Source of the DNA: Escherichia phage SP22
DNA: 64,000 nt
Direction: 5' to 3' (one strand)
Sequence record: LC519489.1
Shown here: in pieces, positions 1-64,000 of the stretch
Layout: the number at the start of each line of letters is the position of its first letter
Numbering within the stretch: position 1 is the first letter of the stretch
The notes under the pieces: generated by a model
The model's input: the letters and a program-made list of their open reading frames with translations, nothing else
Databases searched by the model: none
Told to the model about the DNA's origin: nothing
Made by a program: the position numbers and the translations under genes

Positions 1-2367
1 ATGCGCATGGTAAATGACCACGCAGAAGTGATTAAGAGTTCAACTTCTTTAGAGACGTCTCAAGCACAGATTACAATGACACCTGAGATGTTCAGCCTTT
101 TGAGTTCTGGTGTGTATACCTTTAAAGAAAGGGCAGTGATTCGTGAACTGTCATGTAACGCAGTAGATGCTCAGAAAGAAGCTGGAAAAGAGAACATTCC
201 GTTCCATGTGCATTTACCTACTCGTTTTGAGCCTTACTTTGAAGTTCGTGATTTTGGAACTGGATTGACTCATGATAAAGTTATGAGTTTGTACCTAAAC
301 TACGGGGCTTCTACGAAGAATGACTCTAATGACTACATTGGTGCAATGGGTATCGGCTCAAAATCCCCATTTGCAATTGCTCAGTCATTCACAGTATCTA
401 GCTATGTTGATGGTGTTGTTAATAAGTACTCTGTTTATCTTGAGAATGGTATCCCTCAAGTAACTAAGCTGACCACTAACCCAACAAAAGAACCTAATGG
501 TTTAGCTGTACGTGTGGCAGTTGCTGACCACCGTATCTCAAAGTTCTTTGAAGAAGCTGGAAATGTGTACTCATACTTCACTGTAAAACCAGAAAGTAAT
601 ATTGAGTACGACGATGTATTAGCAGATATGAACGTCATTGCCCGTGAAGAAGGTGTTTATGATGCCATGATTCATAAGCAAAGCTGGCGTTCTAGTGGTA
701 ACAGGACAGAGTTTAATGTGGTGATGGGTAATATTGCCTATCCAGTGAACATGGAAGCATTACTTGGTGATGATTTCTTCAAAGTCTTGCCAGAGTTTTT
801 CCGTAGGAGCGTAGACCTTGTAAACATCTACATGCCTATTGGTTCAGTTGCTATAGCAGCTTCTCGTGAAGCATTGCAGATGAATGATACGACAAAAAAT
901 GTTATCATCGAGGCTACCAAAAAGATAACTGAAGCAATTACAAAGGATGTTATCAAGAAAGTTAATAGCCAACCTACACTCATGGATGCTGCACAGGCTT
1001 ATGCAGAGCTACGTTTGAACTCACGAGAGATGTTTAATGCTGTGTGTCCAAAGCTAGAGTGGGGAGGCATTAAGCTTGATTCTCTGGAAGAAGAATTGTT
1101 AAACATTCGTCGTGGAATTATCTACGCAGAAGACGGCTCAGTCATTTATGAACGTGACGGTAAAGGCAATATTAAGGTTGATAGGAACGGGAACAATATC
1201 CCTAAAGTAGATTATCTTTATGACCCAGTTGCTTATGTCAAGTTCAACTCTTTAGAGAGTAAGATTCGTGCAACAGCACTTTCCTACACTCAAGAGGCAA
1301 GCATGTTCAATATCTTTGGTGCAATGCGTAAAAGCCAAATTGAACAGTTTTTGTTCGTGATTAATGACCGTCGCAATAAAAACGGTACTGAGAAGACTGT
1401 AGGACGCAATCAAATTTTGCGTGGTGCATGTCGAGACTACGCCAGTGAGTCAAATCTGTTTCACAGATACAATGGTATTGTCTTTGTATTCTCGACTGAA
1501 AAAGAGTTAGATGATTTAATCAATCTACACAAACTTGATAAAAGCTTGTTAAAGATTGTGAAGATGTCTGATAAGGAACACCACTATCAGCGTAAAGAAG
1601 CTGTAAGGGGTGTTGTAAAACTCTGGAAAGCTGTTCCAGCAGAAACTAAAGCTTCATACAAAGAGGTGTCAGAAGACTTAGACACAATTGAAGAGCCTCA
1701 GCTTTATATTAAGGCAGTAGGTGACACAGTTGATGGTAGATGTTTTTGCTCATCTCCAGAGGATGTAGCTAAGTCAGTTGCTAATGTTACAGGCAAGACA
1801 GTCTATGTTTTCCGAAAAGCAAATTGGAAAAAGATACCAGAAGACTGGATTGAAGTAGATGAGAAGCTCTTGAACGACAGCTTAACTGATGTTCATTGGA
1901 TTAACCATAACAGGTATATGACACGCATCTACATGGATGGTGTCCTCGACCTTACAAGCAGTTGGATTATTGCCAGAAACTTTACGTTCAATAACAGGAA
2001 GATTTCTCGCGGGTATTGTTATTCAAGGGATACTATTAAGACAATCTTCTTAGAAGGGAATGAAGATGCTGTTGAGGCAATGTTCGGTAAGATTCAGTAT
2101 GTGGCTGCACCGTTTGCATACACTTACACTATCAGTGTTCTTCAGGATTTGAAGTCATGCCTTGATAATGACACAAAACTGTACAAAAAGATTAAAAAAG
2201 CAGGTGACCGCATGGTTATCAAGCTGACAAACTATCTTTCAAAAAGAAAACAAGAAAACTTCTTGCTTTCACACTTAGATTGGAATAAAGTATCACCTAT
2301 CGAAGTGAGTAAGTTTTTAGGCTTTAATGTGAAATGTGTTCCAGAAGGTACAACAATTTACGATTAA
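1..2367 (+). CDS. rIIA: rIIA-like protein (GHKL/HATPase_c-type ATPase fold at N-terminus); ORF begins at window edge so 5' end may be truncated
   Basis: GHKL motifs read directly: N-box ELSCNAVDA, G1 box DFGTGL, G2 box GAMGIGSKS; 788 aa; followed by second large early gene as in rIIA-rIIB pairs. Confidence 0.55.
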   Translation: MRMVNDHAEVIKSSTSLETSQAQITMTPEMFSLLSSGVYTFKERAVIRELSCNAVDAQKEAGKENIPFHVHLPTRFEPYFEVRDFGTGLTHDKVMSLYLNYGASTKNDSNDYIGAMGIGSKSPFAIAQSFTVSSYVDGVVNKYSVYLENGIPQVTKLTTNPTKEPNGLAVRVAVADHRISKFFEEAGNVYSYFTVKPESNIEYDDVLADMNVIAREEGVYDAMIHKQSWRSSGNRTEFNVVMGNIAYPVNMEALLGDDFFKVLPEFFRRSVDLVNIYMPIGSVAIAASREALQMNDTTKNVIIEATKKITEAITKDVIKKVNSQPTLMDAAQAYAELRLNSREMFNAVCPKLEWGGIKLDSLEEELLNIRRGIIYAEDGSVIYERDGKGNIKVDRNGNNIPKVDYLYDPVAYVKFNSLESKIRATALSYTQEASMFNIFGAMRKSQIEQFLFVINDRRNKNGTEKTVGRNQILRGACRDYASESNLFHRYNGIVFVFSTEKELDDLINLHKLDKSLLKIVKMSDKEHHYQRKEAVRGVVKLWKAVPAETKASYKEVSEDLDTIEEPQLYIKAVGDTVDGRCFCSSPEDVAKSVANVTGKTVYVFRKANWKKIPEDWIEVDEKLLNDSLTDVHWINHNRYMTRIYMDGVLDLTSSWIIARNFTFNNRKISRGYCYSRDTIKTIFLEGNEDAVEAMFGKIQYVAAPFAYTYTISVLQDLKSCLDNDTKLYKKIKKAGDRMVIKLTNYLSKRKQENFLLSHLDWNKVSPIEVSKFLGFNVKCVPEGTTIYD

Positions 2368-2372
2368 AGTGT

Positions 2373-2400
2373 TTGACAAGGGGCTTTGAAGCCCCTTAGA
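2373..2400 (+). terminator. hairpin aaggggctttgaagcccctt after rIIA, no clear U-run; overlaps a TTGACA hexamer
   Basis: inverted repeat GGGGCT/AGCCCC seen in sequence. Confidence 0.3.
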
Positions 2401-2446
2401 ATAGCCTCACAAATTGATTGATTAACTAACAAGAGAGAGTAATAAG

Positions 2447-3556
2447 ATGACTACTAAAACTAAAGCACAGATTGACGCAGAAATTTACAAACTGGTTAAA
2501 GAAGGTAAGCTGACTAAAACAGCTATTGCACAGAAGTTCAATACTTCAACCCGTTCAGTTGGTCGTGCTGTAGAGCGTCATGAAGCAACCTTAAAAGGCA
2601 AGAAGAAGGCAACTTCTACACCAGCTACGAAGACTTTGAAACAAGTTGCTAAGACTTTTAAAAAGAAAGCTGGCAAACCAGTTGAAAAGGTCGTTAAAGA
2701 GACTGTACAGAAAGCTCCAGTAAATAAACTGCACGAAGCTATGCAGAAAGATGACAAAATTGAGTACATGATTACTGGTGACTCTGTAATTATGACTTAT
2801 GGTTCAGAATCTGAAATTGTTGAGTCTACTCATCCAAACTATCAAGAGATTGTAGTTCATGTTGTGAAAGGTGAGTTCAAGAAAGCATTTGAACTGATGA
2901 ACATCCGTAAGTCTATCGAAAACTTCACTCAGGGTGCTATTACAATCAAAGGTGACAAGCTATTCTACGGTGCTGTTGAGATGCGTTCTACTCTGGTTGA
3001 CCGTATTCTCCACATGATGAAGACTGGTGATAAAGGTTTTGAACGACTTGTAATGTTCTTCGAAAAACTGATGGAAAACCCATCTAAAGATTCTGTAGAA
3101 CAACTTTGGGGATTTGTATCTCACCTTGATGTTGAAATTGATGAAGAAGGCTACATCATTGGTTGGAAGAAAGTCTCTACTCGTGAAGGCAAGCTGGTTG
3201 ACTCTCACACCTACAAAGTGCCTAATGATTTGGGTAACATTGTAGAAATGCCACGTTGGATGGTTGATAATAACCGTAACGTAACTTGCTCTCAAGGTCT
3301 TCATGTTGGTGCTTGGGATTATGTTCGTTGCTTCTCAGGTGATACAATCCTGAAGGTTCGCGTACATCCACGAGATGTTGTATCTGTTCCAACTGATTAC
3401 AACGATATGAAGATGCGTTCCTCTCGTTATGAAGTTGCAGCAATCGTTGATAATCAACGTAAAGTGCTGGAAGCATGGGACGGTAAGACTGAAGCTTTGC
3501 ATGTCATCGTTGGCACTGCTGGTGAACTCATCTCTCAACGTAAACGTGAAATCTAA
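2447..3556 (+). CDS. putative rIIB-like protein (positional assignment only)
   Basis: 369-aa ORF with SD-like agagagag upstream, immediately downstream of rIIA-like gene; no motif recognised. Confidence 0.3.
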   Translation: MTTKTKAQIDAEIYKLVKEGKLTKTAIAQKFNTSTRSVGRAVERHEATLKGKKKATSTPATKTLKQVAKTFKKKAGKPVEKVVKETVQKAPVNKLHEAMQKDDKIEYMITGDSVIMTYGSESEIVESTHPNYQEIVVHVVKGEFKKAFELMNIRKSIENFTQGAITIKGDKLFYGAVEMRSTLVDRILHMMKTGDKGFERLVMFFEKLMENPSKDSVEQLWGFVSHLDVEIDEEGYIIGWKKVSTREGKLVDSHTYKVPNDLGNIVEMPRWMVDNNRNVTCSQGLHVGAWDYVRCFSGDTILKVRVHPRDVVSVPTDYNDMKMRSSRYEVAAIVDNQRKVLEAWDGKTEALHVIVGTAGELISQRKREI

Positions 3557-3572
3557 TAAGTAATTTCTTAAA

Positions 3573-3600
3573 AGGCTGCTTCGGCGGCCTTTTTTATTTG
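3573..3600 (+). terminator. rho-independent terminator
   Basis: stem aggctgc/gcggcct with ttcg tetraloop followed by tttttt. Confidence 0.7.
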
Positions 3601-3656
3601 TATTTTGTGCAGAGTGCTGTATAATTGTTGTCACGATAAACTAAACAGGAGAACCA

Positions 3657-4205
3657 ATGAAGAAATTGATTCTAGGTTTGTGCTTAATGTTTACAGCACA
3701 CTTATCTTATGCAGTTGACTGCCCAGAGCTATCAATTAGCCAAAAAGTGAACATGTTAAAAGCTTACCAGTATGGTGAGAATAACATGGGTAAAGGTTGG
3801 GGTATCACTCTAGCAGCTATAGCCTTACAAGAGTCAGAGTTAGGTCTGAAGGTAGAAAATAAAAAGACCCATGACTATGGTATCTTCCAGAATCACTTGA
3901 AGACTGTTGTAAAGCGTAACAAAATTAGTCCTAATGTTGCTAAAAAGAAACTCTTAAAAGATTTTGACTATGCTGCGAAGGAAACGCACAAAGAACTTGA
4001 GTTTTGGACAAAGGTGCATGGTCAGCCAAAGTCAAAGAAGACTTTACAAAAAGTTTTAGCATCATATAATGCTGGGTATTCGTACAGAATCCCTAAAGCT
4101 AAGAAGTATTCTCAAGATGTCTATAACAACATGAAAGTTATTGCTCAATGTGAATTTGCAACAAACATTTCTAAGGTAAACCATGAAAAAATTAAAAAAG
4201 TCTGA
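3657..4205 (+). CDS. secreted protein with lytic-transglycosylase-like (SLT/lysozyme-like) motif
   Basis: N-terminal signal peptide MKKLILGLCLMFTAHLSYA; QESELG...YGIFQ resembles the SLT catalytic-Glu region; SD aggag. Confidence 0.4.
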   Translation: MKKLILGLCLMFTAHLSYAVDCPELSISQKVNMLKAYQYGENNMGKGWGITLAAIALQESELGLKVENKKTHDYGIFQNHLKTVVKRNKISPNVAKKKLLKDFDYAAKETHKELEFWTKVHGQPKSKKTLQKVLASYNAGYSYRIPKAKKYSQDVYNNMKVIAQCEFATNISKVNHEKIKKV

Positions 4206-4878
4206 TGAAGTCCTGTGCCACGCTTATGACTTACATCCTCATGAGTTAGGTCTTGATTCCTGTGTATGGACTCCAGAACAGTGCAGAGATTTTGAAGACA
4301 CTGCAAGAGAGGTTGTATGTTCACTTGAAGAGTTCCACACATCAGAACCCATTGTGAACGTTGTGGACAAAGAGACTGGACAAACTATAGGTGTAAGGCG
4401 TGATAGTTTAGTGATAGTCAATAAAGACCTTGTAGAAAAAGGTAACCTCATCTTAGCAGATATTGATGGTGTTCTTACAAATTTTAATCACGAAGATTGC
4501 TCAACGGAATTGACTGATGGGTCATTCTCACAGTACACTAATCTTCTTGATTCTGTAAGAGCAAAACCAACATATGTTTTCAACATTATTGATGCAATTG
4601 CAAATCATGCAGCAGTTGGACTCTTGACAGCAAGAGGTGAATCTCAGAGAATACCTACTGAGATGTTTTTAAGGCACAATATAGAGCATGATTACTTGCT
4701 TTTTATGCGTGGTTTTGGAACTAACTCTATAAGTGCAGAAAGTTTGAAAGTGAGGATGATTCAGTCTTGCATTCTTCCTTACTTTAATATAGTATGCTTT
4801 ATAGAAGATACAGAGAAGAATGTTCAGAAGGTAAACAGAATCCTTCCACACATTAAAACCATGTTAGTTAAACATTGA
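4183..4878 (+). CDS. putative HAD-family hydrolase (possible nucleotidase)
   Basis: HAD motif-I-like LADIDGVLT, LLTARG motif II candidate; start overlaps upstream gene. Confidence 0.3.
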   Translation: MKKLKKSDEVLCHAYDLHPHELGLDSCVWTPEQCRDFEDTAREVVCSLEEFHTSEPIVNVVDKETGQTIGVRRDSLVIVNKDLVEKGNLILADIDGVLTNFNHEDCSTELTDGSFSQYTNLLDSVRAKPTYVFNIIDAIANHAAVGLLTARGESQRIPTEMFLRHNIEHDYLLFMRGFGTNSISAESLKVRMIQSCILPYFNIVCFIEDTEKNVQKVNRILPHIKTMLVKH

Positions 4879-4889
4879 GAGAAGAACTT

Positions 4890-5354
4890 ATGAACAATAT
4901 CATTACGGTAGCACTGGACGATACGGCAAACAAATCTGAAGTAGTTCGTAAAATGATTCAAGGTAACTTTGAAGGTAAAATTTTCCGTGCTGTTAATGTA
5001 AAAGCTGATGGCAGCATTCGTGAATATCGTGCATTGTTGAACGTTAAGAAGCACGTAAAAGGTGTTGGTTCAACGACTGCACACAAAGAAAACCTGATGA
5101 CTATCTATGATATGGGTAAGGCTTCAGAGTTAGGTGCTGAAGGTATCGTTAAAGAAGGTGCTCCGTATCGCTCTTTCAATCTGGAAACTACCCTTATGCT
5201 TTCCTTTACAAGTGGTTCCAAAACAATCACTTATCTCTTTACTGATGCTGCAACGGTATCTGCTATTAAGGATAGCACTGTCAAAGCTGGCGTAGTTGCT
5301 GCTGCAAAAGCTTCTTCGATGGCTGCAAATATCCTTGCTAAAGTCCTCGGTTAA
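4890..5354 (+). CDS. hypothetical protein (start moved to ATG with SD gagagaag; track ORF began at TTG 4875)
   Basis: ORF track plus RBS inspection. Confidence 0.45.
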   Translation: MNNIITVALDDTANKSEVVRKMIQGNFEGKIFRAVNVKADGSIREYRALLNVKKHVKGVGSTTAHKENLMTIYDMGKASELGAEGIVKEGAPYRSFNLETTLMLSFTSGSKTITYLFTDAATVSAIKDSTVKAGVVAAAKASSMAANILAKVLG

Positions 5355-5367
5355 GGTTAAGATACAG

Positions 5368-5390
5368 GCTCCTTCGGGAGCCTTTTTCAT
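5368..5390 (+). terminator. rho-independent terminator
   Basis: ggctccttcgggagcc hairpin + ttttt. Confidence 0.7.
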
Positions 5391-5406
5391 TTCAGGAGAT
5401 TGTTAA

Positions 5407-5754
5407 ATGACATTTAAAGAGTTCTGTCAAGCTACTTTCATAGTTGTTTTCTTAGTTGGGGCAGGTGTCTGGGGAGGATACTCTTACAGAGACTACCAAG
5501 TTGCTGAAACTGAGCTAAACAATGAGAAGCTGATAAGTGTTGCTAAAGATGCTTATCAGGAAGGATTAGCTACACTGAGCACCAATTACAAAAATGATTT
5601 GAAAGATGTGCTTGCTAAGAATAAGCACACAAAAGAGGTACTAACGTATGAAAAAACTAAGCCAGAGTTTTATAATGTTTGTGTTACTGATAATTATGTC
5701 AGGGTGTTCAACGAACAAAGTGAACAGTACATTCAAAAACTCCCAAGTAAGTGA
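5407..5754 (+). CDS. membrane protein with single N-terminal TM helix (i-spanin-like or exclusion protein candidate)
   Basis: hydrophobic segment FIVVFLVGAGVWGG near N-terminus; SD caggag; 3' end overlapped by lipoprotein ORF in another frame. Confidence 0.4.
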   Translation: MTFKEFCQATFIVVFLVGAGVWGGYSYRDYQVAETELNNEKLISVAKDAYQEGLATLSTNYKNDLKDVLAKNKHTKEVLTYEKTKPEFYNVCVTDNYVRVFNEQSEQYIQKLPSK

Positions 5755-5917
5755 GAGTGACAAGTACACTCAAGAAGAATCACGGTATATCATCAAAGGT
5801 AACACAGGCAGTGATGTAGCAGCAGCACTTGAGTTCTACCGTGACGGCTTTTACCAGTGTACAATTAAAGCTAATAACCTTATTGACATGATTTTATTAG
5901 GGAATAAGCAGCAATGA
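5648..5917 (+). CDS. putative lipoprotein (o-spanin-like or Llp/Cor-like exclusion lipoprotein candidate)
   Basis: lipobox LLIIMSG-C after basic N-terminus; ORF overlaps 3' end of preceding TM-protein gene by about 107 nt in a different frame. Confidence 0.4.
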   Translation: MKKLSQSFIMFVLLIIMSGCSTNKVNSTFKNSQVSESDKYTQEESRYIIKGNTGSDVAAALEFYRDGFYQCTIKANNLIDMILLGNKQQ

Positions 5918-6183
5918 CAGAGAATCAAGACACTTTCTATGTAGAAGGTTACTTACTGTTGCCACGACCAAAAGAAACTTATATGCGAATTGATTTCTTA
6001 CCAACCATTATGGATAATGTGATGTGTCATATCTTTATGCAAGGTGTCACAGCACAGCTTAAGCATGTTGGTAAAGATTGCAAAATAAAGGTTGACACTC
6101 ATCCAGAAATCAAAGAGAATCACTACACATGGTTCTTACCAGATTCTAAAGAAATCTTAGCAGTTCTTAAAACGAGGAAGTAA
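5914..6183 (+). CDS. hypothetical protein
   Basis: ORF track, start overlaps upstream stop. Confidence 0.4.
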   Translation: MTENQDTFYVEGYLLLPRPKETYMRIDFLPTIMDNVMCHIFMQGVTAQLKHVGKDCKIKVDTHPEIKENHYTWFLPDSKEILAVLKTRK

Positions 6184-6185
6184 CT

Positions 6186-6509
6186 ATGCAGATTAATGGA
6201 AGAGACTTTGTAGCCGTTTACTACGAGAAAGATAAAGAAGTTGGCGTAGCGCAAGTATCTTATGGCAATGGTGGGTGGCTATATGGAACAATCGCAGTAG
6301 TTGGAACGAGAAGTGATACAAAAACTTTTAAAGATTGTGTTGACCTTCTTGAAGAATCCATTCAGAATCATTGGTGTCTGATATGGATGACTGACAACGA
6401 AGTGATAGAACGCTTCAAAAAGGTTGATATCAACATTGATAGTATTGAGCATGTTGATTTATATGAGCTAACTGAGAAGGTAAATTATGAAAGCTCTAGA
6501 GGTAATTGA
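6186..6509 (+). CDS. hypothetical protein
   Basis: ORF with SD gaggaag. Confidence 0.45.
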   Translation: MQINGRDFVAVYYEKDKEVGVAQVSYGNGGWLYGTIAVVGTRSDTKTFKDCVDLLEESIQNHWCLIWMTDNEVIERFKKVDINIDSIEHVDLYELTEKVNYESSRGN

Positions 6510-6714
6510 TAAAGATACTGGAGAAGTCGTATCTGCATGTGTTTTCATGAGCGATGACACAGTAATACCGTTTTACAATCTTGATGGTTTTAGTTTTACA
6601 GGGATAACTCCAGAAGAATATTTTGAAGACCTTACCTTTGCCAGAATTTCTATAGATACATTCTATAAATGCTTCTATGATGAAGGTAAAGAATTACGAG
6701 AAACTGAACTATAA
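6487..6714 (+). CDS. hypothetical acidic small protein
   Basis: ORF track. Confidence 0.4.
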   Translation: MKALEVIDKDTGEVVSACVFMSDDTVIPFYNLDGFSFTGITPEEYFEDLTFARISIDTFYKCFYDEGKELRETEL

Positions 6715-6726
6715 GGTGTATGTTAT

Positions 6727-6927
6727 ATGGCTGACTTCTGCAAAGACTGTTCTATAGAAATGTTTGGACGTGATACAGGTGACTTAAAAGGTCTTATCAC
6801 TGAAGATGACTTTAAAGCTGGCTATGCAATGCCAGTAATCTGTGAAGGTTGTGGATGTATCTGGGTAGACCATGAGGGGCAACGTGTAAAACCTTCAGAA
6901 GATAAAGAATCTTGGGAGAGATGTTAA
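6727..6927 (+). CDS. small Cys-rich (zinc-ribbon-like) protein
   Basis: CxxC...CxGCGC motifs. Confidence 0.4.
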   Translation: MADFCKDCSIEMFGRDTGDLKGLITEDDFKAGYAMPVICEGCGCIWVDHEGQRVKPSEDKESWERC

Positions 6928-7713
6928 ATGGGTATTGTAAAAATAATCAATGGTGATATCTTTGCCGCATTTGATAAAGGTAAGTTTGACATCATCGGTC
7001 ACGGTTGCAACTGTATGAATTTAATGGGTGCAGGTATCGCTGACAAGATTTCTAAACTTTACCCAAAAGCATATGAGACCGATACAGAAGTTTATCTATA
7101 TGCAGGTGGTATAGGACACAAACCCTGTGAAAATTTACTGGGTAATTTCTCTGTAGCACGTTTAAAACAAGGTCGTATAGCTAACCTTTACACTCAGCTT
7201 AAGACTGGTAAAGATGCCCGATACAGTGCTTTAGAGTCATCTTTGAAACAGCTTAACAGATACTGTGAAGTTAATCAGTTGAGGAAAGTTGGTTTACCTA
7301 TGATTGGTGCAGGTATCGGTGGGTTGGACCCTCAAGCCGTCACAGTTATCATCAATCAGGTGATGAAGAGTGTAGATGTTTATCTATATGTCTATGAAGG
7401 AGAGATGTACCACAAGTTACGCTCAGGTTGGAATAACTACTGTGAACCAGAATACTTTGCAGGTGTAGTAACGTTCAAAGATGATACAGTTACCCTCTTC
7501 AGACGAAGAAAAGGTAAGATACATCAAAGTAACCCTCCGGTTGAGAAGATGTCTCTAAGTAACGCTCTAGTTACCCACCTGTCGAAGAGCAATCACAGGA
7601 TAGCCGTAACATTTGGCAGTGATGCAGATACATATATTTATGCAAGAACTGATGAGGATATCGAGACGGTCTTCTCTTCACCGGAAGTTACCTTCTTAGA
7701 CGCAAAGAACTAA
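6928..7713 (+). CDS. macro-domain-like protein (ADP-ribose binding/processing fold)
   Basis: INGDIF...DIIGHGCNCMNLMGAGIA and LPMIGAGIGGL resemble macro-domain Gly-rich motifs; 261 aa. Confidence 0.45.
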   Translation: MGIVKIINGDIFAAFDKGKFDIIGHGCNCMNLMGAGIADKISKLYPKAYETDTEVYLYAGGIGHKPCENLLGNFSVARLKQGRIANLYTQLKTGKDARYSALESSLKQLNRYCEVNQLRKVGLPMIGAGIGGLDPQAVTVIINQVMKSVDVYLYVYEGEMYHKLRSGWNNYCEPEYFAGVVTFKDDTVTLFRRRKGKIHQSNPPVEKMSLSNALVTHLSKSNHRIAVTFGSDADTYIYARTDEDIETVFSSPEVTFLDAKN

Positions 7714-7745
7714 GAAACTCTGTATAATATTCACAATAGACTAAG

Positions 7746-7790
7746 CCTTCCTTATCTGGTAAATTTTTCAGGTAAGGAGGGCTTTTTCAT
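7746..7790 (+). terminator. imperfect hairpin + U-run after macro-domain gene
   Basis: ccttcctta...taaggagg inverted repeat followed by gcttttt. Confidence 0.4.
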
Positions 7791-7964
7791 TTCAGGATTG
7801 TGCAGGTAGAGTTCTGTAGAGAAATCTGTAGAGAGAATTTTGAACTCCAAAGAGAAAATTCATTTTCAAACTGTGCAGGTAATCTCCAAAGAGCTTTTTC
7901 ATTTTCAAAAAGTGCACCCCGCCCAGGTCGGGCAAGAAAAATCATTTTAGAATTGTGCAGGTAG
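7783..7964 (+). repeat. four imperfect direct repeats, consensus TTTCATTTTCA-N5-TGTGCAGGTA (copies near 7783, 7856, 7895, 7937), followed by a C-rich tract 7985-8020
   Basis: read directly; the same CTTTTTCATTTCAGGA motif also sits upstream of the gene at 5407. Confidence 0.6.
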
Positions 7965-8139
7965 GTTTTTATGGAGAGCCATACCAACCCCTCTCCCCCT
8001 ATTACCCCCTCTCTCCCCAAAAGTCAAGAGAAAAATTTGTAGCGGATTGAAAAATAATTCTTGATTTGTGTTCTGTTTTGTGGTAGTCGTGTGCGCACGT
8101 TTCATTACAGTTTTTCCAAAAATATTTTTAAAATTTTTC

Positions 8140-8231
8140 TTGACTCTTTGAACGGGGTTATCTAGTATTTGCATCAACGGGGAGGGAATGACCTTCCCCA
8201 CTAAATAAAGTCCTAAACTGGAGATTCAAAA
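8140..8231 (+). promoter_or_regulatory. cassette type A copy 1: promoter (-35 ttgact 8140-8145, -10 tagtat 8163-8168) + stem-loop ggggagggaatgaccttcccc (8179-8199) + conserved leader ...cctaaactggagattcaaaa-ATG
   Basis: 17-bp spacing; hairpin and leader repeated 7 times in window. Confidence 0.65.
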
Positions 8232-8612
8232 ATGGCATACCGTGCACCTAAATTCATCAACAAAGACAACTTTCGCAACGCACTGGAGAAGTCACTTGAT
8301 GAGAATTTTAAAGGTAACGTTATTGTTGTTCACTCGTTCAATTTCAAGTATGATATTAACGGGAATAAAATCAACCATTACACGGCGACAATGCTAGATG
8401 GTACTCTTTCAAGTGAAAAAGCCATTTTACATGCACTTGCTGGACGTGGTAAAAACCTGATAAGATGCGATAAGAGACGTTATCAGGGTGGCGCATATGG
8501 TTACGATGATGCTGTTTATCATCTTGAAAATATGGGCTATCAAGTAGAAAAAGCTGGAGTGTCTCAAATAATCGGTAGTGATGGTTATGTAACAATCTTC
8601 AAAATTAACTGA
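8232..8612 (+). CDS. hypothetical protein (hyperplastic early region)
   Basis: ORF directly after conserved leader with GGAG SD. Confidence 0.55.
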   Translation: MAYRAPKFINKDNFRNALEKSLDENFKGNVIVVHSFNFKYDINGNKINHYTATMLDGTLSSEKAILHALAGRGKNLIRCDKRRYQGGAYGYDDAVYHLENMGYQVEKAGVSQIIGSDGYVTIFKIN

Positions 8613-8700
8613 TAAAGTACTTTACAAGGGGCTTATAGTTCGATAAAGTAAGCCCCAGATAAAGAGCTTTACCACTAAATCCTAAATTGGAGATTCAAAA
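8613..8700 (+). promoter_or_regulatory. cassette type B copy 1: hairpin ggggcttatagttcgataaagtaagcccc (8628-8656) + agataaagagctttaccactaaatcctaaattggagattcaaaa-ATG leader
   Basis: repeated 5 times with variable loop but conserved stem and leader. Confidence 0.6.
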
Positions 8701-8991
8701 ATGGCTACTATCAAAAACGTTGTAATTCCTGTAAAAACTCGTGATGACGCTCGCATCATGGCGAAAAAGTTAGGCGGGAAAGTGGTTGACAACGGAAAAC
8801 AATCTGCTGTAAGATGGGGTGTGAAGGCTGATAAACAGTTGAAGTTAAAAAATTCACCAAGAAATCTTTTTACATGTGTAAACACTATCGGAAAGACAAA
8901 TGTATACACGAAAAAGGCATATATTAGACGCGTAGCCTTAACATCTCCAATTCGTACAATGAGAGGTTATGCAAAGCTGAAAATTAGCTGA
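8701..8991 (+). CDS. hypothetical basic small protein
   Basis: ORF after type B cassette. Confidence 0.5.
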   Translation: MATIKNVVIPVKTRDDARIMAKKLGGKVVDNGKQSAVRWGVKADKQLKLKNSPRNLFTCVNTIGKTNVYTKKAYIRRVALTSPIRTMRGYAKLKIS

Positions 8992-9079
8992 TAAAGTACT
9001 TTACAAGGGGCTTAAAAGTTGGTATCTTAAGCCCCAGATAAAGAGCTTTACCACTCAATCCTAAACTGGAGATTCAAAA
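8992..9079 (+). promoter_or_regulatory. cassette type B copy 2 (hairpin 9007-9035)
   Basis: ggggcttaaaagttggtatcttaagcccc + conserved leader. Confidence 0.6.
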
Positions 9080-9376
9080 ATGAAATTATCAAATAAAGTT
9101 CGTGAAAATCTAAGCAAATTACTCAACAAAATTGATTTCATTGAAACATCAAGAAATAGCCATGATGTTATGGAATGGTTACACGGCAAAATAAAAGGTC
9201 GTCGTGTAGTGATTTGCTTATGGAATAGTTGCAGGGAGTATAAAAAACCTGTATTGCAAGTTAATATCTATGATGATACTCTTAAAAGTCCTGTCAAATC
9301 TAAAAGCGATTTACTAGATTCTTATGAGATAACTGTAAATGGCAAAGTATCACGTAAAGAGGAAGCACCATGTTAA
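9080..9376 (+). CDS. hypothetical protein
   Basis: ORF after cassette. Confidence 0.5.
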   Translation: MKLSNKVRENLSKLLNKIDFIETSRNSHDVMEWLHGKIKGRRVVICLWNSCREYKKPVLQVNIYDDTLKSPVKSKSDLLDSYEITVNGKVSRKEEAPC

Positions 9377-9702
9377 TGACTGGTATCACTGCAATCATTG
9401 CCATTTTCGCGCTCTATAAGGCATATAAAGCCTATAATCTAGCAAATAAGGCAATCACACAGCAGGTTAGCAATAACCTTGTAATGAGCTTTCTAGAGCG
9501 GTTGAGCGATGAACAATTAAAGCGGTTAGAAATGAGCTTCAGATTCAGGGCGAGAACTTATCAAATCAGCGACATTTTCAAAGATGATTTTCAATTAGTC
9601 GATGATTATAATTCTCTGATAAATGCTTTAAATATTAGTGACTTAAAAGACTATCATACTGTAATTGTTCAAGAGTTGAGCAAACGAAAACAAAACTGTT
9701 GA
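9370..9702 (+). CDS. hypothetical protein with N-terminal hydrophobic segment
   Basis: ORF with SD gagga, overlaps upstream stop; MLMTGITAIIAIFALY hydrophobic. Confidence 0.45.
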   Translation: MLMTGITAIIAIFALYKAYKAYNLANKAITQQVSNNLVMSFLERLSDEQLKRLEMSFRFRARTYQISDIFKDDFQLVDDYNSLINALNISDLKDYHTVIVQELSKRKQNC

Positions 9703-9791
9703 CACTGATTTTTAGATAGATTAAATTACACATCAACGGGGAGGCAATAAACACCCCACTAAATAAAGTCCTTAAACTAGGAGATTCTAAA
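9699..9791 (+). promoter_or_regulatory. cassette type A copy 2: -35 ttgaca 9699-9704, -10 taaatt 9722-9727, variant hairpin 9738-9757
   Basis: TTGACA-17-TAAATT then caacggggaggcaataaacacccc and conserved leader. Confidence 0.6.
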
Positions 9792-10064
9792 ATGTATACT
9801 ACTAACAACGGTCGCACTTTAAATGTCACTCTACGTCACTATGTAGACGGTGTGATGCACTTTGAGGATTTACAGGCTGAGCAACATATCTTAGATTGGC
9901 AAGTCGCAGGACTCCAAAAAACTGCTACCGGATACGGCAAAAAGATTCCAACTAGCTGGAAAGTATACTGTGAAGGACGTTTGCGCAGAATTTATCAGGA
10001 TGTATGTAGCAATAGCACATCAAGTTACATCATAGTAAAAGGTAAAAAACTGCATTTAGTATAA
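9792..10064 (+). CDS. hypothetical protein
   Basis: ORF after cassette. Confidence 0.5.
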   Translation: MYTTNNGRTLNVTLRHYVDGVMHFEDLQAEQHILDWQVAGLQKTATGYGKKIPTSWKVYCEGRLRRIYQDVCSNSTSSYIIVKGKKLHLV

Positions 10065-10149
10065 AGTACTTTACAGGGGGCTTATTAGTCTGTACAGTAA
10101 GCCCCAGATAAAGAGCTTTACCACTCAATCCTAAATTGGAGATTCTAAA
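10065..10149 (+). promoter_or_regulatory. cassette type B copy 3 (hairpin 10076-10105)
   Basis: gggggcttattagtctgtacagtaagcccc + leader. Confidence 0.6.
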
Positions 10150-10554
10150 ATGGCTATTAATAATCGTGAGTTGTCAATCTTAAAAGCACGTTTAACCGTT
10201 AATCGAATCAATGTTATTACATCATCAGCACCGGATGAAACATTGCACAACATTATCGGAAAGATTCAAAGCGTTATCTTAGACGTTGAAAACGTAAAAA
10301 ACTCATTGGCTGACGTTGCAGCAGGTATCACGCTAGACGGTGCACAATATGAAATGGTCGACATGTTAGGCAAATCTAAGGTAATGAATAAAGAGTTAGA
10401 CTTGAAAATGTTTAGATTTGCCGTGAAAGTGTGGCTATCTGTTGAGTATGATGCTAATTTTGCAATCGCTGATTTCTTTGCCACTTGGTTACAACGTAAT
10501 TTGGCAAATCATGACTTTCGTGACATCTGCGACGCAATTTATGCAGAACTCTAA
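10150..10554 (+). CDS. hypothetical protein
   Basis: ORF after cassette. Confidence 0.5.
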   Translation: MAINNRELSILKARLTVNRINVITSSAPDETLHNIIGKIQSVILDVENVKNSLADVAAGITLDGAQYEMVDMLGKSKVMNKELDLKMFRFAVKVWLSVEYDANFAIADFFATWLQRNLANHDFRDICDAIYAEL

Positions 10555-10562
10555 AAATTTTA

Positions 10563-10655
10563 TTGACACTGATTTTTAGATAGATTAAATTACACATCAA
10601 CGGGGAGGGAATGACCTTCCCCACTAAGTAAAGTCCTTAAACTAGGAGATTCAAA
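10563..10655 (+). promoter_or_regulatory. cassette type A copy 3: -35 ttgaca 10563-10568, -10 taaatt 10586-10591, hairpin 10602-10622
   Basis: identical architecture to copy 2. Confidence 0.65.
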
Positions 10656-10853
10656 ATGGCTATTATCAACGGTTTAACCATTGAAACCACGCACATCAAA
10701 GACATTAAAGTTGGTGATGTAGTTCTTTCCCACGGCGTAGAAAAAACAGTCACTGCAAAGGATATCAAAGATGATTCTTTCATGGGTAGAACTCTCTTCG
10801 GTGATTCTTATTGCTTAGGTTATCTTGCAGTTTTAAAAGTTGTCAAAAATTAA
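10656..10853 (+). CDS. hypothetical small protein
   Basis: ORF after cassette. Confidence 0.5.
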   Translation: MAIINGLTIETTHIKDIKVGDVVLSHGVEKTVTAKDIKDDSFMGRTLFGDSYCLGYLAVLKVVKN

Positions 10854-10856
10854 CTG

Positions 10857-10946
10857 ATAAAGTACTTTACAAGGGGCTTATAGTTCGATAAAGTAAGCCC
10901 CAGATAAAGAGCTTTACCACTAAATCCTTAAACTAGGAGATTCAAA
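10857..10946 (+). promoter_or_regulatory. cassette type B copy 4 (hairpin 10873-10901)
   Basis: near-identical to copy 1. Confidence 0.6.
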
Positions 10947-11489
10947 ATGAAATGCTTTCACGGTACTACTCAAGAAAACTTTATCAACCTGATTAATAAC
11001 GGTGATAAACCATCAGGTGTATGGAATTGTTCGGATATGGACGGCAATTTTTACGTGTACCCAGAAAATAAACTCTATGGTGATGATGAGGAAGAGATAG
11101 CATCGGAAGGTATCCAGCAAGCTCTAGGAAATGCCACTATCACGGCAGCTTTTCAGATGAAAACTCAAAATATTGTTATCTTAGAACTTGACATTCCAGA
11201 GGATGAGCTAAATGATGATTATTCTTGTGATAACATGTCAAATATAGCAAGCTTTACAGAGTACTTTGATGTAAATTGGATTAAAAAGGTCTATACAACA
11301 GAGTTCAATGCTATGTATTCACCTTTTTGTCTCCCTTCACTGGATAACCCAAATTTAAATTATCTTGATGAAACATTGGAGCTACTTGCTAAAAGTATCC
11401 AACAATCCGACAGTATTCAGGTTTTTTGTGACATCATGGATACACTGACAGAAAACATTGTAGAGAGTGATTTAAAGGTCTTTTTCTAA
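10947..11489 (+). CDS. hypothetical acidic protein
   Basis: ORF after cassette. Confidence 0.5.
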   Translation: MKCFHGTTQENFINLINNGDKPSGVWNCSDMDGNFYVYPENKLYGDDEEEIASEGIQQALGNATITAAFQMKTQNIVILELDIPEDELNDDYSCDNMSNIASFTEYFDVNWIKKVYTTEFNAMYSPFCLPSLDNPNLNYLDETLELLAKSIQQSDSIQVFCDIMDTLTENIVESDLKVFF

Positions 11490-11523
11490 AAACCTATACA
11501 TTCACCTTATAAACACTGATTAA

Positions 11524-11545
11524 CCCCTTACAGGGGCTTTTAGAG
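11524..11545 (+). terminator. hairpin ccccttacagggg + ctttt
   Basis: inverted repeat and T-run. Confidence 0.45.
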
Positions 11546-11555
11546 GGCTTAAATC

Positions 11556-11789
11556 ATGCTTACAACCATTTATCTCATCCTTTCCATTTGTAACGGCCAT
11601 TCATGTGACTTTAAAGGGCTTGAAGAGTTTACAGGAAGTAAAGAAAATGCTATTCAAGTTTGCCAGATAGCAAGACAAGACTACCCCGCCAGTGATGATA
11701 TACAATGTTACTTTAAGACAGAAGATGACGAAGGAATCTATTTCGACAGTGTCGATGGTCAATATGAAATTATCATTGAAAAAGACTAG
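11556..11789 (+). CDS. hypothetical small protein
   Basis: ORF track. Confidence 0.4.
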   Translation: MLTTIYLILSICNGHSCDFKGLEEFTGSKENAIQVCQIARQDYPASDDIQCYFKTEDDEGIYFDSVDGQYEIIIEKD

Positions 11790-11882
11790 ACAAGCCTGAT
11801 AAAAGTCTGTAAATTATCAATCAACGGGGAGGGAATGACCTTCCCCACTAAGTAAAGTCCTTAAACTAGGAGATTCCAAAAA
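11787..11882 (+). promoter_or_regulatory. cassette type A copy 4: -35-like tagaca 11787-11792, -10 taaatt 11810-11815, hairpin 11826-11846
   Basis: 17-bp spacing; hairpin and leader conserved. Confidence 0.55.
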
Positions 11883-12131
11883 ATGTATACTAAAACTCAA
11901 CTAAAAAACATGGTTAGCAATGGCTTAATGGATGAAGTCTATAAAGAGTGTAGACGCTACGGGGAAATTAAGGATAAGACTAGTTATGAGTATACCCACA
12001 CAATAGACTTTAAAACCAATGAGAAGAGGACTGACCTTGTTACTGTAATAGTGATTGAGTATAAACGAATTATTTGGACCTTTGAGCTAGTAAAAGGTGA
12101 GTGCACAGAGATAGAATATAAAGACGCTTAA
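11883..12131 (+). CDS. hypothetical small protein
   Basis: ORF after cassette. Confidence 0.5.
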   Translation: MYTKTQLKNMVSNGLMDEVYKECRRYGEIKDKTSYEYTHTIDFKTNEKRTDLVTVIVIEYKRIIWTFELVKGECTEIEYKDA

Positions 12132-12216
12132 AGTACTTTACATGGGGCTTATTAGTCTGTATAGTAAGCCCCAGATAAAGAGCTTTACCACTCAATCCTA
12201 AACTGGAGATTCTAAA
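12127..12216 (+). promoter_or_regulatory. cassette type B copy 5 (hairpin 12144-12172)
   Basis: ggggcttattagtctgtatagtaagcccc + leader. Confidence 0.6.
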
Positions 12217-12558
12217 ATGGCTTATGTAACCGTAATTACCGATAAAGCTGGCTCATCTTGGTCAACTCAAGTAAGTGATAAGATGTCACCTATGCAGTGC
12301 CTAAAATACTTTGAACAGTGGAACAAAGGCGAGGATGTAAGCCCCTTTCAAGTGATGCAAATCATCCATACAGATAACGAAGGGAACAAAACGACCTTGA
12401 ACAGTGAATACTACGCAAGCCGTTTTGAAACGAGAAGTAAAACAATGAAGCTTTTACGTGAATCCGGTTATGCACATATTGCCGCGTTAATCTGGGATGA
12501 CCTGCTAAAAAGTCAGCGTATCAGCTATGTAAAGCCTGAAAAAATCTTCATAAGTTAA
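12217..12558 (+). CDS. hypothetical protein
   Basis: ORF after cassette. Confidence 0.5.
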   Translation: MAYVTVITDKAGSSWSTQVSDKMSPMQCLKYFEQWNKGEDVSPFQVMQIIHTDNEGNKTTLNSEYYASRFETRSKTMKLLRESGYAHIAALIWDDLLKSQRISYVKPEKIFIS

Positions 12559-12590
12559 TCAATAACTTACAAAAAACTTTTAAAAAAGTG

Positions 12591-12619
12591 TTGACAATAC
12601 CCATTGACATTGGTAACTT
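12591..12619 (+). promoter_or_regulatory. sigma70-like promoter candidate (ttgaca 12591-12596, taactt 12614-12619)
   Basis: hexamers with 17-bp spacing. Confidence 0.35.
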
Positions 12620-12686
12620 TGTTCGAGGGGGTTATCTAAAAGGGATTCACTTAATAGATTCTTTATAGATAAACTTAAAAAATTGC

Positions 12687-12779
12687 TTGCAAAGGCAAAT
12701 CAAAACAAGTATAGTACTAATCAACGGGGAGGGAATGACCTTCCCCACTAAGTAAAGTCCTTAAACTAGGAGATTCAAA
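12687..12779 (+). promoter_or_regulatory. cassette type A copy 5: -35 ttgcaa 12687-12692, -10 tatagt 12710-12715, hairpin 12726-12746
   Basis: 17-bp spacing, conserved hairpin and leader. Confidence 0.6.
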
Positions 12780-13310
12780 ATGAACAAGTTTCAAGCTATC
12801 AACTACATTCGCTCATCTAACGTTATGACTAAACCCGTTAAAGATACCTTCGAATTTCGTTGCAACGGTGTACACTTTGCAACTATCACTAAATCAGAAA
12901 ACGGGGCTTATTATATACATCGTCGTAATGTTTCTACTGTTGTAGTATCTCACTTTATGCAAGCTGTAGCAGAACTGTTACCGTTATTCTTAGGTATTTA
13001 CTTAGATGAGTGTAAAAACGTTCGCAACCACGTTAAAGACCTTTTAAATAGTTATAAAATGGCTTATGAACGTTCTATCAAGAATCTTAACAAGTTCTAT
13101 AAAGCTCCTGAAAACACCGTATCAATAGCTTATGATGTAAGCGGTGAAATGGTCAACCTCTCCAATGTAGAACAAATTTGCCTTTATGATTTACGTCCTA
13201 GCGGTTATTCTAAGACTCTCGGTGAAGGCTTATCCTTCAATATCAAGAACTTAGAAAAAACTTTAAAAGATATTGAAAAAGATATTGACGAGACAATCAA
13301 AAGTCTGTAA
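12780..13310 (+). CDS. hypothetical protein
   Basis: ORF after cassette. Confidence 0.5.
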   Translation: MNKFQAINYIRSSNVMTKPVKDTFEFRCNGVHFATITKSENGAYYIHRRNVSTVVVSHFMQAVAELLPLFLGIYLDECKNVRNHVKDLLNSYKMAYERSIKNLNKFYKAPENTVSIAYDVSGEMVNLSNVEQICLYDLRPSGYSKTLGEGLSFNIKNLEKTLKDIEKDIDETIKSL

Positions 13311-13377
13311 ATTGTCAATCAACGGGGAGGGATTAACCTTCCCACTAAGTAAAGTCCTTAAACTAGGAGATTCAAAA
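13285..13377 (+). promoter_or_regulatory. cassette type A copy 6: -35 ttgacg 13285-13290, -10 taaatt 13308-13313, variant hairpin 13324-13343
   Basis: promoter embedded in 3' end of upstream ORF. Confidence 0.55.
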
Positions 13378-13641
13378 ATGGAACACGTAGAATTAACCAC
13401 ACTATTGCAGATTGCAACTAACAAAGAAGACGTAGCGTTGTTTCACCGTATCGAAAGTGATTTGTTCAATGGTGAAATCATTAAAGAATCTTACGAAGTT
13501 GTCGGATTCAAAGATGGTAAAGCATTTGGCTTTTTTGACCTCGACAAAAGCAAAGCGGTTACAATGTACGATGTTCTATCTTGTGAAATTCTGACAAAAT
13601 ACAACGAAAAAAGGCTTGCAACCTACGCCAATATGCAGTAA
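13378..13641 (+). CDS. hypothetical small protein (start set at ATG after conserved leader; track ORF 13273 is an artefactual upstream extension)
   Basis: MEHVELT start directly follows ggagattcaaaa. Confidence 0.5.
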   Translation: MEHVELTTLLQIATNKEDVALFHRIESDLFNGEIIKESYEVVGFKDGKAFGFFDLDKSKAVTMYDVLSCEILTKYNEKRLATYANMQ

Positions 13642-13708
13642 ATTACTAATCAACGGGGAGGGAATGACCTTCCCACTAAACAAAGTCCTAAACTGGAGAA
13701 TCTAAATT
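13616..13708 (+). promoter_or_regulatory. cassette type A copy 7: -35 ttgcaa 13616-13621, -10 taaatt 13639-13644, hairpin 13654-13673
   Basis: 17-bp spacing, conserved hairpin. Confidence 0.55.
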
Positions 13709-13957
13709 ATGTCAACTATCCGCGTAACTGTTAATGCTTATGGCTGCCACAAACTTGATGCAAAATTCGATATCGGTGGAACAGATAACACCTTTGACCT
13801 TATCAAAATGCTGATTCAGCAGGTGATACCAGATTATAACCCTACTGATGACTTCTGGAAAGATGCCGTAAAAGAAGCCATAAACGAGGAATCTCACTAC
13901 CATTATTGGGGTGACTTGATTGTCTCTCTATACTACAGCAAACAAGGCTACAACTAA
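13709..13957 (+). CDS. hypothetical small protein
   Basis: ORF after cassette. Confidence 0.5.
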   Translation: MSTIRVTVNAYGCHKLDAKFDIGGTDNTFDLIKMLIQQVIPDYNPTDDFWKDAVKEAINEESHYHYWGDLIVSLYYSKQGYN

Positions 13958-13965
13958 TCGACGCA

Positions 13966-14019
13966 ACGGGGCTAAATAGCCCCAGATACCTTTACAGCCC
14001 CTTAAATGGGGCTTTTTTA
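13966..14019 (+). terminator. tandem hairpins (ggggctaaatagcccc; gccccttaaatggggc + tttttt) ending the + strand early block
   Basis: inverted repeats and U-run. Confidence 0.65.
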
Positions 14020-14029
14020 CGTCTATCAA

Positions 14030-15560
14030 ATCCTTATACAATCCCTTTCCTTTCCTTTCCAGAATCTTATCAGACCTTAAAAGCAATAACTCTATAGTCT
14101 ACTCTATAACCTTTTATCAAATCAACTTAAATATAAGCCCATAACCCGAAAGGGAAGGGCAACCCCTTAAACGCTCTATAACGCTCTATAACAGCCTTAT
14201 CAACCTAACTTAAGCAATCATATTAACCCACTCTAAAAAGCCCTTTATAGAGCTTCCCAGAGCCTTAGAAGAATCTTATAAGGGTGTAAGCTTTATCATC
14301 TCGTTAGTATTCTTGTGAACTACTAAAAAGGGCTTGGTAGTTCCTTTAAAGTATGTTATAGGGGCTATAAAGTTACTCAAAAGTTACGTAAATGCTAGCC
14401 CCCTTAACATTTTCTTAACAATTTCTTAACAAACCCTACATAGTTATGCTTGTTAGAGACTTGTTAGCCTCTTGTTAAATCTCTGTTAAGACCACGTAAA
14501 AGCCTTGTAAGAACCTTTGACATAGCCTTTAAAGCCCCTGTAAAGCCCTATAAAGAGGTATCTGTACAGTTGGGGTGTAATTACTAGGAAGAGGCTTAAA
14601 AGGGCTTACAAGGAGCTATAGAGAGCTTTTAAGAGGTATGTTTAGAGAATCACTAAGAAAGAGAGGGAACGATAAGAAAAGAGATAGTGACCTTGTTAAC
14701 AGCTTGTTAAAAAGATTAAACACTTGTTAGAAACTTGTTAATTATCTTAACAAAATAACTCTTAAAAATTAACTTGTTAGCTCTTGTTAGTCATCTGTTA
14801 AGCATCTGTAAAGACTATTCAGCACTTGTTAAGAAACTGTTAAGCTCTTGTTAGTTCTGTTAAGAATCTGTTAAGACCTTTGAAGAGTTGTTAAGAAGAT
14901 GTGAGAACTGTTAAGAGATTGTTAAGGATATTTTAAAATTTTGCAAAGGGGGTGTTACAGGGATGTTAAGGGCTACCAAGCAGATATACATCTTCTACAG
15001 ATATTTTTCAGTTCCTTCAAAGACCCTAAAAATGACTTGACAGTCCTATTTTATAAAAATTTTAAAATTCTGAATAATTACCTAGACAGTCTTTTAAAAA
15101 TACAGGCATAAACAGGCTTATAAGATACCTTGTTAGTACCGTGTTAGACCTTGTGAGATAAGGTCTGTAAAGATATTCCTGTTAAGTTTGTTAAAACAGT
15201 CTATATAGAGGCTTAGTAATACCTAGTGAACACCTATAGAGGGTATCATAGCTGACATAATGGGTTACTGTTAAGTAACACAGGTAACCTAGAGATTAAG
15301 AGGTGTATAGGAGCTTCTAAGAGGGTGTAGAGGTATGGTTAAGGTGATTGTATAGGTTGTTAAGAAGGCTTGTTAGAAGAGTGTTTAGAAGGGCTATACA
15401 GAGGGGCTATTAAGACCACTAGATAGTTACTAAGATACTATATAGTACTATATAACTATATATAGAGAGTAAGATTAAGAAGGTTGTTAAGAAGGATAGA
15501 TATTTTATTCACATATGATGGTGACCCATAGGTTGGGACAACCGATAAAATTTTATAAAA
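14030..15560. repeat. ORF-free 1.5-kb region with dense short dispersed repeats, consensus (C)TTGTTA(A/G) or CTGTTAAG, in both orientations (25 or more copies, densest 14400-14930)
   Basis: no ORF of 60 aa or more in any frame; motif counted by eye; flanked by convergent terminators. Confidence 0.7.
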
Positions 15561-15598
15561 ATTAAAAAGCCCCCAATTAAGGAGGCTCTTAAGATATT

Positions 15599-16192
15599 TT
15601 AAACCAGTGTTTCCAGAACTGTCTTCAGTGATGACTTGGTTGTCTGATAAAAATGAGTAAATCCATTGTTATTATCGAATACCTGCATCATGATATCATC
15701 ACCCTTGATTGGGTAAACTCGGATATCGTAGTGAAAACCATTAAAGACACAAGAACCACTACAGAATGCTCTAAAGTCATCCACTGAGATATACTCTTCA
15801 TGACCTGTGATTTTTATACAAACACCTTTACTCGGTCTCTTAGGGTTGATATCTTCCATCACAGACATACTCTGTCCACCAAGAGATACCATAGTGACCA
15901 CTTTACGGTTCTTCTGTCTAAAGTACATCTTAACTTTCTGTAAAGTGTCTTCATAGAACGGATAAGACCTTTCTACAAAGATTCCTTCAAGTGGCTCTTT
16001 ACCATTTTCAACTTCTCTGTTATGCCGTACTGCAAAGATAATTTGTTGGAACCAGTCAAAATTTTCTTCGGAGAGTCCTTCCCGAATATCATTCCAGTCA
16101 AGGACTAGATAGTTACCTTCAACTTTTTTTAAGTTATCTTTTTTCATATCTATCACACCGTTATCGTAAAACTTGGTAAGCTGGAACTGCAA
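15599..16192 (-). CDS. hypothetical protein
   Basis: ORF track. Confidence 0.45.
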   Translation of the reverse strand: MQFQLTKFYDNGVIDMKKDNLKKVEGNYLVLDWNDIREGLSEENFDWFQQIIFAVRHNREVENGKEPLEGIFVERSYPFYEDTLQKVKMYFRQKNRKVVTMVSLGGQSMSVMEDINPKRPSKGVCIKITGHEEYISVDDFRAFCSGSCVFNGFHYDIRVYPIKGDDIMMQVFDNNNGFTHFYQTTKSSLKTVLETLV

Positions 16193-16625
16193 ACTTGTTG
16201 CCGTTGTTCCTAATGAGGTCTTCTTCTGTTACTAAGAATGTAAGACCAAACAAATGTAAATAGATGCTATCACACTCAAATATCTTAAATAGGTATTTAC
16301 CGTCATGATAAACAGACTCTACTACACCTTTTGCAACAACCTCTCCAGTCTTGAAGTCTTTAAGGCGGTGTACATTACCAACTTTAGGAACTGTTTTCAT
16401 CTCAGGTTCTTTTAGTTTCTCACCAACTTCTACATCACCTGGTAAGTTGGAACTTTCAAAAGCTATATGCTTCATATAAGCTTCTGAGCATTCCAAGATA
16501 AAGCAATGCACAAGAGCCTTAGCAGCATGTCTTGAACAACTCAGCTTATCACAAATCTCTTTGTACATTTTATCTTTAGTTGAATTGTTAAGCATTGCTT
16601 TTTGAACAACTACTTTAACTTTCAT
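16161..16625 (-). CDS. hypothetical protein
   Basis: ORF track. Confidence 0.45.
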   Translation of the reverse strand: MKVKVVVQKAMLNNSTKDKMYKEICDKLSCSRHAAKALVHCFILECSEAYMKHIAFESSNLPGDVEVGEKLKEPEMKTVPKVGNVHRLKDFKTGEVVAKGVVESVYHDGKYLFKIFECDSIYLHLFGLTFLVTEEDLIRNNGNKFAVPAYQVLR

Positions 16626-17043
16626 AAGCTCTCCGAATAACCCTATTAAGCATCTCTAAAGTCAGCTTTCCAGATTCTAAATGTGGCACAATAAGTTTTA
16701 AAGCTTTTTCAACATCATGCACAACATCTATTATACCTTCTTCATAGGCTTCTACAAGAATATCTTTTACATTTTGTGATTTACCTTTTTGTGGTATCAC
16801 TAGACGCATATCAAACTCATTTGCTTGAGGATGGTTCTTACCTTGCCAATAACCGTCTTTGTTAAAGCTGATGTAGTCACCATGATAAAAGTGTATACCA
16901 TTAGCTTTAAACTTTTCCAGCACAAGGCATTGAATGGGGTATTCAGTATTCCAATCCCTAACTCCTATAGCCTTCACTGTTGCGATATACTTCTGTGTTT
17001 TTGCATCTACGATGTCAAGTTCTTGACCAGCAATGATTTGCAT
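16615..17043 (-). CDS. hypothetical protein
   Basis: ORF track. Confidence 0.45.
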   Translation of the reverse strand: MQIIAGQELDIVDAKTQKYIATVKAIGVRDWNTEYPIQCLVLEKFKANGIHFYHGDYISFNKDGYWQGKNHPQANEFDMRLVIPQKGKSQNVKDILVEAYEEGIIDVVHDVEKALKLIVPHLESGKLTLEMLNRVIRRAYES

Positions 17044-17097
17044 ATTCGCTACCTTCTAAGTTTCTATAAAGGGGCTATCAAGTAACCCCTCAAGTTA

Positions 17098-17322
17098 CTA
17101 CTCAGACTTTTCAGTCTTCTTATCGGACTTCTTACTAGTCTTCTTCTCAGCTTTCTGCTCAGGTTCCTTCTCAGAAGTTGCCTTGATAACCATATCAAGA
17201 AGCTCTGATAAGTCACTCTTCAGCAAAGTAACAGGCTGCTCATTGTAGAAGTTTTTGTCAAGATAAACTTTGAACTCTTCTATAGATGGAAATCCAAAAA
17301 TTGGTACAGGTGTCTTAGTCAT
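17098..17322 (-). CDS. hypothetical small protein with Lys-rich C-terminus
   Basis: ORF track. Confidence 0.4.
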   Translation of the reverse strand: MTKTPVPIFGFPSIEEFKVYLDKNFYNEQPVTLLKSDLSELLDMVIKATSEKEPEQKAEKKTSKKSDKKTEKSE

Positions 17323-17398
17323 TACTTAGTTTCTCCATAGGCATCTTTCAAGATTGCCTTGTTAATCATTTCAGCGATTGCAAAACGAACACATACAG

Positions 17399-17902
17399 CT
17401 ATAATTGTAGGTTGCATTCTTTACTTACCTCTTCAAGTTTAACCTCAGAGTCCTTGAGTCGCTTCTTATGAACTCTGAATCTTAGTAGTGAGATGATGAT
17501 ACCAACTAAAGGAACAACATACAAGTACCAAACATCATACACCTTTGCAGTAATCTGTGTAATGGTTAAATCTTGAGCTATGGAACTAATTGTTGATACT
17601 GCCAGCAACGTTGCTAAGAAAAATGCCAGTACCATCACAGTACTTAAACAACCTCTGGCATGGTGTTCATGCTTAATGCACTTATTTTTCTCGTCAACAA
17701 CCCTGTTGTAGTCGTTTGTAAAGTCTCTGTAGAAAGCTTTCAAGTATTCTTGACTGTATCCTTCAAAGCAACCTGTACCGTACCAATAATCACCACCAAA
17801 ATGTGCTATGATACCAGTATCCCCATTTGGTTTGGTTACTCTCAAAGAGGTGTGATGACGAGTATCTTGATAGTCTATTTTGTATCTTTCTTCGTAAATC
17901 AT
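17399..17902 (-). CDS. membrane protein (two predicted TM helices in C-terminal half)
   Basis: hydrophobic stretches LSTVMVLAFFLATLLAVSTI and YLYVVPLVGIIISLL. Confidence 0.45.
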   Translation of the reverse strand: MIYEERYKIDYQDTRHHTSLRVTKPNGDTGIIAHFGGDYWYGTGCFEGYSQEYLKAFYRDFTNDYNRVVDEKNKCIKHEHHARGCLSTVMVLAFFLATLLAVSTISSIAQDLTITQITAKVYDVWYLYVVPLVGIIISLLRFRVHKKRLKDSEVKLEEVSKECNLQL

Positions 17903-18117
17903 TTTTCAACCCCTCTCAATCGTTTGTTCCACTCAAGGTCAACAAGTCTTTGCAGGACTTTCCCTCTAGGTGTCACACCTTTTAAATCTGCATCATAACA
18001 ATGGTAAAAATCACCTTCAGCATGTTTACCATAGCATTTTCTGATGTTCTGACTCCTACGATACTGCTCTAATAGGGACAGTTTGTAGTAATCTTCAACT
18101 GTAGTTAGTTTTTTCAT
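17899..18117 (-). CDS. hypothetical small protein
   Basis: ORF track. Confidence 0.4.
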   Translation of the reverse strand: MKKLTTVEDYYKLSLLEQYRRSQNIRKCYGKHAEGDFYHCYDADLKGVTPRGKVLQRLVDLEWNKRLRGVEK

Positions 18118-26668: not shown

Positions 26669-26815
26669 ATTATCTTTGTAGATAAGTTATTAAGCTTACC
26701 TGTGAGTATGCGACCACAAAGGGTGAAATGGTAAATTCTAGATTTAAACCCAACAATGCACATCGCTACAGACCTTAAGCAAGTCTGGGTAGCTTATCTA
26801 CAAAGATAATTTAAT

Positions 26816-26891
26816 GGAAGTGTAGCAGAATGGTGATGCGGCAGACTTTTAATCTGACAGGCGATGGGTTCGAATCCCTCCACTTCTACCA
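26816..26891 (+). tRNA. tRNA-Lys (anticodon TTT)
   Basis: acceptor ggaagtg/cacttct, anticodon loop cttttaa, T-loop ttcgaat, CCA. Confidence 0.65.
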
Positions 26892-26895
26892 ATAT

Positions 26896-26972
26896 GGTTC
26901 AGTCGCAGATAAGGTAATGCAGGGGTTTCATAAGCCCTATGAATGTGGGTTCGATTCCCATCTGAACCTCCA
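26896..26972 (+). tRNA. tRNA with anticodon CAT (elongator Met or Ile-lysidine type)
   Basis: acceptor ggttcag/ctgaacc, anticodon stem ggggt/gccct loop ttcataa, T-loop ttcgatt, CCA. Confidence 0.6.
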
Positions 26973-26973
26973 A

Positions 26974-27049
26974 GCTGGTATAGTTAAGAAGGTTATAACA
27001 CTCCCCTGATAAGGGAACATCGGTGGTTCGATTCCACCTACCAGTACCA
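26974..27049 (+). tRNA. tRNA-Ile (anticodon GAT)
   Basis: acceptor gctggta/taccagt, anticodon loop ctgataa, T-arm ggtgg-ttcgatt-ccacc, CCA. Confidence 0.65.
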
Positions 27050-27064
27050 ATTTCAATAAAGTTG

Positions 27065-27093
27065 TTGACATTGAGATGTGACTACTTTATAGT
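27065..27093 (+). promoter_or_regulatory. sigma70-like promoter (ttgaca 27065-27070, 17 bp, tatagt 27088-27093)
   Basis: consensus hexamers with 17-bp spacer. Confidence 0.55.
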
Positions 27094-27099
27094 AACTGA

Positions 27100-27387
27100 A
27101 AATGATTCAGCATATGTATAATTCAAACACCAATACATGAGCGTTAGACGTAACACAATGTGGGGAAATTTGTTGTACATATTCTGAATAGTTTTCGTTG
27201 CGTAGCGTCTATTTTGCAAATTTAAAATAAATGCAAACGACAATGTTTTTCTGGCAGTAGCTTGATAGGCTAAACACCAGTGAGGTCTTCCAATCCCTCA
27301 TCAAAGAATTTGGCGTACTCGCCCACGGTATGATTAATAAGGTGGGCATCTTTAAGGGCTTTCTAAGAGAGTCTTTAAAGATAATTA
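27100..27387 (+). ncRNA. candidate non-coding transcript downstream of the promoter and upstream of the atypical tRNA-like gene
   Basis: about 290 nt with no ORF of 60 aa or more in any frame, inside the tRNA cluster. Confidence 0.25.
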
Positions 27388-27469
27388 CGGGGCGTATCTC
27401 AGCGGTCTTCTAAACCGCCGTTAACCGAGTAAGTGGAGTATGCGGGTTCGAGTCCTGCCGCCTCGACCA
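27388..27469 (+). tRNA. atypical tRNA-like gene: canonical T-arm and acceptor with CCA, anticodon-like hairpin gcggt-cTTCTaa-accgc (TCT, Arg-type), no canonical D-arm, 23-nt extra region
   Basis: acceptor cggggcg/cgcctcg, T-arm gcggg-ttcgagt-cctgc; only 7 nt between acceptor and hairpin. Confidence 0.4.
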
Positions 27470-27483
27470 ATTTTGGAGAAATC

Positions 27484-27831
27484 ATGAAAACTTGTATTAG
27501 GTGCAAACTTAGCAAGGATGAAAATGATTTCTACATGAAAGATGGTAAGAGAACTCATTCATACTGTAAAAAGTGTGTTAATGAGCAAACCATAGAAAGA
27601 CAAAGAGCACTTAAACTTTCAGCTATTGAGTACAAAGGTGGGGTTTGTCATGATTGTGGTAAAAGGTATCATCCAGCAGTGTATGACTTCCATCATTTGA
27701 ATCCTTCAGAGAAAGATTTTAACATTGGTCATAGAAAAAGTCTGAAGTTCTCTCAAGAACTAAAAGATGAACTTGACAAATGTGTTTTGCTATGTTCAAA
27801 TTGCCATAGGGTAAGACATGCAAAGTATTAG
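27484..27831 (+). CDS. HNH homing endonuclease (paralog of 29214-29627)
   Basis: CxxC...CHDCG...HHLNP...CSNCHRVRH motifs; start set at ATG after SD ggag (track ORF 27433 overlaps the tRNA-like gene). Confidence 0.7.
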   Translation: MKTCIRCKLSKDENDFYMKDGKRTHSYCKKCVNEQTIERQRALKLSAIEYKGGVCHDCGKRYHPAVYDFHHLNPSEKDFNIGHRKSLKFSQELKDELDKCVLLCSNCHRVRHAKY

Positions 27832-27968
27832 TTAGCAGATTGCTTAGACGACCTTATCGGGTCTCCGTGTAAGGAGGTGGTCTGTATCTCATGTTTTCCA
27901 GAACATGTAAATAATCTGAGAAGGGGCTTTACAGTGTTGCGAAAATACGGTAAGCTTCGAATTACAAT

Positions 27969-28051
27969 ATGGGACGATGTTAAGACTCTAAGGCATGAGC
28001 AACGGCCTCCAAAACCGTTTCAAAGGGGTTCAACTCCTCCGTCCCATGCCA
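27969..28051 (+). tRNA. non-canonical tRNA-like element or pseudo-tRNA
   Basis: perfect acceptor atgggac/gtcccat-g-cca and T-loop ttcaact, but anticodon hairpin aacgg-cctccaaaa-ccgtt has a 9-nt loop and there is an about 8-nt insertion before the D-stem. Confidence 0.3.
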
Positions 28052-28064
28052 AAGTCTTATTAGG

Positions 28065-28154
28065 GGTAGGTAGCGGCTAATGGCAGCCAAACAGTCTTGA
28101 AAACTGTTGCCACTGTAGAGATACGGTGAGGGTTCGACTCCTTTACTTACCGCC
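28065..28154 (+). tRNA. tRNA-Ser (anticodon TGA), class II
   Basis: acceptor ggtaggt/acttacc, anticodon stem acagt/actgt loop cttgaaa, long variable arm, T-loop ttcgact. Confidence 0.65.
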
Positions 28155-28422
28155 TAATAAGATTTATACCGTCCATGCTTGCTCGCATTTTCGGTTTATC
28201 CTCGTGTATTGGTTGTACACACTGATAAAGCACCTAGTAGGTGTCACGGAGAAGAGATAATATCAAGCTCTCCAAAGGTTCTAGTCACCGGATTAAACAA
28301 GACTATGCAAAGACCAAATTAGGTCTTTTTAGAGGGCTTCTAAGGTTATTACAGCTTGTTGTGGAACCTTGTTGCTTAGGTTCTTAGAAGTTCTCTAAAA
28401 AGATTTAATGGGAGATTGACAC

Positions 28423-28875
28423 ATGGCACGTAGCAGTTTGACTAAAGATATTCTTGAACCTTTAGTAAAGGATTCAGTATCATTCAGAGAAGTACTTATT
28501 AAGCTTGGGAGAAAACCAGCAGGTGGTTCTCAGTCACATCTAAAGCGTGTTATAGAGAAGTTTGAAATAGACACTTCTCATTTCCTCGGACAAAAGGCTG
28601 GTAAGGTTAAAACTGTACCAAAAAGAAAGCCTGAAGAAATACTAATTCTGCGTGAATCTGGTGAAAGAGCTAGGTCTTCACAACTAAGAAGAGCTTTAAT
28701 AGCCTCTGGTGTCGAATACAAATGCTCTAAATGTGGTCAGTTACCGTATTGGTTGGGTAACCCTCTAACTCTTGATGTTGACCACATTAACGAGAACTGG
28801 TTAGATGATAGAAAAGAGAATCTTCGGTTCTTGTGTCCAAATTGCCACAGTCAATTCTCAAGACATTTGATTTAA
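28423..28875 (+). CDS. HNH homing endonuclease
   Basis: YKCSKCG...DHINENWLDDRKENLRFLCPNCH motif; SD gggag. Confidence 0.65.
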   Translation: MARSSLTKDILEPLVKDSVSFREVLIKLGRKPAGGSQSHLKRVIEKFEIDTSHFLGQKAGKVKTVPKRKPEEILILRESGERARSSQLRRALIASGVEYKCSKCGQLPYWLGNPLTLDVDHINENWLDDRKENLRFLCPNCHSQFSRHLI

Positions 28876-28876
28876 T

Positions 28877-28953
28877 GCACCTATAGCCCAACTGGTAGAG
28901 GCAGCAGACTTAGAATCTGCTCAGTGTGAGTTCGAATCTCTCTAGGTGTACCA
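28877..28953 (+). tRNA. tRNA with anticodon TAG (Leu-type anticodon) but short variable arm
   Basis: acceptor gcaccta/taggtgt-a-cca, anticodon stem gcaga/tctgc loop cttagaa, T-loop ttcgaat. Confidence 0.55.
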
Positions 28954-28960
28954 AATTAAT

Positions 28961-29036
28961 GCAGGTGTAGCAAAATGGTTATGCGGCTGACTCTTAATCA
29001 GTAAGACGATGGGTTCAATTCCCTCCACCTGTACCA
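28961..29036 (+). tRNA. tRNA-Lys (anticodon CTT), paralog of the TTT tRNA
   Basis: acceptor gcaggtg/cacctgt, anticodon loop ctcttaa, T-loop ttcaatt, CCA. Confidence 0.6.
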
Positions 29037-29042
29037 AACATT

Positions 29043-29118
29043 GGGGATGTAGTTTACATGGTTAAAACATAAGTTTTGCAAACTTAAGTACAGGGTTCAA
29101 TTCCCTGCTTCTCCACCA
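29043..29118 (+). tRNA. tRNA-Ala (anticodon TGC)
   Basis: anticodon stem taagt/actta loop tttgcaa, T-arm caggg-ttcaatt-ccctg, CCA. Confidence 0.6.
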
Positions 29119-29124
29119 ATTAGT

Positions 29125-29199
29125 GCATCCATAGTTTAAACGGGAAAATTACAGTCTTCCAAACTGAGGTTGAGGGTTCGATTCCCTCTGGATGCTCCA
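29125..29199 (+). tRNA. tRNA-Gly (anticodon TCC)
   Basis: acceptor gcatcca/tggatgc, anticodon loop cttccaa, T-arm gaggg-ttcgatt-ccctc, CCA. Confidence 0.65.
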
Positions 29200-29213
29200 A
29201 ATTAAGGTGTGAT

Positions 29214-29627
29214 ATGAAAATATGTAGTACTTGCAGAATACCAAAAGATGAAAGCTTATTCCATAAGAATAAGAACAAGAAAGATGGTCTTCAAAGTCAA
29301 TGCAAAGACTGTGCAAGACTTCGTGATGCAAAGAGTTATCAAGCAAATGATAAAAGGAAAGAGGCTATCAAAAGCACTCGTAACTTCAAGAGGGAGTATA
29401 ATAAAACTCTAGCTAGAAGGTACAAAGCTTTATGCAAATGTCATATATGTGGTGAGAAAGAACCAGCTGCACTGGATTTACACCATACAGACCCTTCCCA
29501 GAAAGATTTGAATCCTGCATCACTTTATTCATACTCCACAAAAAGATTAAAAGATGAAATCAGAAAGTGTATCGTCTTGTGTGCTAACTGTCACAGAAAA
29601 GTACACGCTGGTATCATACAAGTTTAA
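29214..29627 (+). CDS. HNH homing endonuclease (paralog of 27484-27831)
   Basis: CSTCR...CKDC...CHICG...HHTDPS...CANCHRKVH. Confidence 0.7.
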   Translation: MKICSTCRIPKDESLFHKNKNKKDGLQSQCKDCARLRDAKSYQANDKRKEAIKSTRNFKREYNKTLARRYKALCKCHICGEKEPAALDLHHTDPSQKDLNPASLYSYSTKRLKDEIRKCIVLCANCHRKVHAGIIQV

Positions 29628-29628
29628 T

Positions 29629-29705
29629 GCTGCTTTCGTATAATTGGCTATTACACATCCCTTGTAAGGATGGAAATGCAGGTTCGAGTCCTGTGAGCAG
29701 CACCA
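29629..29705 (+). tRNA. tRNA-Thr (anticodon TGT)
   Basis: acceptor gctgctt/gagcagc, anticodon stem catcc/ggatg loop cttgtaa, T-loop ttcgagt, CCA. Confidence 0.7.
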
Positions 29706-29801
29706 ATTTAGAGGTCAAGTGAAAGACCGCTTTGAGTCAACTGAAGACCGTAACAAATCCCACGGAGTTGAGTTAGCGGCACAACTTCAGACCTCTTTCA
29801 T
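29706..29801 (+). ncRNA. structured intergenic element with nested inverted repeats between tRNA-Thr and tRNA-Val
   Basis: gaggtc...gacctc, ctgaag...cttcag and ccgt...acgg inverted repeats; contains the gaagaccgt motif. Confidence 0.3.
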
Positions 29802-29876
29802 ACTCGCTTAGTTTATATGGTAAAACATCACCCTTACAAGATGAAGAAAAAGGTTCAAGTCCTTTAGTGAGTACCA
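29802..29876 (+). tRNA. tRNA-Val (anticodon TAC)
   Basis: acceptor actcgct/agtgagt, D-stem gttt/aaac, anticodon loop cttacaa, T-arm aaagg-ttcaagt-ccttt, CCA. Confidence 0.6.
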
Positions 29877-29877
29877 T

Positions 29878-29955
29878 GTTCCAGTATCCCAATTGGCAGA
29901 GGATGCAAGCTCAAACCTTGTACTAGTGACGGTTCGAATCCGTCTTGGAACACCA
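29878..29955 (+). tRNA. tRNA with anticodon CAA (Leu-type anticodon), short variable arm
   Basis: acceptor gttccag/ttggaac, anticodon stem gcaag/cttgt loop ctcaaac, T-arm gacgg-ttcgaat-ccgtc, CCA. Confidence 0.55.
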
Positions 29956-29960
29956 ATTTT

Positions 29961-30036
29961 GCAGGATTAGTTCAAATGGATAGAGCAACAGTCTACGAAG
30001 CTGTTAATAGGGGTTCGAATCCCTTATCCTGCGCCA
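29961..30036 (+). tRNA. tRNA-Arg (anticodon ACG)
   Basis: perfect acceptor gcaggat/atcctgc, D-stem gttc/gagc, anticodon stem acagt/gctgt loop ctacgaa, T-loop ttcgaat, CCA. Confidence 0.75.
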
Positions 30037-30055
30037 ATTTAAAGAGGCTATTTAG

Positions 30056-30613
30056 ATGAGATATTTGAAGTATGCTTCATGGATTTTCTTAGCTTTGTTA
30101 GAACCATTTGCAGCAATCTTAGCAGTTATCTTAGCACCTTTCGTAGTCCCATTCTACAGTGAGAAGAAAGGACACTTACCTTTCGGCTTCAGATGGATGG
30201 AGACATATGACAACCCAATTGATGGTGATAAAGGGCATGTCGAACGATGGGCTAAGATTAGAAAGATTGGCAAGCTTGGTGTCTATATGCAGAGAGTCGG
30301 TTGGCTCTGGAGAAACAAAGCTTATAACTTCTCTTACCATGTGTTAGGAAGAGATGTAAAAGATGTTACTAAGTGGAAAGGCAATATCAACGTAAGTTCT
30401 AACCCTGAAGATAATCAGACAGGTTATCTCCTAATGTGGAACAGCAATGCTTGGGGATTATTCGCTTTTATCCCATCAATTAAAGTCTTTGGTAAACAAT
30501 TTTACTGGAGAATTTATATTGGGTGGAAGCTAAAAAGTGTTGTCCCAGAAGAAAGAGCATTCTCAAGGGAAAGAGTTATGTTGGCATTCTTTATTCATCC
30601 ACTAAGAAAGTAA
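30056..30613 (+). CDS. hypothetical Trp-rich membrane protein encoded inside the tRNA cluster
   Basis: N-terminal hydrophobic segment WIFLALLEPFAAILAVILAPFVVPF. Confidence 0.45.
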   Translation: MRYLKYASWIFLALLEPFAAILAVILAPFVVPFYSEKKGHLPFGFRWMETYDNPIDGDKGHVERWAKIRKIGKLGVYMQRVGWLWRNKAYNFSYHVLGRDVKDVTKWKGNINVSSNPEDNQTGYLLMWNSNAWGLFAFIPSIKVFGKQFYWRIYIGWKLKSVVPEERAFSRERVMLAFFIHPLRK

Positions 30614-30621
30614 AGATTTAA

Positions 30622-30697
30622 AGGGGATTAGTTTACAAGGTTAAAACCTCGGTCTTTGAAATCGAAGAAGTTGGTTCAATTCCAACATCCCCCGCCA
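30622..30697 (+). tRNA. tRNA-Gln (anticodon TTG)
   Basis: anticodon stem tcggt/atcga loop ctttgaa, D-stem gttt/aaac, T-arm gttgg-ttcaatt-ccaac, CCA; A1:C72 unpaired. Confidence 0.6.
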
Positions 30698-30699
30698 AT

Positions 30700-30778
30700 G
30701 CTCCATTACTCCAATTGGCAGAGAGGCCAGACTTAAAATCTGTGTTATGTATCGGTTCGAATCCGATATGGAGTACCA
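30700..30778 (+). tRNA. tRNA with anticodon TAA (Leu-type anticodon), short variable arm
   Basis: acceptor gctccat/atggagt, anticodon loop cttaaaa, T-arm atcgg-ttcgaat-ccgat, CCA. Confidence 0.55.
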
Positions 30779-30783
30779 AATTT

Positions 30784-30859
30784 AGCGGTATAGCATAACT
30801 GGCAATGCAGCAGTCTCTGAAGCTGTCTTATTAAGGTTCAAATCCTTATGCCGCTGCCA
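30784..30859 (+). tRNA. tRNA with anticodon CTG (Gln-type)
   Basis: acceptor agcggta/tgccgct, D-stem gcat/atgc, anticodon loop ctctgaa, T-arm taagg-ttcaaat-cctta, CCA. Confidence 0.55.
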
Positions 30860-30890
30860 CTTCTAAGGGTTCTTACGAGAGTCCTTAAAT

Positions 30891-30966
30891 GTGGCCTTAT
30901 CATAAATGGTAATGACCCATGCTGTGAACATGGTCTATACGGGTTCAAATCCCGTAGGTCACCCCA
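30891..30966 (+). tRNA. tRNA-His (anticodon GTG)
   Basis: acceptor gtggcct/aggtcac, anticodon stem ccatg/catgg loop ctgtgaa, T-loop ttcaaat, CCA. Confidence 0.7.
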
Positions 30967-30971
30967 ATTTA

Positions 30972-31046
30972 TAGTCCAAGTAGCTTATATGGTTAAAGCG
31001 CGTGTCTGAAAAACATGAGAAGAGGGTTCAAATCCCACTGGACTAC
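30972..31046 (+). tRNA. tRNA-Phe (anticodon GAA); 3' CCA not fully encoded
   Basis: acceptor tagtcca/tggacta, anticodon stem cgtgt/acatg loop ctgaaaa, T-loop ttcaaat. Confidence 0.55.
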
Positions 31047-31064
31047 CAATTTCAAAGGTGCTTA

Positions 31065-31799
31065 ATGAAAGAGATGACAGAACAAGGTAAGGAGATTTTT
31101 AATCTCTTAAAAACCGGTAAAGGGTTTTCTAATCCCCTTATTACTGGTGCAGCAGTTCTCGGTGGAACCGTAGCTGCCTCTACATCACTTGTAAGCTCTA
31201 TTAGCTCTGTAACAGACCCTACAATAAAAGATAAGCTTGTTGCTGCTGGACTTACAACAGTCCTGCTTAACAGCTTTACAACGAGTCTGACAAGCACTAC
31301 ATCAACTACCAAAACACTGACAGATTACGGTCAAAAATCTATTGATGAGTTTTCATCACGTATGCAGGTAGCAAAAGGCTATTCTAATGTTATGGGTGCA
31401 GCAGGAGAGCAGGTTGGTTGTACACCATTTAGTGGTATTATGGGTGTTGCTACAGAGTATGGTCAAAAAGCTATTGACACGATTAACAGTGCACTAGATG
31501 GTGTTAATGATGTATTAAGTGACTTACAAGATGCTATTGACAAAGGTCTTGATACTATTTCTGATTTAGCTAACCAAGCTGTTAGTAAGATTAATGAAGG
31601 TATTTCGAAGATTACAGCTTATGCAGATGAAGTTGTGCAGATGATTGAAGAAGAAGCTGCTCTTATTGCAGAGTACCTTAAAACGAATATCAATGGGTTC
31701 TTAGCAGGTATCTTACCAGACTGGTTTGATGATGCTTGTAAAACTGGTGTAATTGATACTATTGCAACACCAGAAATGAAGAACGCATTACAGAAATAA
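31065..31799 (+). CDS. hypothetical Ser/Thr/Ala-rich protein (start set at internal ATG after the tRNA; track ORF 31002 overlaps tRNA-Phe)
   Basis: ORF track with start adjusted. Confidence 0.45.
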   Translation: MKEMTEQGKEIFNLLKTGKGFSNPLITGAAVLGGTVAASTSLVSSISSVTDPTIKDKLVAAGLTTVLLNSFTTSLTSTTSTTKTLTDYGQKSIDEFSSRMQVAKGYSNVMGAAGEQVGCTPFSGIMGVATEYGQKAIDTINSALDGVNDVLSDLQDAIDKGLDTISDLANQAVSKINEGISKITAYADEVVQMIEEEAALIAEYLKTNINGFLAGILPDWFDDACKTGVIDTIATPEMKNALQK

Positions 31800-31800
31800 T

Positions 31801-31893
31801 GGAAGATTAACCCTAAAAGGTAAGGGAGCAGTTTGCTAAACTGCCAGTAGCTGAGAAATCGGTGTACCAGTTCAAGTCTGGTATCTTCCTCCA
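31801..31893 (+). tRNA. tRNA-Ser (anticodon GCT), class II
   Basis: perfect acceptor ggaagat/atcttcc, anticodon stem gcagt/actgc loop ttgctaa, long variable arm, T-arm accag-ttcaagt-ctggt, CCA. Confidence 0.75.
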
Positions 31894-31897
31894 ATTT

Positions 31898-31973
31898 GAA
31901 TCCGTGACAGAAATGGTTATGTGCCTGTCTGCAAAACAGGTTTATAAGGGTTCGAGTCCCTTCGGATTCTCCA
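31898..31973 (+). tRNA. tRNA-Cys (anticodon GCA)
   Basis: perfect acceptor gaatccg/cggattc, anticodon stem cctgt/acagg loop ctgcaaa, T-arm aaggg-ttcgagt-ccctt, CCA. Confidence 0.75.
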
Positions 31974-32010
31974 AGTTATTTTACTCTCTCTCAATTAAAA
32001 TAATAATAAT

Positions 32011-32070
32011 GCCCTGCTATAAGTATTCTTCCTTTCGCTACCGAAGAGTATTTTTAGACAGGGCTTTTTT
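32011..32070 (+). terminator. long hairpin + tttttt closing the tRNA operon
   Basis: gccctg...cagggc followed by U-run. Confidence 0.6.
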
Positions 32071-32135
32071 ACAGAGTTATACTTTATAAGAAGACTTATA
32101 CAGTATGTCTCTGACGTACATTGTGGTTTCTCCTT

Positions 32136-32159
32136 GACGGTCTCTGTACCGTCTTTTTT
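32136..32159 (+). terminator. rho-independent terminator
   Basis: gacggt-ctctgt-accgtc + tttttt. Confidence 0.65.
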
Positions 32160-32195
32160 AAGGGGAAACATGGTTAACTATTTGGAGAAAACATA

Positions 32196-32396
32196 ATGAG
32201 CGAGACCGTTTATAAAGAACTTTACGAAGCTAACAAGAAGCTAGAATTTATGCAGAACACTATCATGGCAATTGCAGACAGATTATCTGTAGCAACAGGT
32301 ATTGATATTCAAGAAGCGTCTATGGATGCACTTCTTGATGCTGTTGATGCAAAGTTCGAAGTTAAGAAAGAAGAGACTGCTACAGACTCTGAATAA
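32196..32396 (+). CDS. hypothetical small acidic protein preceding the terminase gene
   Basis: ORF with SD ggagaaa. Confidence 0.45.
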   Translation: MSETVYKELYEANKKLEFMQNTIMAIADRLSVATGIDIQEASMDALLDAVDAKFEVKKEETATDSE

Positions 32397-32417
32397 TTCT
32401 ATTTGCGGAGGTGCTTA

Positions 32418-34019
32418 ATGGACTTAAATGCTGTTAAGCAGAAGCGAGTGGAAGATGTTAGGAAAGTCCTAGCTGGAGAGTTGGGGCTTTCTGATGAAGT
32501 AAAAGAAATTATCAAATCATTCGGTAAAGACCCCTCTAAATTCCTTCCAACTCAAATTCTGACTTTATTAAGATACACACCAGACCAAGTTAGACTTATC
32601 TTCAAATTGATGACTGATAAGAACTATGTAGCCCCTCAGCCGGGTTCTCAAGAGGTCTTTTTAAATACTAATGCTGACTTGGTTCTCTATGGTGGTGCTG
32701 CTGGTGCTGGTAAGACTGCTGCATTGTTAATGGACTCTTTAAGGTTTATTGAAGACCCTAACTATAATGCTGTATATTTCCGTCGAAATACAACACAGTT
32801 ACAAGGTGGTTTATGGCCTGCTGCAAAGAAACTATTTGGTAAGTTTGGTGGCGTTCCTCACGAGCAGAAGATGACTATCACATTCCCTTCTGGGGCAACT
32901 ATCAAGTTCACCTACCTAGAACTTGAAAAGCACGCTGAAGGTCATCAGGGTATTGAGTACTCAGCTATCTACTTTGACGAAGGTACGCACTTCTCTGCTT
33001 CACAGATTTCATACCTACAGACTCGTCTGCGTTCTGGTGCTGAAGGTGATTCATACATGAAGATTTCTATGAACCCAGATAGAGACCATTTCATTTACGA
33101 TTGGGTAGAACCATTCTTAGATGAAGAAGGTTACCCAGACCCTGAAAAGTGTGGTCGTATCCGTTGGTATGTTATGAACGATGGTGTGATGGTTTCTGAT
33201 TGGGAGAGAGACAAGATTCTTGAAATGTTTCCTCTTGAGATTCCTCAGACATACACCTTCATCTCTGGTACGATTGATGATAACCCAATTCTTGACTTCT
33301 TAGAACCTAAATATCGTGGTAAGTTGGAAAACAACACACCTGTAAACGTTGCAAGACTTCGTTTCGGTAACTGGAAGGCTCGTGCAGAAGGTTCAAACTA
33401 TTGGCAAAGACAATGGTGTGAAATTGTTGATTCACTCCCAGAAGATGTATTCGATGTCAGAGCATGGGACTTAGCAGCAACTTTACCATCTGAGATTAAC
33501 CCTAATCCAGACTGGACAGCAGGTGTTAAGATGGGTAAATCTAAAAAAGACGGTTGCTATTATATCATTGATGTAGTAAGATTTAGAGATAGACCCTCTG
33601 GAGTCGAAACACAAATTAATTTGACTGCTGAAAGTGACGGTAAGCGAACTGGTATTTTTATCCCTCAAGACCCAGGCGCTGCTGGTAAATCCTACGCAAC
33701 ATCCCTCATCAGGAAACTTGCCGAGAAAGGTTATCGAGCAAGAGCTAAACCAACAAATAAAGATAAAGTTACCCGATTTGCGGGGTTTTCTGCTGCTTCT
33801 GAAGCTGGACTTGTAAAAGTCTTGAGAGGTAGTTGGAATGAAGCTTACTTCCAAGAACTTGAAGGCTTTTGTGGTGATGGTAAAACTAAAGATGACCAAG
33901 TGGATGCTACCAGTGATGCTTTCAACAGTCTTAACGAAGTTAAATTATTCAAGCCACCATCAATGGGCGCTCACACAGACTTAGTGAGAGGAAACCCATA
34001 TGAGGGGCTTAGACGTTGA
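32418..34019 (+). CDS. terL: terminase large subunit
   Basis: Walker A-like YGGAAGAGKT and Walker B-like IYFDEG in N-terminal ATPase region, acidic C-terminal nuclease-like region; start set at ATG after SD ggagg; followed by portal candidate. Confidence 0.75.
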   Translation: MDLNAVKQKRVEDVRKVLAGELGLSDEVKEIIKSFGKDPSKFLPTQILTLLRYTPDQVRLIFKLMTDKNYVAPQPGSQEVFLNTNADLVLYGGAAGAGKTAALLMDSLRFIEDPNYNAVYFRRNTTQLQGGLWPAAKKLFGKFGGVPHEQKMTITFPSGATIKFTYLELEKHAEGHQGIEYSAIYFDEGTHFSASQISYLQTRLRSGAEGDSYMKISMNPDRDHFIYDWVEPFLDEEGYPDPEKCGRIRWYVMNDGVMVSDWERDKILEMFPLEIPQTYTFISGTIDDNPILDFLEPKYRGKLENNTPVNVARLRFGNWKARAEGSNYWQRQWCEIVDSLPEDVFDVRAWDLAATLPSEINPNPDWTAGVKMGKSKKDGCYYIIDVVRFRDRPSGVETQINLTAESDGKRTGIFIPQDPGAAGKSYATSLIRKLAEKGYRARAKPTNKDKVTRFAGFSAASEAGLVKVLRGSWNEAYFQELEGFCGDGKTKDDQVDATSDAFNSLNEVKLFKPPSMGAHTDLVRGNPYEGLRR

Positions 34020-34035
34020 TAGCTAGGTGAGAAGA

Positions 34036-35502
34036 ATGGCAGATATTACAGAAACACAAGAAAGCTTACCACCATTTAGAATGGGTGAAGTAGGTTCTTT
34101 GGGTCTGAAGGTTAAGAATGGAAGAATCTATGAAGAACCTCGTCAGGCACTAAGGTTCCCTGAAAGTATTAAAACTTTCCAATTAATGATGCGTGACCCT
34201 GCTGTAGCAGCATCTGTAAATATTATTAAGATGTTTGTCAGAAAAGTCAACTGGAGATTCGTACCTCCAAAGGGAAAAGAGCAAGACCCTAAAATGCTTG
34301 AAAGAGCAGACTTCTTTAATTCTTTAATGGATGACATGGAGCATGATTGGGCAGATTTTATTAACTCTGTAATGTCATTCTGCACTTATGGGTTCTGTGT
34401 TAACGAAAAGGTTTATAAGAAACGTCAGGGTAAAAAAGGAAAGTACCAGTCAAAATTTGATGATGGTCTAATTGGGTGGGCTAAATTACCAATCAGAAAC
34501 CAGTCAACACTTGATAAGTGGTATTTTGACGAAGACTTTAGAAAAGTTACTGGTGTTAGACAGAATCTGAGAAATGTTTCACATATTGCTGGAGCAATCA
34601 ATCTCGGAGAAAGACCACTAACAAGAAAACTTCCACGAGCTAAATTCATGCTGTTTAAGTATGACGATGAATATGGAAATCCAGAAGGTCGTTCACCATT
34701 ACTTAATGCTTATGTACCGTGGAAATATAAAGTACAGATTGAAGAGTATGAAGCTGTTGGTGTTTCAAGAGACTTAGTAGGTATGCCAAAGATTGGTTTA
34801 CCACCAGACTATCTGGATGAAAATGCAGAACCTGAAAAGAAAGCTTTCGTACAATACTGCAAAACTGTTGTTAATGATATGATTGCTAACGACAGAGCAG
34901 GTTTAATCTGGCCTAGATATATCGACCCAGATACTAAAGAGGATATCTTTGAGTTCTCATTAGTTTCTAGACAGGGTGCTAAAGCATACGATACAGGCTC
35001 TATTATTGATAGATATTCCAAGCAGATTATGATGGCATTTATGTCAGATGTTCTTGCTATGGGTCAGTCAAAATATGGTTCATTCTCTCTTGCAGATTCT
35101 AAGACAAGCCTATTAGCAATGTCAGTAGATATTCTGCTGAAGCAAATTAAGAACGTAATTAACCGTGATTTAGTTGCACAAACTTATGCTCTTAATATGT
35201 GGGATGATGAAGAACATGTACAAATCACATATGATGATATCGAAACTCCAGACCTTGAAGCAATTGGTTCTTATATTCAGAAGACTGTTGCAGTAGGTGC
35301 TTTGGAAGTTGACAAAGAGCTATCTAACAAACTTAGAGAGCATATTGGTCTTCCTCCTGCTGATGAGTCTCAGCCAGTATCTGAAAAACTTTCTCCAAAT
35401 AGCCAAAGCCGTTCAGGAGATGGTTATAAGACCGCTGGAGAAGGTACTGCAAAGACACCTTCAGCGAAAGACCCAAGCACAGCAAATAAGGCAAATAAAT
35501 AA
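34036..35502 (+). CDS. putative portal protein
   Basis: 491 aa, immediately downstream of terL; start set at ATG after SD aggtgag. Confidence 0.5.
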   Translation: MADITETQESLPPFRMGEVGSLGLKVKNGRIYEEPRQALRFPESIKTFQLMMRDPAVAASVNIIKMFVRKVNWRFVPPKGKEQDPKMLERADFFNSLMDDMEHDWADFINSVMSFCTYGFCVNEKVYKKRQGKKGKYQSKFDDGLIGWAKLPIRNQSTLDKWYFDEDFRKVTGVRQNLRNVSHIAGAINLGERPLTRKLPRAKFMLFKYDDEYGNPEGRSPLLNAYVPWKYKVQIEEYEAVGVSRDLVGMPKIGLPPDYLDENAEPEKKAFVQYCKTVVNDMIANDRAGLIWPRYIDPDTKEDIFEFSLVSRQGAKAYDTGSIIDRYSKQIMMAFMSDVLAMGQSKYGSFSLADSKTSLLAMSVDILLKQIKNVINRDLVAQTYALNMWDDEEHVQITYDDIETPDLEAIGSYIQKTVAVGALEVDKELSNKLREHIGLPPADESQPVSEKLSPNSQSRSGDGYKTAGEGTAKTPSAKDPSTANKANK

Positions 35503-36002
35503 TGGCTGAAGTTATCTCTATTTCAAATGCTACACGAGTGCATTCGTATAGGGGTGTTCTTATCATTACTGATGAGTTATCTGTAGAGGCTGGCTCAAGG
35601 GTCAGCCTTTCAGGTTATGTTAGTGATGGTGGAATCTCTGACGTTTTCACTATTTGTAGGTTACTTGATGCACCAATGAGTGGAAAACCGTTTATTTCAG
35701 GAAATTGTAGTGAAATTGTTAAAATTCCATTTGACAGTTCATGCCTTTTGGGTGTAAAGTTATATAACTGCGAGAATAAACGTATCAATGTTAATAGCAT
35801 TGAAGCCGCTTTCATTACCCTCGATACTGCATTTCAATCCCCAATGACAGTTAACAAAGAAACAAACAGACTTGAATACATTTTTTCACAAAATGATTAC
35901 AAAGTACTTGTCAAAGGTAAAGTATATGATATGATTGTAAATGTGGTAGATGAATCTGGTAACCATTCAACAGTCCTTAAACAAAAAGTAAGGTTTAATT
36001 AA
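35502..36002 (+). CDS. hypothetical head-module protein
   Basis: ORF track, translationally coupled. Confidence 0.4.
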   Translation: MAEVISISNATRVHSYRGVLIITDELSVEAGSRVSLSGYVSDGGISDVFTICRLLDAPMSGKPFISGNCSEIVKIPFDSSCLLGVKLYNCENKRINVNSIEAAFITLDTAFQSPMTVNKETNRLEYIFSQNDYKVLVKGKVYDMIVNVVDESGNHSTVLKQKVRFN

Positions 36003-36334
36003 TGGGAACATTAACTATTGATGGTAAGAATAAAATCCTCGCCACGCTAACCCCAACGACTATTATTTTACACAATGTAGACCCAACGGCAGACCCTACA
36101 GCAAATAAGGTTACTCAGCCAGTGGCTATTTATTTTTCTGAACCGGATAATGGCTTAATTGCCTCAGAAGACACAGTTAATATTACTGTTCCAGCTTCTG
36201 CAACGGTCTCACACTATAGCTTGTGGGATGCTAACGATAAATGCGTGGCAACTGGTACTCTTAGCAAACCTCAATTCTTTGCTGAAGAAGGTATCTATGT
36301 TATCTCTTCAGTCTCTGTAGATTTAAACAAATAG
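36002..36334 (+). CDS. hypothetical head-module protein
   Basis: ORF track. Confidence 0.4.
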   Translation: MGTLTIDGKNKILATLTPTTIILHNVDPTADPTANKVTQPVAIYFSEPDNGLIASEDTVNITVPASATVSHYSLWDANDKCVATGTLSKPQFFAEEGIYVISSVSVDLNK

Positions 36335-36345
36335 GGTGAGTAAAA

Positions 36346-37692
36346 ATGAGTTCGAATATCTTCAGACTTGCTGATAGATTATTCAACCAACCTTTACTAG
36401 CCACTGAATCATTAGCTCACTCAGCAGCAACTTATGTGAATAACAGATTGCTGGGTGATGTCCAAGCAGCAGTAAACTTTGATAAACCTAAAGGTGAAGC
36501 AAGAAGTCTTTTAAAAGTAAAAGATGATATTGCTATTATCCCTATTATGGGTGGCTTAACCCATCGTATGACATTCATTGATGCAATGTGTACTGGTGGT
36601 TTAAGCTCTTATGAAGGTTTACGTAGAGGCTTTGACGAAGCTTTAGCAGATGAGTCAATCAAGACTATTGTTCTGCATATTGATTCTGGTGGTGGTGAAG
36701 CTTCAGGTTGCTTTGAATTAGCACGTCACATTATGGCTTCAAGAGGCCAAAAGAAAATTATTGCTTATGTAGATGAGTTCGCTTGTTCCGCTGCATATGC
36801 TCTTGCATCTTCTGCTGAAGAAATTATTGCATCACCAGATGCAGATGTTGGTTCTATTGGTGTAATCATGGTTCATCAGGAATTAACTAAGGCATTTGAA
36901 AAGAATGGCGTAACAATTAACGTCATCAAAGCTGGTGAGTTTAAAGGTATGGGTTCACCATTCCAAGCACTTTCAGAAGAAAGCAAAGAAAGACTTCAAA
37001 AGAGAATTAATGATACCTACGCAACCTTCACAGGTTTTGTAGCTGAATCTCGTAATCTCTCTGAAGAAGCTGTAAAGAATACTGAGGCGAATGTTTATTC
37101 TGCTCAGGAAGCTCTTGAACTTGGTTTAATTAACTCAATCATGTCTCAAGATGATTTCTTAAATTACTTACAAGGTTCTGAAGAGGCTCCTGTAAGTTTA
37201 AACGTTAACAATTCAGGTGAAGAAATGACTGAACAAGAAAAGCAAGAACTAGAAGCTTTGCGTCTTCAGGTTGCTCAAATGAAAGCTAAAGAACAGGAAG
37301 CTGCTTTGTCAGATTTGACTAATAAGATTTCTGCTTCTGCTGAAGCTTTTGGATTTGATGCAAAAGAAGCTGCAACGACTATTTTAGGTGCTGGTCTTGA
37401 TAACCCTCTGAGTGTTCTGTTTATGAATGCTATGGAAGGTGCTAACCAGAAACTTAATGAAACTATCGCGTCCCATGCTTCTGCAATGGAAGAAAAAGAA
37501 TCAGAAATTACCAAGCTGAAAGAAACTGCTGGTGCTGTTCTTGAACATTCCAACGCTATGGAAGAAGTGGGTAATGACGGCGAAGCTGATTTGGTTGAAG
37601 AAGAAAAAGAACCAGCTAAGAATGCTTCCGAAGACACCGCTGAACAACGCAAACTGGCTCTCCAGAATGCTCTAAAATCTCTTATCAAATAA
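36346..37692 (+). CDS. prohead protease with C-terminal coiled-coil (scaffold-like) region; S49/ClpP-like peptidase fold
   Basis: motifs IIPIMGG, DSGGGE, AYVDEFACSAAYALASSA typical of S49 (SppA-like) phage head maturation proteases; Glu/Ala/Lys-rich C-terminal third. Confidence 0.55.
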   Translation: MSSNIFRLADRLFNQPLLATESLAHSAATYVNNRLLGDVQAAVNFDKPKGEARSLLKVKDDIAIIPIMGGLTHRMTFIDAMCTGGLSSYEGLRRGFDEALADESIKTIVLHIDSGGGEASGCFELARHIMASRGQKKIIAYVDEFACSAAYALASSAEEIIASPDADVGSIGVIMVHQELTKAFEKNGVTINVIKAGEFKGMGSPFQALSEESKERLQKRINDTYATFTGFVAESRNLSEEAVKNTEANVYSAQEALELGLINSIMSQDDFLNYLQGSEEAPVSLNVNNSGEEMTEQEKQELEALRLQVAQMKAKEQEAALSDLTNKISASAEAFGFDAKEAATTILGAGLDNPLSVLFMNAMEGANQKLNETIASHASAMEEKESEITKLKETAGAVLEHSNAMEEVGNDGEADLVEEEKEPAKNASEDTAEQRKLALQNALKSLIK

Positions 37693-37703
37693 GGAACACA
37701 ACA

Positions 37704-38081
37704 ATGGCATATCAAGGTTTTACTAAGTTAGGTAAAAGAGAACCTCTGAATGATATCATTCTTTGGGAACAGGTTACCCCAACAGGCCACTCTCGTAAAG
37801 AGTACACTCCGGTTGCTTCAACAGAATACCGTGTAGGTGAAGTTCTGAAAGCAGACGGTACTAAAGTTACAGCAGGGCAAGAAGCTCAGGCTGATTCTGT
37901 ATGTATCGTTAACTTCTATGCAGACCTGCAACTGTCTTACCACGGTCAGTTGAAAGTTGTTGGTATTTACCGCGACGCAGAGCTAAAAGACCTGCTTACT
38001 CTTGAGTCAGGTGTTGATGCTGCCGCAGTCAAGACAGCTCTGGCTGCTAAAGGTATCGATTTCGTACCAACTGGCCTGTAA
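37704..38081 (+). CDS. putative head decoration or accessory protein
   Basis: 125 aa between protease/scaffold and capsid genes. Confidence 0.3.
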   Translation: MAYQGFTKLGKREPLNDIILWEQVTPTGHSRKEYTPVASTEYRVGEVLKADGTKVTAGQEAQADSVCIVNFYADLQLSYHGQLKVVGIYRDAELKDLLTLESGVDAAAVKTALAAKGIDFVPTGL

Positions 38082-38114
38082 TAACAATAATAAGACATTC
38101 TGGAGAATTTTACA

Positions 38115-39224
38115 ATGTTGACTAATTCTGAAAAAAGCAGATTTTTCCTTGCTGACCTGACTGGTGAAGTCCAGTCTATCCCAAATACTTATGGGTATAT
38201 TTCCAACTTAGGTCTGTTCCGTTCAGCACCAATCACCCAAACTACTTTCCTTATGGACTTGACTGATTGGGATGTTAGCTTGCTTGATGCGGTAGACCGC
38301 GATAGCCGTAAAGCAGAGACTAGCGCACCTGAGCGTGTTCGTCAAATCAGCTTCCCAATGATGTATTTCAAAGAAGTTGAAAGCATCACTCCTGATGAAA
38401 TTCAGGGTGTACGTCAGCCAGGCACTGCAAACGAACTGACTACTGAAGCTGTAGTACGTGCTAAGAAGCTGATGAAGATTCGTACCAAGTTCGATATTAC
38501 TCGTGAGTTCCTGTTTATGCAAGCTCTGAAGGGTAAAGTTGTTGATGCTCGTGGTACTCTGTATGCTGACCTGTACAAGCAGTTCGACGTTGAGAAGAAG
38601 ACTGTTCACTTCGACCTCGACAATCCTAATGCTGACATCGACGCTGCTATTGAAGAACTGCGTATGCACATGGAAGACGAAGCTAAGACTGGCACTGTAA
38701 TCAACGGTGAAGAAATTCACGTAGTTGTTGACCGTGTATTCTTCAGCAAACTGGTTAAGCATCCTAAGATTCGTGACGCTTATCTTGCACAGCAGACTCC
38801 GCTGGCTTGGCAACAGATTACTGGTTCTCTGAGAACTGGTGGTACTGACGGCGTTCAGGCTCACATGAACACTTTCTACTATGGTGGTGTTAAGTTTGTC
38901 CAGTACAACGGTAAGTTCAAAGACAAGCGCGGTAAGGTTCACACTCTGGTTAGCATTGATGGTGTTACTCAGGATGGAACTGTAGGTGTAGGACACGCTT
39001 TCCCTAACGTTTCTATGCTGGGTGAAGCAAACAACATCTTCGAAGTGGCATATGGTCCATGTCCTAAGATGGGTTATGCAAATACGCTTGGTCAGGAACT
39101 GTACGTATTTGAATACGAAAAAGACCGTGACGAAGGTATCGACTTTGAAGCTCACTCTTACATGCTGCCATACTGTACTCGTCCTCAGTTGCTGGTAGAC
39201 GTTCGTTCTGACGCTCAAGGCTAA
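38115..39224 (+). CDS. putative major capsid protein
   Basis: 369 aa downstream of protease/scaffold; strongly biased codon usage typical of highly expressed structural genes. Confidence 0.55.
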   Translation: MLTNSEKSRFFLADLTGEVQSIPNTYGYISNLGLFRSAPITQTTFLMDLTDWDVSLLDAVDRDSRKAETSAPERVRQISFPMMYFKEVESITPDEIQGVRQPGTANELTTEAVVRAKKLMKIRTKFDITREFLFMQALKGKVVDARGTLYADLYKQFDVEKKTVHFDLDNPNADIDAAIEELRMHMEDEAKTGTVINGEEIHVVVDRVFFSKLVKHPKIRDAYLAQQTPLAWQQITGSLRTGGTDGVQAHMNTFYYGGVKFVQYNGKFKDKRGKVHTLVSIDGVTQDGTVGVGHAFPNVSMLGEANNIFEVAYGPCPKMGYANTLGQELYVFEYEKDRDEGIDFEAHSYMLPYCTRPQLLVDVRSDAQG

Positions 39225-39245
39225 TATTCTTAAGGAGGGTTATGA

Positions 39246-39695
39246 ATGTGCTATACAGGCGACCCAGCCAATAACCCTCTTGATAGAGTAAGAATCCTCT
39301 GCACAGACACCAATAATGATGAAATTCTTATTGAACAGTCTGTGCTAGAGTGGTTCTATCTAGAATCTGGAAAGGATGAAAAGAAAGCAGCCATCAAAGC
39401 TCTTAAATATTTACTCTTTCAAGTAGCCAAGATGGGAGATGAGAAGGTTGGTGGTGTTTATTTACGTAACTCTTCCAGATTCAAATCTCTGAAAGCTGTT
39501 TATGACGACCTTGTTAAAAGCTCTGTTTCAGGACTACCCTATGCAGGTGGTATTAATCAGTGTGATATTGATATGCGTCGTCAAAATCCTTGCTCTGTCA
39601 AGAAATACACAGAATATGGTGATGCTGCCAGATACGAAGGCAGAGATTACTGCAACCGTGTTAATGGCGTATTTATTATCGAGCGAGATGAATAA
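39246..39695 (+). CDS. putative head completion/connector protein
   Basis: position between capsid and tail genes. Confidence 0.3.
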   Translation: MCYTGDPANNPLDRVRILCTDTNNDEILIEQSVLEWFYLESGKDEKKAAIKALKYLLFQVAKMGDEKVGGVYLRNSSRFKSLKAVYDDLVKSSVSGLPYAGGINQCDIDMRRQNPCSVKKYTEYGDAARYEGRDYCNRVNGVFIIERDE

Positions 39696-40177
39696 TGGTT
39701 AAAAGGGTTATTCACCCCGCTAGAGCAAAATTAGTCGGGGCTATGAAGAACTTGCAAACGGCTAATGCTCAAGTTGGGTATTTTCAAGAACAAGGTCAAC
39801 ATAGCTCTGGTTTTTCTTATCCTGCTTTAATGTATTTACAAGAAGTTATTGGGGTTCCCTCAGCTTCTGGTAAAGTATATCGTAGGTTGTTTGAAATCAC
39901 TATGATGCTAAACAGACAGACCTTGTTAGAGCAGACTAAGAAGAATCTATATAAGCAACTTAGCAGTCTCAACACAGACCCTTCAAATACCTTAGAAGCA
40001 TTTGCAAAGAATGCTCAAAAGGCAATTAAAAGAGGTTTTGGTAATTCTGCTATCCTCCCTCCTAACGCACCTTCCACAGTCAAGAAAAAAGGCTTTAATG
40101 CACCTCTTGTTGAGACAGGTGACTTAAGGGATAACCTTGCTTATAAAATTTCTACTAAGAAGGGTATTAAAAAATGA
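39695..40177 (+). CDS. putative head-tail joining protein
   Basis: position. Confidence 0.3.
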   Translation: MVKRVIHPARAKLVGAMKNLQTANAQVGYFQEQGQHSSGFSYPALMYLQEVIGVPSASGKVYRRLFEITMMLNRQTLLEQTKKNLYKQLSSLNTDPSNTLEAFAKNAQKAIKRGFGNSAILPPNAPSTVKKKGFNAPLVETGDLRDNLAYKISTKKGIKK

Positions 40178-40575
40178 GACTCTTAAACAGACACAGCTTT
40201 GTAGTAAAGCGCAAAGCCTCTGAAGATGGTTATTACAATGATGATGGTGATTGGGTAGCTTCACAAGATATTGTAGAGGTTAACTGTAAAGGTAATATCC
40301 AGCCATATATCAAAGGTTCTGTAAAGAATGGTACACAGATTGCTTTACCGGAAGGTATCAGACTTACCGATACAAGAATCCTGTATACTACATATAAACT
40401 TAGAACTTCAGATGATGTAGAGTGGAATGAGTCTGACATTGTTATGATTGATGGTCATGAGTATGAAGTATTTATGACTATGGATTGGTCACAGCAATTA
40501 GCCCATACGTCCCATTATGAATATATCATTATTAGAAGGGATAAAATGAATGCAGTTAGAAACAGCAGAACTTGA
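40174..40575 (+). CDS. putative head-tail joining protein
   Basis: position, overlapping start. Confidence 0.3.
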   Translation: MRLLNRHSFVVKRKASEDGYYNDDGDWVASQDIVEVNCKGNIQPYIKGSVKNGTQIALPEGIRLTDTRILYTTYKLRTSDDVEWNESDIVMIDGHEYEVFMTMDWSQQLAHTSHYEYIIIRRDKMNAVRNSRT

Positions 40576-41149
40576 AAAAGGTCTAGTTAGAACCTTAGTG
40601 GATGTTATTGGTCACAGACTAGCTCGTGATAAAAATAATAGACCAAATGTAATTAGAGCTTACCCTTCTGATAACTCAAATGACAAAGGTTTAAAACCTG
40701 ACCAGCCATTTATTACCGTATATTGTCAAGATGCTGCAACACCTTATGGTTGGGTTCTTGATAAGTTTGTTGAGGATGATGTAGTTTGCTATAGAATTGC
40801 TTTTCAAATTCCAGTATTAATTACGGTAAATGGTAAAGGTGCTCACAGTATTATGCTTGAGCTTAAACAACGATTAGAGATGAGTTCAGTCAGAGATTTA
40901 ATTCTTGAAGAGACAGGAGCTACAGTTTTAGACACTGGAGCTATCCCAAATGACTACACTTATCTTAATACAGATTTCGAAAATTCTGCACCTCTTGTTG
41001 TAACTCTTGTAAAAAATTCAGTCCTGAAAGATGAACGTGGAAGTATTATTGAGCGTGTCATTGTTGATGGTGAATTAGTTTACGAAGAAGGACAAGAGCC
41101 ACCAGAATATACTATCCATCTAGATGTAGACTCCAAAGGGGTAAAATAA
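40550..41149 (+). CDS. putative tail completion/terminator protein
   Basis: position. Confidence 0.3.
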   Translation: MQLETAELEKGLVRTLVDVIGHRLARDKNNRPNVIRAYPSDNSNDKGLKPDQPFITVYCQDAATPYGWVLDKFVEDDVVCYRIAFQIPVLITVNGKGAHSIMLELKQRLEMSSVRDLILEETGATVLDTGAIPNDYTYLNTDFENSAPLVVTLVKNSVLKDERGSIIERVIVDGELVYEEGQEPPEYTIHLDVDSKGVK

Positions 41150-42502
41150 ATGTGGAATCCAATTGTTAATGTAGATATTACATTGAACACCGCAGGAACT
41201 ACAAGAGAAGGTTTTGGGCTGCCACTATTTTTAGCTTCAACAGATAACTTTGAAGAAAGAGTCCGTGGTTACACTTCCTTAACTGAAGTTGCTGAAGATT
41301 TCGATGAAAATTCTGCTGCATATAAGGCTGCTAAACAACTTTGGAGTCAGACTCCTAAAGTAACTCAGCTTTATATTGGTAGACGTGCTATGCAGTACAC
41401 TGTATCAATTCCTGATGAGGTTACTGAGAGCACCGATTATTCTTTAACTGTAGCTGTGGGCGGTGGAGTTTCTCAGCCATTCCAGTATACAGCACAGACA
41501 TCAGATACCGCTGAGAAGGTGTTGCAGCAGCTTAAAACACAAATTGAAGCAGAACCTTCTGTAAAAGACCTTGTTACTGTCAATGTAACTGGTTCTGGTG
41601 GTTCAGCAACAATGGTAATCACCAAAGCTGGTGTCAACGACTTCGTGAAGGTTACTACTACAGCACAAACAGTGTCAATTGCAAGTACAACTGCTGACAC
41701 AGCATCGACTGCTCTGGCAGCTATTGAAGCGTATTCAACTGACTGGTATTTCATTGCAGCAGAAGACAGAACTCAACAGTTTGTCTTAGCAATGGCTTCT
41801 GAGATTCAAGCTCGTAAGAAGATTTTCTTTACAGCTAACTCCGATGTAGCAGCACTGCAAGGTACAGAATTAGCCAGTGCAAATGATGTTCCAGCACAAC
41901 TTGCTAAGAATAAGTACACTCGCACAGTTTGCTTGTGGCATCACACAGCAGCAGAAGACTATCCAGAAATGGCATACATCGCTTATGGTGCTCCATATGA
42001 TGCAGGTTCAATTGCTTGGGGTAACGCACAGCTAACTGGCGTAGCTGCTTCTCTACAGCCATCTAATCAGAGACCTCTGACAAGTATTCAGAAGTCAGCT
42101 TTAGATGCACGTCACTGTAACTTTATTGACCTTGATGGTGGTGTTCCAGTGGTTCGTAGAGGGATTACTTCTGGTGGGGAATGGATTGATATCATCCGTG
42201 GTGTTGACTGGTTAGAATCAGACCTGAAAACTTCTCTGAGAGACTTGCTAATTAACCAGAAGGGTGGTAAGATTACTTATGATGATACTGGTATTACCCG
42301 TATTCGTCAAGTCATTGAAACCTCTCTGCAAAGAGCAGTCAACAGAAACTTCCTGTCATCTTACACAGTTAATGTTCCTAAAGCCTCTCAAGTTGCTTTG
42401 GCAGACAAGAAAGCTCGTATCCTGAAAGATGTTACCTTCGCAGGTATCTTAGCAGGGGCTATCTTGGATGTTGACTTGAAAGGTACAGTGGCTTACGAAT
42501 AA
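41150..42502 (+). CDS. putative tail sheath protein
   Basis: 450 aa immediately upstream of a 148-aa tube-size ORF, chaperone pair and tape measure gene. Confidence 0.45.
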   Translation: MWNPIVNVDITLNTAGTTREGFGLPLFLASTDNFEERVRGYTSLTEVAEDFDENSAAYKAAKQLWSQTPKVTQLYIGRRAMQYTVSIPDEVTESTDYSLTVAVGGGVSQPFQYTAQTSDTAEKVLQQLKTQIEAEPSVKDLVTVNVTGSGGSATMVITKAGVNDFVKVTTTAQTVSIASTTADTASTALAAIEAYSTDWYFIAAEDRTQQFVLAMASEIQARKKIFFTANSDVAALQGTELASANDVPAQLAKNKYTRTVCLWHHTAAEDYPEMAYIAYGAPYDAGSIAWGNAQLTGVAASLQPSNQRPLTSIQKSALDARHCNFIDLDGGVPVVRRGITSGGEWIDIIRGVDWLESDLKTSLRDLLINQKGGKITYDDTGITRIRQVIETSLQRAVNRNFLSSYTVNVPKASQVALADKKARILKDVTFAGILAGAILDVDLKGTVAYE

Positions 42503-42517
42503 TAGAGGTAAATTGGA

Positions 42518-42964
42518 ATGGCTATGTATCAGCAATATTCCCCTAAAGACGTTGTGTGTAGCTGGAATGGTATTGCCATTGAAGGCTTTGCCCCAGACTC
42601 ATTCTTACGTCTACAGAGAACATCACCACTTGTGACACCAGTTGTAGGTGCAGGTGGTCAGGTTGCTCTGACAAGAAATGCAGACAAGACAGGTACTATT
42701 GAGATTGAGCTAATGCAGACTTCTCTCTCTAATCAGATGCTTTCTGCAATTCAAGCTAAACAAGACAATATGGAACTTGAAGAAGATATCTCTTCTAACT
42801 TCGTAATCTACGACCCATCAGGCTCTGTTCTGGCAACTGGTATTAATGCTTGGTTGCAGGAATTACCACAGATTGAACTTGGTCGTGACCAGAACTCTAA
42901 AACTTGGATTTTTGGTTGTGAGAAGCTAGACTATACTTCTACAATTCCAGCGTCAAGTGTTTAA
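42518..42964 (+). CDS. putative tail tube protein
   Basis: 148 aa, followed by strong terminator then chaperone genes. Confidence 0.45.
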   Translation: MAMYQQYSPKDVVCSWNGIAIEGFAPDSFLRLQRTSPLVTPVVGAGGQVALTRNADKTGTIEIELMQTSLSNQMLSAIQAKQDNMELEEDISSNFVIYDPSGSVLATGINAWLQELPQIELGRDQNSKTWIFGCEKLDYTSTIPASSV

Positions 42965-42975
42965 TAAATCCTATA

Positions 42976-43008
42976 AGGGGGAGACTTTAAAAGGTCTTCC
43001 CCTTTTTT
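42976..43008 (+). terminator. rho-independent terminator after tube gene
   Basis: gggggagac...gtcttcccc + tttttt. Confidence 0.6.
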
Positions 43009-43036
43009 GTTTCTTTTAAAGTATTAAGGAATCACA

Positions 43037-43435
43037 ATGAAAACAGAATCTAGAGTAATTAATGGTAAGAAAGTAAATATCGTTCTGCTTGGGGCAAGAG
43101 ATGGTATTAAGATGTCTATGAAGTTGGGTAAAATTGTTGTTCCAACATTTGCACAGATGCTGTCAAGCCTGACTGATAAAGATAAGAAAGAAGCTCCAAT
43201 GGTTCCATTTAAAGAACTTGTTGAAGCTTGTTTTGACAGAATTGAAGAAATTAACCTTGAAGAAATGGCTACCATGTTATTTCAAGGGGCAACTGTTGAT
43301 GACTTCCCACTTAATATTGATACATACTTCCAAGCAAACTACGGTGAATTTATTGATTACTTAGCATTTGCGCTGGAGGCAAACTTCGGAAGTTTTTTCG
43401 AAGCAAGCATTTTCAAAAGCCTAACTTCTCAGTAA
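43037..43435 (+). CDS. tail assembly chaperone (G-like)
   Basis: position between tube and tape-measure genes; slippery site near 3' end. Confidence 0.5.
   Translation: MKTESRVINGKKVNIVLLGARDGIKMSMKLGKIVVPTFAQMLSSLTDKDKKEAPMVPFKELVEACFDRIEEINLEEMATMLFQGATVDDFPLNIDTYFQANYGEFIDYLAFALEANFGSFFEASIFKSLTSQ
43393..43399 (+). other. candidate -1 programmed ribosomal frameshift site T_TTT_TTC
   Basis: heptamer in codon register X_XXY_YYZ 13 codons before the stop; the -1 frame is open from here into ORF 43438-43677. Confidence 0.5.
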
Positions 43436-43437
43436 AC

Positions 43438-43676
43438 ATGGGTAACACTCTACAGACACCACTAACTGATGCTGCTGTAGAGGCAACCTATGAAGAAGCA
43501 GACGAGATGAAATTTGTGCTTGCTATTTATGGTATGGAAGGGTGTAAAGAAACACTTGACCAACTCTTTGCTATGACATTCTCTGATTTATTATCATTGA
43601 GACAATTTCTTGAAATTCAGAGGTCGTATAAAGAGGAAATTGCTTACAACGAACTTAGAAGAGCAGGAAAAATGTA

Positions 43677-43677
<1 letters not shown>
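43438..43677 (+). CDS. tail assembly chaperone C-terminal extension ORF (GT-like, probably expressed by frameshift fusion)
   Basis: in -1 frame relative to upstream chaperone, directly abutting the tape measure gene. Confidence 0.45.
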
Positions 43678-49040
<5,363 letters not shown>

Positions 49041-49041
<1 letters not shown>

Positions 49042-50510
49042 TGGCAGGATTAACTACAACAGGATTACAAACTCTAAGATATCAGGAAATTTTTGATAAT
49101 ATCAAATCAAGACTTCTTAGAGATATTTCACCCAACCTTGACGTTTCTGAAGATAGTCAATTAGGACTCTTCCTAGCTTCAATTGCAAGGTCTTTAGCTG
49201 ATACTCATGAGATTCTATCAGAAATCTACGATGGAGGTACAATTGATAAGGCTGAAGGGTTTAACCTTGATGATATTACAGCTTTAAATGCGGTATACAG
49301 ATATGTTGCTCAGGCAACAAGAGGTCAAGTTGAGTTTACTGGAACGACTGGTGCTACCATTCCTTCAACAACAAGGTTAAGAAGTACTGCCGGAAACATC
49401 TTTTATCCAGTTAATAATATTACCCTTACTCCATCATATTGTGTTGAAGCTATCCTTGAAGTTAACTCTTTACGAACTGATGCAGATTATGTTATTATTA
49501 TTGATAACGTCATTTTCTCATATAAACCAACCTCATCAGACACAATCACCACGCTTCTAACAAAATTAGCAGAAGCTATTAATGGTGGTATTGTAGCAAA
49601 AGCAGAAGTCATTAATGATGGAGCCGCACTAAGAGTCTATAAAGACGAGGGTGATATCATTGCAAGAACAAATCCTATGGTTGTCACTGCAACAACGTTT
49701 CTGACCTTTACAAAAATTACAACTATTTCAGATGTAGTAGCTGAAGAGGTTGGTGCTACCCCTGCTTTGGCTGGTACGCTTATTGAGATTGAGACAACTG
49801 TTGATGGTCTTGACAGTATTTATAACAGGTATGACTTAACAACTGGTAGAAACGAAGAAACTGACACAGAACTTAGACAGAGATATTTAGAATCTTTAGC
49901 AGTTACTGGTGTAGGGACTTTGGATGCAATTGTAGCTGCTGTTAAAAGAGTTCAAGGTGTCTCAGATGCTTCAGGTGTTGAGAATGATACTGAAGAGACA
50001 AGCTCAGAAGGTCTTCCACCAAAATCTTTTAAGATTGTTGTAGTTGGTGGTCAAAATGATAATGTTGCTCAAGCAATCTGGGATACAAAACCTGCTGGTA
50101 TTAGAGCTTATGGCTCAATTTTTGGTACAGCCCATGATTTAGGTGGATTGGCACATAATATTTATTTTAGCAGACCAACACCAAAATACGCATTTGTTAA
50201 AGTCTCTTACTCTTTATATGATGAAGAAAGCTTGACAATCCCTGAAGAGGATATCAGAGACAGCATTGTACAAGGTATTAATGCTTATGGGAGAACTCTT
50301 AAGGTTGGTAATGATGTTATCCCTAACAGAATCTATGGATATATCTATGACGTAATTAAAGGTATTGAGATTAATGAGGTTAAAGTAGCCTTATCAAACA
50401 GCCAATCAGTCCCACCTAGTGACGGGCAGTATACTACAGCAAGAATTACTGTTGACGGTGACCAATATACTGTTTGGGAAAGCAGCCAGTATACCATCAC
50501 TAAGGAGTAA
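49041..50510 (+). CDS. putative baseplate wedge protein (J/gp6-like)
   Basis: position and size. Confidence 0.35.
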
Positions 50511-50512
50511 TA

Positions 50513-51367
50513 ATGTTTGAAAAGATTGATAGTGTTTATTACAAAACACTTGATGAAAGGACTGTAACACAGTTTAAAGATAAATTTATCTATACAAGTA
50601 TCTTGAAAGCAATCACTGATGAATTACAAACTCTAGAGGATGTTTGCTGGCAGATGCACACAGAGAGAAATATCAGGACGTCAGTAGGCCAACAGCTTGA
50701 TAACATTGGCTCACTGATTAAAGTTCCTAGACCTTTAGGTGCAGATGATGAAACATATAGGGCTATGCTTTATATTCAAATCTTCCTAAGACGCTCTGAC
50801 ACCACCCCAACATTCTTGCAAAAAGCAATTATGACGCTATACGGTGCAACTTTCTCTCAGATTTTTGAGCATATTACTCCTAAGACTGGTGGTATCGTTA
50901 TCCGTATCAACACTAGAAAAAGCGTTCTAGATGCTGCATATACACTGTCAAAGATTTCTGCAACAACTACTGGCTCCGCTGTTATCTTAAGAGATGTTAC
51001 TTTAAATGGGACTGCTTGGACACCTGTAGAGGTTGCTGATTCATCACTTGCTATTGTTGATGATAAAGAGAACTGGTTTGTAACTGATGCTAACAGAGGT
51101 CTTGTCACAAATAACACTGGTGGCTCTCTGGAGTCCAACTTAGTAGGTAGTCTTGCAGATGCTGGTGTTATTGATGGTTACTTTAGGGTTGACAGAACAG
51201 CAAACTCACAGAGTGATGATTATATGACTGTAGATAGGTCCAATAATAGTGGTTATTTCATCGTTGGTAAAGAAGCTATTGCAGGTGGTGCATATGGAAT
51301 CATGGCTGAGGTTGCACAAATTGTCAAAGGCAGAAAAGATAAATCACAACAAGAAGGAAATTCTTAA
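50513..51367 (+). CDS. putative baseplate/tail-fibre-associated protein
   Basis: position. Confidence 0.3.
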
Positions 51368-51669
51368 TGGCAGTTTTAAATTGGTCTACAAATGAAGTAG
51401 ATACTGATGGTAACCAGTTAAAAGTTTTACCACCACCGGAAGTTCAAGAGACAGGTCTTTTAAAGGGTGAACCTATGGGTAGACAGTGGTTCAACTATAT
51501 TATCAACTACCTGCTTAATAAAGTAAACGGCACTGTTGGTGAAGTTCGCTCATATGCAACTGAGCAACCAGATTTAGTGGCTAATGGATGGAATCTGATT
51601 AAATCTGAGACAGGGACTGCATCAACAAGTACAGGAAACCTTTACACATATGAATATGTAGGAGCTTAA
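51367..51669 (+). CDS. hypothetical tail-module protein
   Basis: ORF track. Confidence 0.3.
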
Positions 51670-51671
51670 TA

Positions 51672-52847
51672 ATGGCAGTAGGTGAAATTCAAATTAGTGC
51701 CTTGCCACAAGCGGCCTTACCAGTTGATTTAAGTGATATCTTCCATCTTAAGCAAGGTGTTGAGGATAAAAGATGTACGCTTGAACAGTTGTTAGCACCT
51801 CACGCATCTTTGAGGAATAATCCTCATGGTGTAACCAAATCGCAAGTGGGTCTTGATAATGTTATTAACTCTCTCCAATTAGTTGCAGCTAATAACTTGT
51901 CAGACATTGTGAATGTTGCTGAGGCAAGAGCAAATCTACAAATTATGTCGTCAGAGGAAGTGAATAACTTAATTCAGCAACATATTGACGACAAAAGTAA
52001 CCCACACAATACAACGAAAGCGCAGGTCGGTTTAAGTAATGTTCAGAACTGGACAACATCTAATCTGTACAATGAAGATGCTGATAAGTACGCTACCGCG
52101 AGAGCAGTGAATAATTTATACAAAGCTATTCAAGCATCATATCCAGTAGGGACTATTCATCTATCTGTTAACTCTGCTAACCCATCAACTTACTTGCTTT
52201 GTGGAGGTACTTGGGAGTTAGTTTCTAAAGGTAGAGCACTAGTTGGTTATGATACAGATTCTAGACCTGTTGGTTCAATGTTTGGTTCTCAGACTGTAGC
52301 ATTAACGAATAATAATTTACCAGCACACACACACTCTATCTATCTAACAGGTGGTGGTCATACACACTCTGCAAGTGTATCTATCTCTAGTTTTGATTAT
52401 GGTTCAAAGAGTACATCAACTTTTGACTACGGTACAAAAACGACTAATAGTACTGGTGCTCATACTCACACGTTTAGTGGTACAACAAGTAATGCTGGTA
52501 ACCACAACCATAGAGTACCTATGAGGGGTAATGATAGGGGCGGTACAAATGCTATTACTGCATCTGCTGATGCTGGTGTTGGTAATGCTATGTATACTGA
52601 TTTAGCTGGTGCTCACACCCATAGCTTCTCAGGCACAACTGCATCATCTGGTGCTCATAGCCATACTGTTGCAATTGGTGCTCACAGCCACACTGTTAAT
52701 ATTGGTTCACACAGTCATACTGGCACTGTTACTGTTTCTAGCTCTGAGCATACACACTCAGGGACATCTGGTTCTGTTGGTGGTGGTCAAGCTTTCAGTG
52801 TTGAGCAACCATCTTTTGTAGTATATGTGTGGCAGAGAACAGCTTAA
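51672..52847 (+). CDS. tail fibre protein with His-x-His repeat tip domain
   Basis: C-terminal repeats GAHTHSFSGTT, GAHSHTV, GSHSHTG; shared C-terminal ending W(Q/V)RTA with the next gene. Confidence 0.5.
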   Translation: MAVGEIQISALPQAALPVDLSDIFHLKQGVEDKRCTLEQLLAPHASLRNNPHGVTKSQVGLDNVINSLQLVAANNLSDIVNVAEARANLQIMSSEEVNNLIQQHIDDKSNPHNTTKAQVGLSNVQNWTTSNLYNEDADKYATARAVNNLYKAIQASYPVGTIHLSVNSANPSTYLLCGGTWELVSKGRALVGYDTDSRPVGSMFGSQTVALTNNNLPAHTHSIYLTGGGHTHSASVSISSFDYGSKSTSTFDYGTKTTNSTGAHTHTFSGTTSNAGNHNHRVPMRGNDRGGTNAITASADAGVGNAMYTDLAGAHTHSFSGTTASSGAHSHTVAIGAHSHTVNIGSHSHTGTVTVSSSEHTHSGTSGSVGGGQAFSVEQPSFVVYVWQRTA

Positions 52848-52866
52848 TTTCTTTACAGGGGTTTTG

Positions 52867-52886
52867 TAGCCCCTTTTAAGAGGAAA
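52867..52886 (+). terminator. rho-independent terminator
   Basis: ggggttttgtagcccc + tttt. Confidence 0.6.
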
Positions 52887-52893
52887 ATTTATA

Positions 52894-55263
52894 ATGGCAG
52901 ATTACAAATTGAGTCAATTAAACTCAATCGACACAATTCGTTCAGAAGACCTATTGCACATCAGAGTTAAGAAAAGACCTGAAATGTTGGGTGACGAAGA
53001 CCGTAGAATGACCTATCAAGACTTCTTAGCTTCCTTCAAACTAGAAAGGTTTGTTCAGATTGCTGGGAGTACTATGACGGGAGACTTAGGTATTGTCAAG
53101 TTACTTTACGGTGGTAAGGCAGTATTTGACCCAACAGGCTCTTCTGAGATTACTATTGGGGATATTTTAAAGACTTTTAAAATTAACTCAAATGGGCTTA
53201 AACTCACTATTGCAGATGCCACAAGGTCGGCAACTGTTTATCATACTTTGAATAAACCAAGCCCTAATGAACTTGGTATGAGAACTAATGAAGAGAATGA
53301 TGCAAGATATGCAAGGCTTGCTGTTACAAACACATTCTCTGGAACTCAGAACATTCAAGGTGATGCTAACTTACTTCGTCTTAGAAACCAGAATGCAAAT
53401 AATGCGCAATATATTGAGGGTGTGAACTTAGATGGTTCAGCTAGATGGTGGGTTGGTATTGGTAGTAATGGCTCTGATGAAGTAAAACTGTACAATAACA
53501 AATACAACTCAGCTTTGACTATTGCAAGCAATATCTCTGTTAATAAGTCTTTAGCAATCACTGGTCAAGTTCAACCTTCAGACTTCTCTAACTTAGATGC
53601 TAGATACTTCACTCAGACAGTTGCTAATCAGAGATTTGCACAGTTAGCTGGTAATAACACTTTTACAGGTGCTAACACATTTAGGACTATGAGTGTTATT
53701 TCAAATGCTGCTGCTATCACACTGCAATGTGCATCAGCAAACGAATCCCTGTATCTACTTGCAAAAGATTATGAAGGTGGAAACTTATGGTATCTTGGTA
53801 AAGGTAGTTCAGGTGCTGGTGTAACTATCTACAACTATACCACTAACACCTCTTTGGTCTTAGATGCTGCTGGGGTATCAGCAAATAAAAATGTCAGAAT
53901 CACTGGTCAAGTTCAACCTTCAGATTGGGCTAACATTGACTCTAGATATATTCCGGCAGCAACATTAAGCACGATTGCAAGAACTAATGCACAAAATACT
54001 TTTAATGGTGTACAGAAAGTTGTTACGGATGATGAAGCCCTAATTGTGAAAAACTCTACTCAGAACAGACCATTGTATATCCGTGGTGTGGACACTGCTA
54101 ATGTTTCAAGATGGTGGGTAGGTGTTGGTGGGGCAGATACTAATGACGTGACACTAAATAACAGTTTTTCTGGAACTCAGTTAGTTTTAGGTAACTCATC
54201 TGCAAGTATCAACAAAACACTAACTCTAACTGGACAGATTCAACCTTCAGATTTCTCTAACTTAGATGCTAGATACTACGTTAAATCTGCAACAGATGCA
54301 AAGTACTTATGGTCATCAGCCAGAGCTTTGGTGGAGGAGTCTGATGGTGGTGTGGCTTGGAACCAACCTTCAGGAATTTATGCAGAGACTATCAATGGTG
54401 GTGGTTCAAGCCGTTTAGTCTTACACCTATTCGCTAATATGTTAGCATCAACACCAACTGCACAATTAAGATTTGATTACAGGAATAGTGGTTTATGGTA
54501 TAGAACAGCCAGAGATAGGTATGGTTTTGAGGCTGAATGGTCTAAGGTTTACACTGAAGCTCAGAAACCAACACCTTCAGAAATTGGTGCATACACTAAA
54601 GCAGAGACTGACCAGAAGATTGCAGAGGCGATTAGTGACTCTACAGACCTGAATAAAATCTATCCAGTAGGTATTGTAACGTGGTTTAACAGTAATGTTA
54701 ACCCTAATACAGCACTTCCTGGATTAACTTGGACGTACCTGAACAATGGTGTTGGTAGAACTATTAGAATTGCAGCAGCAAATGGTTCAGATGTTGCTAC
54801 AACTGGTGGTTCAGACTCTGTAACGTTGTCTGTCGGTAACTTACCTTCACATACACATAGCTTCTCTGCTACCACTTCATCATTTGATTATGGTACTAAG
54901 ACAACAAATACGACTGGCAACCATGCTCATGATAGAGGTAACATGGAAATCTCTGGTGTGTTTGGTTGGTTCAGAAGTGACAATGGTGCATTTTACACTG
55001 CGAGTGGTGCGTTTGTGATGGGTAGTAGTCAGGCTTCACATGGCTTCACAGGCTCTAACTTCACTTACGGTGCTCCTGTTGATTTCCACGCGTCAAGAAC
55101 TTGGACAGGTGTAACTAATACAACCGGTAACCACGCTCACAGCGTCGGTATTGGTGCTCACAACCACACAGTTAGCGGTAACACTGGTGGTACAGGTTCT
55201 GGTTCAGCATTTAGTGTTACTAACCAGTTCTACAAGTTAATGGCTTGGGTGAGAACTGCTTAA
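52894..55263 (+). CDS. long tail fibre protein with three internal repeats and HxH-repeat C-terminal tip
   Basis: internal repeats containing ITGQVQPSDFSNLDARY (x3); C-terminal GNHAHSVGIGAHNHTVSGNT and ...MAWVRTA. Confidence 0.55.
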   Translation: MADYKLSQLNSIDTIRSEDLLHIRVKKRPEMLGDEDRRMTYQDFLASFKLERFVQIAGSTMTGDLGIVKLLYGGKAVFDPTGSSEITIGDILKTFKINSNGLKLTIADATRSATVYHTLNKPSPNELGMRTNEENDARYARLAVTNTFSGTQNIQGDANLLRLRNQNANNAQYIEGVNLDGSARWWVGIGSNGSDEVKLYNNKYNSALTIASNISVNKSLAITGQVQPSDFSNLDARYFTQTVANQRFAQLAGNNTFTGANTFRTMSVISNAAAITLQCASANESLYLLAKDYEGGNLWYLGKGSSGAGVTIYNYTTNTSLVLDAAGVSANKNVRITGQVQPSDWANIDSRYIPAATLSTIARTNAQNTFNGVQKVVTDDEALIVKNSTQNRPLYIRGVDTANVSRWWVGVGGADTNDVTLNNSFSGTQLVLGNSSASINKTLTLTGQIQPSDFSNLDARYYVKSATDAKYLWSSARALVEESDGGVAWNQPSGIYAETINGGGSSRLVLHLFANMLASTPTAQLRFDYRNSGLWYRTARDRYGFEAEWSKVYTEAQKPTPSEIGAYTKAETDQKIAEAISDSTDLNKIYPVGIVTWFNSNVNPNTALPGLTWTYLNNGVGRTIRIAAANGSDVATTGGSDSVTLSVGNLPSHTHSFSATTSSFDYGTKTTNTTGNHAHDRGNMEISGVFGWFRSDNGAFYTASGAFVMGSSQASHGFTGSNFTYGAPVDFHASRTWTGVTNTTGNHAHSVGIGAHNHTVSGNTGGTGSGSAFSVTNQFYKLMAWVRTA

Positions 55264-55342
55264 TCACTTGTTGACTGATTGTTAAGATGGTGTTAATATT
55301 CTTTATAGGTATTCTCACCATCTTGGCTGATGAGGTGATTAA

Positions 55343-55540
55343 ATGCCTACAATCCTAGCAATTCTTCTAAAAAATCTAGGTAGCTTCTTCTGGAAACTCG
55401 TTTTATCCCTTCTAAGTGAATACATGATTGAGAAAGTGTTCTTCAGACTTGCAAGATATCTTGCGAGTAAAACAGATACACCTATTGATGATGAGTTCGT
55501 AGATAACTTAGAAAAAGCTTTTAAGGGGGAGAATAAATGA
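55343..55540 (+). CDS. small membrane-associated protein
   Basis: hydrophobic N-terminus; ORF track. Confidence 0.3.
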   Translation: MPTILAILLKNLGSFFWKLVLSLLSEYMIEKVFFRLARYLASKTDTPIDDEFVDNLEKAFKGENK

Positions 55541-55908
55541 AGTGGCTAGAGGAAGCTTTTAAAAATAATATTGGTGCAATTGTAGTTGGTATTTTTAGTG
55601 TTATTGGGATGTATACCACCATGCAAGTTTCGGATGGTAAGCAAGAAGTGTCTGTCACAACAAAGTTACAACAGCTAGATAATTATTCCAAAAGTAACTA
55701 TTCAGCTATTCGTGATTTACAGTCTGACATGAGACTGATTCAGCTAGGGATGGAGAACCAGAAAGTTCAGTTAGAGAATGTTAAGGGTGAGAATGCAAAA
55801 CTTACCAAAACTCTTGATAAATTCTCTGACAGTGTGAACAATCTGGCTCAATCAGTATCAGCCTTGCAAGCTATTACTGAAAAGAACACAAAGAATACTG
55901 AAAAATAA
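55537..55908 (+). CDS. membrane-anchored coiled-coil protein (N-terminal TM helix)
   Basis: IGAIVVGIFSVIGMY hydrophobic segment then heptad-like Q/L/N-rich sequence. Confidence 0.35.
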   Translation: MKWLEEAFKNNIGAIVVGIFSVIGMYTTMQVSDGKQEVSVTTKLQQLDNYSKSNYSAIRDLQSDMRLIQLGMENQKVQLENVKGENAKLTKTLDKFSDSVNNLAQSVSALQAITEKNTKNTEK

Positions 55909-55916
55909 AATTTTAA

Positions 55917-55944
55917 GGCTCCCGTAAAAAGGAGCCTTTTTTGT
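55917..55944. terminator. bidirectional terminator between convergent structural and replication blocks
   Basis: aggctcc-cgtaaaaa-ggagcct hairpin flanked by A-run and T-run. Confidence 0.65.
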
Positions 55945-55945
55945 T

Positions 55946-56845
55946 TTATTTACCTACTGATAAAGGTGCTTCAATTTTTCCTGCATGTTGGTAATTATTA
56001 ATACCACCGATAAAATCACTTGCAGTGAGATGTTTTAAGTCACTTAAAGTGTTAAGTGGGATACCAATCTCAAAAGTTGGTGCATGGAACTCTTCATTGT
56101 TCATCAGTTCATAAACCTGTTTCATATGGTTCTGATAAATCTGAGTATCTCCAAAGACTCCTATCAAGTACCGTGGAGTGTATCCAGTCATCTTACAAAG
56201 AACTTCCAGAATAAAGCCGTAAGATGCAATGTTAAATGGAAGTCCTAAAAAGGTGTCTACAGAACGCTGATACCATTGCAAATCTACTTCACCTTCATTA
56301 GTAATGTAAATCTGAAACAGAACATGACAAGGTGCTAAAGCCATTGAGTTTGCTGCGATATCTGCTGCATTCCAAGCATTAACAAGCATGTATCTGTCTG
56401 TGATATCACCCTTCATCTTCGTTACTAAGGTCTCTAGCTGGTCTACAACACAACCGTTATGACCTTCAAAGTTTCTCCACTGAACTCCATAGATTCTCCC
56501 ACCTGCATCCTCTAACCAATCTTGTTCAGAAGAATAATTAGAGCTTAACCAACGTTTAAAATCATCTGACCAGATAGTCCAGCGTTCTCCGTCATTTTCA
56601 TCCCAAGTACGGTAACGAAGTTCACCCAGCTTATTCTCACCATTCAGGAACCATAAAGCCTCCCCAATAACTTGCCGTGTAAACACCTGTTTAGATGTTA
56701 AGAGCGGGAAACCAGTCCTCATATCAAAACGAAACTGAGGTGGAGCAAAAGCAGAGATAACATCTCCAGTTCGTGTAGTACGCAGTTCACCAACGGATAA
56801 AACATGGTTCAGGATATTTTTGTAACTTGTATCTGCTTGTGACAT
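55946..56845 (-). CDS. thyA: thymidylate synthase
   Basis: active-site region MALAPCHVLFQIY and other ThyA-conserved blocks; 299 aa; apparently uninterrupted. Confidence 0.85.
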   Translation of the reverse strand: MSQADTSYKNILNHVLSVGELRTTRTGDVISAFAPPQFRFDMRTGFPLLTSKQVFTRQVIGEALWFLNGENKLGELRYRTWDENDGERWTIWSDDFKRWLSSNYSSEQDWLEDAGGRIYGVQWRNFEGHNGCVVDQLETLVTKMKGDITDRYMLVNAWNAADIAANSMALAPCHVLFQIYITNEGEVDLQWYQRSVDTFLGLPFNIASYGFILEVLCKMTGYTPRYLIGVFGDTQIYQNHMKQVYELMNNEEFHAPTFEIGIPLNTLSDLKHLTASDFIGGINNYQHAGKIEAPLSVGK

Positions 56846-56846
56846 A

Positions 56847-57392
56847 TCAAAAGTGTCCTTTTACTTGTGGAACATAAATTTCAAAAGTTGCTTTACCATC
56901 CTCTGATGGTTTTGACTGTACCTTTGTAAACACACGGTTATCATACAGCTTCTCAAAGAAGTTTTCAAAAGGTAAATGCACAGTGGCCTCTTCAGTAACT
57001 TTATGGAAAACAGTATGGAACACCACACTAGCATACGGTAAAGCATTGACAAGGATATCTGCACCACCAATTACAAAGACATCTTCATCAATAGAGCTAT
57101 CAAGATACTTCAAAAATGCTCCAAATGACTCTTTACTGGCTTTAGCATACATTACATCATCTTTGCCAAAGTCTATGCCTAAGTATGGTACAGAATTTGT
57201 TAAGATGAGGTTTGCACGTTCTGGTAAAGGTTTACTACCCAGAGTCTTAAAAGTCTCATTACCCATGACTACTAAGTTATTTTTAGTGAGTCTCTTAAAC
57301 TCTTGCATGTCCTGTTTATGTCGAGGCCACGGCATACCAGTCGGTGTACCAAATTCACCGTTTTCACCACTTGCAAATATTAGCTTAATCAT
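56847..57392 (-). CDS. folA: dihydrofolate reductase
   Basis: N-terminal MIKLIFASGENGEFG...MPWP and VVMGNETFKTLG motifs typical of DHFR; adjacent to thyA. Confidence 0.8.
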   Translation of the reverse strand: MIKLIFASGENGEFGTPTGMPWPRHKQDMQEFKRLTKNNLVVMGNETFKTLGSKPLPERANLILTNSVPYLGIDFGKDDVMYAKASKESFGAFLKYLDSSIDEDVFVIGGADILVNALPYASVVFHTVFHKVTEEATVHLPFENFFEKLYDNRVFTKVQSKPSEDGKATFEIYVPQVKGHF

Positions 57393-57649
57393 TTTGTAAA
57401 CCCTTTCTTAATGAACCAGTTAATAACATTCTTCACAGCTTTATTGCTGTGGTAGATTAAGTGTGGTGTAGGTTGGTATGAACCATAGGCCCAGAATGAT
57501 AGATGCTCACCACAACCAACACATGTAGTACTTTCTTCAGCTATATGGCCATTAACAATCACATGAACTTCACCTTGTAAGTCTGTACACCCACAATGTG
57601 GACATCGGATAGGTGTTCCGTCAGGCTCATAGCAGTGTTCAATTTTCAT
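57389..57649 (-). CDS. small zinc-ribbon protein
   Basis: CPHCGC...CVGCGEH motif. Confidence 0.4.
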   Translation of the reverse strand: MKIEHCYEPDGTPIRCPHCGCTDLQGEVHVIVNGHIAEESTTCVGCGEHLSFWAYGSYQPTPHLIYHSNKAVKNVINWFIKKGFTK

Positions 57650-58165
57650 TTATTTAACCTCAAAAACTGGTTCAAGAACCAATATAAAGTCTACACAGTC
57701 ATCTTCTTCATCCAGAATACCATCAAAGTTCTTAGGAACGAAGTCGAAGAGGCTCATCACAAAACAGTCAGAAGTAACCTTTATAGTTCCCCCCATGTTC
57801 TCTACAGTTAACACTGTACGACTTTCTTTTACCTCCCTCAGAAGATTACCCACAAAGTCATCTAAGAAGTACTTCATCAATGACTTGAAACCTTTAGGGT
57901 AATCTGTACCAGAGTATGTTTCAATCTGAGGCACAAGCTTAACATTTATACTAGTCTTTGTTAAGAATGCACTAGAGAACATACTATCAGGTAGCTTACA
58001 AACAGTCTTTCCAGTACCTTCATGTTCAATCTCAACAAAACCAGCTTCATCGCCACATGTAACTATTTTAAAAGATGCTTCATTCTCATACTGTGAAGCC
58101 ATAAACTTTTTAAGCATCTCTTTAAGGAAGTCTGCATGAGCATCTTGTAAGAAGATATCAATCAT
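57650..58165 (-). CDS. hypothetical protein
   Basis: ORF track. Confidence 0.45.
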   Translation of the reverse strand: MIDIFLQDAHADFLKEMLKKFMASQYENEASFKIVTCGDEAGFVEIEHEGTGKTVCKLPDSMFSSAFLTKTSINVKLVPQIETYSGTDYPKGFKSLMKYFLDDFVGNLLREVKESRTVLTVENMGGTIKVTSDCFVMSLFDFVPKNFDGILDEEDDCVDFILVLEPVFEVK

Positions 58166-58178
58166 AGTTAATCACCTA

Positions 58179-58538
58179 TTATGGGAACAAGCACTTAATG
58201 TCGTCGTTTTTGAAAACAAAACTCGTGTAGTTGTGACCATCAACATCCAACCAAACAGCCTGAACATCTACACCGTCAAGATTATGGTAAAGCTCTTTGA
58301 TGAAGTGGTCTTTTACAATCTGACTACTAGTGGTTTCCAGCTTAATGTTCGAGATTGCTGAACCTACAGCCATGTAGCCCATGACACGTTTCTTCTCAGT
58401 GTGCTTAATCTTACCATCTTTGTAAGCCATAATGAGATTGGAAAGAATTTTTACACCGTAGTACTTTTCAAGGTGAGTAGGTGCACCATAAAAGCCTAAT
58501 GCGAAGTTTTCAGAGTGGATAATGTTTTCACGTTTCAT
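58179..58538 (-). CDS. hypothetical protein
   Basis: ORF track. Confidence 0.45.
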   Translation of the reverse strand: MKRENIIHSENFALGFYGAPTHLEKYYGVKILSNLIMAYKDGKIKHTEKKRVMGYMAVGSAISNIKLETTSSQIVKDHFIKELYHNLDGVDVQAVWLDVDGHNYTSFVFKNDDIKCLFP

Positions 58539-58539
58539 A

Positions 58540-58869
58540 TTAATCTGCCAACCTTAAATTGAAATTAACACCAAATTTTTCACACACTTCCAACATATAC
58601 TCAAGAGAGACATTCCCAGTGAGGTGGATTATGTTGGATACACGAGCTTGAGAGATACCACAAATTTTAGCGACTTGTTCTTGAGAAAGACCTCTGGATT
58701 TAATCTCTCTCTTAAAACGATGTGCAACGAAGTCTCTCATTTCGTCTACATCCATTGGACAAATATAACTCTCCATTTCAGCCTCTCTATCAGCCTCCCA
58801 ATCATCTTGTGGAGCATAAGGGTCAAAAACCTCATTCATCTTTCTTCTTCCGTTTACGTGAAGTATCAA
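58540..58869 (-). CDS. helix-turn-helix DNA-binding protein (putative transcriptional regulator)
   Basis: LSQEQVAKICGISQARVSNI resembles an XRE-type HTH. Confidence 0.5.
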   Translation of the reverse strand: MILHVNGRRKMNEVFDPYAPQDDWEADREAEMESYICPMDVDEMRDFVAHRFKREIKSRGLSQEQVAKICGISQARVSNIIHLTGNVSLEYMLEVCEKFGVNFNLRLAD

Positions 58870-59044
58870 TTAATGAGTCTATGTTTGTAGCTCTGACCTT
58901 TTCACGTTCATCATTAAGATAATCATCAAGAGCCTTTTCAATCTGTGAATCATCTTGACAGATGACTGTAAAGACTGTAAAGCCGTCTGTATCGTCAATT
59001 ATCTTACCATAACCGCTTCTGGGATGTAACTTTTTAAGAGCCAT
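58832..59044 (-). CDS. hypothetical small protein with basic C-terminus
   Basis: ORF track. Confidence 0.35.
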   Translation of the reverse strand: MALKKLHPRSGYGKIIDDTDGFTVFTVICQDDSQIEKALDDYLNDEREKVRATNIDSLIDTSRKRKKKDE

Positions 59045-59045
59045 A

Positions 59046-59429
59046 TCAAATACCTGTGCAGCTTCTGTTTTCTAAGAAATACTCAACACCATACATAGCT
59101 TTTTGCATCAAATCTTCTTTAAACTGGATACGGTGGTTGAGCATCGCCTGTACATCAATATCATCATGGTGCTTCTCTTTAATATTTGCAGATTGCAGGA
59201 AATACTCTGCAAGAACGCGATATTGATAGTCAGTCACCTTATCAGTCATCTCTGTCAAAGACTCTTCAGAAATTGGTTTTAGTAGCTCACCATTAGCTAG
59301 AGCAACACCTTTTACAATCTGACAAGTATCCTCTGGGACACCTGATAAGTTCACATTTGGCAGTTCTGTTGCATTGACTGGTAAATTCATTGCCATAATC
59401 ATTGCAGCAGCTAATAAAATCTTTTTCAT
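59046..59429 (-). CDS. secreted/periplasmic protein
   Basis: signal peptide MKKILLAAAMIMAMNLPVNA. Confidence 0.45.
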   Translation of the reverse strand: MKKILLAAAMIMAMNLPVNATELPNVNLSGVPEDTCQIVKGVALANGELLKPISEESLTEMTDKVTDYQYRVLAEYFLQSANIKEKHHDDIDVQAMLNHRIQFKEDLMQKAMYGVEYFLENRSCTGI

Positions 59430-59710
59430 AATGACCTCAAAGTTATATTAAATTTTGTATTACGTTGAGTATAAAAATAAGCTATAACACCTGACTTGTC
59501 AACAGATTTTATAGCTTATTTGGCAGATTTTTTATAAGGCTACTGCCATCCTTCCATACCAGACTACACCATGCAAGACCAGACTTCACATCACCTTACC
59601 GTGCAATACATTACTTAAAAACCCTCTTAGAAGACTCTTAAGTGATGCTGGTGAGTACCTGTTGGTTTATGCTGCTCAGTATACTCACCAAATTTTCTAT
59701 GTCAACAACT

Positions 59711-59857
59711 TTATATAAAAGCCCTGATAACTATATGTGTTACAAAACAGAAGATTGTGAACAAGACACCCATTGCAAAGGATGTGTTCAAAAGTTTACT
59801 TGTTATGTAAGATAACACAAAGACAACTAATGCAAACAGAATGATTGTGCTTAACAT
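59711..59857 (-). CDS. candidate 48-aa double-TM hydrophobic peptide, below the ORF-track cutoff
   Basis: manual translation MLSTIILFALVVFVLSYITSKLLNTSFAMGVLFTIFCFVTHIVIRAFI; ATG 4 nt downstream of the ligase stop. Confidence 0.25.
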   Translation of the reverse strand: MLSTIILFALVVFVLSYITSKLLNTSFAMGVLFTIFCFVTHIVIRAFI

Positions 59858-59860
59858 AGT

Positions 59861-60964
59861 TTACTCATAATCCCTAATAACTAGCCCAACAGGGAACTGT
59901 AAAGACCCTTTACGAGTCATCTTCTGGAACTGAACCGTTAAAGGTTTCCCGATAAACTCATCAGGATGCTCAGCAAGGTACTGTTTCTTCTCATGAGTAG
60001 TCTTCCATGAGACATCTACAAAGACGTTAGGAAGAGTCTCTACAACGAACTTGCCATGACCACGTTTATCGGTCTTTACACCAGTCACTTTAAACTCTTC
60101 AGTGTGCATCTTCTTGTGCTTAATCAAGAAGTATGAACGGTGACCACACTCGTAGAAGGAGTCTTCAGAGATTGAACGGTACATTGCACCTTCAAACTTA
60201 GCTTCAACCCACTTATCATGAGCTTCATCAAACTCTTCCCAAGAATTTACACGACGAGACTTAACAGGAACAACTTTACAGCCATCCCTGAAGTCATTCA
60301 ATGGTGAAGTCTCAATGATATCTCTACGCTCAGGCCACGTCTTAGTACTGTCACAGATATCATACCAGTAAAACTTGAGTAGGTGTCTGTCAGGATTGTC
60401 TTCATTTTTAATCATGGAGACGATATCTTCTAAGTCCCACCCATGAGCATAAATCTCTCCATCAAATTCATCAACATCTTTGTGGAGCCTTAACATTACC
60501 ATAATGTCAGGTATTAGTTCAGTAGGGATTTTGTAAACAGTATTCTCACGAGAATATGCTGTAAATACACTGCCAATACTCAAGTGCCTTGAAATCCTAC
60601 AACGGACACCATCAAGTTTCGGTTGAGCATCAGCAGGGAACTTCAGATACTTTGCATGGCTAACCTTTGCAGCATCATGAGCAAGCTGTACACCTACCTT
60701 CTCGGTATTCTGTGCAGACTCTTTTGTGTAAGCATAACCTTTGCGGTCAACCTGCTTTTTATACTTTGCAGCAACTTCAAAGAGAGCTTGCTGTTCAGCG
60801 TTACGCTCATTCTTTTTACCGATGTTTTTAGGTTCTGCTGTATACTCTTCAAACATCATCTTGCCATTTTCTTTACCATACGTGGTAACAACTTTGTCAC
60901 CTACAGCAACACATGACCAGACGTTGAAGGAGCCATCTTTATTTTGTTTGTACAGAATTGTCAT
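59861..60964 (-). CDS. ATP-dependent DNA ligase
   Basis: adenylation motif I KLDG (AQPKLDGVRCR) and downstream FDGE/WYD-type motifs; start set at ATG with SD agagg (track ORF begins 12 codons upstream). Confidence 0.7.
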   Translation of the reverse strand: MTILYKQNKDGSFNVWSCVAVGDKVVTTYGKENGKMMFEEYTAEPKNIGKKNERNAEQQALFEVAAKYKKQVDRKGYAYTKESAQNTEKVGVQLAHDAAKVSHAKYLKFPADAQPKLDGVRCRISRHLSIGSVFTAYSRENTVYKIPTELIPDIMVMLRLHKDVDEFDGEIYAHGWDLEDIVSMIKNEDNPDRHLLKFYWYDICDSTKTWPERRDIIETSPLNDFRDGCKVVPVKSRRVNSWEEFDEAHDKWVEAKFEGAMYRSISEDSFYECGHRSYFLIKHKKMHTEEFKVTGVKTDKRGHGKFVVETLPNVFVDVSWKTTHEKKQYLAEHPDEFIGKPLTVQFQKMTRKGSLQFPVGLVIRDYE

Positions 60965-61157
60965 TTTTAACCTCTGAATGATACCAAGTATAACAAGCAT
61001 TACATGCGTAAAGCTCTAAGTCATTTTTATCTGGTTTATGGAAACAGTTTGACCCACAACGACACCGGAATAGCTTACCATCAACACGAAGAATGAATGT
61101 TTCAAGCTCACCATCTTCTGTAAGAACTGCGTTCTTAAATTTATCTTCTACAGTCAT
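60939..61157 (-). CDS. small Cys-rich zinc-binding protein
   Basis: CRCGSNC...CNAC motifs. Confidence 0.4.
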   Translation of the reverse strand: MTVEDKFKNAVLTEDGELETFILRVDGKLFRCRCGSNCFHKPDKNDLELYACNACYTWYHSEVKNDNSVQTK

Positions 61158-61459
61158 TTTCTCTTACCACCAATCTCTACGTCGATAACCTGAACATCAC
61201 CAGCAACATCAAACTTATGGATGATGCTTTCCACAGTGTAAGTCCAACCCTCGATGCGAACCAACTCACCTTCTCGTGGGACGATTGGGTTACGTTGAGC
61301 TACGGTTGTAGTGGAGTGAACAACATCATAACAATAGATATAGTTTACTAGGACTTCCATCGTGAAAACCTCACTCAATAACCGTAGTGTGTGATTGACC
61401 ATTTTTCCCATAACTATAAGATGTTGTTGTTTGAGAGTTTGGACATCTGACAACAACAA
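61154..61459 (-). CDS. hypothetical protein
   Basis: ORF track. Confidence 0.4.
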   Translation of the reverse strand: MLLSDVQTLKQQHLIVMGKMVNHTLRLLSEVFTMEVLVNYIYCYDVVHSTTTVAQRNPIVPREGELVRIEGWTYTVESIIHKFDVAGDVQVIDVEIGGKRK

Positions 61460-61628
61460 TATCTCTGCTTATGGCATCACCATGTAACTTATAGACTTTG
61501 CAATCTTGCATCTCTGGTGGGAGGCTATAAGAAGCGTTTTTGTCCTCGTAAGAGGGGTTGCAGCCAGATAGAAAAATTACTCCAAGTGCAACCATTGCTT
61601 TCACACAACTCTTAACCTTATTGTTCAC
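61371..61628 (-). CDS. putative lipoprotein
   Basis: signal peptide + lipobox FLSG-C. Confidence 0.4.
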   Translation of the reverse strand: MNNKVKSCVKAMVALGVIFLSGCNPSYEDKNASYSLPPEMQDCKVYKLHGDAISRDIVVVRCPNSQTTTSYSYGKNGQSHTTVIE

Positions 61629-61760
61629 GATAGTCTACCTCTCTGTATGTTTTTAAATAGTGAGTAATGAGTTCTGGTAATTCACTACGTTTAACGTTTG
61701 AACGAAGAAGTGTCCAGTCAAAACCTTTACCAACCCTTCCCCAGAGACTGTACATTTTCT

Positions 61761-61994
61761 TCATAGCAACTCCAGAATATCAATACGCTCGCCTTTGAGT
61801 ACTCCAGTACGGTCTTTTGCAATCTTACCTTCAACAATAAGAATGTGTGTAGACCTTAAAGTGTCGCTGTTAAAGGTTTTTACGAACCTACTAGGCATGA
61901 CTACAATGCACATCTCCTGAATCAACTCTGGAGTATAGCAGTTGTCGTGAAGTTGCTGAATAACGTCTGCAAGTGTCATTTTTGATGCCTCCAA
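61761..61994 (-). CDS. hypothetical small protein
   Basis: ORF track. Confidence 0.4.
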   Translation of the reverse strand: MEASKMTLADVIQQLHDNCYTPELIQEMCIVVMPSRFVKTFNSDTLRSTHILIVEGKIAKDRTGVLKGERIDILELL

Positions 61995-62185
61995 TACTCA
62001 ATATCAATAAGTTCTTGTGCAATGCTTTTAAGGTTACCTTTCAAGAAAAACTTCTCAGAACCTGAAAGAGATGAATTGTCAATTAACCTGTTCATCCTCT
62101 CAAACAACTTCTGCTTACGATTCTTGATAGTCTCTTTTGAAGCACCTTTCATCATCGCTGCATGGGTTCTTCCACGGTGGCTCAT
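61976..62185 (-). CDS. hypothetical small basic protein
   Basis: ORF track. Confidence 0.4.
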   Translation of the reverse strand: MSHRGRTHAAMMKGASKETIKNRKQKLFERMNRLIDNSSLSGSEKFFLKGNLKSIAQELIDIEYWRHQK

Positions 62186-62236
62186 AAGCCCTCCTATATA
62201 AGATATAGTATAAGGTACTCTTCCATGAGCACCTTG

Positions 62237-62803
62237 TCAACTTAGTTTTGCAAACTCTCCGTGGAGTTTAATAGCAGCTTCACAGTAAGCTTTATGGGCT
62301 TCTTCAGGCGTGTCATAGTAACCTAATGACATCTTTTTACCTTTATAGCTTATTTGCGCAACCCACCTACCAGACTTCTTCTTCAGGCTTACACCTTTAT
62401 AGCCTGATTTATTGGTGGATAGTTTGCTTTTATTCCAAGCACTTTGGCAGTCATCTGCTTCTCTTAAGTTTACAACCCTGTTATCAAGAGAGTCCCCATT
62501 AATATGGTCAATAACACCTTTCGGTAGCCTACCATACACGTACAGCCATGCGAGTCTGTGTGCTTTATGTGCTTTCTTGTCAAAATAGATAGTAATCTGC
62601 TTATGACCAGTTGAGTCAATCTGGATGCTCCCCGCTACCTGTCCGGCGTACTTACTATTAAAGACTTTAACAGCCCTTGAGTCACCATCTCTACGAAGCC
62701 AAGTAAAGACCCCTGTTTCGGGGTCATAGTGTAGTAGTTCCTTTAAACGTTCTTGTGTAATCATTTTGTCACCATTAATGCACTTCCAACCACGATTTAC
62801 CAA
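62237..62803 (-). CDS. HNH homing endonuclease with C-terminal AP2-like DNA-binding domain
   Basis: HNH region HRLAWLYVYG...DHINGDSLDNRVVNLR; AP2-like YKGVS...GRWVAQI...YYDTPEEAHKAY; overlaps the 3' end of the polymerase gene by 29 nt. Confidence 0.7.
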   Translation of the reverse strand: MVNRGWKCINGDKMITQERLKELLHYDPETGVFTWLRRDGDSRAVKVFNSKYAGQVAGSIQIDSTGHKQITIYFDKKAHKAHRLAWLYVYGRLPKGVIDHINGDSLDNRVVNLREADDCQSAWNKSKLSTNKSGYKGVSLKKKSGRWVAQISYKGKKMSLGYYDTPEEAHKAYCEAAIKLHGEFAKLS

Positions 62804-64000
62804 CCTTACCAGTACCAGTTACCAGTGTTTCACTCTTTAGTCCTAAGTTCTTAGAGGCTTGCCCGTAATACCAATCAGTGACAGCCTTCACCTCTGCCGT
62901 CATACTTTCTGGACATTCCCAACTTGTCTCGTCGTGATAGGAGCACAATAAACGAGCACCTATAGCTGGTTTACGACCGTTCAACTTCATCAAACCTTCG
63001 TCAATCATACGACGGCAAGCAAGGTTAATTGCCTCGTTCTGAATCTGACTTTCCGAACCCATGAGCAAATAATTCAACAGTTTGTGTGGAGATTTACACC
63101 ACAACCAAGCTCCAGCAACCTTTACAAAACCTCCTTTAGAGATTGCAGCAGTCTTACCAAACACCTCTTCAAGTGCCTTTTTAGTTGCTTTGTAGTCAGC
63201 TTCCAAGTCATCTAGCAGCTTCTTAATTTTAGGCAAACGAATAAAGTAAGTCTGTTTAGTCAGCGCACCTTCCTGAGTAGTTGCAGCTTTAATCGTCTTA
63301 GCAAACTTCTCATCCCCTGCACCGAACAGTAGTGCATAGATACCATTCTTAGCTTTCTTACGACCTTTACTAATCTCATGAAGAAGATTCTCATCCTGCG
63401 TTGCACGACAAGTCAAGATATCCTGCTCATCATTCAAGCTAAAGTAAATACTGTTCAGTGTGTGTGCATCAGTCCCTGAATAGACAACGTATAGGTCATT
63501 CTCAGAGTCATAGCGAAGGTACTTATCAATCTCTGGGTTGAGGTACTCATCAAAGTGTTTGCAGTAATAGCGTCCATCTTCTTGACGAATGAACTCAATT
63601 TCTTCTTTACCTTGCGTTACCGCTTTGGTGAAGTCTTTATCACCCATAAAGTTACAAAGAAGAACTAGCTGGGCTGAGTTCATATCTACAGAGACAACGT
63701 TAGTACCTTCCTCACAAATCCACACTGCCCTCATTGGTTCCCCATAGACAGCAGCACCAGACGGTACGTTTACAATACCATATTGTGTCATACGTCCAGT
63801 TGAAGTACCAAACACCATTGCACCAGCACTAAGGCGACCATCAGGACGAATCTGGTTCAACCAACCTTTTTCATCATCCTTTGAGTTCTCAATAGTTCTG
63901 CGTCGGTGCATCAAAGTATAGTACTTAGCAATCTTCTGTCCAAGCTCACCTTCAATCGTATCATAAGATGATTCAGTAAGTTTTGGTGAAGTACGGATTA
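62775..64000 (-). CDS. DNA polymerase, family A (C-terminal polymerase domain; gene continues beyond window end)
   Basis: TGR-containing O-helix-like GTSTGRMTQYGIVNVP, motif A VSVDMNSAQLVLL, motif B KNGIYALLFGAG, motif C SYHDE, C-terminal His; reading frame stays open to position 64000. Confidence 0.8.
   Translation of the reverse strand, partial: IRTSPKLTESSYDTIEGELGQKIAKYYTLMHRRRTIENSKDDEKGWLNQIRPDGRLSAGAMVFGTSTGRMTQYGIVNVPSGAAVYGEPMRAVWICEEGTNVVSVDMNSAQLVLLCNFMGDKDFTKAVTQGKEEIEFIRQEDGRYYCKHFDEYLNPEIDKYLRYDSENDLYVVYSGTDAHTLNSIYFSLNDEQDILTCRATQDENLLHEISKGRKKAKNGIYALLFGAGDEKFAKTIKAATTQEGALTKQTYFIRLPKIKKLLDDLEADYKATKKALEEVFGKTAAISKGGFVKVAGAWLWCKSPHKLLNYLLMGSESQIQNEAINLACRRMIDEGLMKLNGRKPAIGARLLCSYHDETSWECPESMTAEVKAVTDWYYGQASKNLGLKSETLVTGTGKVGKSWLEVH

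Follow-up and report, generated by a model that had tools for sequence, protein, structure and literature searches.

In the window, by which we mean the whole 64-kb stretch of phage DNA analysed here, two overlapping genes on the plus strand have the layout of a two-component spanin. The upstream gene (5407-5754), a putative i-spanin gene, encodes a 115-aa protein which, based on its ATG-initiated ORF, a match to phrog_1152, its counterparts in SpaninDB and AF2 modelling, appears to be a type II inner-membrane protein whose helical domain lies in the periplasm. The downstream gene (5648-5917), a putative o-spanin gene, encodes an 89-aa prolipoprotein predicted to mature to a 70-aa outer-membrane lipoprotein, as judged from its own ATG-initiated ORF, conservation, SpaninDB and a link to LysC. 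Scanning the whole 115-aa protein for transmembrane (TM) segments revealed a single hydrophobic segment at residues 6-24 (5422-5478, plus strand; Kyte-Doolittle window score 1.73; AF2 helix with a pLDDT of about 80), in agreement with the one N-terminal TM helix proposed in a preliminary description of this DNA. Each gene is preceded on the plus strand by a Shine-Dalgarno (SD) sequence with the ATG 8 nt downstream: AGGAG (5394-5398) for the i-spanin gene, for which SpaninDB lists the same SD, and GAGGT (5635-5639), which lies within the i-spanin coding sequence, for the o-spanin gene, identical to that in the SpaninDB row for phage Mushroom.

Relative to the i-spanin gene, its partner is read in the +1 frame, as seen in both the ORF list and the sequence. 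The two share 107 nt (5648-5754, plus strand), where i-spanin residues 81-115 lie over the first 36 o-spanin codons and where codon-position variability points to dual coding. Within this overlap, the conserved i-spanin motif YEKTKPxFYNVC...FNE coincides with the signal peptide, lipobox and start of the mature chain of the o-spanin. The 89-aa protein begins with MKKLSQSFIMFVLLIIMSG|CST, comprising a basic n-region (MKK), a hydrophobic core and the lipobox IMSG|C with Cys20. The signal peptidase II signal sequence predicted from this sequence by a PROSITE-like rule is encoded at 5648-5707 on the plus strand, with the Cys20 codon at 5705-5707. Residue +2 of the mature chain is Ser, and there is no Asp inner-membrane retention signal. 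When all ORFs of at least 50 aa in the six frames of the 64-kb window were scanned with this lipoprotein rule, just three fitted it, the 89-aa ORF among them, and its lipobox match is therefore not a chance one. A lipoprotein prediction had been suggested beforehand as a check, and its outcome, together with the 107-nt overlap, bears out the earlier account of a signal peptide and lipobox encoded in another frame over the 3' end of the membrane-protein gene. Beyond the cysteine presumed to be lipidated, each protein has a sole periplasmic cysteine: Cys92 of the i-spanin (codon 5680-5682, plus strand), which is invariant in alignments of 7 and 34 sequences, and Cys71 of the o-spanin (codon 5858-5860, plus strand), which is invariant in close relatives.

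Under the criteria of Summer et al. 2007 and Kongari et al. 2018, two-component spanins are reportedly recognised by a set of features that can be read off at this locus. The i-spanin has a single N-terminal TM domain and a predicted periplasmic C-terminal domain that is largely helical, and the o-spanin has a signal peptidase II signal, a lipobox cysteine and no retention residue at +2. The i-spanin gene comes first with the o-spanin gene as its immediate neighbour and, of the possible embedded, overlapped and separated arrangements, theirs is the overlapped one. Purifying selection is detectable in both frames, and the expected presence of at least one periplasmic cysteine for homotypic intermolecular disulfides has its counterpart, at the sequence level, in the invariant Cys92 and Cys71.

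Selection on the two frames was assessed in 29 related IMG/VR loci, with i-spanins 75-100% identical to that of the window and 28 distinct sequences among them. The 89-aa ORF was intact in 29/29 loci, always 89 aa long and with its start kept, and the lipobox ([TIL][MI]SGC) and Cys71 were likewise retained in 29/29. Across the 28 sequences, sites variable at codon positions 1, 2 and 3 amounted to 27, 18 and 74% in the i-only part (i frame) and to 28, 15 and 84% in the o-only part (163 nt, o frame). In the overlap, the corresponding values in the i frame were 26, 19 and 28%: the excess of third-position changes was gone in both frames, and the overall share of variable sites fell from about 40% to 24%. 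Compared with one of the loci (L031), dN/dS was 0.16 for the i-only and about 0.07 for the o-only segment, and compared with another (L026) it was 0.03 for the i-only segment, while wrong-frame controls gave 0.8-3.9. The vanished third-position excess and the reduced variability in the overlap indicate two translated frames; such a codon-position pattern is the expected signature of two frames that are both translated and selected, and is a strong argument against single-frame use. Translation of only one of the overlapping frames, named beforehand as an outcome that would refute the spanin reading, thus does not agree with the coding constraint seen in both frames of the 28 sequences. We infer that o-spanin translation starts independently, at the SD and ATG which lie within the i-spanin gene.

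AF2 monomer models of both proteins were of low confidence (pLDDT 63 each), and only their secondary structure was used. At this low confidence, the i-spanin model consists of a helix at residues 3-79, a loop at 80-94 and a second helix at 95-111. The long helix would comprise the TM domain and, continuous with it, about 55 residues of periplasmic helix, and the loop would carry the invariant motif and Cys92. In the o-spanin model, of equally low confidence, the signal helix is followed by a disordered linker (21-43), and two further helices (54-75 and 78-85) make up the region around Cys71. Simple geometry suggests that the i-spanin helix and an extended o-spanin linker could together bridge a periplasm of about 20-25 nm.

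The region is 99.1% identical at the DNA level to Escherichia phage wV8 and to the O157 typing phages 8, 11 and 12, placing the window in Felixounavirus, and the 257 records matching it are nearly all from Felix O1-like phages of enterobacteria. Many GenBank records carry i-spanin and o-spanin annotations for the two genes, among them those of radambza, GEC_vB_B1, Mushroom, Moogle and JohannRWettstein. In SpaninDB, both wV8 and Felix O1 are listed as having overlapped ('ovl') two-component spanins of 115 and 89 aa with a 107-nt overlap, at 5332-5680 (i-spanin) and 5573-5843 (o-spanin) in wV8 (supplementary tables of Kongari et al. 2018, PMC6139136). The Mushroom row of the same resource, which is marked 'JH2', gives the SDs AGGAG and GAGGT, a 19-aa signal, the lipobox IMSG, an i-spanin periplasmic domain of 88 aa starting at R28, a mature o-spanin of 70 aa and one periplasmic cysteine per subunit, and the coiled-coil table of SpaninDB has no coiled-coil segment for the i-spanins of Felix O1 and wV8 (PMC6139136). 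The genome papers of Moogle and Mushroom make the same overlapped-spanin call, the latter describing the lysis system as otherwise T4-like. Compared with the wV8, Felix O1 and Mushroom entries, the genes of the window are the same and their products differ by a few residues, nothing substantial. The overlapped i-spanin/o-spanin architecture recognised in the preliminary description therefore matches both SpaninDB and GenBank; as far as bioinformatics goes, the pair was known and curated before, and the finding is real but ordinary. Our literature search found no experimental test of this spanin pair or of any member of its family. In many public records and metagenome gene calls, the o-spanin start is placed at Met17 or later, which removes the signal peptide.

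Searches with tblastn revealed homologues of both proteins, always together, in other Ounavirinae (Hafnia phages, Erwinia Ea21-4-like phages and Pectobacterium phage Wc4-1) and also in the unrelated phiEco32-like podophages and in siphophage 9NA. Seven diverged pairs were examined, and each has its o-spanin gene in the +1 frame, with the start codon falling within the [Y/H/R/N]-E-K motif of the i-spanin, ..TAT GAA AAA.. being read as ATG AAA AA. in the second frame. That the same register recurs in seven diverged pairs means that the overlap is ancient. Through it, the most conserved part of the i-spanin shares its DNA with the o-spanin signal peptide, which is a tolerant sequence. Residues invariant throughout the family are G24, E82, F88, C92 and N102 of the i-spanin (34-sequence alignment) and C20, G54, C71, N76 and L78 of the o-spanin. 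Cys20 is invariant in 89 representatives of the o-spanin family, and at least 90% of the members of the wider family have Cys71. A second periplasmic cysteine, aligned to Ser37 of the window protein, likewise occurs in at least 90% of them but has been lost in the Ounavirinae branch.

Two of these relatives place the pair beside lysis genes. In phage 9NA it directly follows a holin gene (phrog_24402), an endolysin gene (phrog_465) and a gene for a small membrane protein, and in the Ounavirinae phage Wc4-1 it directly follows an endolysin gene whose product is 44% identical to the window endolysin. The 9NA protein gp59 and the unannotated lipoprotein ORF overlapping its gene are true homologues of the two subunits (pairwise E values of 3e-7 and 8e-11), as are gp39 and gp38 of phiEco32, and both pairs use the same +1 register. 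They differ from the window in that the o-spanins of 9NA and phiEco32 retain the second periplasmic cysteine and in that the 9NA pair closes a canonical holin-endolysin cassette.

In order to assign the two proteins to named families, we compared them with several profile collections. In PHROGs, the i-spanin matched phrog_1152 ('Rz-like spanin', E=1.7e-41), and the o-spanin matched phrog_4180, which has no assigned function, and weakly phrog_456 ('Rz-like spanin', E=2.4e-4). Neither protein reached a Pfam threshold; NCBIfam matches covered only the generic lipoprotein signal, far below cut-offs, PADLOC returned no matches, and PDB sequence searches with both proteins yielded no significant relative. 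Searching a large protein collection with the single o-spanin sequence recovered close relatives only, and queries built from alignments reached further: the o-spanin family profile retrieved 118 proteins, nearly all short, at E<=0.001 from 1.84 billion representative proteins. The window protein and 88 of the profile hits were scanned against Pfam, and 49 of these 89 sequences matched PF23793 ('LysC, Rz1-like lysis system protein') at E<=0.001, with no other Pfam family found. The window o-spanin itself gave no match to the PF23793 HMM even at E<=10, and its relatives scored 27.5 bits (P0043) and 19.8 bits (9NA o-spanin) relative to a gathering threshold of 27 bits. The 89-sequence profile aligned to LysC of phage P2 with a probability of 81.5%, matching the lipobox cysteine and the C-terminal cysteine; smaller alignments of 7 sequences were not significant in hhalign comparisons with P2 LysC and LysB, and the i-spanin showed no convincing similarity to LysB (hhalign probability 3.6%). 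The family profile places the o-spanin in the LysC (Rz1-like) superfamily, as a divergent member that itself falls below the Pfam threshold. P2 LysB/LysC is also the archetype of the overlapped architecture, with an o-spanin gene that starts inside and ends beyond the i-spanin gene as it does here. Unlike in the window, the P2 pair lies inside a lysis cassette, and its annotation reads 'nonessential; affects timing of lysis'.

The pair opens a block of seven plus-strand genes that ends at a terminator at 7743-7784. Directly upstream of the i-spanin gene, a pattern scan identified a terminator-like hairpin followed by a T run (5366-5383, plus strand), annotated as a rho-independent terminator in wV8. 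Further upstream lie rIIA, rIIB, an SLT-like gene encoding a signal peptide (3657-4205), a polynucleotide kinase gene and a hypothetical gene. The pair had been described as standing next to this transglycosylase-like gene, which is in fact separated from it by two genes and one terminator. Elsewhere in the window, a gene on the minus strand (20774-21238), 15 kb from the pair, encodes a soluble lysozyme-type endolysin (phrog_7, E=3.7e-57; 'endolysin' in relatives). A putative holin gene on the plus strand (55537-55908) encodes a 123-aa protein with one N-terminal TM segment, as indicated by a TM scan and the annotation of relatives. Its homologues in Moogle, Mordin, radambza, SUSP2 and other phages are annotated as holin or putative holin. 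PHROGs identified no holin in the window and assigned no function to this gene, which makes the holin call an annotation-based one.

In the window, the spanin pair is linked neither to the endolysin gene nor to the putative holin gene, in contrast to the homologous pairs of 9NA and Wc4-1. Scattered lysis genes are, however, described in the literature as typical of Felix O1-like phages, and those of T4 are likewise scattered (Kongari et al. 2018, PMC6139136). The preliminary description was thus right that the pair is far from the endolysin gene, which is also on the other strand, but its conclusion that the role of the pair is therefore open does not follow, as such scattering is usual in these phages and the distance is no real objection.

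Comparison with the two best-studied systems showed resemblance in architecture. Like lambda Rz/Rz1, the window pair combines a type II inner-membrane protein with an outer-membrane lipoprotein encoded in the +1 frame, has periplasmic cysteines available for intermolecular disulfides and shows a helix-linker-helix layout in its i-spanin. In contrast to the overlapped genes of the window, the lambda genes are embedded; the window i-spanin is shorter than that of lambda (115 versus 153 aa) and the mature o-spanin longer (70 versus 40 aa). The mature window o-spanin has no proline and has predicted C-terminal helices, whereas lambda Rz1 is proline-rich, has no secondary structure and contains a penta-proline stretch that is functionally critical (Kongari et al. 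2018, PMC6139136). Neither a proline-rich region nor a penta-proline stretch nor a lack of secondary structure was found in the window o-spanin, and no sequence similarity to lambda Rz/Rz1 was detected.

The T4 spanins PseT.3 and PseT.2 are of similar size (117 and 83 aa; Kongari et al. 2018, PMC6139136), and PseT.2 resembles the window o-spanin in lacking a proline-rich region and in its C-terminal helix, a predicted one in the window protein. In T4, too, the spanin genes are located away from the holin and endolysin genes and close to the polynucleotide kinase gene. They differ from the window genes in being separated rather than overlapped, in their periplasmic cysteines (0+2 for i- and o-spanin in T4 versus 1+1 in the window) and in a reversed order relative to the kinase gene. 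The nearness to the kinase gene shared by T4 and the window is a mere curiosity. BLASTP against the T4 proteins gave E=18 for the i-spanin and E=0.038 for the o-spanin, with the signal peptide alone aligned in the latter case. Membership in the PseT.3/PseT.2 families was rejected, there being no similarity beyond the signal peptide.

Gene anatomy, selection in two frames, homology and the linkage to lysis genes in relatives together support the reading of the pair as the two-component spanin of a Felix O1-like myophage, to which we assign a probability of roughly 90%. By analogy with the lambda and T4 paradigms, from which we infer lipidation, complex formation, disulfides and membrane fusion, the pair most likely disrupts the outer membrane of the host as infection ends. 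An N-terminal helix would hold the 115-aa i-spanin in the inner membrane, from which its long alpha-helix and conserved C-terminal domain (EK..F.N.C..Y..FN, including Cys92) would project into the periplasm. The 89-aa o-spanin would be exported by Sec, lipidated on Cys20 and cleaved by signal peptidase II. From the Ser at +2, it is predicted that Lol would deliver the protein to the outer membrane, where it would sit in the inner leaflet. In the mature 70-aa protein, a flexible linker devoid of proline would lead into the conserved, helical C-terminal region that contains Cys71. Binding between the C-terminal domains of both subunits would then create a complex across the periplasm and through the peptidoglycan mesh, the complexes probably being disulfide-linked dimers via Cys92 and Cys71. 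Once the putative holin had released the endolysin and the wall had been degraded, the complexes would be free to move, collapse and fuse the inner and outer membranes, completing lysis.

Homotypic disulfides are described for lambda and T4, and the disulfide requirement of spanins is discussed by Kongari et al. (2018, PMC6139136), with which one invariant periplasmic cysteine in each subunit agrees. The single invariant cysteine in the presumed contact domain of each subunit, together with the lost second cysteine of the o-spanin, makes a heterotypic disulfide conceivable here. An i-o disulfide forming a covalent tether from inner to outer membrane, or a proline-free helical o-spanin that fuses membranes by a somewhat different conformational route, is in our estimate an unlikely variant.

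Several observations were counted against the spanin reading: the unreached Pfam thresholds, the missing similarity to PseT.3/PseT.2, the absence of proline, the absence of a listed coiled coil and the low-confidence AF2 models, as well as the lack of a lysis cassette in the window and the position of the pair after a terminator in an early-looking region by rIIA/rIIB.

Proximity to rIIA/rIIB and to the SLT-like gene with its signal peptide also raises the question of whether the two proteins might form an envelope-spanning complex with another purpose, for instance to time or inhibit lysis in concert with rIIA/rIIB or to remodel the envelope with the exported SLT-like enzyme. The P2 lysB/lysC annotation as nonessential and affecting lysis timing could be read in the same way, as could the absence of the proline-rich and coiled-coil features of lambda Rz/Rz1. 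Spanin defects, however, look nonessential under laboratory conditions in both lambda and T4, and the P2 annotation is therefore compatible with spanin function and no argument against it. The T4 spanins also lack these lambda features and are also encoded away from the holin and endolysin genes, and the family adjoins endolysin genes in 9NA and Wc4-1, which speaks against a non-lytic role. With nothing specific in its favour, we regard such a role as very unlikely.

The preliminary description had further suggested receptor blocking or superinfection exclusion by the lipoprotein. It would then act in the manner of T5 Llp, Cor or TP-J34 Ltp, and the overlapping membrane protein would be unrelated to lysis. 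A small lipoprotein predicted to be directed to the outer membrane and encoded in an early-looking region far from the endolysin gene would suit such a function, and the best PDB match was indeed an Ltp-like 'host cell surface-exposed lipoprotein' (4eqq), at a non-significant E value of 0.14. No significant match to exclusion families was, however, found in PHROGs or PADLOC, and in phages that differ in host and receptor, the lipoprotein gene invariably overlaps that of the same partner in an unchanged register. The lysis-cassette setting of the homologous pairs in 9NA and Wc4-1 and the position of the o-spanin in the LysC/Rz1-like superfamily argue against it as well, and a stand-alone lipoprotein gene elsewhere in the window (61371-61628) is a better candidate for such a role. 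The proposal is thus unsupported, and we consider it highly improbable. Finally, use of a single frame, with the 89-aa ORF open by chance across the 3'-terminal part of the 115-aa gene and the spacer downstream of it, might explain why several GenBank records leave this ORF unannotated or 'hypothetical' and why its start differs between gene callers, but a spurious ORF is excluded by the selection data, above all the third-position variability and low dN/dS of the o-only 163 nt, and is at odds with a strong SD at the right spacing, with the rarity of lipoprotein signals in the window and with the retention of ORF, start, lipobox and Cys71 in all 29 loci and in relatives at 23-30% identity.

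The assignment as a spanin leaves the current understanding of phage lysis unchanged, and what novelty remains is at the level of the family: the conserved overlap register, the link to the LysC superfamily, the 1+1 arrangement of cysteines and the widespread misplacement of the o-spanin start in annotations. Its practical value lies in annotation quality, with the pair completing the inventory of lysis genes for a phage of the Felix O1-like group, which serves in the typing and biocontrol of Salmonella and E. coli. For spanin evolution, the family offers modest material, with a register fixed in distant phages, a pair relocated beside the endolysin gene in Wc4-1 and 9NA, membership in the LysC superfamily and one periplasmic cysteine in each subunit.

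The start of the o-spanin gene is frequently called too late (region 5648-5722), resulting in loss of the signal peptide, as seen in records MN850639 and MW006474 and in protein clusters P0009 and P0018. One mis-called start lies at Met17 and yields a 73-aa product (MSGCSTNK...), with 303 member sequences in one cluster, while further mis-called starts were found at Val25 and at another position still further downstream. In RefSeq wV8, the full-length ORF is labelled 'hypothetical protein'.

The neighbours of the spanin pair recur (window 4183-4878 and 6928-7713; related loci L033, L037 and L038). In Ounavirinae, a polynucleotide kinase gene lies upstream of the pair; the T4 spanins are likewise located two genes from pseT, but with the order reversed. 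Downstream of the pair comes a gene for a macro-domain-like 'phosphatase', separated from it by four small genes in the window and following it immediately in phiEco32 and the Erwinia phages.

A second ORF with a lipoprotein signal (MNNKVKSCVKAMVALGVIFLSGC|NPSYE) is present in the window at 61371-61628 on the minus strand, encoding 85 aa when read from a GTG start, or 77 aa. Its protein matches phrog_902, a function-unlabelled PHROG, and the ORF is conserved in Felixounavirus, with homologues in phages of Vibrio, Acinetobacter and Pectobacterium and in jumbo E. coli phages that are 32-40% identical. Because this lipoprotein gene is solitary, with no membrane-protein partner beside it, its product is a more plausible candidate than the o-spanin for an exclusion or envelope-modifying lipoprotein.

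The plus-strand gene at 3657-4205 encodes an SLT-like protein of 182 aa, which carries a Sec-type signal peptide (MKKLILGLCLMFTAHLSYA, predicted cleavage before VD) and lytic-transglycosylase-like motifs (QES, YGIFQ and SYNAGYSY). Comparison with Pfam SLT gave 19.2 bits, under the cut-off of 21.3, and no sequence relative was found in the PDB. The protein matched the function-unlabelled phrog_600, and its homologue is labelled 'putative lysin' in some records. The gene of this putative exported muralytic enzyme, which the phage would have as well as the holin-dependent lysozyme, adjoins rIIA/rIIB.

The putative holin (55537-55908, plus strand; 123 aa, one N-terminal TMD) is annotated as a holin in related phages, and its PHROG match, phrog_4038, carries no function. 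Relatives below 80% identity were few; they include a weak one from Hafnia phage Zyzzx, a putative holin with 26.5% identity. The holin call in Felix O1-like phages appears to be based on topology alone.

The spanin region (window 3600-6600) showed 99.1% identity to wV8, and for the endolysin/tail region (window 19500-22500) the phage collection gave no match above 94.6%. Judged by the identities of these two regions, the window looks mosaic.

The homologous spanin pair of Pectobacterium phage Wc4-1, a distant member of the Ounavirinae, lies immediately 3' of the orthologous endolysin gene, where the tail-gene block ends (1794-2776 of locus L040), with its o-spanin ORF lacking annotation. The pair has changed its genomic place in this phage. 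Together, Wc4-1 and the window provide a case of one subfamily in which lysis genes are both gathered and scattered.

Follow-up and report, generated by a model that had tools for sequence, protein, structure and literature searches.

A two-domain, ALC1-like macrodomain protein of Escherichia phage SP22 as a candidate counter-defence enzyme

DarT2 ADP-ribosylates thymidine in single-stranded DNA and blocks phage replication (PMC11825919). The gene tk.4 of phage T4, since named adfM, is the single T4 gene that is conditionally essential on Escherichia coli carrying DarTG2; its clean deletion sensitizes T4 to DarTG2, and reversal of DNA ADP-ribosylation by AdfM has been proposed but not demonstrated (bioRxiv 10.1101/2025.11.20.689424). 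The bacterial protein SCO6735 of Streptomyces coelicolor (PDB 5e3b), a housekeeping or antitoxin-like protein, carries Gln85 at the position otherwise taken by Lys, yet it is an efficient hydrolase of thymidine-linked ADP-ribose on DNA and confers protection from DarT; the Q85A and Q85E mutants are inactive and the N27S mutant is nearly so, and K34 and K89 serve as DNA-positioning lysines (PMC9411070). Other described relatives are DarG of DarTG2 (M. tuberculosis and T. aquaticus; PDB 5m3i, 5m31 and 5m3e), in which an N-terminal macrodomain is followed by a C-terminal accessory domain, and the eukaryotic, single-domain proteins human TARG1/OARD1 (4j5q/r/s) and yeast Poa1p (6lfq-u). Macrodomains are very common in myoviruses (PMC9503650). 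Here we present the features of a macrodomain gene of Escherichia phage SP22, together with an assessment of the functions that its product may have.

The window, i.e., the whole stretch of 64,000 nucleotides that was analyzed (LC519489.1), belongs to a Felix O1-like myovirus of the genus Felixounavirus close to Escherichia phage wV8, which agrees with the lytic lifestyle assumed in a preliminary description of this DNA. Positions 6000-9000 are 99.9% identical to wV8 and to the O157 typing phages 8 and 11, whereas outside this segment the identity between the window and wV8 is 87-97.5%, with several indels. The open reading frame was confirmed at exactly the coordinates given in the preliminary description (Table 1), and all of the motifs quoted there were found in its translation, namely NGDIF (residues 8-12), HGCNCMNLMGAGIA (residues 25-38) and LPMIGAGIGGL (residues 123-133). 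The product is 100% identical to wV8 gp12, is 96% identical to its ortholog in Felix O1 (ORF13) and matches PHROG 335 (E=8e-113). In public records it is variously labeled 'macro domain protein', 'phosphatase' and 'O-acetyl-ADP-ribose deacetylase'. The ATG is preceded by a GGGAGAG Shine-Dalgarno sequence (6914-6920) and is directly abutted by the TAA stop codon of gp11.

Table 1. Coordinates of the macrodomain gene, its parts and its flanking features in the window
Feature	Positions	Strand	Description
Upstream intrinsic terminator	5366..5383	+	5' boundary of the gp6-gp12 unit; annotated in wV8
Upstream gene gp11	6727..6927	+	66 aa; Cys-rich, CxxC...CxxC, Zn-ribbon
Macrodomain gene	6928..7713	+	ATG start, TAA stop; 261 aa, 29 kDa
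Macrodomain, residues 1-157	6928..7398	+	Predicted by Pfam, Foldseek and hhalign; ALC1-like (TARG1/DarG/SCO6735/Poa1p) class
H25-G-C-N28-C...M33-G-A-G-I-A38	7000..7041	+	Conserved His and Asn; first Gly-rich, phosphate-binding loop
N86-L-Y-T-Q90	7183..7197	+	Q90 at the catalytic Lys position of DarG (K80) and TARG1 (K84)
P124-M-I-G-A-G-I-G-G132	7297..7323	+	Second Gly-rich, diphosphate-binding loop
C-terminal orphan domain, residues 158-261	7399..7710	+	Six-strand beta meander, then one helix
Downstream intrinsic terminator	7743..7784	+	17-bp stem, then T-run; annotated in wV8

The macrodomain gene is the final gene of the transcription unit enclosed by the two terminators, a unit that it shares with gp11; the downstream terminator folds with an energy of -28.7 kcal/mol (z=-5.3). 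Transcription of Felix O1 ORF13 was reported to be maximal 5 min after infection by RT-PCR (PMC3185647), and this peak in a 96%-identical ortholog supports the assignment of the gene to the early region made in the preliminary description. The peak precedes or coincides with the onset of DNA replication. Regarding gp11, a role as dedicated partner was rejected, as this small gene is widely exchanged, with homologs of 55-77% identity in phages that include T5-like and rV5-like ones. The genes upstream differ in distant two-domain relatives (L006 and L007), and rIIA-rIIB and a PNK-like HAD phosphatase also lie upstream of the gene in metagenomic relatives whose macrodomain proteins are 33-35% identical. 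A domain search with the small neighboring proteins gave nothing informative. No match to DUF4433 (DarT) was found in a Pfam scan of gp3-gp11 and gp14, and none is annotated in wV8. Likewise, no ADP-ribosyltransferase (ART) is annotated in wV8, and no ART domain was detected in the ten largest unassigned open reading frames in the first 32 kb of the window, a non-exhaustive set on which the idea of a phage-encoded ART partner was set aside.

Residues 1-157 are predicted, from sequence profiles and from a structure model, to form a genuine macrodomain with an alpha/beta/alpha fold, and the resemblance goes far past what chance would give. The Pfam Macro family PF01661 is matched with E=1.7e-7 and 31.6 bits (gathering score 22) by residues 25-141, corresponding to profile positions 2-117 of 118. 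A profile built from 31 homologs matched the PDB sequences of TARG1 (E=3.9e-17), M. tuberculosis DarG (4.6e-16), SCO6735 (2.5e-15), Poa1p (4e-15) and T. aquaticus DarG (1.4e-13). The AlphaFold2 model of the product has a pLDDT of 90.3 and a pTM of 0.88. When the model was searched with Foldseek, the best match was TARG1 (E=1.2e-10, target-normalized TM 0.81-0.85), with DarG (E about 2e-9), Poa1p and viral nsP3 macrodomains among the others; the top 50 PDB matches were all macrodomains or macrodomain-scaffold designs with a probability of 1.00 each, and the matches spanned only about 155-180 columns, i.e., the macrodomain part. Because Pfam, PHROG, profile, AlphaFold2 and Foldseek results agree on a macrodomain, the possibility raised in the preliminary description that the protein is an unrelated Rossmann-like enzyme is not borne out by either the profile HMM or the structure search. 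The macrodomain call made there holds for residues 1-157 and does not extend to residues 158-261, which form a separate domain.

DarG was the sole match in PADLOC (E=5e-13) and, as the equivalog NF048014, also in NCBIfam (E=1.7e-12), where the score of 47.3 bits is far under the cut-off of 250 bits and model positions 4-152 of 338 are covered. Alignment with hhalign to two DarG proteins from plasmid loci, each adjoining a DUF4433/DarT gene, covered 156 columns with a probability of 98.9 (E=1.8e-17). Homologs of the macrodomain part were detected by tblastn in 2,785 of 50,697 phage records, the T-even tk.4 locus among them. On profile and model evidence, the domain is placed in the ALC1-like class together with TARG1, DarG, SCO6735 and Poa1p; the first and last of these are its top PDB matches by structure and by sequence.

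Conservation of the putative active site was scored across the 31 homologs, single-domain members included. Invariant positions are H25, G26, N28, C29, M33, G36 and A38 in the first motif, N86, L87, T89 and Q90 in the NLYTQ motif, and P124, G127 and G129 in the second loop. Both Gly-rich phosphate-binding loops are present (M33-GAGIA38 and I126-GAGIGG132), and the protein would be expected to bind ADP-ribose. N28 is aligned to the conserved Asn of DarG. Since NLYTQ pairs with YLITK of TARG1 and with NFPTK of DarG (HMMER and MAFFT), Gln90 takes the place of the catalytic Lys84 and Lys80, respectively. The Lys84/Asp125 dyad of TARG1 was not found in the HMMER alignment, in which Q90 and G131 stand at the two positions (the latter by alignment to PRIGCGLDR), nor was the catalytic Lys80 of DarG found in the alignment. 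The predicted active site is thus of a Gln type that resembles SCO6735 and is neither DarG-like nor TARG1-like; the correspondence of Q90, N28 and H25 to Q85, N27 and H24 of SCO6735 is a transitive one, via TARG1 K84 and DarG K80, and not a direct alignment. As in SCO6735, both the Lys and the Asp of TARG1/DarG are absent and the His, the Asn and the loop Gly are retained. The Lys-to-Gln variant does not appear in the preliminary description.

Residues 158-261, also overlooked in the preliminary description, are confidently predicted by AlphaFold2 to be beta-rich. In a search of 1.84 billion representative proteins, the only credible matches of a profile of this domain were macrodomain-fused relatives or their fragments; the domain is limited to Felix O1-like relatives and has no sequence or structural relative. 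Large repeat proteins of the PQQ/beta-propeller type matched with E=1e-9 to 1e-4, and these matches were judged spurious because the GVVYVGS..NVYAL repeats of one of them (P0038, the one example inspected) look like generic beta-hairpin similarity. Two further candidate identities were rejected, namely the DarT-binding domain of DarG (hhalign probability 0.2 against the two DarT-adjacent DarG proteins) and a divergent version of the cREC_REC domain that is fused to a related phage macrodomain, P0026 (no hhalign match). With a pI that varies among homologs from 4.75 to 9.46, the domain carries no consistent signature of a DNA mimic or of a DNA binder. Its rate of divergence is about double that of the macrodomain: the identities (macrodomain versus C-terminal domain) are 81% versus 51% in Suspvirus and about 43% versus 20% in distant relatives. 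Given this faster evolution as compared with the catalytic domain, we propose that the C-terminal domain may add lineage-specific binding to a partner or target, e.g., a toxin or DNA.

A two-domain allele of only 41% identity to the wV8-type protein is present in Salmonella phage Si3, which belongs to the same genus and whose gp11 protein is 100% identical. The DNA identity to Si3 is 86-99% up to position 6899, drops to 46-72% from the start of the gene through the terminator and has recovered by about position 7979. The difference between Si3 and wV8 is an allelic cassette replacement between flanks of 86-99% identical DNA. Gene-sized swaps between near-identical genomes are typical of loci that face variable host factors. 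The allele swap in Si3 and the roughly twofold faster divergence of the C-terminal domain were taken together as an arms-race signature and counted in favor of counter-defence.

Among phage proteins with a described phenotype, the closest is T4 Tk.4/AdfM, which is 35% identical over 161 residues (BLASTP E=3e-24); the tblastn matches in T4-like genomes fall at the tk.4-vs locus. The two proteins share the HGCNC, MG(A/S)G(I/V)A, NLYTQ and P.IGAGIG motifs, both are stand-alone phage macrodomains without an adjacent toxin, and DarG models are the only ones in PADLOC and NCBIfam that either of them matches. They differ in that AdfM, from the T4 tk-vs region, consists of one domain of 155 aa, whereas the SP22 protein of 261 aa is encoded downstream of rIIA/rIIB and has an added orphan domain of 104 aa, which is also missing from SCO6735. 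DarG has a homologous macrodomain and the same general layout, with the macrodomain at the N terminus and an accessory domain at the C terminus. The SP22 protein is nevertheless not a DarG: its score lies below the family cut-off, K80 is replaced by Gln, the C-terminal domains are unrelated and no DarT gene adjoins it. Neither does it have the residues of TARG1-type catalysis, which are Lys84/Asp125 in TARG1 and Gln90/Gly131 here. It is best filed as a new member of the AdfM-like group of phage macrodomains, from which it sets itself apart by the orphan domain.

We favor, with a probability of roughly 0.55, an early-expressed hydrolase that would remove ADP-ribose from DNA. Homologs at 22-35% identity suggest both the substrate and which defence system would be countered. 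The two-domain protein would be an orphan, antitoxin-like ADP-ribosyl hydrolase acting in counter-defence. Its macrodomain would bind ADP-ribose attached to a nucleobase and cleave the bond between ribose and base, the likeliest substrate being N3-ADP-ribosyl-thymidine put on phage single-stranded DNA by DarT2-type toxins. In catalysis of the SCO6735 type, Gln90, positioned by Asn28, would orient the distal ribose, and water, rather than a Lys nucleophile, would start the cleavage. Cleavage would restore a replicable template, on which replication could continue, and the C-terminal part of about 100 aa would serve as an accessory module peculiar to Felix O1-like phages. The candidate role in counter-defence that was put forward in the preliminary description gains from analogy with T4 Tk.4/AdfM, which is needed to resist DarTG2, and from the fact that DarG models are the sole PADLOC and NCBIfam matches. 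The evidence narrows the substrates considered there (proteins, nucleic acids and signaling molecules) towards what is probably thymidine-linked ADP-ribose on DNA. Against this reading stand the identity to AdfM, which is only 35%, the DarG equivalog score far under its cut-off, and the use of protein-linked ADP-ribose, ADP-ribosylated uracil in RNA (U-ADPr RNA), O-acetyl-ADP-ribose and ADP-ribose-1''-phosphate by members of the same class. The anti-DarTG2 phenotype belongs to T4 AdfM only. A literature search returned no report linking Felixounavirus or Ounavirinae to DarTG or testing Felix O1-like phages against DarTG, and the main text of PhageMaP contains no statement on the essentiality of the Bas63 ortholog.

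The historic annotation of such proteins as 'phosphatase/A1pp/Poa1p-like' points to soluble ADP-ribose derivatives as substrates (ADP-ribose-1''-phosphate or O-acetyl-ADP-ribose), or to ADP-ribose-based immune signals (His-ADPR or cyclic ADPR isomers). The protein would then have a housekeeping role tied to phage NAD+ salvage, or would act as a degrader or sponge of signals against Thoeris-like systems. The motif H-x-C-N-C...G-x-G-I-A is common to yeast Poa1p, which is also ranked first by a profile of the N-terminal half (E=2e-9, as compared with 4e-15 for the full profile); however, Leu32 stands at the position of Poa1p Ser30, a residue mutated in solved structures, and the invariant Gln90 is matched by a Ser in Poa1p. 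NAD+ salvage genes are present in wV8 (nadV, PRPP synthetase and 'NAD synthetase'), but these lie outside the region corresponding to the window, more than 65 kb away and in a different transcription unit, and the genome annotation lists neither a 2'-phosphotransferase nor a TIR-related partner. The fusion of the related macrodomain P0026 to cREC_REC, a cyclic-phosphate-processing domain, fits a soluble substrate, and a comparative-genomics survey has argued that low-molecular-weight ADP-ribose derivatives are the main targets of phage macrodomains (PMC9503650), whereas the only experimentally supported phenotype in the phage motif family is resistance to DarTG2. On balance, we consider a soluble substrate unlikely.

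Still less probable is the removal of ADP-ribose from proteins or RNA, by which the phage would reverse marks set on phage or host proteins or mRNA by host toxins (CmdT-like or other ARTs, or U-ADPr RNA) or tune an ART of its own. TARG1 is the top structural and sequence match, TARG1-like macrodomains, bacterial ones included, are efficient in reversing uracil-base ADP-ribosylation of RNA (PMC13036486), and SCO6735 also de-modifies auto-ADP-ribosylated PARP1 (PMC9411070). Nevertheless, the dyad that TARG1 uses on Glu/Asp-linked protein ADP-ribose is the one replaced by Q90 and G131, the searched wV8 annotation and large open reading frames contain no ART, and no RNA-uracil ADP-ribosylating defence is known to restrict Felix O1-like phages. 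Very improbable, finally, is a non-catalytic ADP-ribose reader or stoichiometric toxin inhibitor that binds, possibly, via its C-terminal domain: the protein lacks the catalytic Lys found in DarG and TARG1, inhibition of DarT by interaction persists in catalytically dead SCO6735, DarG and TARG1 (PMC9411070), ICP1 AdfB neutralizes DarT purely by binding, and a fast-evolving, allele-exchanged domain is what a protein-protein interface would look like, but the catalytic residues of SCO6735 (Gln, Asn and loop Gly) are invariant in all homologs, the single-domain ones included, and no similarity links the C-terminal domain to the part of DarG that binds DarT.

The preferred reading, an eraser of ADP-ribose on DNA, also has a more speculative and rather doubtful extension, in which the protein would be a DarG 'rebuilt' by convergence. 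A Gln-type eraser would be combined with an orphan domain that blocks DarT or another ADP-ribosylating effector, or that targets the enzyme to phage replication intermediates, and the wV8-type and Si3-type alleles would match different toxin variants. If true, the protein would represent a two-pronged anti-toxin architecture of a new type and would bring a new fold into toxin neutralization.

The macrodomain annotation was already public and the function proposed here is largely the expected one; only the orphan domain, the Gln-type active site common to AdfM and the allelic exchange merit follow-up. Felix O1-like phages are widely used in typing, biocontrol and therapy of Salmonella and E. 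coli, and their hosts carry DarTG and other ADP-ribosylating defences. If the protein is indeed an anti-DarT2 eraser, its presence would help to predict host range, and the AdfM family would reach beyond the T-even phages to a Gln-type catalytic variant and a two-domain architecture. The orphan domain and the cassette exchange would offer a handle on how counter-defence enzymes diversify.

The macrodomain-encoding gene (macro gene) lies within a mosaic replacement, one gene in size, when window positions 6928-7978 are compared with the corresponding locus of Salmonella phage Si3 (L014:2702-3960). DNA identity drops from 86-99% to 46-72%, and the drop spans exactly the macro gene together with its terminator; both genomes compared belong to Felixounavirus. 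The window is also distinct from wV8 (NC_012749), the close relative used for gene numbering: outside the 6-9 kb region the two are 87-97.5% identical, with additional indels. In the region of gp41 ('tail protein') and gp42, a gap of approximately 500 bp relative to wV8 is found at window 21253-21408, where the ORF encodes 210 aa vs 377 aa in wV8, and further rearrangements are located near 27-30 kb and 59-63 kb. The coordinates of individual features are summarized in the table.

Features of the window and of distant relatives of the macro protein (loci L006 and L007)
Feature	Location	Strand	Remarks
Vs.1-like gene	window 3657-4205		weak SLT match; near the PNK-like gene
PNK-like HAD-phosphatase gene	window 4183-4878	+	PHROG 3970, 'polynucleotide kinase'
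PNK-like gene, distant relatives	L006:5565-6227; L007:5675-6361
Rz-like spanin	window 5407-5754	+	PHROG 1152
ORF overlapping Rz-like spanin	window 5648-5917	+	lipobox-like start
gp11	window 6727-6927	+	66 aa, CxxC...CxxC cysteines
Terminator-like hairpin	window 7937-7917	-	within gap 7785-8230
193-aa protein	window 18735-19313	-	weak, sub-threshold Pfam matches only

The PNK-like gene is placed between rIIB and the macro gene, an arrangement also present in the distant relatives. In T4, tk.4 (the closest characterized phage homolog), vs and vs.1 adjoin one another; in the window, a Vs.1-like gene occurs in the neighborhood of the macro gene. The early-region transcription unit that carries the macro gene is headed by the Rz-like spanin and its overlapping ORF, approximately 15 kb away from the endolysin gene. 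The second ORF of this pair is a candidate Rz1-like o-spanin, because its start, MKKLSQSFIMFVLLIIMSGC, resembles a lipobox.

The reading frame of gp11 translationally abuts the macro gene. With tblastn at E<=1e-3, 835 phage records were found to contain gp11 homologs, among them T5 ORF059 (67% identity), rV5-like Vequintavirinae (72-77%) and phages of Pseudomonas and Stenotrophomonas (45-55%); gp11 is a small gene exchanged widely among phages.

Downstream of the macro-gene terminator, a gap of approximately 450 nt (window 7785-8230) contains only short ORFs on both strands; a 54-aa gp13 is annotated here in wV8 and an 84-aa minus-strand ORF in KP869106. A wV8 'DR' direct repeat also lies in the gap; repeats of this kind are found again ahead of many of the subsequent small genes. 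Elsewhere, the 193-aa protein weakly matches, below threshold, DUF5092 and, at E=0.003, SNAD1, a family of AID/APOBEC-like deaminases.

In the metagenomic protein P0026 (L012:1250-2269), a relative of the window's Gln-type macrodomain (Gln at the DarG/TARG1 catalytic Lys position) is joined to a domain of the cREC_REC family, a 'cyclic-phosphate processing receiver' (Pfam PF20274, E=4.7e-7). Members of one and the same macro clade have therefore gained differing C-terminal modules.

Follow-up and report, generated by a model that had tools for sequence, protein, structure and literature searches.

Which function can be assigned to a group of short repeats lying between the late/lysis operon and the early-gene block of a phage genome? 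The question is raised by the DNA of Escherichia phage SP22 (record LC519489.1), a wV8-like Felixounavirus, of which a stretch of 64,000 nucleotides (the window) was analysed. The repeats occupy a 518-bp gap, bordered on the left by the gene-12 terminator and on the right by the first early promoters. An earlier note had described them as four tandem imperfect copies of TTTCATTTTCA-N5-TGTGCAGGTA, spaced 40-65 bp apart and followed by a C-rich tract, and had suggested phage-specific promoters, operator sites or a small non-coding RNA locus. The four copies, all on the plus strand, were confirmed. The motif itself has to be corrected to the bipartite TCATTT-N7-GTGCA(G), with starts at 7787, 7860, 7899 and 7942; between the half-sites claimed before, the gap is 3-4 nt. 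The repeat words extend on one strand over 7785-7808, 7858-7881, 7897-7920 and 7940-7963, and the unit starts are 73, 39 and 43 bp apart (gaps of 49, 15 and 19 bp) instead of 40-65 bp. TGTGCAGGTA is present in three copies only (7799, 7872 and 7954) and not in all four, as copy 3 reads AGTGCACCCC where relatives have GTGCAGAC. The difference is a 2-nt deletion in wV8, which changes GTGCAGAC to GTGCAC and leaves unit 3 degenerate in the wV8-type genome. TRF reported no tandem repeat in the wV8 array, where the divergence of the copies and their uneven spacing are too great for such a call. The features of the array and its left border are as follows.

7743..7789, plus strand: Rho-independent terminator of the gene-12 (macro-domain) operon, a 17-bp stem and then a T run; annotated as terminator in EU877232
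7782..7808, plus strand: unit 1, CTTTTT-TCATTT(7787-7792)-CAGGATT-GTGCA(7800-7804)-GGTA; position kept in 19 of 21 aligned relatives
7808..7831, plus strand: two adjoining 12-mers, AGAGTTCTGTAG and AGAAATCTGTAG, within the long stretch that separates unit 1 from unit 2; moderately conserved
7846..7881, plus strand: unit 2 (extended), TCCAAAGAGAAAAT-TCATTT(7860-7865)-TCAAACT-GTGCA(7873-7877)-GGTA
7885..7920, plus strand: unit 3 (extended), TCCAAAGAGCTTTT-TCATTT(7899-7904)-TCAAAAA-GTGCA(7912-7916)-C
7928..7963, plus strand: unit 4 (extended), TCGGGCAAGAAAAA-TCATTT(7942-7947)-TAGAATT-GTGCA(7955-7959)-GGTA

A GC hairpin at 7917-7937, right after unit 3, was also seen and is not conserved.

The consensus site, W5-TCATTT-YMRAWTY-GTGCA-K-R, is asymmetric and sits inside a unit of roughly 35 bp, of which the variants GTGCAGGT and GTGCATAG were observed. 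The genome-wide motif search proposed in the earlier note yielded exactly four matches to TCATTT-N7-GTGCA in about 88 kb with both strands counted, every one in the array; from base composition about 0.06 would be expected, and the four-copy array is far beyond chance. The 5′ half alone (TTCATTTTCA) shows no enrichment, with 14 matches in the window and 13.2 expected. It had been stated correctly that the 5′ part recurs near the gene at 5407, since the 16-mer CTTTTTCATTTCAGGA is found exactly at 7782-7797 and 5382-5397, but the second copy has a simple identity.

5382..5397, plus strand: second copy of CTTTTTCATTTCAGGA, made up of the T-tail of terminator t5 and the Shine-Dalgarno sequence of the gene at 5407; no GTGCA after it

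This copy is outside the array and marks the left half of unit 1 as an ordinary terminator tail. The left half of unit 1 is the T-tail CTTTTTCATTT of terminator t13, the equivalent of the gene-12 operon terminator in Table 2 of the Felix O1 genome paper.

Comparison with related phages allowed us to follow the array across genera. In genomes of Felixouna-, Moogle- and Suspvirus type (21 loci aligned, overall identity down to 71%) the four sites keep their positions, and 40 of the 44 core columns are invariant versus 60 of the 137 other columns (Fisher p = 1e-8). The motif, whose possible absence from homologous regions had been raised before, is thus kept in these three types and also in Kolesnikvirus of Erwinia. 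There, the syntenic place carries a terminator, four units (37/37/39 bp), a C-rich tract and an UP element with a TTGACT promoter, and the module follows a macro-domain gene whose product is only 43% identical. The complete genome of Erwinia phage vEam_PM_6 (84,671 bp) contains TCATTT-N7-GTGCA exactly four times, in one array on one strand, and TRF reports the Erwinia-phage homologue as a tandem repeat (period 37, 3.8 copies, score 139). Over about 30 nt, unit 4 of the window has almost the same sequence as unit 3 of the Erwinia phage (GGCAAGAAAAATCATTTTCGATTTGTGCA). When the Erwinia intergenic region was used as BLAST query, only the array part matched, in 186 Felix-type records.

The number of copies, four in the same orientation here, varies from three to five in relatives: the divergent contig L056 has the module with five units, whereas L038 and L011 have lost one unit and retain three each. 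In the latter two the module is kept together with the promoter block although the upstream gene differs. Unit spacing ranges from 37 to 75 bp across lineages, and the helical phase is not preserved between genera. A scan with a two-unit pattern against IMG/VR, GTDB genomes and metagenomes revealed real arrays in Ounavirinae-like contigs only and no copy in an Enterobacterales chromosome or prophage; the remaining matches are unrelated tandem repeats or repeats within the coding sequence of tail-fibre-like genes. Two finds probably resemble the array by chance: L047, with two units ahead of the terminase genes in an unrelated phage, and L139, a 38-bp array. With the region of the direct terminal repeat (DTR) and the promoter cassettes set aside, the array of the window is the only one of multi-copy direct repeats within the large non-coding gaps. 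Outside the terminal-repeat region, no other cis element is both unique in the genome and conserved in the sampled Ounavirinae lineages.

What acts at such an element? The locus is probably a cis-acting DNA element, namely a functional array of protein-binding sites. We favour such sites because about one helical turn separates the two invariant blocks, the orientation is fixed, the motif is unique in the genome and conservation crosses genera. Invariant blocks of 5-6 nt around a fixed 7-nt spacer of variable sequence read as a classical signature of duplex-DNA recognition. Of the functions proposed earlier, operator sites survive in the broad sense of protein-binding DNA, with the binding itself predicted from sequence. 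Scans with the consensus of known host factors (Fis, IHF, CRP, marbox, OmpR-like) gave nothing conserved on the units. DnaA boxes with one mismatch occur in every Erwinia-phage unit, versus three mismatches in the units of wV8/Felix type. Partial likeness by eye to CRISPR repeats, boxA, NtrC half-sites and XerC arms is not conserved across lineages.

Each copy would most likely bind one molecule of a sequence-specific DNA-binding protein and, with blocks 13 bp apart centre to centre, this protein might contact two successive major grooves. The four bound copies could then assemble into a nucleoprotein complex immediately upstream of the A/T-rich block of divergent promoters, whose features are given below. 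A/T-rich stretches lie at 8030-8060 and 8117-8140.

7979..8022 (44 nt; core 7988-8018), plus strand: C-rich, G-free tract, defined by sequence and alignment
7999..8027, minus strand: candidate leftward promoter, weak and inferred; -35 TTGACT 8027-8022, 17-bp spacer, -10 TAATAG 8004-7999
8018..8066, no strand assigned: ultra-conserved 49-bp block, AAAAGTCAAGAGAAAAATTTGTAGCGGATTGAAAAATAATTCTTGA; 90-92% identity to Moogle/Susp types versus 50-70% in the flanks
8061..8089, plus strand: candidate promoter P_a, TTGATT-17-TAGTCG; by eye and alignment, under the threshold of the sigma70 scan
8140..8168, plus strand: early promoter P_b, an A/T-rich UP-like stretch and then TTGACT-17-TAGTAT; called by the scan, with a DR_6 repeat annotated here in EU877232

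The ultra-conserved block contains the A/T-rich upstream region and the -35 element of P_a, which in Moogle/Susp types reads TTGACT, and on its minus strand TTGACT (8027-8022) in the same UP context as that of the early promoter. P_b, with which the series of repeated promoter cassettes opens, drives gene 14 (start 8232).

As to the role of the presumed array of binding sites, we rank a replication origin first and a transcription boundary or regulatory element second. An iteron-type site of replication initiation is the favoured function, as a tentative choice. The array would recruit or position an initiator beside strong host-type promoters; transcription from these promoters together with the A/T-rich DNA could provide opening and priming for a T7-gp4-like primase-helicase and DNA polymerase, while the C-rich tract and the terminator might be flanking or insulating features. 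The neighbourhood is consistent with an origin, since the array adjoins the ultra-conserved A/T-rich block with its divergent promoter elements. The replisome is T7-like, as indicated by a Toprim + DnaB_C fusion (Pfam), and in T7 this type of replisome initiates next to promoters. The arrangement by which iterons can be recognised, an asymmetric site of about 17-22 bp directly repeated three or more times with the same orientation, is found in wV8 (4), Kolesnikvirus (4) and L056 (5). GC skew shows no break at the array; it simply tracks gene orientation, following the direction of transcription, and was dropped as evidence on the origin.

The comparison with known origins revealed both correspondence and difference. 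With the iterons of lambda ori, P1 oriR, SPP1 oriL and T4 oriE the array has in common several asymmetric sites (about 20 bp each) that are directly repeated with the same orientation, occur nowhere else in the replicon and adjoin A/T-rich DNA and promoters, and DnaA-box-like words occur in some array lineages. A tentative lead is that the word TGTGCAGGTAG of the array resembles by eye TGTGCTGGAGG, the iteron core of P1 RepA (8/11). In classical iteron origins the repeats are contiguous and about 20-22 bp long. Against an origin stands the unit spacing of 37-75 bp, which is wider and less regular; the array units do not abut, the conserved unit is longer (about 35 bp), and the origin role is a prediction. 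Furthermore, iterons differ in having an adjacent or recognisable Rep/initiator gene: Pfam found no DNA-binding or Rep-like domain in the ten upstream and ten downstream neighbours and no recognisable initiator gene among these 20 flanking and seven replication-module genes, where only Macro, SLT, Toprim+DnaB_C, GIY-YIG and PRA-PH were detected and where most neighbours are ORFans. The primary origin of T7, with tandem promoters followed by an A/T-rich region and a gp4-type primase-helicase, shares the type of replisome (Toprim + DnaB_C) and, close to one end of the genome, the combination of tandem promoters with A/T-rich DNA. However, T7 has no iteron array, and its origin needs a phage RNA polymerase, which is missing from Felix O1-like phages.

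Felix O1 and related phages are classic tools of diagnostics and biocontrol. In the literature searched, no replication origin, transcription-start map or mechanism of temporal regulation was found for them, and for regulation the Felix O1 genome paper itself states the same. The searches, in part loose ones, returned neither data on replication, transcription starts or protein binding in Felix O1-like phages nor a paper that mentions the motif; the array is previously undescribed. Since it is the only genome-unique conserved cis element outside the terminal-repeat region, it is the obvious place to seek an origin or a control of the early/late boundary. It also offers a short conserved non-coding target for engineering, e.g. 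a safe insertion boundary or a knock-down site.

The closest competitor of the origin is an action of the bound phage or host protein on transcription instead of replication, which we regard as possible, if rather unlikely. At the neighbouring first early promoters (P_a, P_b or the leftward promoter) the protein might serve as a repressor or an activator. As a variant, a roadblock together with t13 and the C-rich tract, rut-like and with a predicted G-quadruplex on the template strand, might insulate the late/lysis operon from the terminal early-gene block. The position of the array suits such a role. To its left there is always the terminator of the upstream plus-strand operon, which comprises an SLT-domain protein, spanins (as annotated in relatives) and the macro-domain gene, and to its right the first early promoter; P_a follows at a distance of 100-280 bp, and the most conserved block of the region is adjacent. 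That the module of L038 and L011 travels with the promoter block despite a different upstream gene points in the same direction. The tract, which follows the array in most lineages, was rightly called unusual by the earlier note: its core CCCCTCTCCCCCTATTACCCCCTCTCTCCCC at 7988-8018 consists of 21 C, 8 T, 2 A and 0 G. In a plus-strand RNA it would be rut-like, on the sense strand past t13, with 44 G-free nt compared to about 70-80 nt in a typical rut site. The minus strand (8018-7988: GGGG AGAGA GGGGG TAATA GGGGG AGA GGGG) has four runs of at least 3 G with loops of 1-7 nt, a canonical G-quadruplex pattern predicted from sequence and also seen in Moogle/Susp types. Carriers of the tract are the Moogle/Susp types, the Erwinia phage and contig L056. 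It is ancestral, yet about half of the aligned Felixounaviruses are without it: in 10 of 21 aligned Felix-type sequences an unrelated sequence of the same length takes its place, and to this extent it is dispensable, which speaks against the transcriptional role. About ten other downstream early promoters have no such sites, so the array is not a general early-gene operator. Four sites over 180 bp, at least 100 bp from the promoter, would be odd for a simple repressor, and Pfam detected no regulator gene among the 20 flanking genes.

Could the repeats instead act in RNA? They might be present in read-through of the upstream operon or in a leftward transcript from 8027-7999, as an unstructured array that an RNA-binding protein or RNase would bind at each repeat, with the effect of a sponge or a processing region, or as part of an antisense RNA against the late/lysis operon. 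We consider this unlikely. The units are co-oriented relative to transcription and begin right at the terminator tail, and a conserved minus-strand -35/UP element points into the array; right of the Erwinia-phage array a good minus-strand TTGACG-18-TATACT was read by eye. However, the -10 TAATAG of wV8 ends without the critical T, and the candidate at 8027-7999 was not among the calls of the consensus scan. The 'TA' of this -10 is invariant in both alleles of the tract, the other allele being TAGCCT. No terminator bounds a minus-strand RNA, and no promoter/terminator pair brackets the array. In Rfam the array found no match, the best scores being far under the gathering scores, and folding gave no signal on either strand in four lineages (z-scores -0.97 to +2.08). 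These results speak against the small non-coding RNA locus proposed earlier, and the invariant blocks with their fixed 7-nt spacer argue for recognition of duplex DNA.

The relation of the array to the genome ends bears on two further comparisons. The experimentally defined DTR of UAB_Phi87 (PMC4837284, Fig. S1) maps to 14406-14979 of the window, 6.4 kb downstream of the array, and PhageTerm found a 581-bp DTR in Pr103Blw. The array as a genome end or pac site was rejected on the 6.4-kb distance, in agreement with the PhageTerm result. The end of the Andreotti contig (MN850610) beside the C-rich tract had hinted at a physical end; the ends of this contig are palindromic assembly artefacts. Two Erwinia-phage records with identical ends of 1.1-1.2 kb containing the array look like circular-overlap artefacts. 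Recognition repeats of terminases (cosB R sites of lambda, pacL/pacR boxes of SPP1) are likewise direct repeats, bound by a small DNA-binding subunit, and unique in the genome, but the array is 6.4 kb away from the physical ends, and the DTR region has its own, different repeat words (TGTTAAGA).

The array forms the inner boundary of a terminal block of 6.4-7.7 kb, in which small, poorly conserved, host-promoter-driven genes lie beside the DTR. By analogy to the injection-stop signal (iss) of T5, DNA ejection might pause after this block has entered: about 7 kb of host-takeover genes would be transferred first, and the rest after a pause at the protein-bound array, for example through binding of a membrane-associated host protein. 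We hold such a checkpoint to be very improbable. From the end of the array (7964) to that of the DTR (14979) there are 7.0 kb, about 7.9% of the genome, and the iss lies about 8% from the genome end at the inner edge of a variable terminal early block. In T5, untranslated repeats are conserved better than the neighbouring genes (Davison, bioRxiv 10.1101/866236), and the repeat region here is likewise far better conserved than its neighbours. The DnaA-box-like 9-mers of the Erwinia-phage units correspond to a feature which Davison proposes for the iss in the same preprint. However, units of Felix type are not DnaA boxes, and the distance to the genome end varies among records (about 4.4-7.7 kb). 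The iss consists of inverted repeats and palindromes with paired DnaA boxes inside a 10-kb terminal repeat, whereas the array consists of four direct repeats and lies 6.4 kb away from the DTR, which measures about 0.6 kb. The proposal is a pure analogy; Felix O1-like phages are not known to transfer their DNA in two steps. If true, two-step ejection would be a convergent strategy in an unrelated phage subfamily, with a simple, mutable stop signal.

Part of the repetition could reflect how the array arose by duplication rather than its function, as the left half resembles terminator tails elsewhere. That the whole array is a relic of tandem duplications of a terminator tail and downstream sequence, passively carried with no function of its own, we hardly believe. 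The left half of the units is indeed the tail common to t5 and t13, the degenerate copy 3 is tolerated in wV8, and a unit was lost in some relatives. Yet the GTGCA half is not terminator-derived and still invariant, the core columns held while the spacers diverged, and the array is retained even in genera where the DNA around it can no longer be aligned. Already on these conservation data the relic is disfavoured.

Least credible of all are phage-specific promoters or a small protein gene, despite repeated, upstream-looking words in intergenic DNA and an ORF annotated over the array in EU877232 (wV8 'gene 13', 7800..7964). A class of promoters should recur, and this motif is limited to one locus in two complete genomes of different genera; the conserved blocks are only 7 bp apart, which leaves no -35/-10 geometry, and the sigma70 scan called nothing on the units, as the earlier note had anticipated. 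Gene 13 is spurious: its start codon, GTG, follows a weak Shine-Dalgarno sequence at 2-3 nt, it gave no PHROG match, variable columns over the array show no codon periodicity (26/29/22 by phase), and a 2-nt indel between wV8 and close relatives breaks its frame. Unit periods of 37/37/39 in Kolesnikvirus versus 73/39/43 in wV8 mean that a reading frame cannot be kept. Other annotators placed different ORFs on the opposite strand over the array, and the spurious ORFs that several deposited genomes carry here should be removed.

The array lies in a part of the SP22 genome (7000-9000) with 99.9% identity to Escherichia phage wV8 (Felixounavirus; EU877232/NC_012749) and to several O157 typing phages; around here, subtracting 74 from a window coordinate gives the position in the wV8 record. 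The remaining parts of the window diverge from wV8 by 6-13% in places, so the genome is a wV8-like mosaic. From gene 14 on, repeated promoter cassettes of sigma70 type stand before each of the small genes; the wV8 annotation lists these cassettes as DR_1 to DR_9. In a Pfam scan, the genes flanking the array appeared as ORFans.

Features of the region around the array (window coordinates)
ends at 7713: gene 12, a macro-domain 'phosphatase' (Pfam Macro), upstream of the array
7714-8231: intergenic gap of 518 bp containing the array
7743-7789: strong rho-independent terminator after gene 12, t13 in the Felix O1 numbering
8027-8022, minus strand: leftward candidate -35 element TTGACT, in a AAATTTTTCT..TTGACT context as in P_b
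8061-8066 and 8084-8089, plus strand: -35 (TTGATT) and -10 (TAGTCG) of candidate promoter P_a
8140-8168, plus strand: strong early promoter P_b
starts at 8232: gene 14, downstream of the array and first in a series of small genes

The four repeats and the neighbouring C-rich tract described in the earlier note are indeed present, but its definition of the half-sites had to be revised. TGTGCAGGTA has exactly three matches in the 64-kb window, all within the array (7799, 7872, 7954), and copy 3 reads AGTGCACCCC instead. According to the alignment, this aberrant wV8 copy arose by a 2-nt deletion, relatives carrying GTGCAGAC. The conserved form is bipartite, TCATTT-N7-GTGCA(G). The motif search over the full genome which the earlier note had suggested (about 88 kb, the window plus the rest of the wV8 sequence) gave exactly four matches, all on the plus strand of the array (7787, 7860, 7899 and 7942), where base composition predicts about 0.06. 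Start positions are 73, 39 and 43 bp apart, and TRF called no tandem repeat in the wV8 array. The 5′ half of the motif alone shows no enrichment: 14 matches were counted where 13.2 would be expected.

The recurrence of this 5′ part near 5407 was also borne out: the 16-mer CTTTTTCATTTCAGGA occurs exactly at 5382 and 7782. The copy at 5382 consists of the T-tail of terminator t5 and runs on into the next gene's ribosome-binding site. Since the tail 'ctttttcattt' is common to t5 and t13 (Felix O1 paper), the left half of unit 1 is an ordinary terminator tail; units 2-4 contain the same words without a hairpin. The identity of t5 (5367-5397) and t13 (7743-7797) covers a 16-nt tail and downstream sequence, and TTATTTGTATTTTGTGCAG after terminator t2 (3594-3612) has one mismatch to the array motif. 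Terminator tails seem to have been copied from one another in this phage. Inside unit 3, a GC-rich hairpin GCCCGACCTGGGCGGG with a T run (7917-7937, minus strand) was flagged as terminator-like; it is probably not functional, because only some relatives have it and others carry GAGAAAAATCAGGTCGGGC.

The intergenic region was found in 255 phage records. Loci located by pattern scans of IMG/VR gave an alignment of 21 distinct versions (71-95% identity), almost all with the four sites at the same positions; two loci with a different upstream gene (L038 and L011) have three. The conserved unit of about 35 bp exceeds the motif originally noticed and reads TCCAAAGRG-W4-5-TCATTT-YMRAWTY-GTGCA-K-R-T. 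Within 7785-7965, 40 of the 44 core columns (TCATTT plus GTGCA, four times) are invariant, compared with 60 of the 137 others (Fisher p = 1e-8).

We judge the comparison with another genus to be decisive. In Erwinia phage vEam_PM_6 (Kolesnikvirus), whose macro-domain protein is only 43% identical to that of wV8, the gap after the macro-domain gene contains a terminator, four tandem units (GG-N4-WTTTTCATTTYNRAWTYGTGCATAR; periods 37, 37 and 39; TRF score 139), a C-rich tract (CGCCCACCCTCCCCTCTACC) and, about 130 bp past this tract, an A/T-rich, UP-like stretch with TTGACT-17-TATATT. Its complete genome (84,671 bp) contains the motif exactly four times, all inside the array. Five units follow the macro-domain gene in L056, a more divergent, Ounavirinae-like contig of 88 kb with proteins about 30-60% identical to those of wV8 (tblastx). 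With the Erwinia intergenic query, 186 Felix-type records aligned by BLAST over the array alone. Two-unit pattern scans of bacterial genomes and metagenomes detected true arrays in Ounavirinae-like contigs only, and none in Enterobacterales chromosomes. In the reverse complement of L056 (5610-5760), a cluster of TTAACA-type words (TTTTTAACA, TTATTAACA, TCATTCACA) comes directly after the array; they resemble both relaxed DnaA boxes and the words found in the terminal-repeat region of Felix-type phages. An unrelated, more GC-rich metagenome contig (L139, Ga0049105_1006888) has, at 4990-5330, at least six copies of a similar bipartite word, TCATTTYGTACCTGTGCAG, with a 38-bp period; the non-coding stretch around them measures about 1 kb. 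This may be a chance resemblance or an analogous array.

The C-rich tract comprises 44 nt without G (7979-8022), and its minus strand fits the canonical G-quadruplex pattern. It is kept in Moogle and Susp types, in the Erwinia phage and in L056 (there between units), but 10 of the 21 aligned versions, all Felix-type, have an equally long, unrelated sequence in its place; the tract is therefore ancestral yet dispensable. The interval from unit 4 to the next conserved block (7966-8017) exists as two unrelated 'alleles' of equal length sharing only an invariant 'TA', a clean case of segment replacement within a conserved frame. The G-free allele occurs in wV8, UAB_Phi87, HY02 and Susp/Moogle types; the other, G-rich at its start on the plus strand (GGGTGCAGGTGGGGATGTCGCC...), in L024, L029, L023, L008, L035, L005, L016, L033, L022 and L036. 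The following 49 bp (8018-8066) are the best-conserved stretch of the region, above the array itself, with 90-92% identity even to Moogle/Susp types against 50-72% in the flanks. They contain divergent -35 elements around a common A/T-rich core, including the A/T-rich upstream region and -35 of P_a. The -10 of the leftward candidate would fall within the variable tract, where wV8 reads TAATAG and the other allele TAGCCT, TA being invariant. This candidate promoter is weak against the consensus; the Erwinia phage has a better leftward candidate, TTGACG-18-TATACT (read by eye).

Each unit has two invariant blocks (5-6 bp) whose centres lie 13 bp apart, with a spacer between them that is fixed at 7 bp but variable in sequence. 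The units share one orientation and number three to five at a single locus per genome, kept across genera inside DNA that is otherwise past alignment. Together, this argues that each unit is probably an asymmetric site of a sequence-specific DNA-binding protein, repeated to assemble a higher-order complex. The units match none of the Fis, IHF, CRP and marbox consensus sequences. The GTGCA half is a DnaA box with one mismatch in Erwinia-type units (CTATGCACA, TTATGCACG) and with three in Felix-type units, which makes DnaA unconvincing as common ligand.

As the function of these sites we tentatively choose replication initiation, beside the A/T-rich DNA and divergent promoter elements that adjoin the array. 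Leaving aside the terminal-repeat region and the promoter cassettes, the large non-coding gaps hold no other iteron-like array, and the replisome of the phage is T7-gp4-like; in T7, a replisome of the gp4 type initiates beside promoters near one genome end. However, no initiator gene could be recognised, the unit spacing is wide and irregular, and GC skew is uninformative. The main rival, possible although doubtful, is a transcription boundary or regulatory complex that would act with t13 and the C-rich tract where the late/lysis operon gives way to the early block. Our literature search yielded no paper on the motif, nor on origins or transcription-start maps in these phages, and the region is not treated in the wV8 paper; the array is thus an undescribed element that belongs to a well-known class, that of iteron-like repeated protein-binding sites, rather than to a new type of system. 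According to the Felix O1 paper, temporal regulation is not understood. The array is the best candidate for origin or boundary control in this widely used phage group.

The small non-coding RNA locus considered in the earlier note was not supported: Rfam gave nothing near a gathering score, and folding of both strands from wV8, a Moogle-type phage, the Erwinia phage and L056 was indistinguishable from shuffles (z -0.97 to +2.08). A structured RNA was rejected accordingly, and an array of unstructured RNA motifs is rather improbable. The proposed class of phage-specific promoters also fell, as the units lack sigma70 geometry and are confined to a single locus per genome. By analogy with T5 iss, the array might serve as a checkpoint of DNA entry, an idea based on position: in wV8 and in the Erwinia phage alike, it forms the border of a terminal early block (6.4-7.7 kb), and its end is 7.0 kb, or about 7.9% of the genome, away from the end of the direct terminal repeat (DTR). 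We regard this as very unlikely. A duplication relic without function is hardly to be expected.

Coding was dismissed as well. Gene 13 of wV8 (ACJ71825.1; 54 aa, GTG start), annotated over the repeats (7800-7964, plus strand), is almost certainly spurious: variable alignment columns are spread without 3-nt periodicity (26/29/22), the unit period changes from genus to genus and is not divisible by three, wV8 has a disrupted frame compared with close relatives, and PHROG gave no match. An opposite-strand ORF over the array has a PHROG match without function, over 21 residues only, and UAB_Phi87 is annotated with different ORFs on the strand opposite to gene 13.

Finally, the array is not the genome end. 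The experimentally determined 608-bp DTR of UAB_Phi87 (PMC4837284) maps to 14406-14979, inside a 1.96-kb non-coding region (13642-15598) with its own repeated words (dense TGTTAAGA, CTTGTTAG and CTATAA); PhageTerm gave a DTR of 581 bp for Pr103Blw. Assembly breaks or overlaps at the array locus are probably artefacts: the Andreotti contig MN850610 (L002 1-23; end of L003) stops just before the C-rich tract in a palindromic chimera, and the Erwinia-phage records OR125561 (L149/L150) and OR185440 (L151/L152) have identical ends of 1.1-1.2 kb including the array. Should they be genuine, they would point to unusual coverage or DNA ends there. Transcription converges on 13642-15598 from both sides, and the Erwinia phage record begins in a similar region of TGTTAA words.

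Follow-up and report, generated by a model that had tools for sequence, protein, structure and literature searches.

Two families of promoter–hairpin–leader cassettes repeated ahead of small genes in a Felix O1-like phage

The locus studied here raises the question of what two families of repeated intergenic elements do for the small genes that they precede, and for the exchange of such genes between phages. The window, i.e. the whole stretch of 64 000 nucleotides that was analyzed, was 99.5% identical to Escherichia phage wV8 (Felixounavirus), and the source phage is a Felix O1-like member of the Ounavirinae (Felixounavirus), not a phage of the T4 type, for which the first-pass annotation had cited such cassettes. 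Its claim of two repeated elements, with seven copies of Type A and five of Type B, was borne out by pattern searches, which found all copies on the + strand and none elsewhere in the 64 kb. The Type B core AAGCCCCAGATAAAGAGCTTTACCACT was found without mismatches at 8650, 9029, 10099, 10895 and 12166 (0 expected by chance), and the Type A core CAACGGGGAGG...CCC at 8175, 9734, 10598, 11822, 12722, 13320 and 13651 (0.02 expected by chance). A repeat finder recovered both families, and in wV8 all 5 + 7 cassette places fell inside the corresponding array. The array holds 14 small genes, of which 12 have an upstream cassette; the notion that every gene has one thus failed for g4 and g9. The features were as follows.

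7743–7784, + strand: intrinsic terminator at the left array boundary, stem of 17 pairs with a T-run after it, also a terminator in the wV8 annotation
8140–8231, + strand: Type A cassette A1, TTGACT-17-TAGTAT, hairpin 8179–8199, leader and SD
8232–8612, + strand: g1, 126 aa, phrog_4495
8610–8700, + strand: Type B cassette B1, TTTACA (8621)-17-TAAAGT, core hairpin 8628–8656, extended helix 8610–8674, leader and SD
8701–8991, + strand: g2, 96 aa, phrog_5089
8989–9079, + strand: Type B cassette B2, TTTACA (9000)-17-TATCTT, TG extended −10
9080–9376, + strand: g3, 98 aa, phrog_4401
9370–9702, + strand: g4, 110 aa, phrog_4375, overlaps g3, no cassette of its own
9699–9791, + strand: Type A cassette A2, TTGACA-17-TAAATT, degenerate hairpin 9738–9757, −35 overlapping the g4 stop codon
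9792–10064, + strand: g5, 90 aa, phrog_3436
10062–10149, + strand: Type B cassette B3, TTTACA (10070)-17-TACAGT
10150–10554, + strand: g6, 134 aa, phrog_4327
10563–10655, + strand: Type A cassette A3, TTGACA-17-TAAATT, hairpin 10602–10622
10656–10853, + strand: g7, 65 aa, phrog_3623
10851–10946, + strand: Type B cassette B4, TTTACA (10866)-17-TAAAGT, about 97% identical to B1
10947–11489, + strand: g8, 180 aa, phrog_3303, predicted ADP-ribosyltransferase fold
11524–11541, + strand: terminator-like small hairpin CCCCT-TAC-AGGGG (stem-loop 11524–11536), then CTTTT, between g8 and g9
11556–11789, + strand: g9, 77 aa, phrog_4640, no cassette, hairpin 11524–11536 upstream
11787–11882, + strand: Type A cassette A4, TAGACA-17-TAAATT, hairpin 11826–11846
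11883–12131, + strand: g10, 82 aa, phrog_23636
12129–12216, + strand: Type B cassette B5, TTTACA (12137)-17-TATAGT
12217–12558, + strand: g11, 113 aa, phrog_4318
12687–12779, + strand: Type A cassette A5, TTGCAA-17-TATAGT, hairpin 12726–12746
12780–13310, + strand: g12, 176 aa, phrog_4725
13285–13377, + strand: Type A cassette A6, TTGACG-17-TAAATT, promoter motif within the g12 3′ end, hairpin 13324–13342
13378–13641, + strand: g13, 87 aa, phrog_7022
13614–13708, + strand: Type A cassette A7, TTGCAA-17-TAAATT, within the g13 3′ end, hairpin 13655–13673
13709–13957, + strand: g14, 82 aa, phrog_4559
13996–14013, + strand: intrinsic terminator at the right array boundary, 6-pair stem, then TTTTTT

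The left terminator closes an upstream operon, after a macro-domain gene, and the start of g13 has here been corrected to 13378. The hairpin at 11524–11541 is a terminator by the wV8 annotation, yet it failed the T-run rule.

Both cassette types share one 5′ leader, CCT(T)AAACT(A)GGAG followed after about 8 nt by ATG. The distance from the −35 element to ATG was 80–81 nt in Type B and 92–96 nt in Type A, with the upstream stop codon either 6–13 nt ahead of the −35 or overlapping it. All 12 cassettes had a −35/−10 pair with a 17-nt spacer and a fixed distance to the hairpin, and by consensus match both types would carry an active host sigma70-type promoter. This agreed with the earlier description of Type A as a sigma70-like promoter with 17-nt spacing, a hairpin and a common leader. 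Type B, in turn, had been described as a bare variable-loop hairpin; it is better read as a predicted promoter itself, with the −10 lying inside the supposed variable loop. Among related phages the Type A spacer was 17 nt in all of 72 distinct copies (with a search pattern that permitted 16–18 nt), and of 61 distinct Type B cores, taken from about 50 related loci, 60 had TAnnnT 17–18 nt after TTTACA, the chance of TAnnnT at one position after TTTACA being about 0.02. Every position of the Type B loop was free save T1 and A2 (49/51) and T6 (48/51), and an extended −10 TG was present in 35 of the 61 cores. The 20 nt upstream of the −35 had an AT content of 77%, versus 61% window-wide. A generic promoter scan recovered five of five Type B and six of seven Type A promoters, albeit with a high background of 31 sites found versus 20 expected.

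With regards to timing, the literature yielded no transcriptome paper on any Felix O1-like phage. An RT-PCR table for Felix O1, where the cassette repeats were placed in the span of ORFs 15–21, has ORFs 16, 20, 21 and 22 maximal at 5 min, whereas ORFs 14, 17, 19 and 23 peaked at 25 min and not at 5 min (PMC3185647). The latter numbers lie in or adjoin the cassette-repeat stretch and count against an early-array reading. Taking the evidence together, we consider it likely that the region consists of single-gene cassettes for early expression, arrayed between two true terminators, with promoter, hairpin and leader forming composite elements. The cassettes probably drive expression, and they certainly mark the sites at which gene content differs among relatives.

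The Type A hairpin, with a stem of 8 bp, began 10 nt after the −10 in 63 and 11 nt after it in 9 of the 72 copies, rather than at about 8 nt as first stated, which places it at about +3/+4 of its own predicted transcript. The uniform hairpin ascribed to Type A was seen in most copies of the window, but that of A2 was degenerate and the stems of A6 and A7 had each lost one C. At least 10 different Type A stem sequences occupied the same position across genera. Some cassettes of Mooglevirus and Suspvirus had only a short 4-bp hairpin or none at all, and the hairpin is therefore not essential. It may act as a 5′-terminal stem-loop protecting the mRNA, and would also stand at the 3′ side of read-through RNA from the preceding gene.

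For Type B, the core stem was 97.5% paired, compared with 17–63% when the register was slid, and showed GC to UA compensation, with register-exact counting giving T-A/A-T flips at pairs 7 and 8. Using 128 distinct copies, RNAalifold predicted outer, middle and core helices; the outer and middle segments were 98.4% paired, with none of 1000 shuffles as good, and folding z-scores of the five copies in the window were −3.5 to −5.3. One outer pair changed from G-C to U-A in 15 copies, although such counts overstate the independent covariation events, since the copies are related by descent and gene conversion; this linked change could in part reflect cassette subtypes inherited as units. Of the 128 copies, 60 had a U·G wobble at a core pair and 115 had one at an outer pair; read from the opposite strand these positions would be mismatched, and the structures are hence specific to the + strand. 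Both hairpin types were + strand-specific, with many G·U pairs, and covarying. Rfam covariance models run over 7600–15 600 gave a single chance-level match (E = 0.48).

The Type B promoter (TTTACA-17-TAnnnT) would be buried within the hairpin, with RNA predicted to start at the A of AGATAAAG. As this start is just 3′ of the core stem, the element would be present only in read-through RNA from upstream, which by in silico folding forms a covarying helix of 5 + 5 + 8–9 bp. These three segments would make up a helix of about 20 bp enclosing the promoter, and this helix may insulate neighboring messages through RNase III-type processing, attenuation or both.

The hairpins could instead be terminators or attenuators, as proposed for the PeSL (promoter-early-stem-loop) cassettes of T4-type phages, which would stop RNA polymerase arriving from the preceding gene and make each gene an isolated transcription unit. 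The elements lie between genes and have GC-rich 8–9-bp stems, and a Type B hairpin upstream of its own predicted start is the order expected of a terminator followed by a promoter. A PeSL stem-loop of phage RB49 furthermore lowered lacZ expression to nearly the same degree as did the rrnB T1 terminator, and RB49 stem-loops, often likewise without U-tracts, terminated well in that reporter assay (PMC2839356). By the T-run rule, however, a U-tract followed none of the 12 cassette hairpins but was present at both 7743–7784 and 13996–14013, and a terminating Type A hairpin, which follows its own promoter, would stop its own transcript. A metagenomic phage contig of the same cassette design, moreover, had repeated hairpins with classic T-runs, thus displaying how a cassette selected as a terminator looks. 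We regard termination as possible but rather unlikely. Still less probable, in our view, is that the inverted repeats act as DNA, being cruciforms, targets of a site-specific recombinase or protein-binding sites such as a pair of repressor operators, TAAAG-NN-CTTTA, on either side of the Type B promoter. It is true that TAAAGTACTTTA, a perfect palindrome of 12 bp, overlaps the −35, that TAAAGAGCTTTA lies at about +3 to +15, and that the PeSL authors speculated on a recombination protein binding GGGG...CCCC. These palindromes were nevertheless broken in variant cassettes (TAGATTTCTTTA, TAAAGAGATTTA), where pairing is kept between the left half upstream and the right half downstream, partly by G·U. 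They were also lacking in Type A cassettes, the frequent wobble pairs make the structures strand-specific, and the 14 proteins yielded neither a recombinase nor a DNA-binding domain.

Turning from RNA structure to gene exchange, the link to gene shuffling that had been suggested was upheld: in comparisons with Felix O1, VpaE1, UAB_Phi87, KhF3, Mordin, HP1 and SUSP2, every block boundary and every indel or replacement breakpoint lay inside a cassette. Gene families were gained or lost singly. The gene g10 was missing from 10 of 10 other phages compared, and with cassette B5 it forms an insertion having leader repeats at both edges; g13 was variably present, with Type A cassettes as indel edges; and relatives carried an unrelated 82-aa gene in the slot of g7. 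Cassette types also switched between A and B from phage to phage in gene families 8 and 18. The cassette of g1 is Type A in this phage but Type B in Mooglevirus, Suspvirus and KhF3, and that of g11 is Type B here but Type A in Felix O1, VpaE1 and UAB_Phi87. The cassettes, as had been anticipated, were conserved as units in related genomes (about 250–290 phage records); their mosaic similarity does not track orthology of the flanking genes. The matches listed were by organism name Escherichia, Salmonella, Shigella, Citrobacter, Erwinia and Felixounavirus phages together with three oddly named records, with neither T4-like phages nor any relative outside the Ounavirinae detected among them; every one of the cassette-bearing records for which taxonomy was fetched belonged to this subfamily.

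Being 80–96 bp long and near-identical while flanking unrelated genes, the cassettes serve as portable homology, and recombination from one cassette to another is the likely origin of the A/B swaps among relatives and of the genes gained, lost or replaced there. Regular spacing and high identity of the copies might also be expected of remnants from tandem duplication of one ancestral gene with its upstream region, without any role in shuffling. But the 14 proteins belong to 14 different PHROG families and showed no BLAST links among themselves, cassette types swap before the same gene, and cassette similarity cuts across orthology, leaving this explanation very improbable indeed.

A broader and doubtful proposal, which we put forward tentatively, would make Type B a dual-use stretch of 65 nt, serving as a host promoter in DNA and as a covarying processing helix of about 20 bp in read-through RNA. 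Together with the 5′-capped Type A leader it would give each of the array genes a context-independent message, the two types providing two mRNA fates (structured or open 5′ end), and the repeats would constitute a platform for capturing genes without an integrase, next to the genome terminus, throughout the Ounavirinae. If true, this would be a natural ‘insulated expression cassette’.

The Ounavirinae array extends PeSL-like cassette systems to a second phage subfamily; in the Felix O1-like group its cassettes had previously been recorded merely as direct repeats. As the first-pass annotation had proposed, promoter, AT-rich upstream tract, stem-loop and SD/ATG fit the definition published for T4-like phages (Arbiol et al. 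2010, PMC2839356; Comeau et al. 2014, PMC4122927). Common to both systems are the 17-nt spacer of a sigma70-type promoter, the G-run/C-run stem-loop, clustering among small non-essential early genes and breakpoints of close relatives within cassettes. The PeSL definition allows five stem-loop positions, and the subclasses matched here were those with the stem-loop between or over −35/−10 (Type B, whose stem spans spacer and −10) and just past the −10 (Type A); the T4/PST promoter consensus, TTTACW-N17-TAYWAT, resembles that of Type B. The likeness is one of layout; terminator activity, and mini-circles formed by cassette-to-cassette recombination, are features of the T4-phage PeSLs. Differences are the Ounavirinae genome without detectable homology to RB49, T4 or KVP40 PeSL sequences, one array next to the genome end instead of several hyperplastic regions, a leader common to all Ounavirinae cassettes, and the extension of the Type B stem into a covarying helix of about 20 bp enclosing the whole promoter. 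Gene order is also largely kept across genera, which makes the region less ‘hyperplastic’ than PeSL regions.

RNase III acts on RNA duplexes some two helical turns long, in which internal loops are common, and in phage T7 its sites lie between early genes and adjoin several T7 promoters; the early-gene processing sites were reportedly described by Dunn and Studier in 1983. By its predicted fold Type B resembles them as an intergenic, irregular helix of some 20 bp, interrupted by internal loops and lying just 5′ of the SD, and processing, if it occurs, would likewise turn polycistronic RNA into uniform single-gene messages with a 3′ hairpin. Unlike the T7 sites, the Type B helix encloses a host-type promoter and its cleavage is putative; the comparison is limited to Type B, since a stem of 8 bp, as in Type A, is too short. 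Type A rather recalls the stabilizing stem-loop of the ompA 5′ UTR, said to have been reported by Emory, Bouvet and Belasco in 1992, in that it would lie, as such stem-loops do, within a few nucleotides of the primary 5′ end, here about 3 nt from a predicted start; its position is kept while its sequence varies between genera. Like morons and integron cassettes, these are single genes carrying or receiving their own expression signals, gained or lost as units, but morons lack the conserved flanking homology seen here, and integrons need an integrase and attC sites, with no integrase found among the proteins of the array.

As for the genes themselves, the 14 had been called ORFans, a label at odds with their membership in PHROG families and with an array synteny that holds across Ounavirinae genera. 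The accompanying statement that they lack recognizable domains stood for Pfam, which gave none in the 14 proteins, but not for g8, which is by prediction an ADP-ribosyltransferase-fold protein, the superfamily being marked by a conserved H...Y...acidic triad. It belongs to a family of at least 276 clusters, with H5-G6-T7 near-invariant and Y36 invariant.

The array under study, 14 small genes (g1-g14) at 8232-13957, was filled by + strand ORFs, and a pattern search recovered 5 Type B and 7 Type A cassette cores on the + strand, where the first-pass annotation had placed them and at no other site in the 64 kb, against a chance expectation of 0 to 0.02. In Type A the -35 and -10 elements are followed by a hairpin and a leader, and in Type B the predicted promoter lies inside the hairpin, again followed by a leader. 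The same two repeat families were recovered by a repeat finder. A cassette had been claimed for every gene, which held for 12 of the 14, with g4 and g9 as the exceptions. The phage is not a T4-type and belongs to Felixounavirus (subfamily Ounavirinae); 8100-14000 showed 99.5% identity with Escherichia phage wV8 and several O157 typing phages, all of that genus. The cassette sequences are already marked as DR_1 to DR_9 in the wV8 GenBank record, and repeats of 57 bp (Type B) and 39 bp (Type A promoter) appear, uninterpreted, in the published description of the Felix O1 genome (PMC3185647). The features of the array and its surroundings were as follows.

6928-7713: macro-domain gene directly upstream of the array (Pfam PF01661, E = 1.7e-7; phrog_335 'phosphatase')
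7743-7784: true terminator, upstream side of the array
9370-9702, + strand: g4, overlapping g3
11556-11789, + strand: g9, preceded by a small hairpin without a promoter
13996-14013: true terminator, downstream side of the array
25634-31973, + strand: 25 tRNA genes in one cluster, an expected feature of Felix O1-like phages

Each of the seven Type A copies combined a -35-like hexamer with a TAnnnT box across a 17-nt spacer, and all five Type B copies had TTTACA followed after 17 nt by TAAAGT, TATCTT, TACAGT, TAAAGT or TATAGT, with each of the five also being reported by a generic promoter scan. What the first-pass annotation had described as the variable loop of the Type B hairpin is the site of this predicted -10. 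Further copies were gathered from 11 annotated relatives and from 41 IMG/VR fragments, the IMG/VR pattern scan giving only Felix O1-like genome fragments, usable for variant counts and not for synteny. TAnnnT was found at 17 or 18 nt past TTTACA in 60 of 61 distinct Type B cores (per-position chance about 0.02), 35 of which 61 also carried a TG extended -10. The fixed loop positions were the T and A of the -10 (49/51 cores each) and its final T (48/51), with the other positions varying freely. The Type A spacer was 17 nt in all 72 distinct copies recovered, using a search pattern that allowed 16-18 nt, and AT content in the 20 nt upstream of the -35 was 77%, versus 61% for the window. Both cassette types are thus predicted consensus-type host promoters. 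The predicted Type B transcription start is the A of AGATAAAG, 7-8 nt past the -10 and just 3' of the core stem, so that the complete element would be present only in read-through RNA.

The central (core) stem of Type B (GGGGCUUA/UAAGCCCC) had 97.5% of its cells paired, compared with 17-63% when the partner was slid by 1-3 columns, with G-C to U-A compensation in Erwinia-phage copies and T-A/A-T flips at pairs 7 and 8 in a register-exact count. When the five window copies were folded as read-through RNA, the stem was extended by the flanking elements UAAAGU..CUUUA and UAAAG..GCUUUA (z = -3.5 to -5.3), and RNAalifold independently predicted the three helices from 128 distinct Type B copies. The outer and middle segments were 98.4% paired, which was matched by none of 1000 shuffles, and one outer pair changed from G-C to U-A in 15 of the 128 copies. 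U·G wobbles occurred in 60/128 copies at one core pair and in 115/128 at one outer pair, with reverse mismatches being rare, which indicates that the structure is specific to the + strand and points to sense RNA rather than to a DNA cruciform. An operator-pair reading of TAAAG-NN-CTTTA was downgraded to a rival, since variants break each palindrome yet the upstream and downstream elements still pair.

The Type A hairpin began 10 nt past the -10 in 63 copies and 11 nt past it in 9, corresponding to about +3/+4 of the predicted transcript. At least 10 different stems were found at this same position across genera, including GGGGAGGG..CCUUCCCC, GGGGC..GCCCC, GGGC..GCCC, GGGA..UCCC and GGGAAG..CUUCCCC, and this retention of position while the sequence changes argues for a structural role at the RNA 5' end. 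No Rfam family matched the cassettes.

Host RNA polymerase would, as we infer, start at each cassette early in infection. In Felix O1, where the Type A and Type B repeats are placed between genes 15 and 21, RT-PCR showed ORFs 16, 20, 21 and 22 to be maximal at 5 min, and ORFs 14, 17, 19 and 23, within or beside the repeat stretch, peaked at 25 min (PMC3185647). The Type A hairpin would then protect the mRNA 5' end, a tentative proposal with not quite an even chance of being right, and the Type B helix could separate or attenuate read-through RNA, perhaps by serving as a substrate of RNase III, a role that we consider less likely still. The model favored by the authors who described the promoter-early stem-loop (PeSL) cassettes of T4-like phages, in which the hairpins are terminators, is a live rival to both roles; however, none of the cassette hairpins was followed by a T-run, unlike the true terminators flanking the array.

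The cassette leaders came in two forms (for example at 8211-8225 and 10636-10652), with CCT-AAAYT-GGAG occurring 259 times, CCTT-AAACT-AGGAG 122 times and mixed forms not at all. This hints at a small hairpin covering the SD (UCC(U)-loop-(A)GGA), in which the additional T and A of the longer form would contribute one U-A pair, but the two sites are only 6 nt apart and simple linkage accounts equally well for the lack of mixed forms. In Erwinia phages this position is occupied by CCUU-AUA-AAGG. As GGAG, a target of RegB, forms the SD in every cassette and relatives call the gene after rIIB 'T4 RegB-like', targeting of the cassettes by RegB was considered; this idea was rejected, with Pfam giving no RegB match for the window copy (3657-4205) and only a sub-threshold SLT (lysozyme-like) match. 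Judged by these matches, the public annotation of 3657-4205 as a 'T4 RegB-like endoribonuclease' looks unsafe.

Gene order was largely kept in Felixounavirus, Mooglevirus and Suspvirus and partly in Kolesnikvirus, and all 14 array proteins fell in PHROG families of unknown function, so the earlier label of ORFans did not survive. The region was also less chaotic than the term 'hyperplastic' suggests. Phages differed from one another by single-gene indels and replacements. Upon comparison of gene content with seven related phages (Felix O1, VpaE1, UAB_Phi87, KhF3, Mordin, HP1 and SUSP2), every alignment block boundary lay inside a cassette. For example, g10 together with cassette B5 formed an insertion between two leader copies, and g13 formed an indel with a Type A cassette at either end. 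Gene families 8 and 18 were preceded by Type A or by Type B depending on the phage, and the nearest relative of a cassette often preceded a different gene, in the same or another phage. Breakpoints in cassettes together with cassette swapping is the pattern reported for PeSLs (PMC2839356), and the genes were likely moved by homologous recombination between cassettes. Tandem gene duplication was rejected, the array proteins being unrelated to one another.

As units the cassettes were conserved in related genomes, being found in 249-288 phage records, where a genome carried about 4-5 copies of each type. Going by organism names, the records were from Escherichia, Salmonella, Shigella, Citrobacter, Erwinia and Felixounavirus phages, apart from three with odd names, and all cassette records whose taxonomy was fetched belonged to Ounavirinae. 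MG065664.1 (labelled Campylobacter phage A132) and one Staphylococcus-labelled record contained Ounavirinae cassettes, and both entries are probably mislabelled or contaminated.

Every sequence-testable feature of PeSLs was found in the array, except that it neither lies in a T4-like genome nor is related to PeSLs in sequence. In function the array is a PeSL-like system, and by descent, as judged from sequence, it is independent of PeSLs or highly diverged from them. Our literature search found neither the PeSL concept applied to Felix O1-like phages, nor PeSLs outside T4-like phages, nor a Felixounavirus transcriptome. The metagenomic phage-like contig JBMFGG010001156.1 (1-6618) encodes a distant homologue of g8 and has one gene per repeated cassette, with its small genes flanked by a repeated classic U-tract terminator (AAGAGGCCTAGAGCCTCTTTTTT), a promoter (TTGCAT..TGGTGTATAAT) and a leader. 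The layout is thus alike, whereas the array cassettes lack the U-tract terminators, and its presence in this unrelated lineage makes the general cassette design a widespread one. The most original feature of the system is the Type B element with its promoter inside a helix.

Felix O1-like phages are widely used for typing and biocontrol. Published work describes their early transcription and its timing as unexplained, with no phage RNA polymerase or known modifier of host RNA polymerase (PMC3185647, PMC4690856), and control of early transcription was called unanswered in the VpaE1 paper. Twelve predicted consensus-type host promoters in one array would give a concrete, testable account of immediate-early expression. 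The PeSL idea, that recombination between repeated cassettes swaps small accessory genes, is also carried beyond T4-like phages. The genomes, which number more than 250 and together contain several hundred distinct copies of the cassettes, suit a study of promoter and hairpin co-evolution, and as expression parts the cassettes are compact and standardised.

The array proteins had been said to lack recognisable domains, which agreed with the absence of Pfam matches in all 14 and probably did not hold for g8 (10947-11489), which has a predicted ADP-ribosyltransferase fold. Neither the single g8 sequence nor an 80-sequence profile gave a significant match among PDB chains. The macro-domain protein encoded directly upstream of the array may act as an ADP-ribose partner of g8 or as its antagonist, and this neighbor lends limited support, for one gene, to the earlier guess of host takeover or anti-defence. 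The array products, including the putative ADP-ribosyltransferase-fold protein, form a defined list of candidates for such factors.

Three stretches in or beside the array were also noted. The stretch 7787-8020, which lies after the upstream terminator and before the first cassette, contains a 33-36 nt repeat (TCATTTTCAnAnTGTGCAGGTA...) in four copies spaced about 40 nt, followed by a polypyrimidine run (CCCCTCTCCCCCTATTACCCCCTCTCTCCCC); a 54-aa GTG-start ORF is annotated at its counterpart in wV8. Just after the array, the gene-free stretch of about 1.5 kb at 14400-15500 is densely filled with CTTGTTAAG/CTGTTAAG repeats, spaced by about 11 and about 31 nt, with inverted copies too (TTCTTAACAA). 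It aligns to the terminal repeat annotated in Citrobacter phage HP1 and probably represents the end of the genome (direct terminal repeat), perhaps also an origin or packaging site. The 128-nt spacer at 12559-12686, without an ORF, has an extra strong promoter-like site read by eye (TTGACA at 12593, about 17 nt, TAACTT) that is absent from the promoter scan listing. In Mordin, a 46-aa ORF (Mordin_111) is annotated between the g11 and g12 counterparts. The spacer could represent a decayed cassette or encode a small RNA.

Follow-up and report, generated by a model that had tools for sequence, protein, structure and literature searches.

The terminal repeat of phage T7 measures 160 bp, and the short repeats that stand out in this phage (SRL/SRR) lie mostly beside it. 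The T7 Pac signal is composed of PacB, which is recognized by the small terminase gp18, and of PacC, and PhageTerm users have placed Felix O1-like phages, with direct terminal repeats (DTRs) of 581-613 bp, together with T7. The locus that we describe here in Escherichia phage SP22 resembles the T7/T3 junction by its unique, non-permuted ends, by a repeat of some hundreds of bp that occurs singly at each concatemer junction, and by a gene-free junction with short repeats, where the terminase would have two fixed sites to cut and the repeat would have to be duplicated. However, the repeat itself is here filled with about 25 elements in helical phase, and SP22 is a myovirus with a T4-type TerL, in the annotation of which no small terminase was found.

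Other phages also carry motif copies near the packaging cut, which bind a small terminase or a host bending protein and thereby assemble a bent or wrapped structure by which the nuclease is positioned: the R sites of lambda cosB with IHF, the P1 pac hexamers and SPP1 pacL/pacR comprise 3-7 copies, in systems with cos or headful packaging. We propose that the SP22 array acts likewise, but SP22 is a DTR phage with about 25 copies, and a claim of membership among these multi-site terminase regions would require a binding protein. A structural analogue of the array is parC of plasmid R1, in which ParR binds cooperatively to ten 11-bp iterons arranged in two clusters. Many 11-bp direct repeats and a higher-order complex would be common to both, whereas the phage is lytic, has no partition genes and carries its array at DNA ends; nothing here supports the centromere-like site put forward in an initial annotation of this DNA. 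Finally, the injection-stop region of T5 is likewise a gene-free, repeat-rich segment in a terminal repeat, which in T5 is about 10 kb long and carries genes; to our knowledge, T5 is the only phage in which two-step DNA transfer has been documented.

The short DTR itself was already known. The phased array, the conservation of its cores and the length steps of about 11 or 22 bp are new, and we found no description of such an array in the Felix O1, wV8 and UAB_Phi87 papers, in the Felixounavirus comparative paper, in the Bas63 cryo-EM paper, or by text searches for the motif.

Genome Ends and Terminal Repeat

The window, i.e., the whole stretch of 64,000 nucleotides that was analyzed (LC519489.1), is a Felixounavirus genome opened at rIIA. 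The initial annotation had drawn attention to positions 14030-15560 as a region without any open reading frame (ORF) of 60 aa or more, bracketed by terminators, and both observations were borne out. The longest ORF (14941-15111, 56 aa, TTG start) is frame-shifted in relatives, and a coding role was dropped; the homologous stretch is devoid of any ORF of 40 aa or more in 11 of 18 relatives. Terminator hairpins were found at 13996-14013 (plus strand) and 15590-15565 (minus strand), and both terminators are also annotated in phage AYO145A. The features of the region and its borders are the following:

13996-14019, plus strand: Rho-independent terminator closing the plus-strand gene block (GC-rich hairpin and T run, found by scan)
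14030-14397, no strand: left flank, non-coding unique sequence before the right-end DTR copy, with degenerate 10-11-bp units (CTCTATA four times, CTTATCA and similar)
14398-14977, no strand: short DTR of 580 bp, present once in the rIIA-opened assembly and, by homology with relatives, at both ends of virion DNA
14404-14432, minus strand: three inverted TGTTAA elements 11 bp apart (TAACA cores at 14405, 14416 and 14427)
14449-14491, plus strand: four direct CTTGTTA(A/G) at exact 11-bp spacing (cores at 14451, 14462, 14473 and 14484)
14498-14690, no strand: central DTR segment without TGTTA, with CTnTAAAG-type 10-11-bp units (CTTGTAAG, CTTTAAAG, CTGTAAAG, CTATAAAG, CTTAAAAG and others)
14692-14970, plus strand: main array of 17 direct and 2 inverted TGTTA(A/G) on one helix face, ending 9 nt from the right physical end
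14978-14990, no strand: conserved junction AAGCAGATATACA just past the right DTR boundary, a candidate cleavage or recognition context
14978-15560, no strand: right flank, unique non-coding leader after the left-end DTR copy, with scattered TGTTA, TATAGAG and AT-rich tracts
15565-15590, minus strand: Rho-independent terminator closing the minus-strand gene block (10-pair hairpin and T run)

As the genes on the left are on the plus strand and those on the right on the minus strand, the convergent transcription noted initially holds for the circular or concatemeric map. It does not hold for virion DNA, on which the gene blocks run outward to the two ends, with the terminator at 13996-14019 at the right-hand genome end and that at 15565-15590 at the left-hand end. 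Scanned against Rfam at E up to 1, the interval 13500-16000 matched nothing beyond a Phe-leader below threshold, on a terminator, and thus contains no known RNA. The promoter search yielded 13 weak sigma-70-like matches (6.9 ± 2.7 expected), none of them convincing, and no obvious promoter cluster.

By homology, the physical ends of SP22 DNA are placed at 14398 and 14977. The record starts or ends of at least 10 independently sequenced relatives, from several laboratories, coincide with these two positions: among them, the first base of the Pr103Blw, E9, D4, I14.1, CRP22 and HP1 records aligns with 14398, and the last base of those of Pr103Blw, CRP22, E9, pEP20 and Hafnia phage SPARTY aligns with 14977. 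This exact homology points to ends that are unique, not permuted and fixed to the base. That both ends share a few hundred bp is indicated by E9, whose first 580 bp are identical to its last 580 bp, and by the terminal repeats annotated in the Pr103Blw and HP1 records (581 and 570 bp, respectively). One search with the region returned 280 places in 252 records and, among the matches listed in this search and a second one, nine records (E9, Pr103Blw, D4, I14.1, CRP22, BPS15Q2, ECP2307, REP10 and HP1) contained two matching places each. This homology predicts that the unique part of virion DNA begins with the 583 bp to the right of the DTR and finishes with the 368 bp to the left of it.

Published mapping was compared with these positions. 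In UAB_Phi87, Bal31/SpeI digestion and run-off mapping gave a DTR of 608 bp (PMC4837284). The SpeI fragment of this phage that spans the region measures 6568 bp, against 6533 bp expected from the published Bal31-sensitive fragments (PMC4837284), and only this region-spanning fragment fits the mapping. PhageTerm-reported DTRs are 581 bp long in Pr103Blw and 613 bp in Ro111lw, and short DTRs have also been reported for Kolesnikvirus. Thus, the genome-end candidate of the initial annotation proved right, since the physical ends and the 580-bp DTR fall inside the region. The same annotation held that nothing in the sequence decides between its candidates, yet the location is settled by comparison with relatives, in which the array sits at the physical ends. 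The junction string AAGCAGATATACA is invariant in every column across 20 Felixounavirus sequences and also follows the boundary directly in Erwinia phage phiEa104.

Layout, Phasing and Conservation of the Array

A count of at least 25 closely spaced copies of a short motif in both orientations had been proposed, and it withstood comparison with shuffled sequence: the region contains 37 TGTTA cores (30 on the plus strand and 7 on the minus strand), against 5.5 ± 2.3 in 1000 dinucleotide shuffles. YTGTTAR was found 30 times in the region (2.0 ± 1.4 in shuffles, maximum 9) and 23 times in its 580-bp core (1.0 ± 1.0 in shuffles), and 13 copies of CTTGTTA lie in the region, compared to 7 in the remaining 62 kb. 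Gaps between neighbors are mostly 9-11, 20 or 31 bp. The DTR holds 26 of the 37 cores, and it is packed with about 25 TGTTA(A/G) elements, the outermost of which are aimed at each end. Over the whole genome of E9, densities above 2 sites per 300 bp occur in the terminal bins only. The best period of the array is 10.3-10.4 bp, a fit that 0 of 2000 random placements matched in the window and in HP1 alike, and with this spacing the TGTTA elements would lie on one face of the helix.

The inverted trio begins 7 nt from the left physical end and faces outward, a layout also present in HP1 and phiEa104. At the cluster of four direct copies, for which Tandem Repeats Finder gave a period of 11, relatives have gained or lost whole 11-bp units. 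The same program found periods of 10 and 11 in the central segment (at 14526-14555); this segment contains conserved islands in divergent relatives, and insertions of 10, 19-21 and 23 bp in relatives map to 14612, 14654 and 14684 within it. The main array has a period of 10.3 bp, with a power of 11.5 out of 17. In all three genera examined, an outward-pointing element is located 7-9 nt from both DNA tips.

The self-similarity at 10-11 bp runs through the whole 1.5 kb. Autocorrelation in the left flank peaked at lags 10, 21 and 11, against multiples of 3 in the coding flanks, and in the right flank at lags 10-12. The left flank contains 4 of the 9 CTCTATA of the whole window, and its counterpart in the Erwinia phage has another motif, CTTCTAA. 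In the right flank, TGTTA occurs at 15131, 15142, 15180, 15189, 15269, 15358, 15371 and 15485, TAACA at 15276, and TATAGAG at 15204, 15235 and 15461. Also, the orientation of CTCTATA/TATAGAG flips across the region, with small counts.

The statistics on conservation and length come from related sequences that are mutually non-independent: core columns were 91.4% identical against 73.5% for the other columns (six relatives at ~80% identity; 0 of 5000 circular shifts), and the DTR lengths of 30 relatives fell into classes separated by 11.0 bp (matched by 0 of 5000 random sets). The array is retained in Mooglevirus and in the Kolesnikvirus of Erwinia and Hafnia, and it spans at least three Ounavirinae genera. 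Whether the host is Escherichia, Salmonella, Citrobacter, Erwinia or Hafnia, the phages keep TGTTAA, while their flank motifs vary. Positions 14864-14990 are the sole part of the region that aligns by BLAST to the Erwinia and Hafnia Kolesnikvirus, and phiEa104 has a 440-bp DTR with 21 sites within an ORF-free gap of 1430 bp. Steps in DTR length are of about 11 or 22 bp only, and the indels among relatives measure only 1, 10-11, 19-23 or 48 bp. Quantized lengths are partial evidence for selection on phase, because replication slippage alone yields 11-bp indels in an 11-bp array; the non-repeat inserts of 19-23 bp argue for such a selection.

Candidate Binders of the Array

Our preferred reading, to which we give a probability of about 60%, is that this region corresponds to the concatemer junction in a Felix O1-like myophage and that the DTR is a phased protein-binding platform for end formation and packaging. 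A sequence-specific protein would bind the array head to tail in a cooperative manner, and would coat or wrap the DTR from one boundary to the other. This nucleoprotein structure may mark the junction for the terminase, which would cut at both DTR boundaries; strand displacement, a mechanism proposed for T7-type phages, would then duplicate the DTR, and bound sites would be present on each mature end, at most about 10 bp from its tip. The binder could be an unrecognized phage packaging protein or the host regulator ArcA-P. That a sequence-specific DNA-binding protein recognizes an array of sites here had been suggested initially, and this idea gains indirect support from the phasing, the purifying selection on the cores and the indels quantized at ~11 bp. 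Two points count against the preferred reading: T7, the model of this packaging class, has no such dense array as pac elements, and our search of the phage proteome yielded no binder.

The TerL of SP22 (32403-34019) presents Terminase_6N/6C domains of the T4 type. A grouping of TerL with DTR-type terminases has been reported (PMC4837284). No small terminase was found with PHROGs, Pfam, the PDB sequence search, source names or the Pharokka annotation; a Pharokka-style annotation of E9 lists none, and the Felix O1 paper likewise reports none. Several candidates were considered and set aside: a 66-aa acidic ORF upstream of TerL, DUF7217 and DUF7338, the 82-aa and 197-aa genes adjoining the gap, and a 166-aa protein that belongs to the virion collar (PDB 9mt4/9c39) bear no DNA-binding or terminase signature. 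A single helix-turn-helix protein is annotated, of XRE type (58540-58869), and it is unlikely to be a universal binder because it is absent from the Kolesnikvirus that keep the motif (tblastn). A search for a phage-encoded ArcA/OmpR homolog in E9 and the window (phmmer --max, with a manually entered ArcA query) gave no match.

The alternative that survives best concerns the identity of the binder and leaves the location of the ends unchanged: tentatively, the TGTTAA elements may be sites for ArcA-P, of the OmpR/PhoB family. It is conceivable, though rather doubtful, that the DTR is an ArcA-P super-array of ~25 elements, which exceeds any ArcA site on the chromosome at least fivefold in size and has its strongest boxes at most 35 bp from the tip. 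ArcA-P might then serve as an architectural factor at the ends, couple end biology to the anaerobic state, or be titrated off the host regulon. In Escherichia coli, an ArcA box consists of two direct-repeat elements 11 bp apart, centre to centre, and most ArcA sites have 3-5 elements at 11 or 22 bp, to which binding is cooperative (Park et al., 2013). The array has in common with such sites the TGTTAA core, direct repeats 11 bp (sometimes 22 bp) apart and more than two elements. Nevertheless, sites on the chromosome comprise 2-5 elements separated by A+T-rich spacers and are located at promoters, whereas in the phage array the elements number about 25, the spacers are mixed, G is preferred after TGTTAA, and the location is at genome ends with no promoter nearby.

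We rebuilt an ArcA position weight matrix (PWM) from the 115 boxes of Table S3 of Park et al. (2013), and the published scores were reproduced. The window contains 10 boxes of at least 15 bits, and the seven of them that lie in the DTR equal or surpass the average score of genuine ArcA boxes. The DTR holds 17 boxes of at least 9.1 bits, and direct-repeat boxes (at least 9 bits, 11 bp) are present there as well as in HP1, phiEa104 and E9. The top two boxes of the window (22.8 and 22.6 bits), located 7-35 bp from the left end, outscore all the boxes of Table S3. In E9, the DTR copies hold 12 of the 16 boxes of at least 15 bits and all 4 of at least 18 bits; the HP1 DTR reaches 23.6 bits at position 7, and that of phiEa104 up to 20.5 bits, a box located 8 nt from its boundary scoring 20.4 bits. 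The consensus repeats of PhoP, PhoB, CpxR, OmpR and TorR were absent from the window. The persistence of TGTTAA across phages of five host genera, with varying flank motifs, also favors ArcA-P. Escherichia, Salmonella, Citrobacter, Erwinia and Hafnia are all known to carry ArcA. Also, in a Salmonella RB-TnSeq screen, arcB disruption was scored as conferring resistance to Felix O1.

However, in the part of the supplement of this screen that we searched, no arcA row was attributable to Felix O1, the sole arcA row belonging to the Br60 sheet, and arcB was common to Felix O1 and a T5-like phage, the authors tying much of the shared network to RpoS. The spacers also count against ArcA-P: G occupies position 4 in 41% of array spacers against 8% in chromosomal ArcA boxes (Fisher p = 1e-7), and their A+T content is 53% against 83%, A+T-rich spacers being found only at the three left-end elements. 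Thus, as its spacers differ from those of ArcA boxes, the array has its own TGTTAAG signature. Felix O1-type phages are usually grown in standard broth, in which ArcA is mostly unphosphorylated, and this routine growth also argues against ArcA-P. Moreover, 11-bp iterons of TGTGTTAATTT are present in unrelated viral contigs, so that the TGTTAA/11-bp grammar is not unique to ArcA, and, as ArcA was put forward because of the match, a look-elsewhere discount applies. Of the decoy site proposed initially, only a specific form survives, that of ArcA-P-like sites, because the elements resemble host ArcA-P boxes.

Alternative Functions and Implications

A replication origin, in which a phage initiator would recognize the phased repeats, with unwinding at AT-rich tracts (about 14930-14945 and 15040-15100), appears improbable. 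A gene-free gap with short direct and inverted repeats beside AT-rich DNA is typical of origins, and at least two unrelated viral contigs (L184 and L145) have opposed sets of TGTTAA-type 11-bp repeats about a central spacer and resemble iteron origins; this spacer is AT-rich in L145, and a large ORF near the L184 repeats is helicase-like by our own reading only. However, the array matches the DTR boundaries to the base and faces outward at both of them. The flanking proteins are without any Pfam domain and match PHROGs of unknown function only, with no initiator domain among them, and the primase/helicase and polymerase genes are distant. Usual iterons are present in 3-7 copies of 17-22 bp, from which about 25 units of 7-9 bp differ. 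DnaA boxes numbered 15 in the window (21 ± 4.5 expected), with one one-mismatch match in the region, and the IHF consensus was not enriched. With DnaA boxes not enriched and no adjacent initiator gene, the origin listed in the initial annotation is thus left without positive support.

It is also quite improbable that the array serves in end protection or entry control, through a protein that would block RecBCD on the incoming tips or pause DNA transfer, as in the T5 injection-stop region. The outward element 7-9 nt from the tip at both ends in three genera would suit such a role, as would the clustering of the motif at the ends only, but about 25 sites over 580 bp far exceed what tip capping needs, we found no candidate for an ejected DNA-binding protein, and there is no evidence of two-step DNA transfer in Felix O1-like phages. 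Finally, a slippage-prone, degenerate 11-bp satellite, kept only because concatemer formation needs a repeat of a certain length and with no protein-binding role of its own, would account for the 10-11-bp self-similarity over the whole 1.5 kb and for the many indels of single repeat units, but this disfavored reading is very improbable given cores far better conserved than spacers, a core that persists in genera whose DTRs cease to align, a conserved boundary orientation pattern, and non-repeat inserts that are also about two helical turns long.

The reading of the DTR as a binding platform for packaging bears on how phages that are widely used in Salmonella typing and biocontrol recognize and cut their own DNA. 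The end positions are transferable to assemblies opened at rIIA, and for annotation the gene-free gap corresponds to the terminal repeat, the small ORFs called there not being conserved. The conserved phased array is usable as bait for the recognition protein, and the phasing rule, i.e., indels of whole helical turns, is open to engineering tests. If the binder were indeed ArcA-P, the array would constitute a new link between phage and host, from oxygen sensing to genome ends, or a case of a phage titrating a host regulator. Through a host two-component regulator, gut phages would then link their packaging, end protection or replication with anaerobiosis, or their replicated ends would strip ArcA-P from its regulon.

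Coding content of the gap and position of the genome ends

As stated in the initial annotation, no reading frame of 60 aa or more lies inside the gene-free stretch at 14030-15560 (the gap). The longest ORF (14941-15111, 56 aa, TTG start) is broken by frame shifts in relatives, and the homologous stretch has no ORF of at least 40 aa in 11 of 18 relatives, so the gap is non-coding. Its counterpart in the records of Felix O1, AYO145A and garuso either bears no annotation or is marked only with terminators and 'repeat_region' features. The two flanking gene blocks do end in terminators that bracket the region, as had been proposed:

13996-14013, + strand: terminator-like hairpin ending the flanking + gene block
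15590-15565, - strand: terminator-like hairpin ending the flanking - gene block

At 80-95% identity, the gap region had matches in 256 phage records. Felixounavirus, the Felix O1-like myophages that infect Escherichia, Salmonella, Shigella and Citrobacter, accounts for nearly all of them. The window opens at rIIA, a record start adopted by convention from Felix O1. Four lines of evidence agree in placing the physical genome ends inside the gap. The record of Pr103Blw (MW481326), arranged by PhageTerm, has a 581-bp short direct terminal repeat annotated at both ends, and its base 1 aligns to 14398. The records of E9 (PP886229.1), D4, I14.1, CRP22 and Mooglevirus HP1 start at this same base. The final base aligns with 14977 in the records of Pr103Blw, CRP22 and E9, and in those of pEP20 and Hafnia phage SPARTY when reversed. 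In the complete E9 record, the first 580 bp are exactly the last 580 bp, and 581 bp are not identical. Lastly, in mapping of UAB_Phi87, two SpeI fragments (4322 and 2819 bp) disappeared on Bal31 digestion, and a repeat of 608 bp was obtained by run-off sequencing; the region-spanning SpeI fragment of the deposited record measures 6568 bp versus 6533 bp expected (4322 + 2819 - 608), and the ends placed from these fragments coincide with the 14398-14977 homologue, allowing for indels. Thus, 14398-14977 is the terminal repeat (DTR, 580 bp), present as one collapsed copy in the SP22 assembly, and the relatives' genomes bear out the genome end that had been listed among the candidates. The transcription described as convergent is so only in the circular or concatemeric map, as on virion DNA the gene blocks head outward to the two ends. 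The location of the ends is already known biology: short terminal repeats of 581-613 bp have been published for Felixounavirus.

Several other features of these records were observed. In UAB_Phi87 (JN225449.1; L006 ~11150-11770), the repeat is 614 bp by boundary homology versus 608 bp in the paper, and the record is 87,603 bp long versus 87,669 bp published. Short direct elements lie at the boundaries, GCTA(G)CC in SP22 (14394-14400 and 14972-14977) and GCCACT in Erwinia phages (L013, 2165-2171 and 2599-2604); the reported cut precedes the left-boundary element but follows the one on the right, which may hint at the cleavage site. Automatic annotation of E9 calls several 'hypothetical proteins' of 30-55 aa in the terminal repeat and its flanks:

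PP886229.1 241-333, 544-639, 889-990, 990-1157, 86655-86817, 87358-87450: automatic calls

Judged by comparison, these look spurious, since no ORF of at least 40 aa recurs at a fixed position in the homologous gap of the window and 18 relatives. Staphylococcus phage SA1 (GU169904.1, 147 kb) contains Felix O1-like DNA at 135884-136464 and 89837-90163; its 92% nucleotide and 97% protein identity suggest that this record is a chimeric or contaminated assembly. Also, a leader of about 70 bp occurs in six copies 5' of small + strand genes:

8173-8240, 9722-9801, 10586-10667, 11809-11885, 12708-12782, 13307-13384: leader copies upstream of + genes

In every copy, a conserved hairpin GGGGAGGGAATGACCTTCCCC is followed by ACTAAGTAAAGTCCTTAAACTAGGAGATTCAAAAATG, which includes the ribosome-binding site and start codon. 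The leaders may be RNA processing, stability or translation elements, and probably overlap the direct repeats given in the Felix O1 paper.

Anatomy, phasing and conservation of the array

The reported short motif is genuine and well in excess of chance. The gap holds 37 TGTTA cores (30 on +, 7 on -) versus 5.5 ± 2.3 in 1000 dinucleotide-preserving shuffles, and 30 YTGTTAR sites versus 2.0 ± 1.4; CTTGTTA occurs 13 times there versus 7 in the other 62 kb of the window. The DTR contains 26 of the 37 cores, arranged as follows:

14405, 14416, 14427: three inverted cores, 11-bp spacing, from 7 nt off the left end
14451-14484: first cluster, four direct elements, 11-bp spacing
Central segment, 190 bp: without TGTTA, with CTnTAAAG-type units of 10-11 bp
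From 14692, stopping 9 nt short of the right end: main array, 17 direct and 2 inverted elements

The outermost elements face the DNA tip at each end, and the tips are alike (left GCCCCCTTAACAT; right, on the opposite strand, GGTAGCCCTTAACAT). Phasing of the direct elements has a period of 10.3-10.4 bp, with a power matched by 0 of 2000 random placements. Self-similarity appears at lags of 10, 11, 21-22 and 31 in all three gap segments, unlike the coding flanks, where it appears at multiples of 3. Only the terminal bins of the complete E9 genome exceed 2 sites per 300 bp, which speaks against a general operator for a promoter-acting transcription factor.

Among 30 distinct relatives, which are kin sequences and not independent samples, DTR lengths were 567-570, 579-582, 591-593, 601-603, 612-614, 623, 633, 638 and 658 bp, a periodicity of 11.0 bp whose power was matched by 0 of 5000 random length sets. 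Indels in pairwise DTR alignments measured only 1, 10-11, 19-23 or 48 bp; some are one repeat unit gained or lost, others are inserts of unrelated sequence, about two helical turns long. Helical phase seems to be preserved across the DTR, since slippage accounts for the single-unit indels but not for the unrelated inserts. Among the inserts, a 22-23-bp palindrome ATTGGTATTGTTACCAATCCCT was found in different relatives at four positions and in both orientations (window-equivalent positions):

14750 (L017), 14775 (L006), 14833 (L030), 14654 (L020, reverse): palindrome inserts; L052: 48-bp variant

It adds about two helical turns every time, and resembles a very small unit that moves or is copied.

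Across six Mooglevirus- and Suspvirus-like relatives with ~80% identity, columns within TGTTA cores reach 91.4% identity versus 73.5% for all other DTR columns (0 of 5000 circular shifts). This contrast, together with the keeping of the array across genera, contradicts a functionless satellite. The HP1 repeat has 570 bp and 23 sites with a period of 10.4. In Kolesnikvirus of Erwinia and Hafnia, an ORF-free gap of 1430 bp persists, with a 440-bp repeat delimited by the Prophecy record start and the SPARTY record end at homologous boundaries; the 21 sites of this repeat are mostly TGTTAAGA. The only part of the gap still alignable to them (14864-14990) crosses the right boundary, with the same junction string AAGCAGATATAC; their left flank has a distinct repeat, CTTCTAA. 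The literature searched contains no description of a phased array of TGTTAA elements, of its conservation among Ounavirinae, of DTR lengths quantised at 11 bp or of a resemblance to ArcA boxes.

Candidate ligands and alternative functions

From site grammar, we predict with considerable doubt that the array binds the phosphorylated host regulator ArcA (ArcA-P). An ArcA box consists of two elements 11 bp apart, centre to centre, and in most ArcA sites 3-5 elements are spaced by 11 or 22 bp and bound cooperatively (Park et al., 2013); TGTTAA direct repeats at 11-bp spacing follow this grammar. With a PWM rebuilt from 115 boxes (Table S3 of Park et al., 2013; published scores matched within ~0.7 bit), 7 of the 10 boxes of at least 15 bits in the 64-kb window fell in the DTR. 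No Table S3 box scores as high as the top pair, at 22.8 and 22.6 bits, which lies 7-35 bp from the left end. Of the 16 E9 boxes that reach ≥15 bits, 12 are in the repeat copies, as are all four of ≥18 bits; HP1 and phiEa104 are similar (top scores 23.6 and 20.5 bits), and the window lacks the consensus repeats of five further OmpR-family regulators. Against ArcA-P, spacer A+T is 53% in the phage versus 83% in ArcA boxes, G follows TGTTAA in 41% versus 8% (p = 1e-7), and unrelated viral contigs also carry TGTGTTAATTT 11-bp iterons. No phage-encoded ArcA-like protein was found.

In a Salmonella RB-TnSeq screen (PMC8744999), resistance to Felix O1 was scored for arcB; however, this effect is shared with a T5-like phage, the authors tie much of the shared network to RpoS, and the supplement rows searched hold no arcA row attributable to the Felix O1 list. 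In rows of its Dataset S4, disruption of himA, himD (IHF) and arcB is reported to give Felix O1 resistance, and all three also score for a T5-like phage. The IHF consensus has a single match, 14024-14036, at the gap edge.

TGTTAA-type repeats at 11-bp spacing were also observed in unrelated IMG/VR contigs (L184 12650-12900, L145 6700-6950, L143 14050-14250). In both L184 and L145, a central spacer (AT-rich in L145) is flanked by opposed sets of 4-5 TGTGTTAATTT-type repeats, and these arrangements look like iteron origins; a 719-aa ORF near the L184 repeats may be helicase-like. Tandem units are longer in L143.

End protection or entry control by a tip-bound protein would suit the outward-facing elements at the two tips, though not an array as extensive as 25 sites. 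An iteron-type replication origin in the gap has neither an adjacent initiator nor an enrichment of DnaA boxes, and leaves the exact stop of the array at the DTR boundaries unexplained.

Terminase genes and a proposed concatemer junction

The SP22 large terminase is of T4 type. Searches with PHROGs, Pfam and PDB sequences, source names and Pharokka-style annotation revealed no small terminase, and the Felix O1 paper concurs. The sole annotated helix-turn-helix protein is absent from Kolesnikvirus. A conserved acidic helical protein occupies the customary small-terminase gene position:

32196-32396, + strand: 66-aa protein, phrog_4397, no known function
32403-34019, + strand: large terminase, TTG start 6 nt after the 66-aa ORF

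The 66-aa protein has no DNA-binding signature.

The array is terminal, phased, conserved and unique. We propose that a sequence-specific protein would bind it head to tail on one DNA face and fold the repeat into a nucleoprotein structure marking the concatemer junction. T7 packages via PacB, bound by its small terminase, and PacC. In SP22, the terminase would cut at both DTR boundaries, and the repeat would then be duplicated as T7-type phages do.
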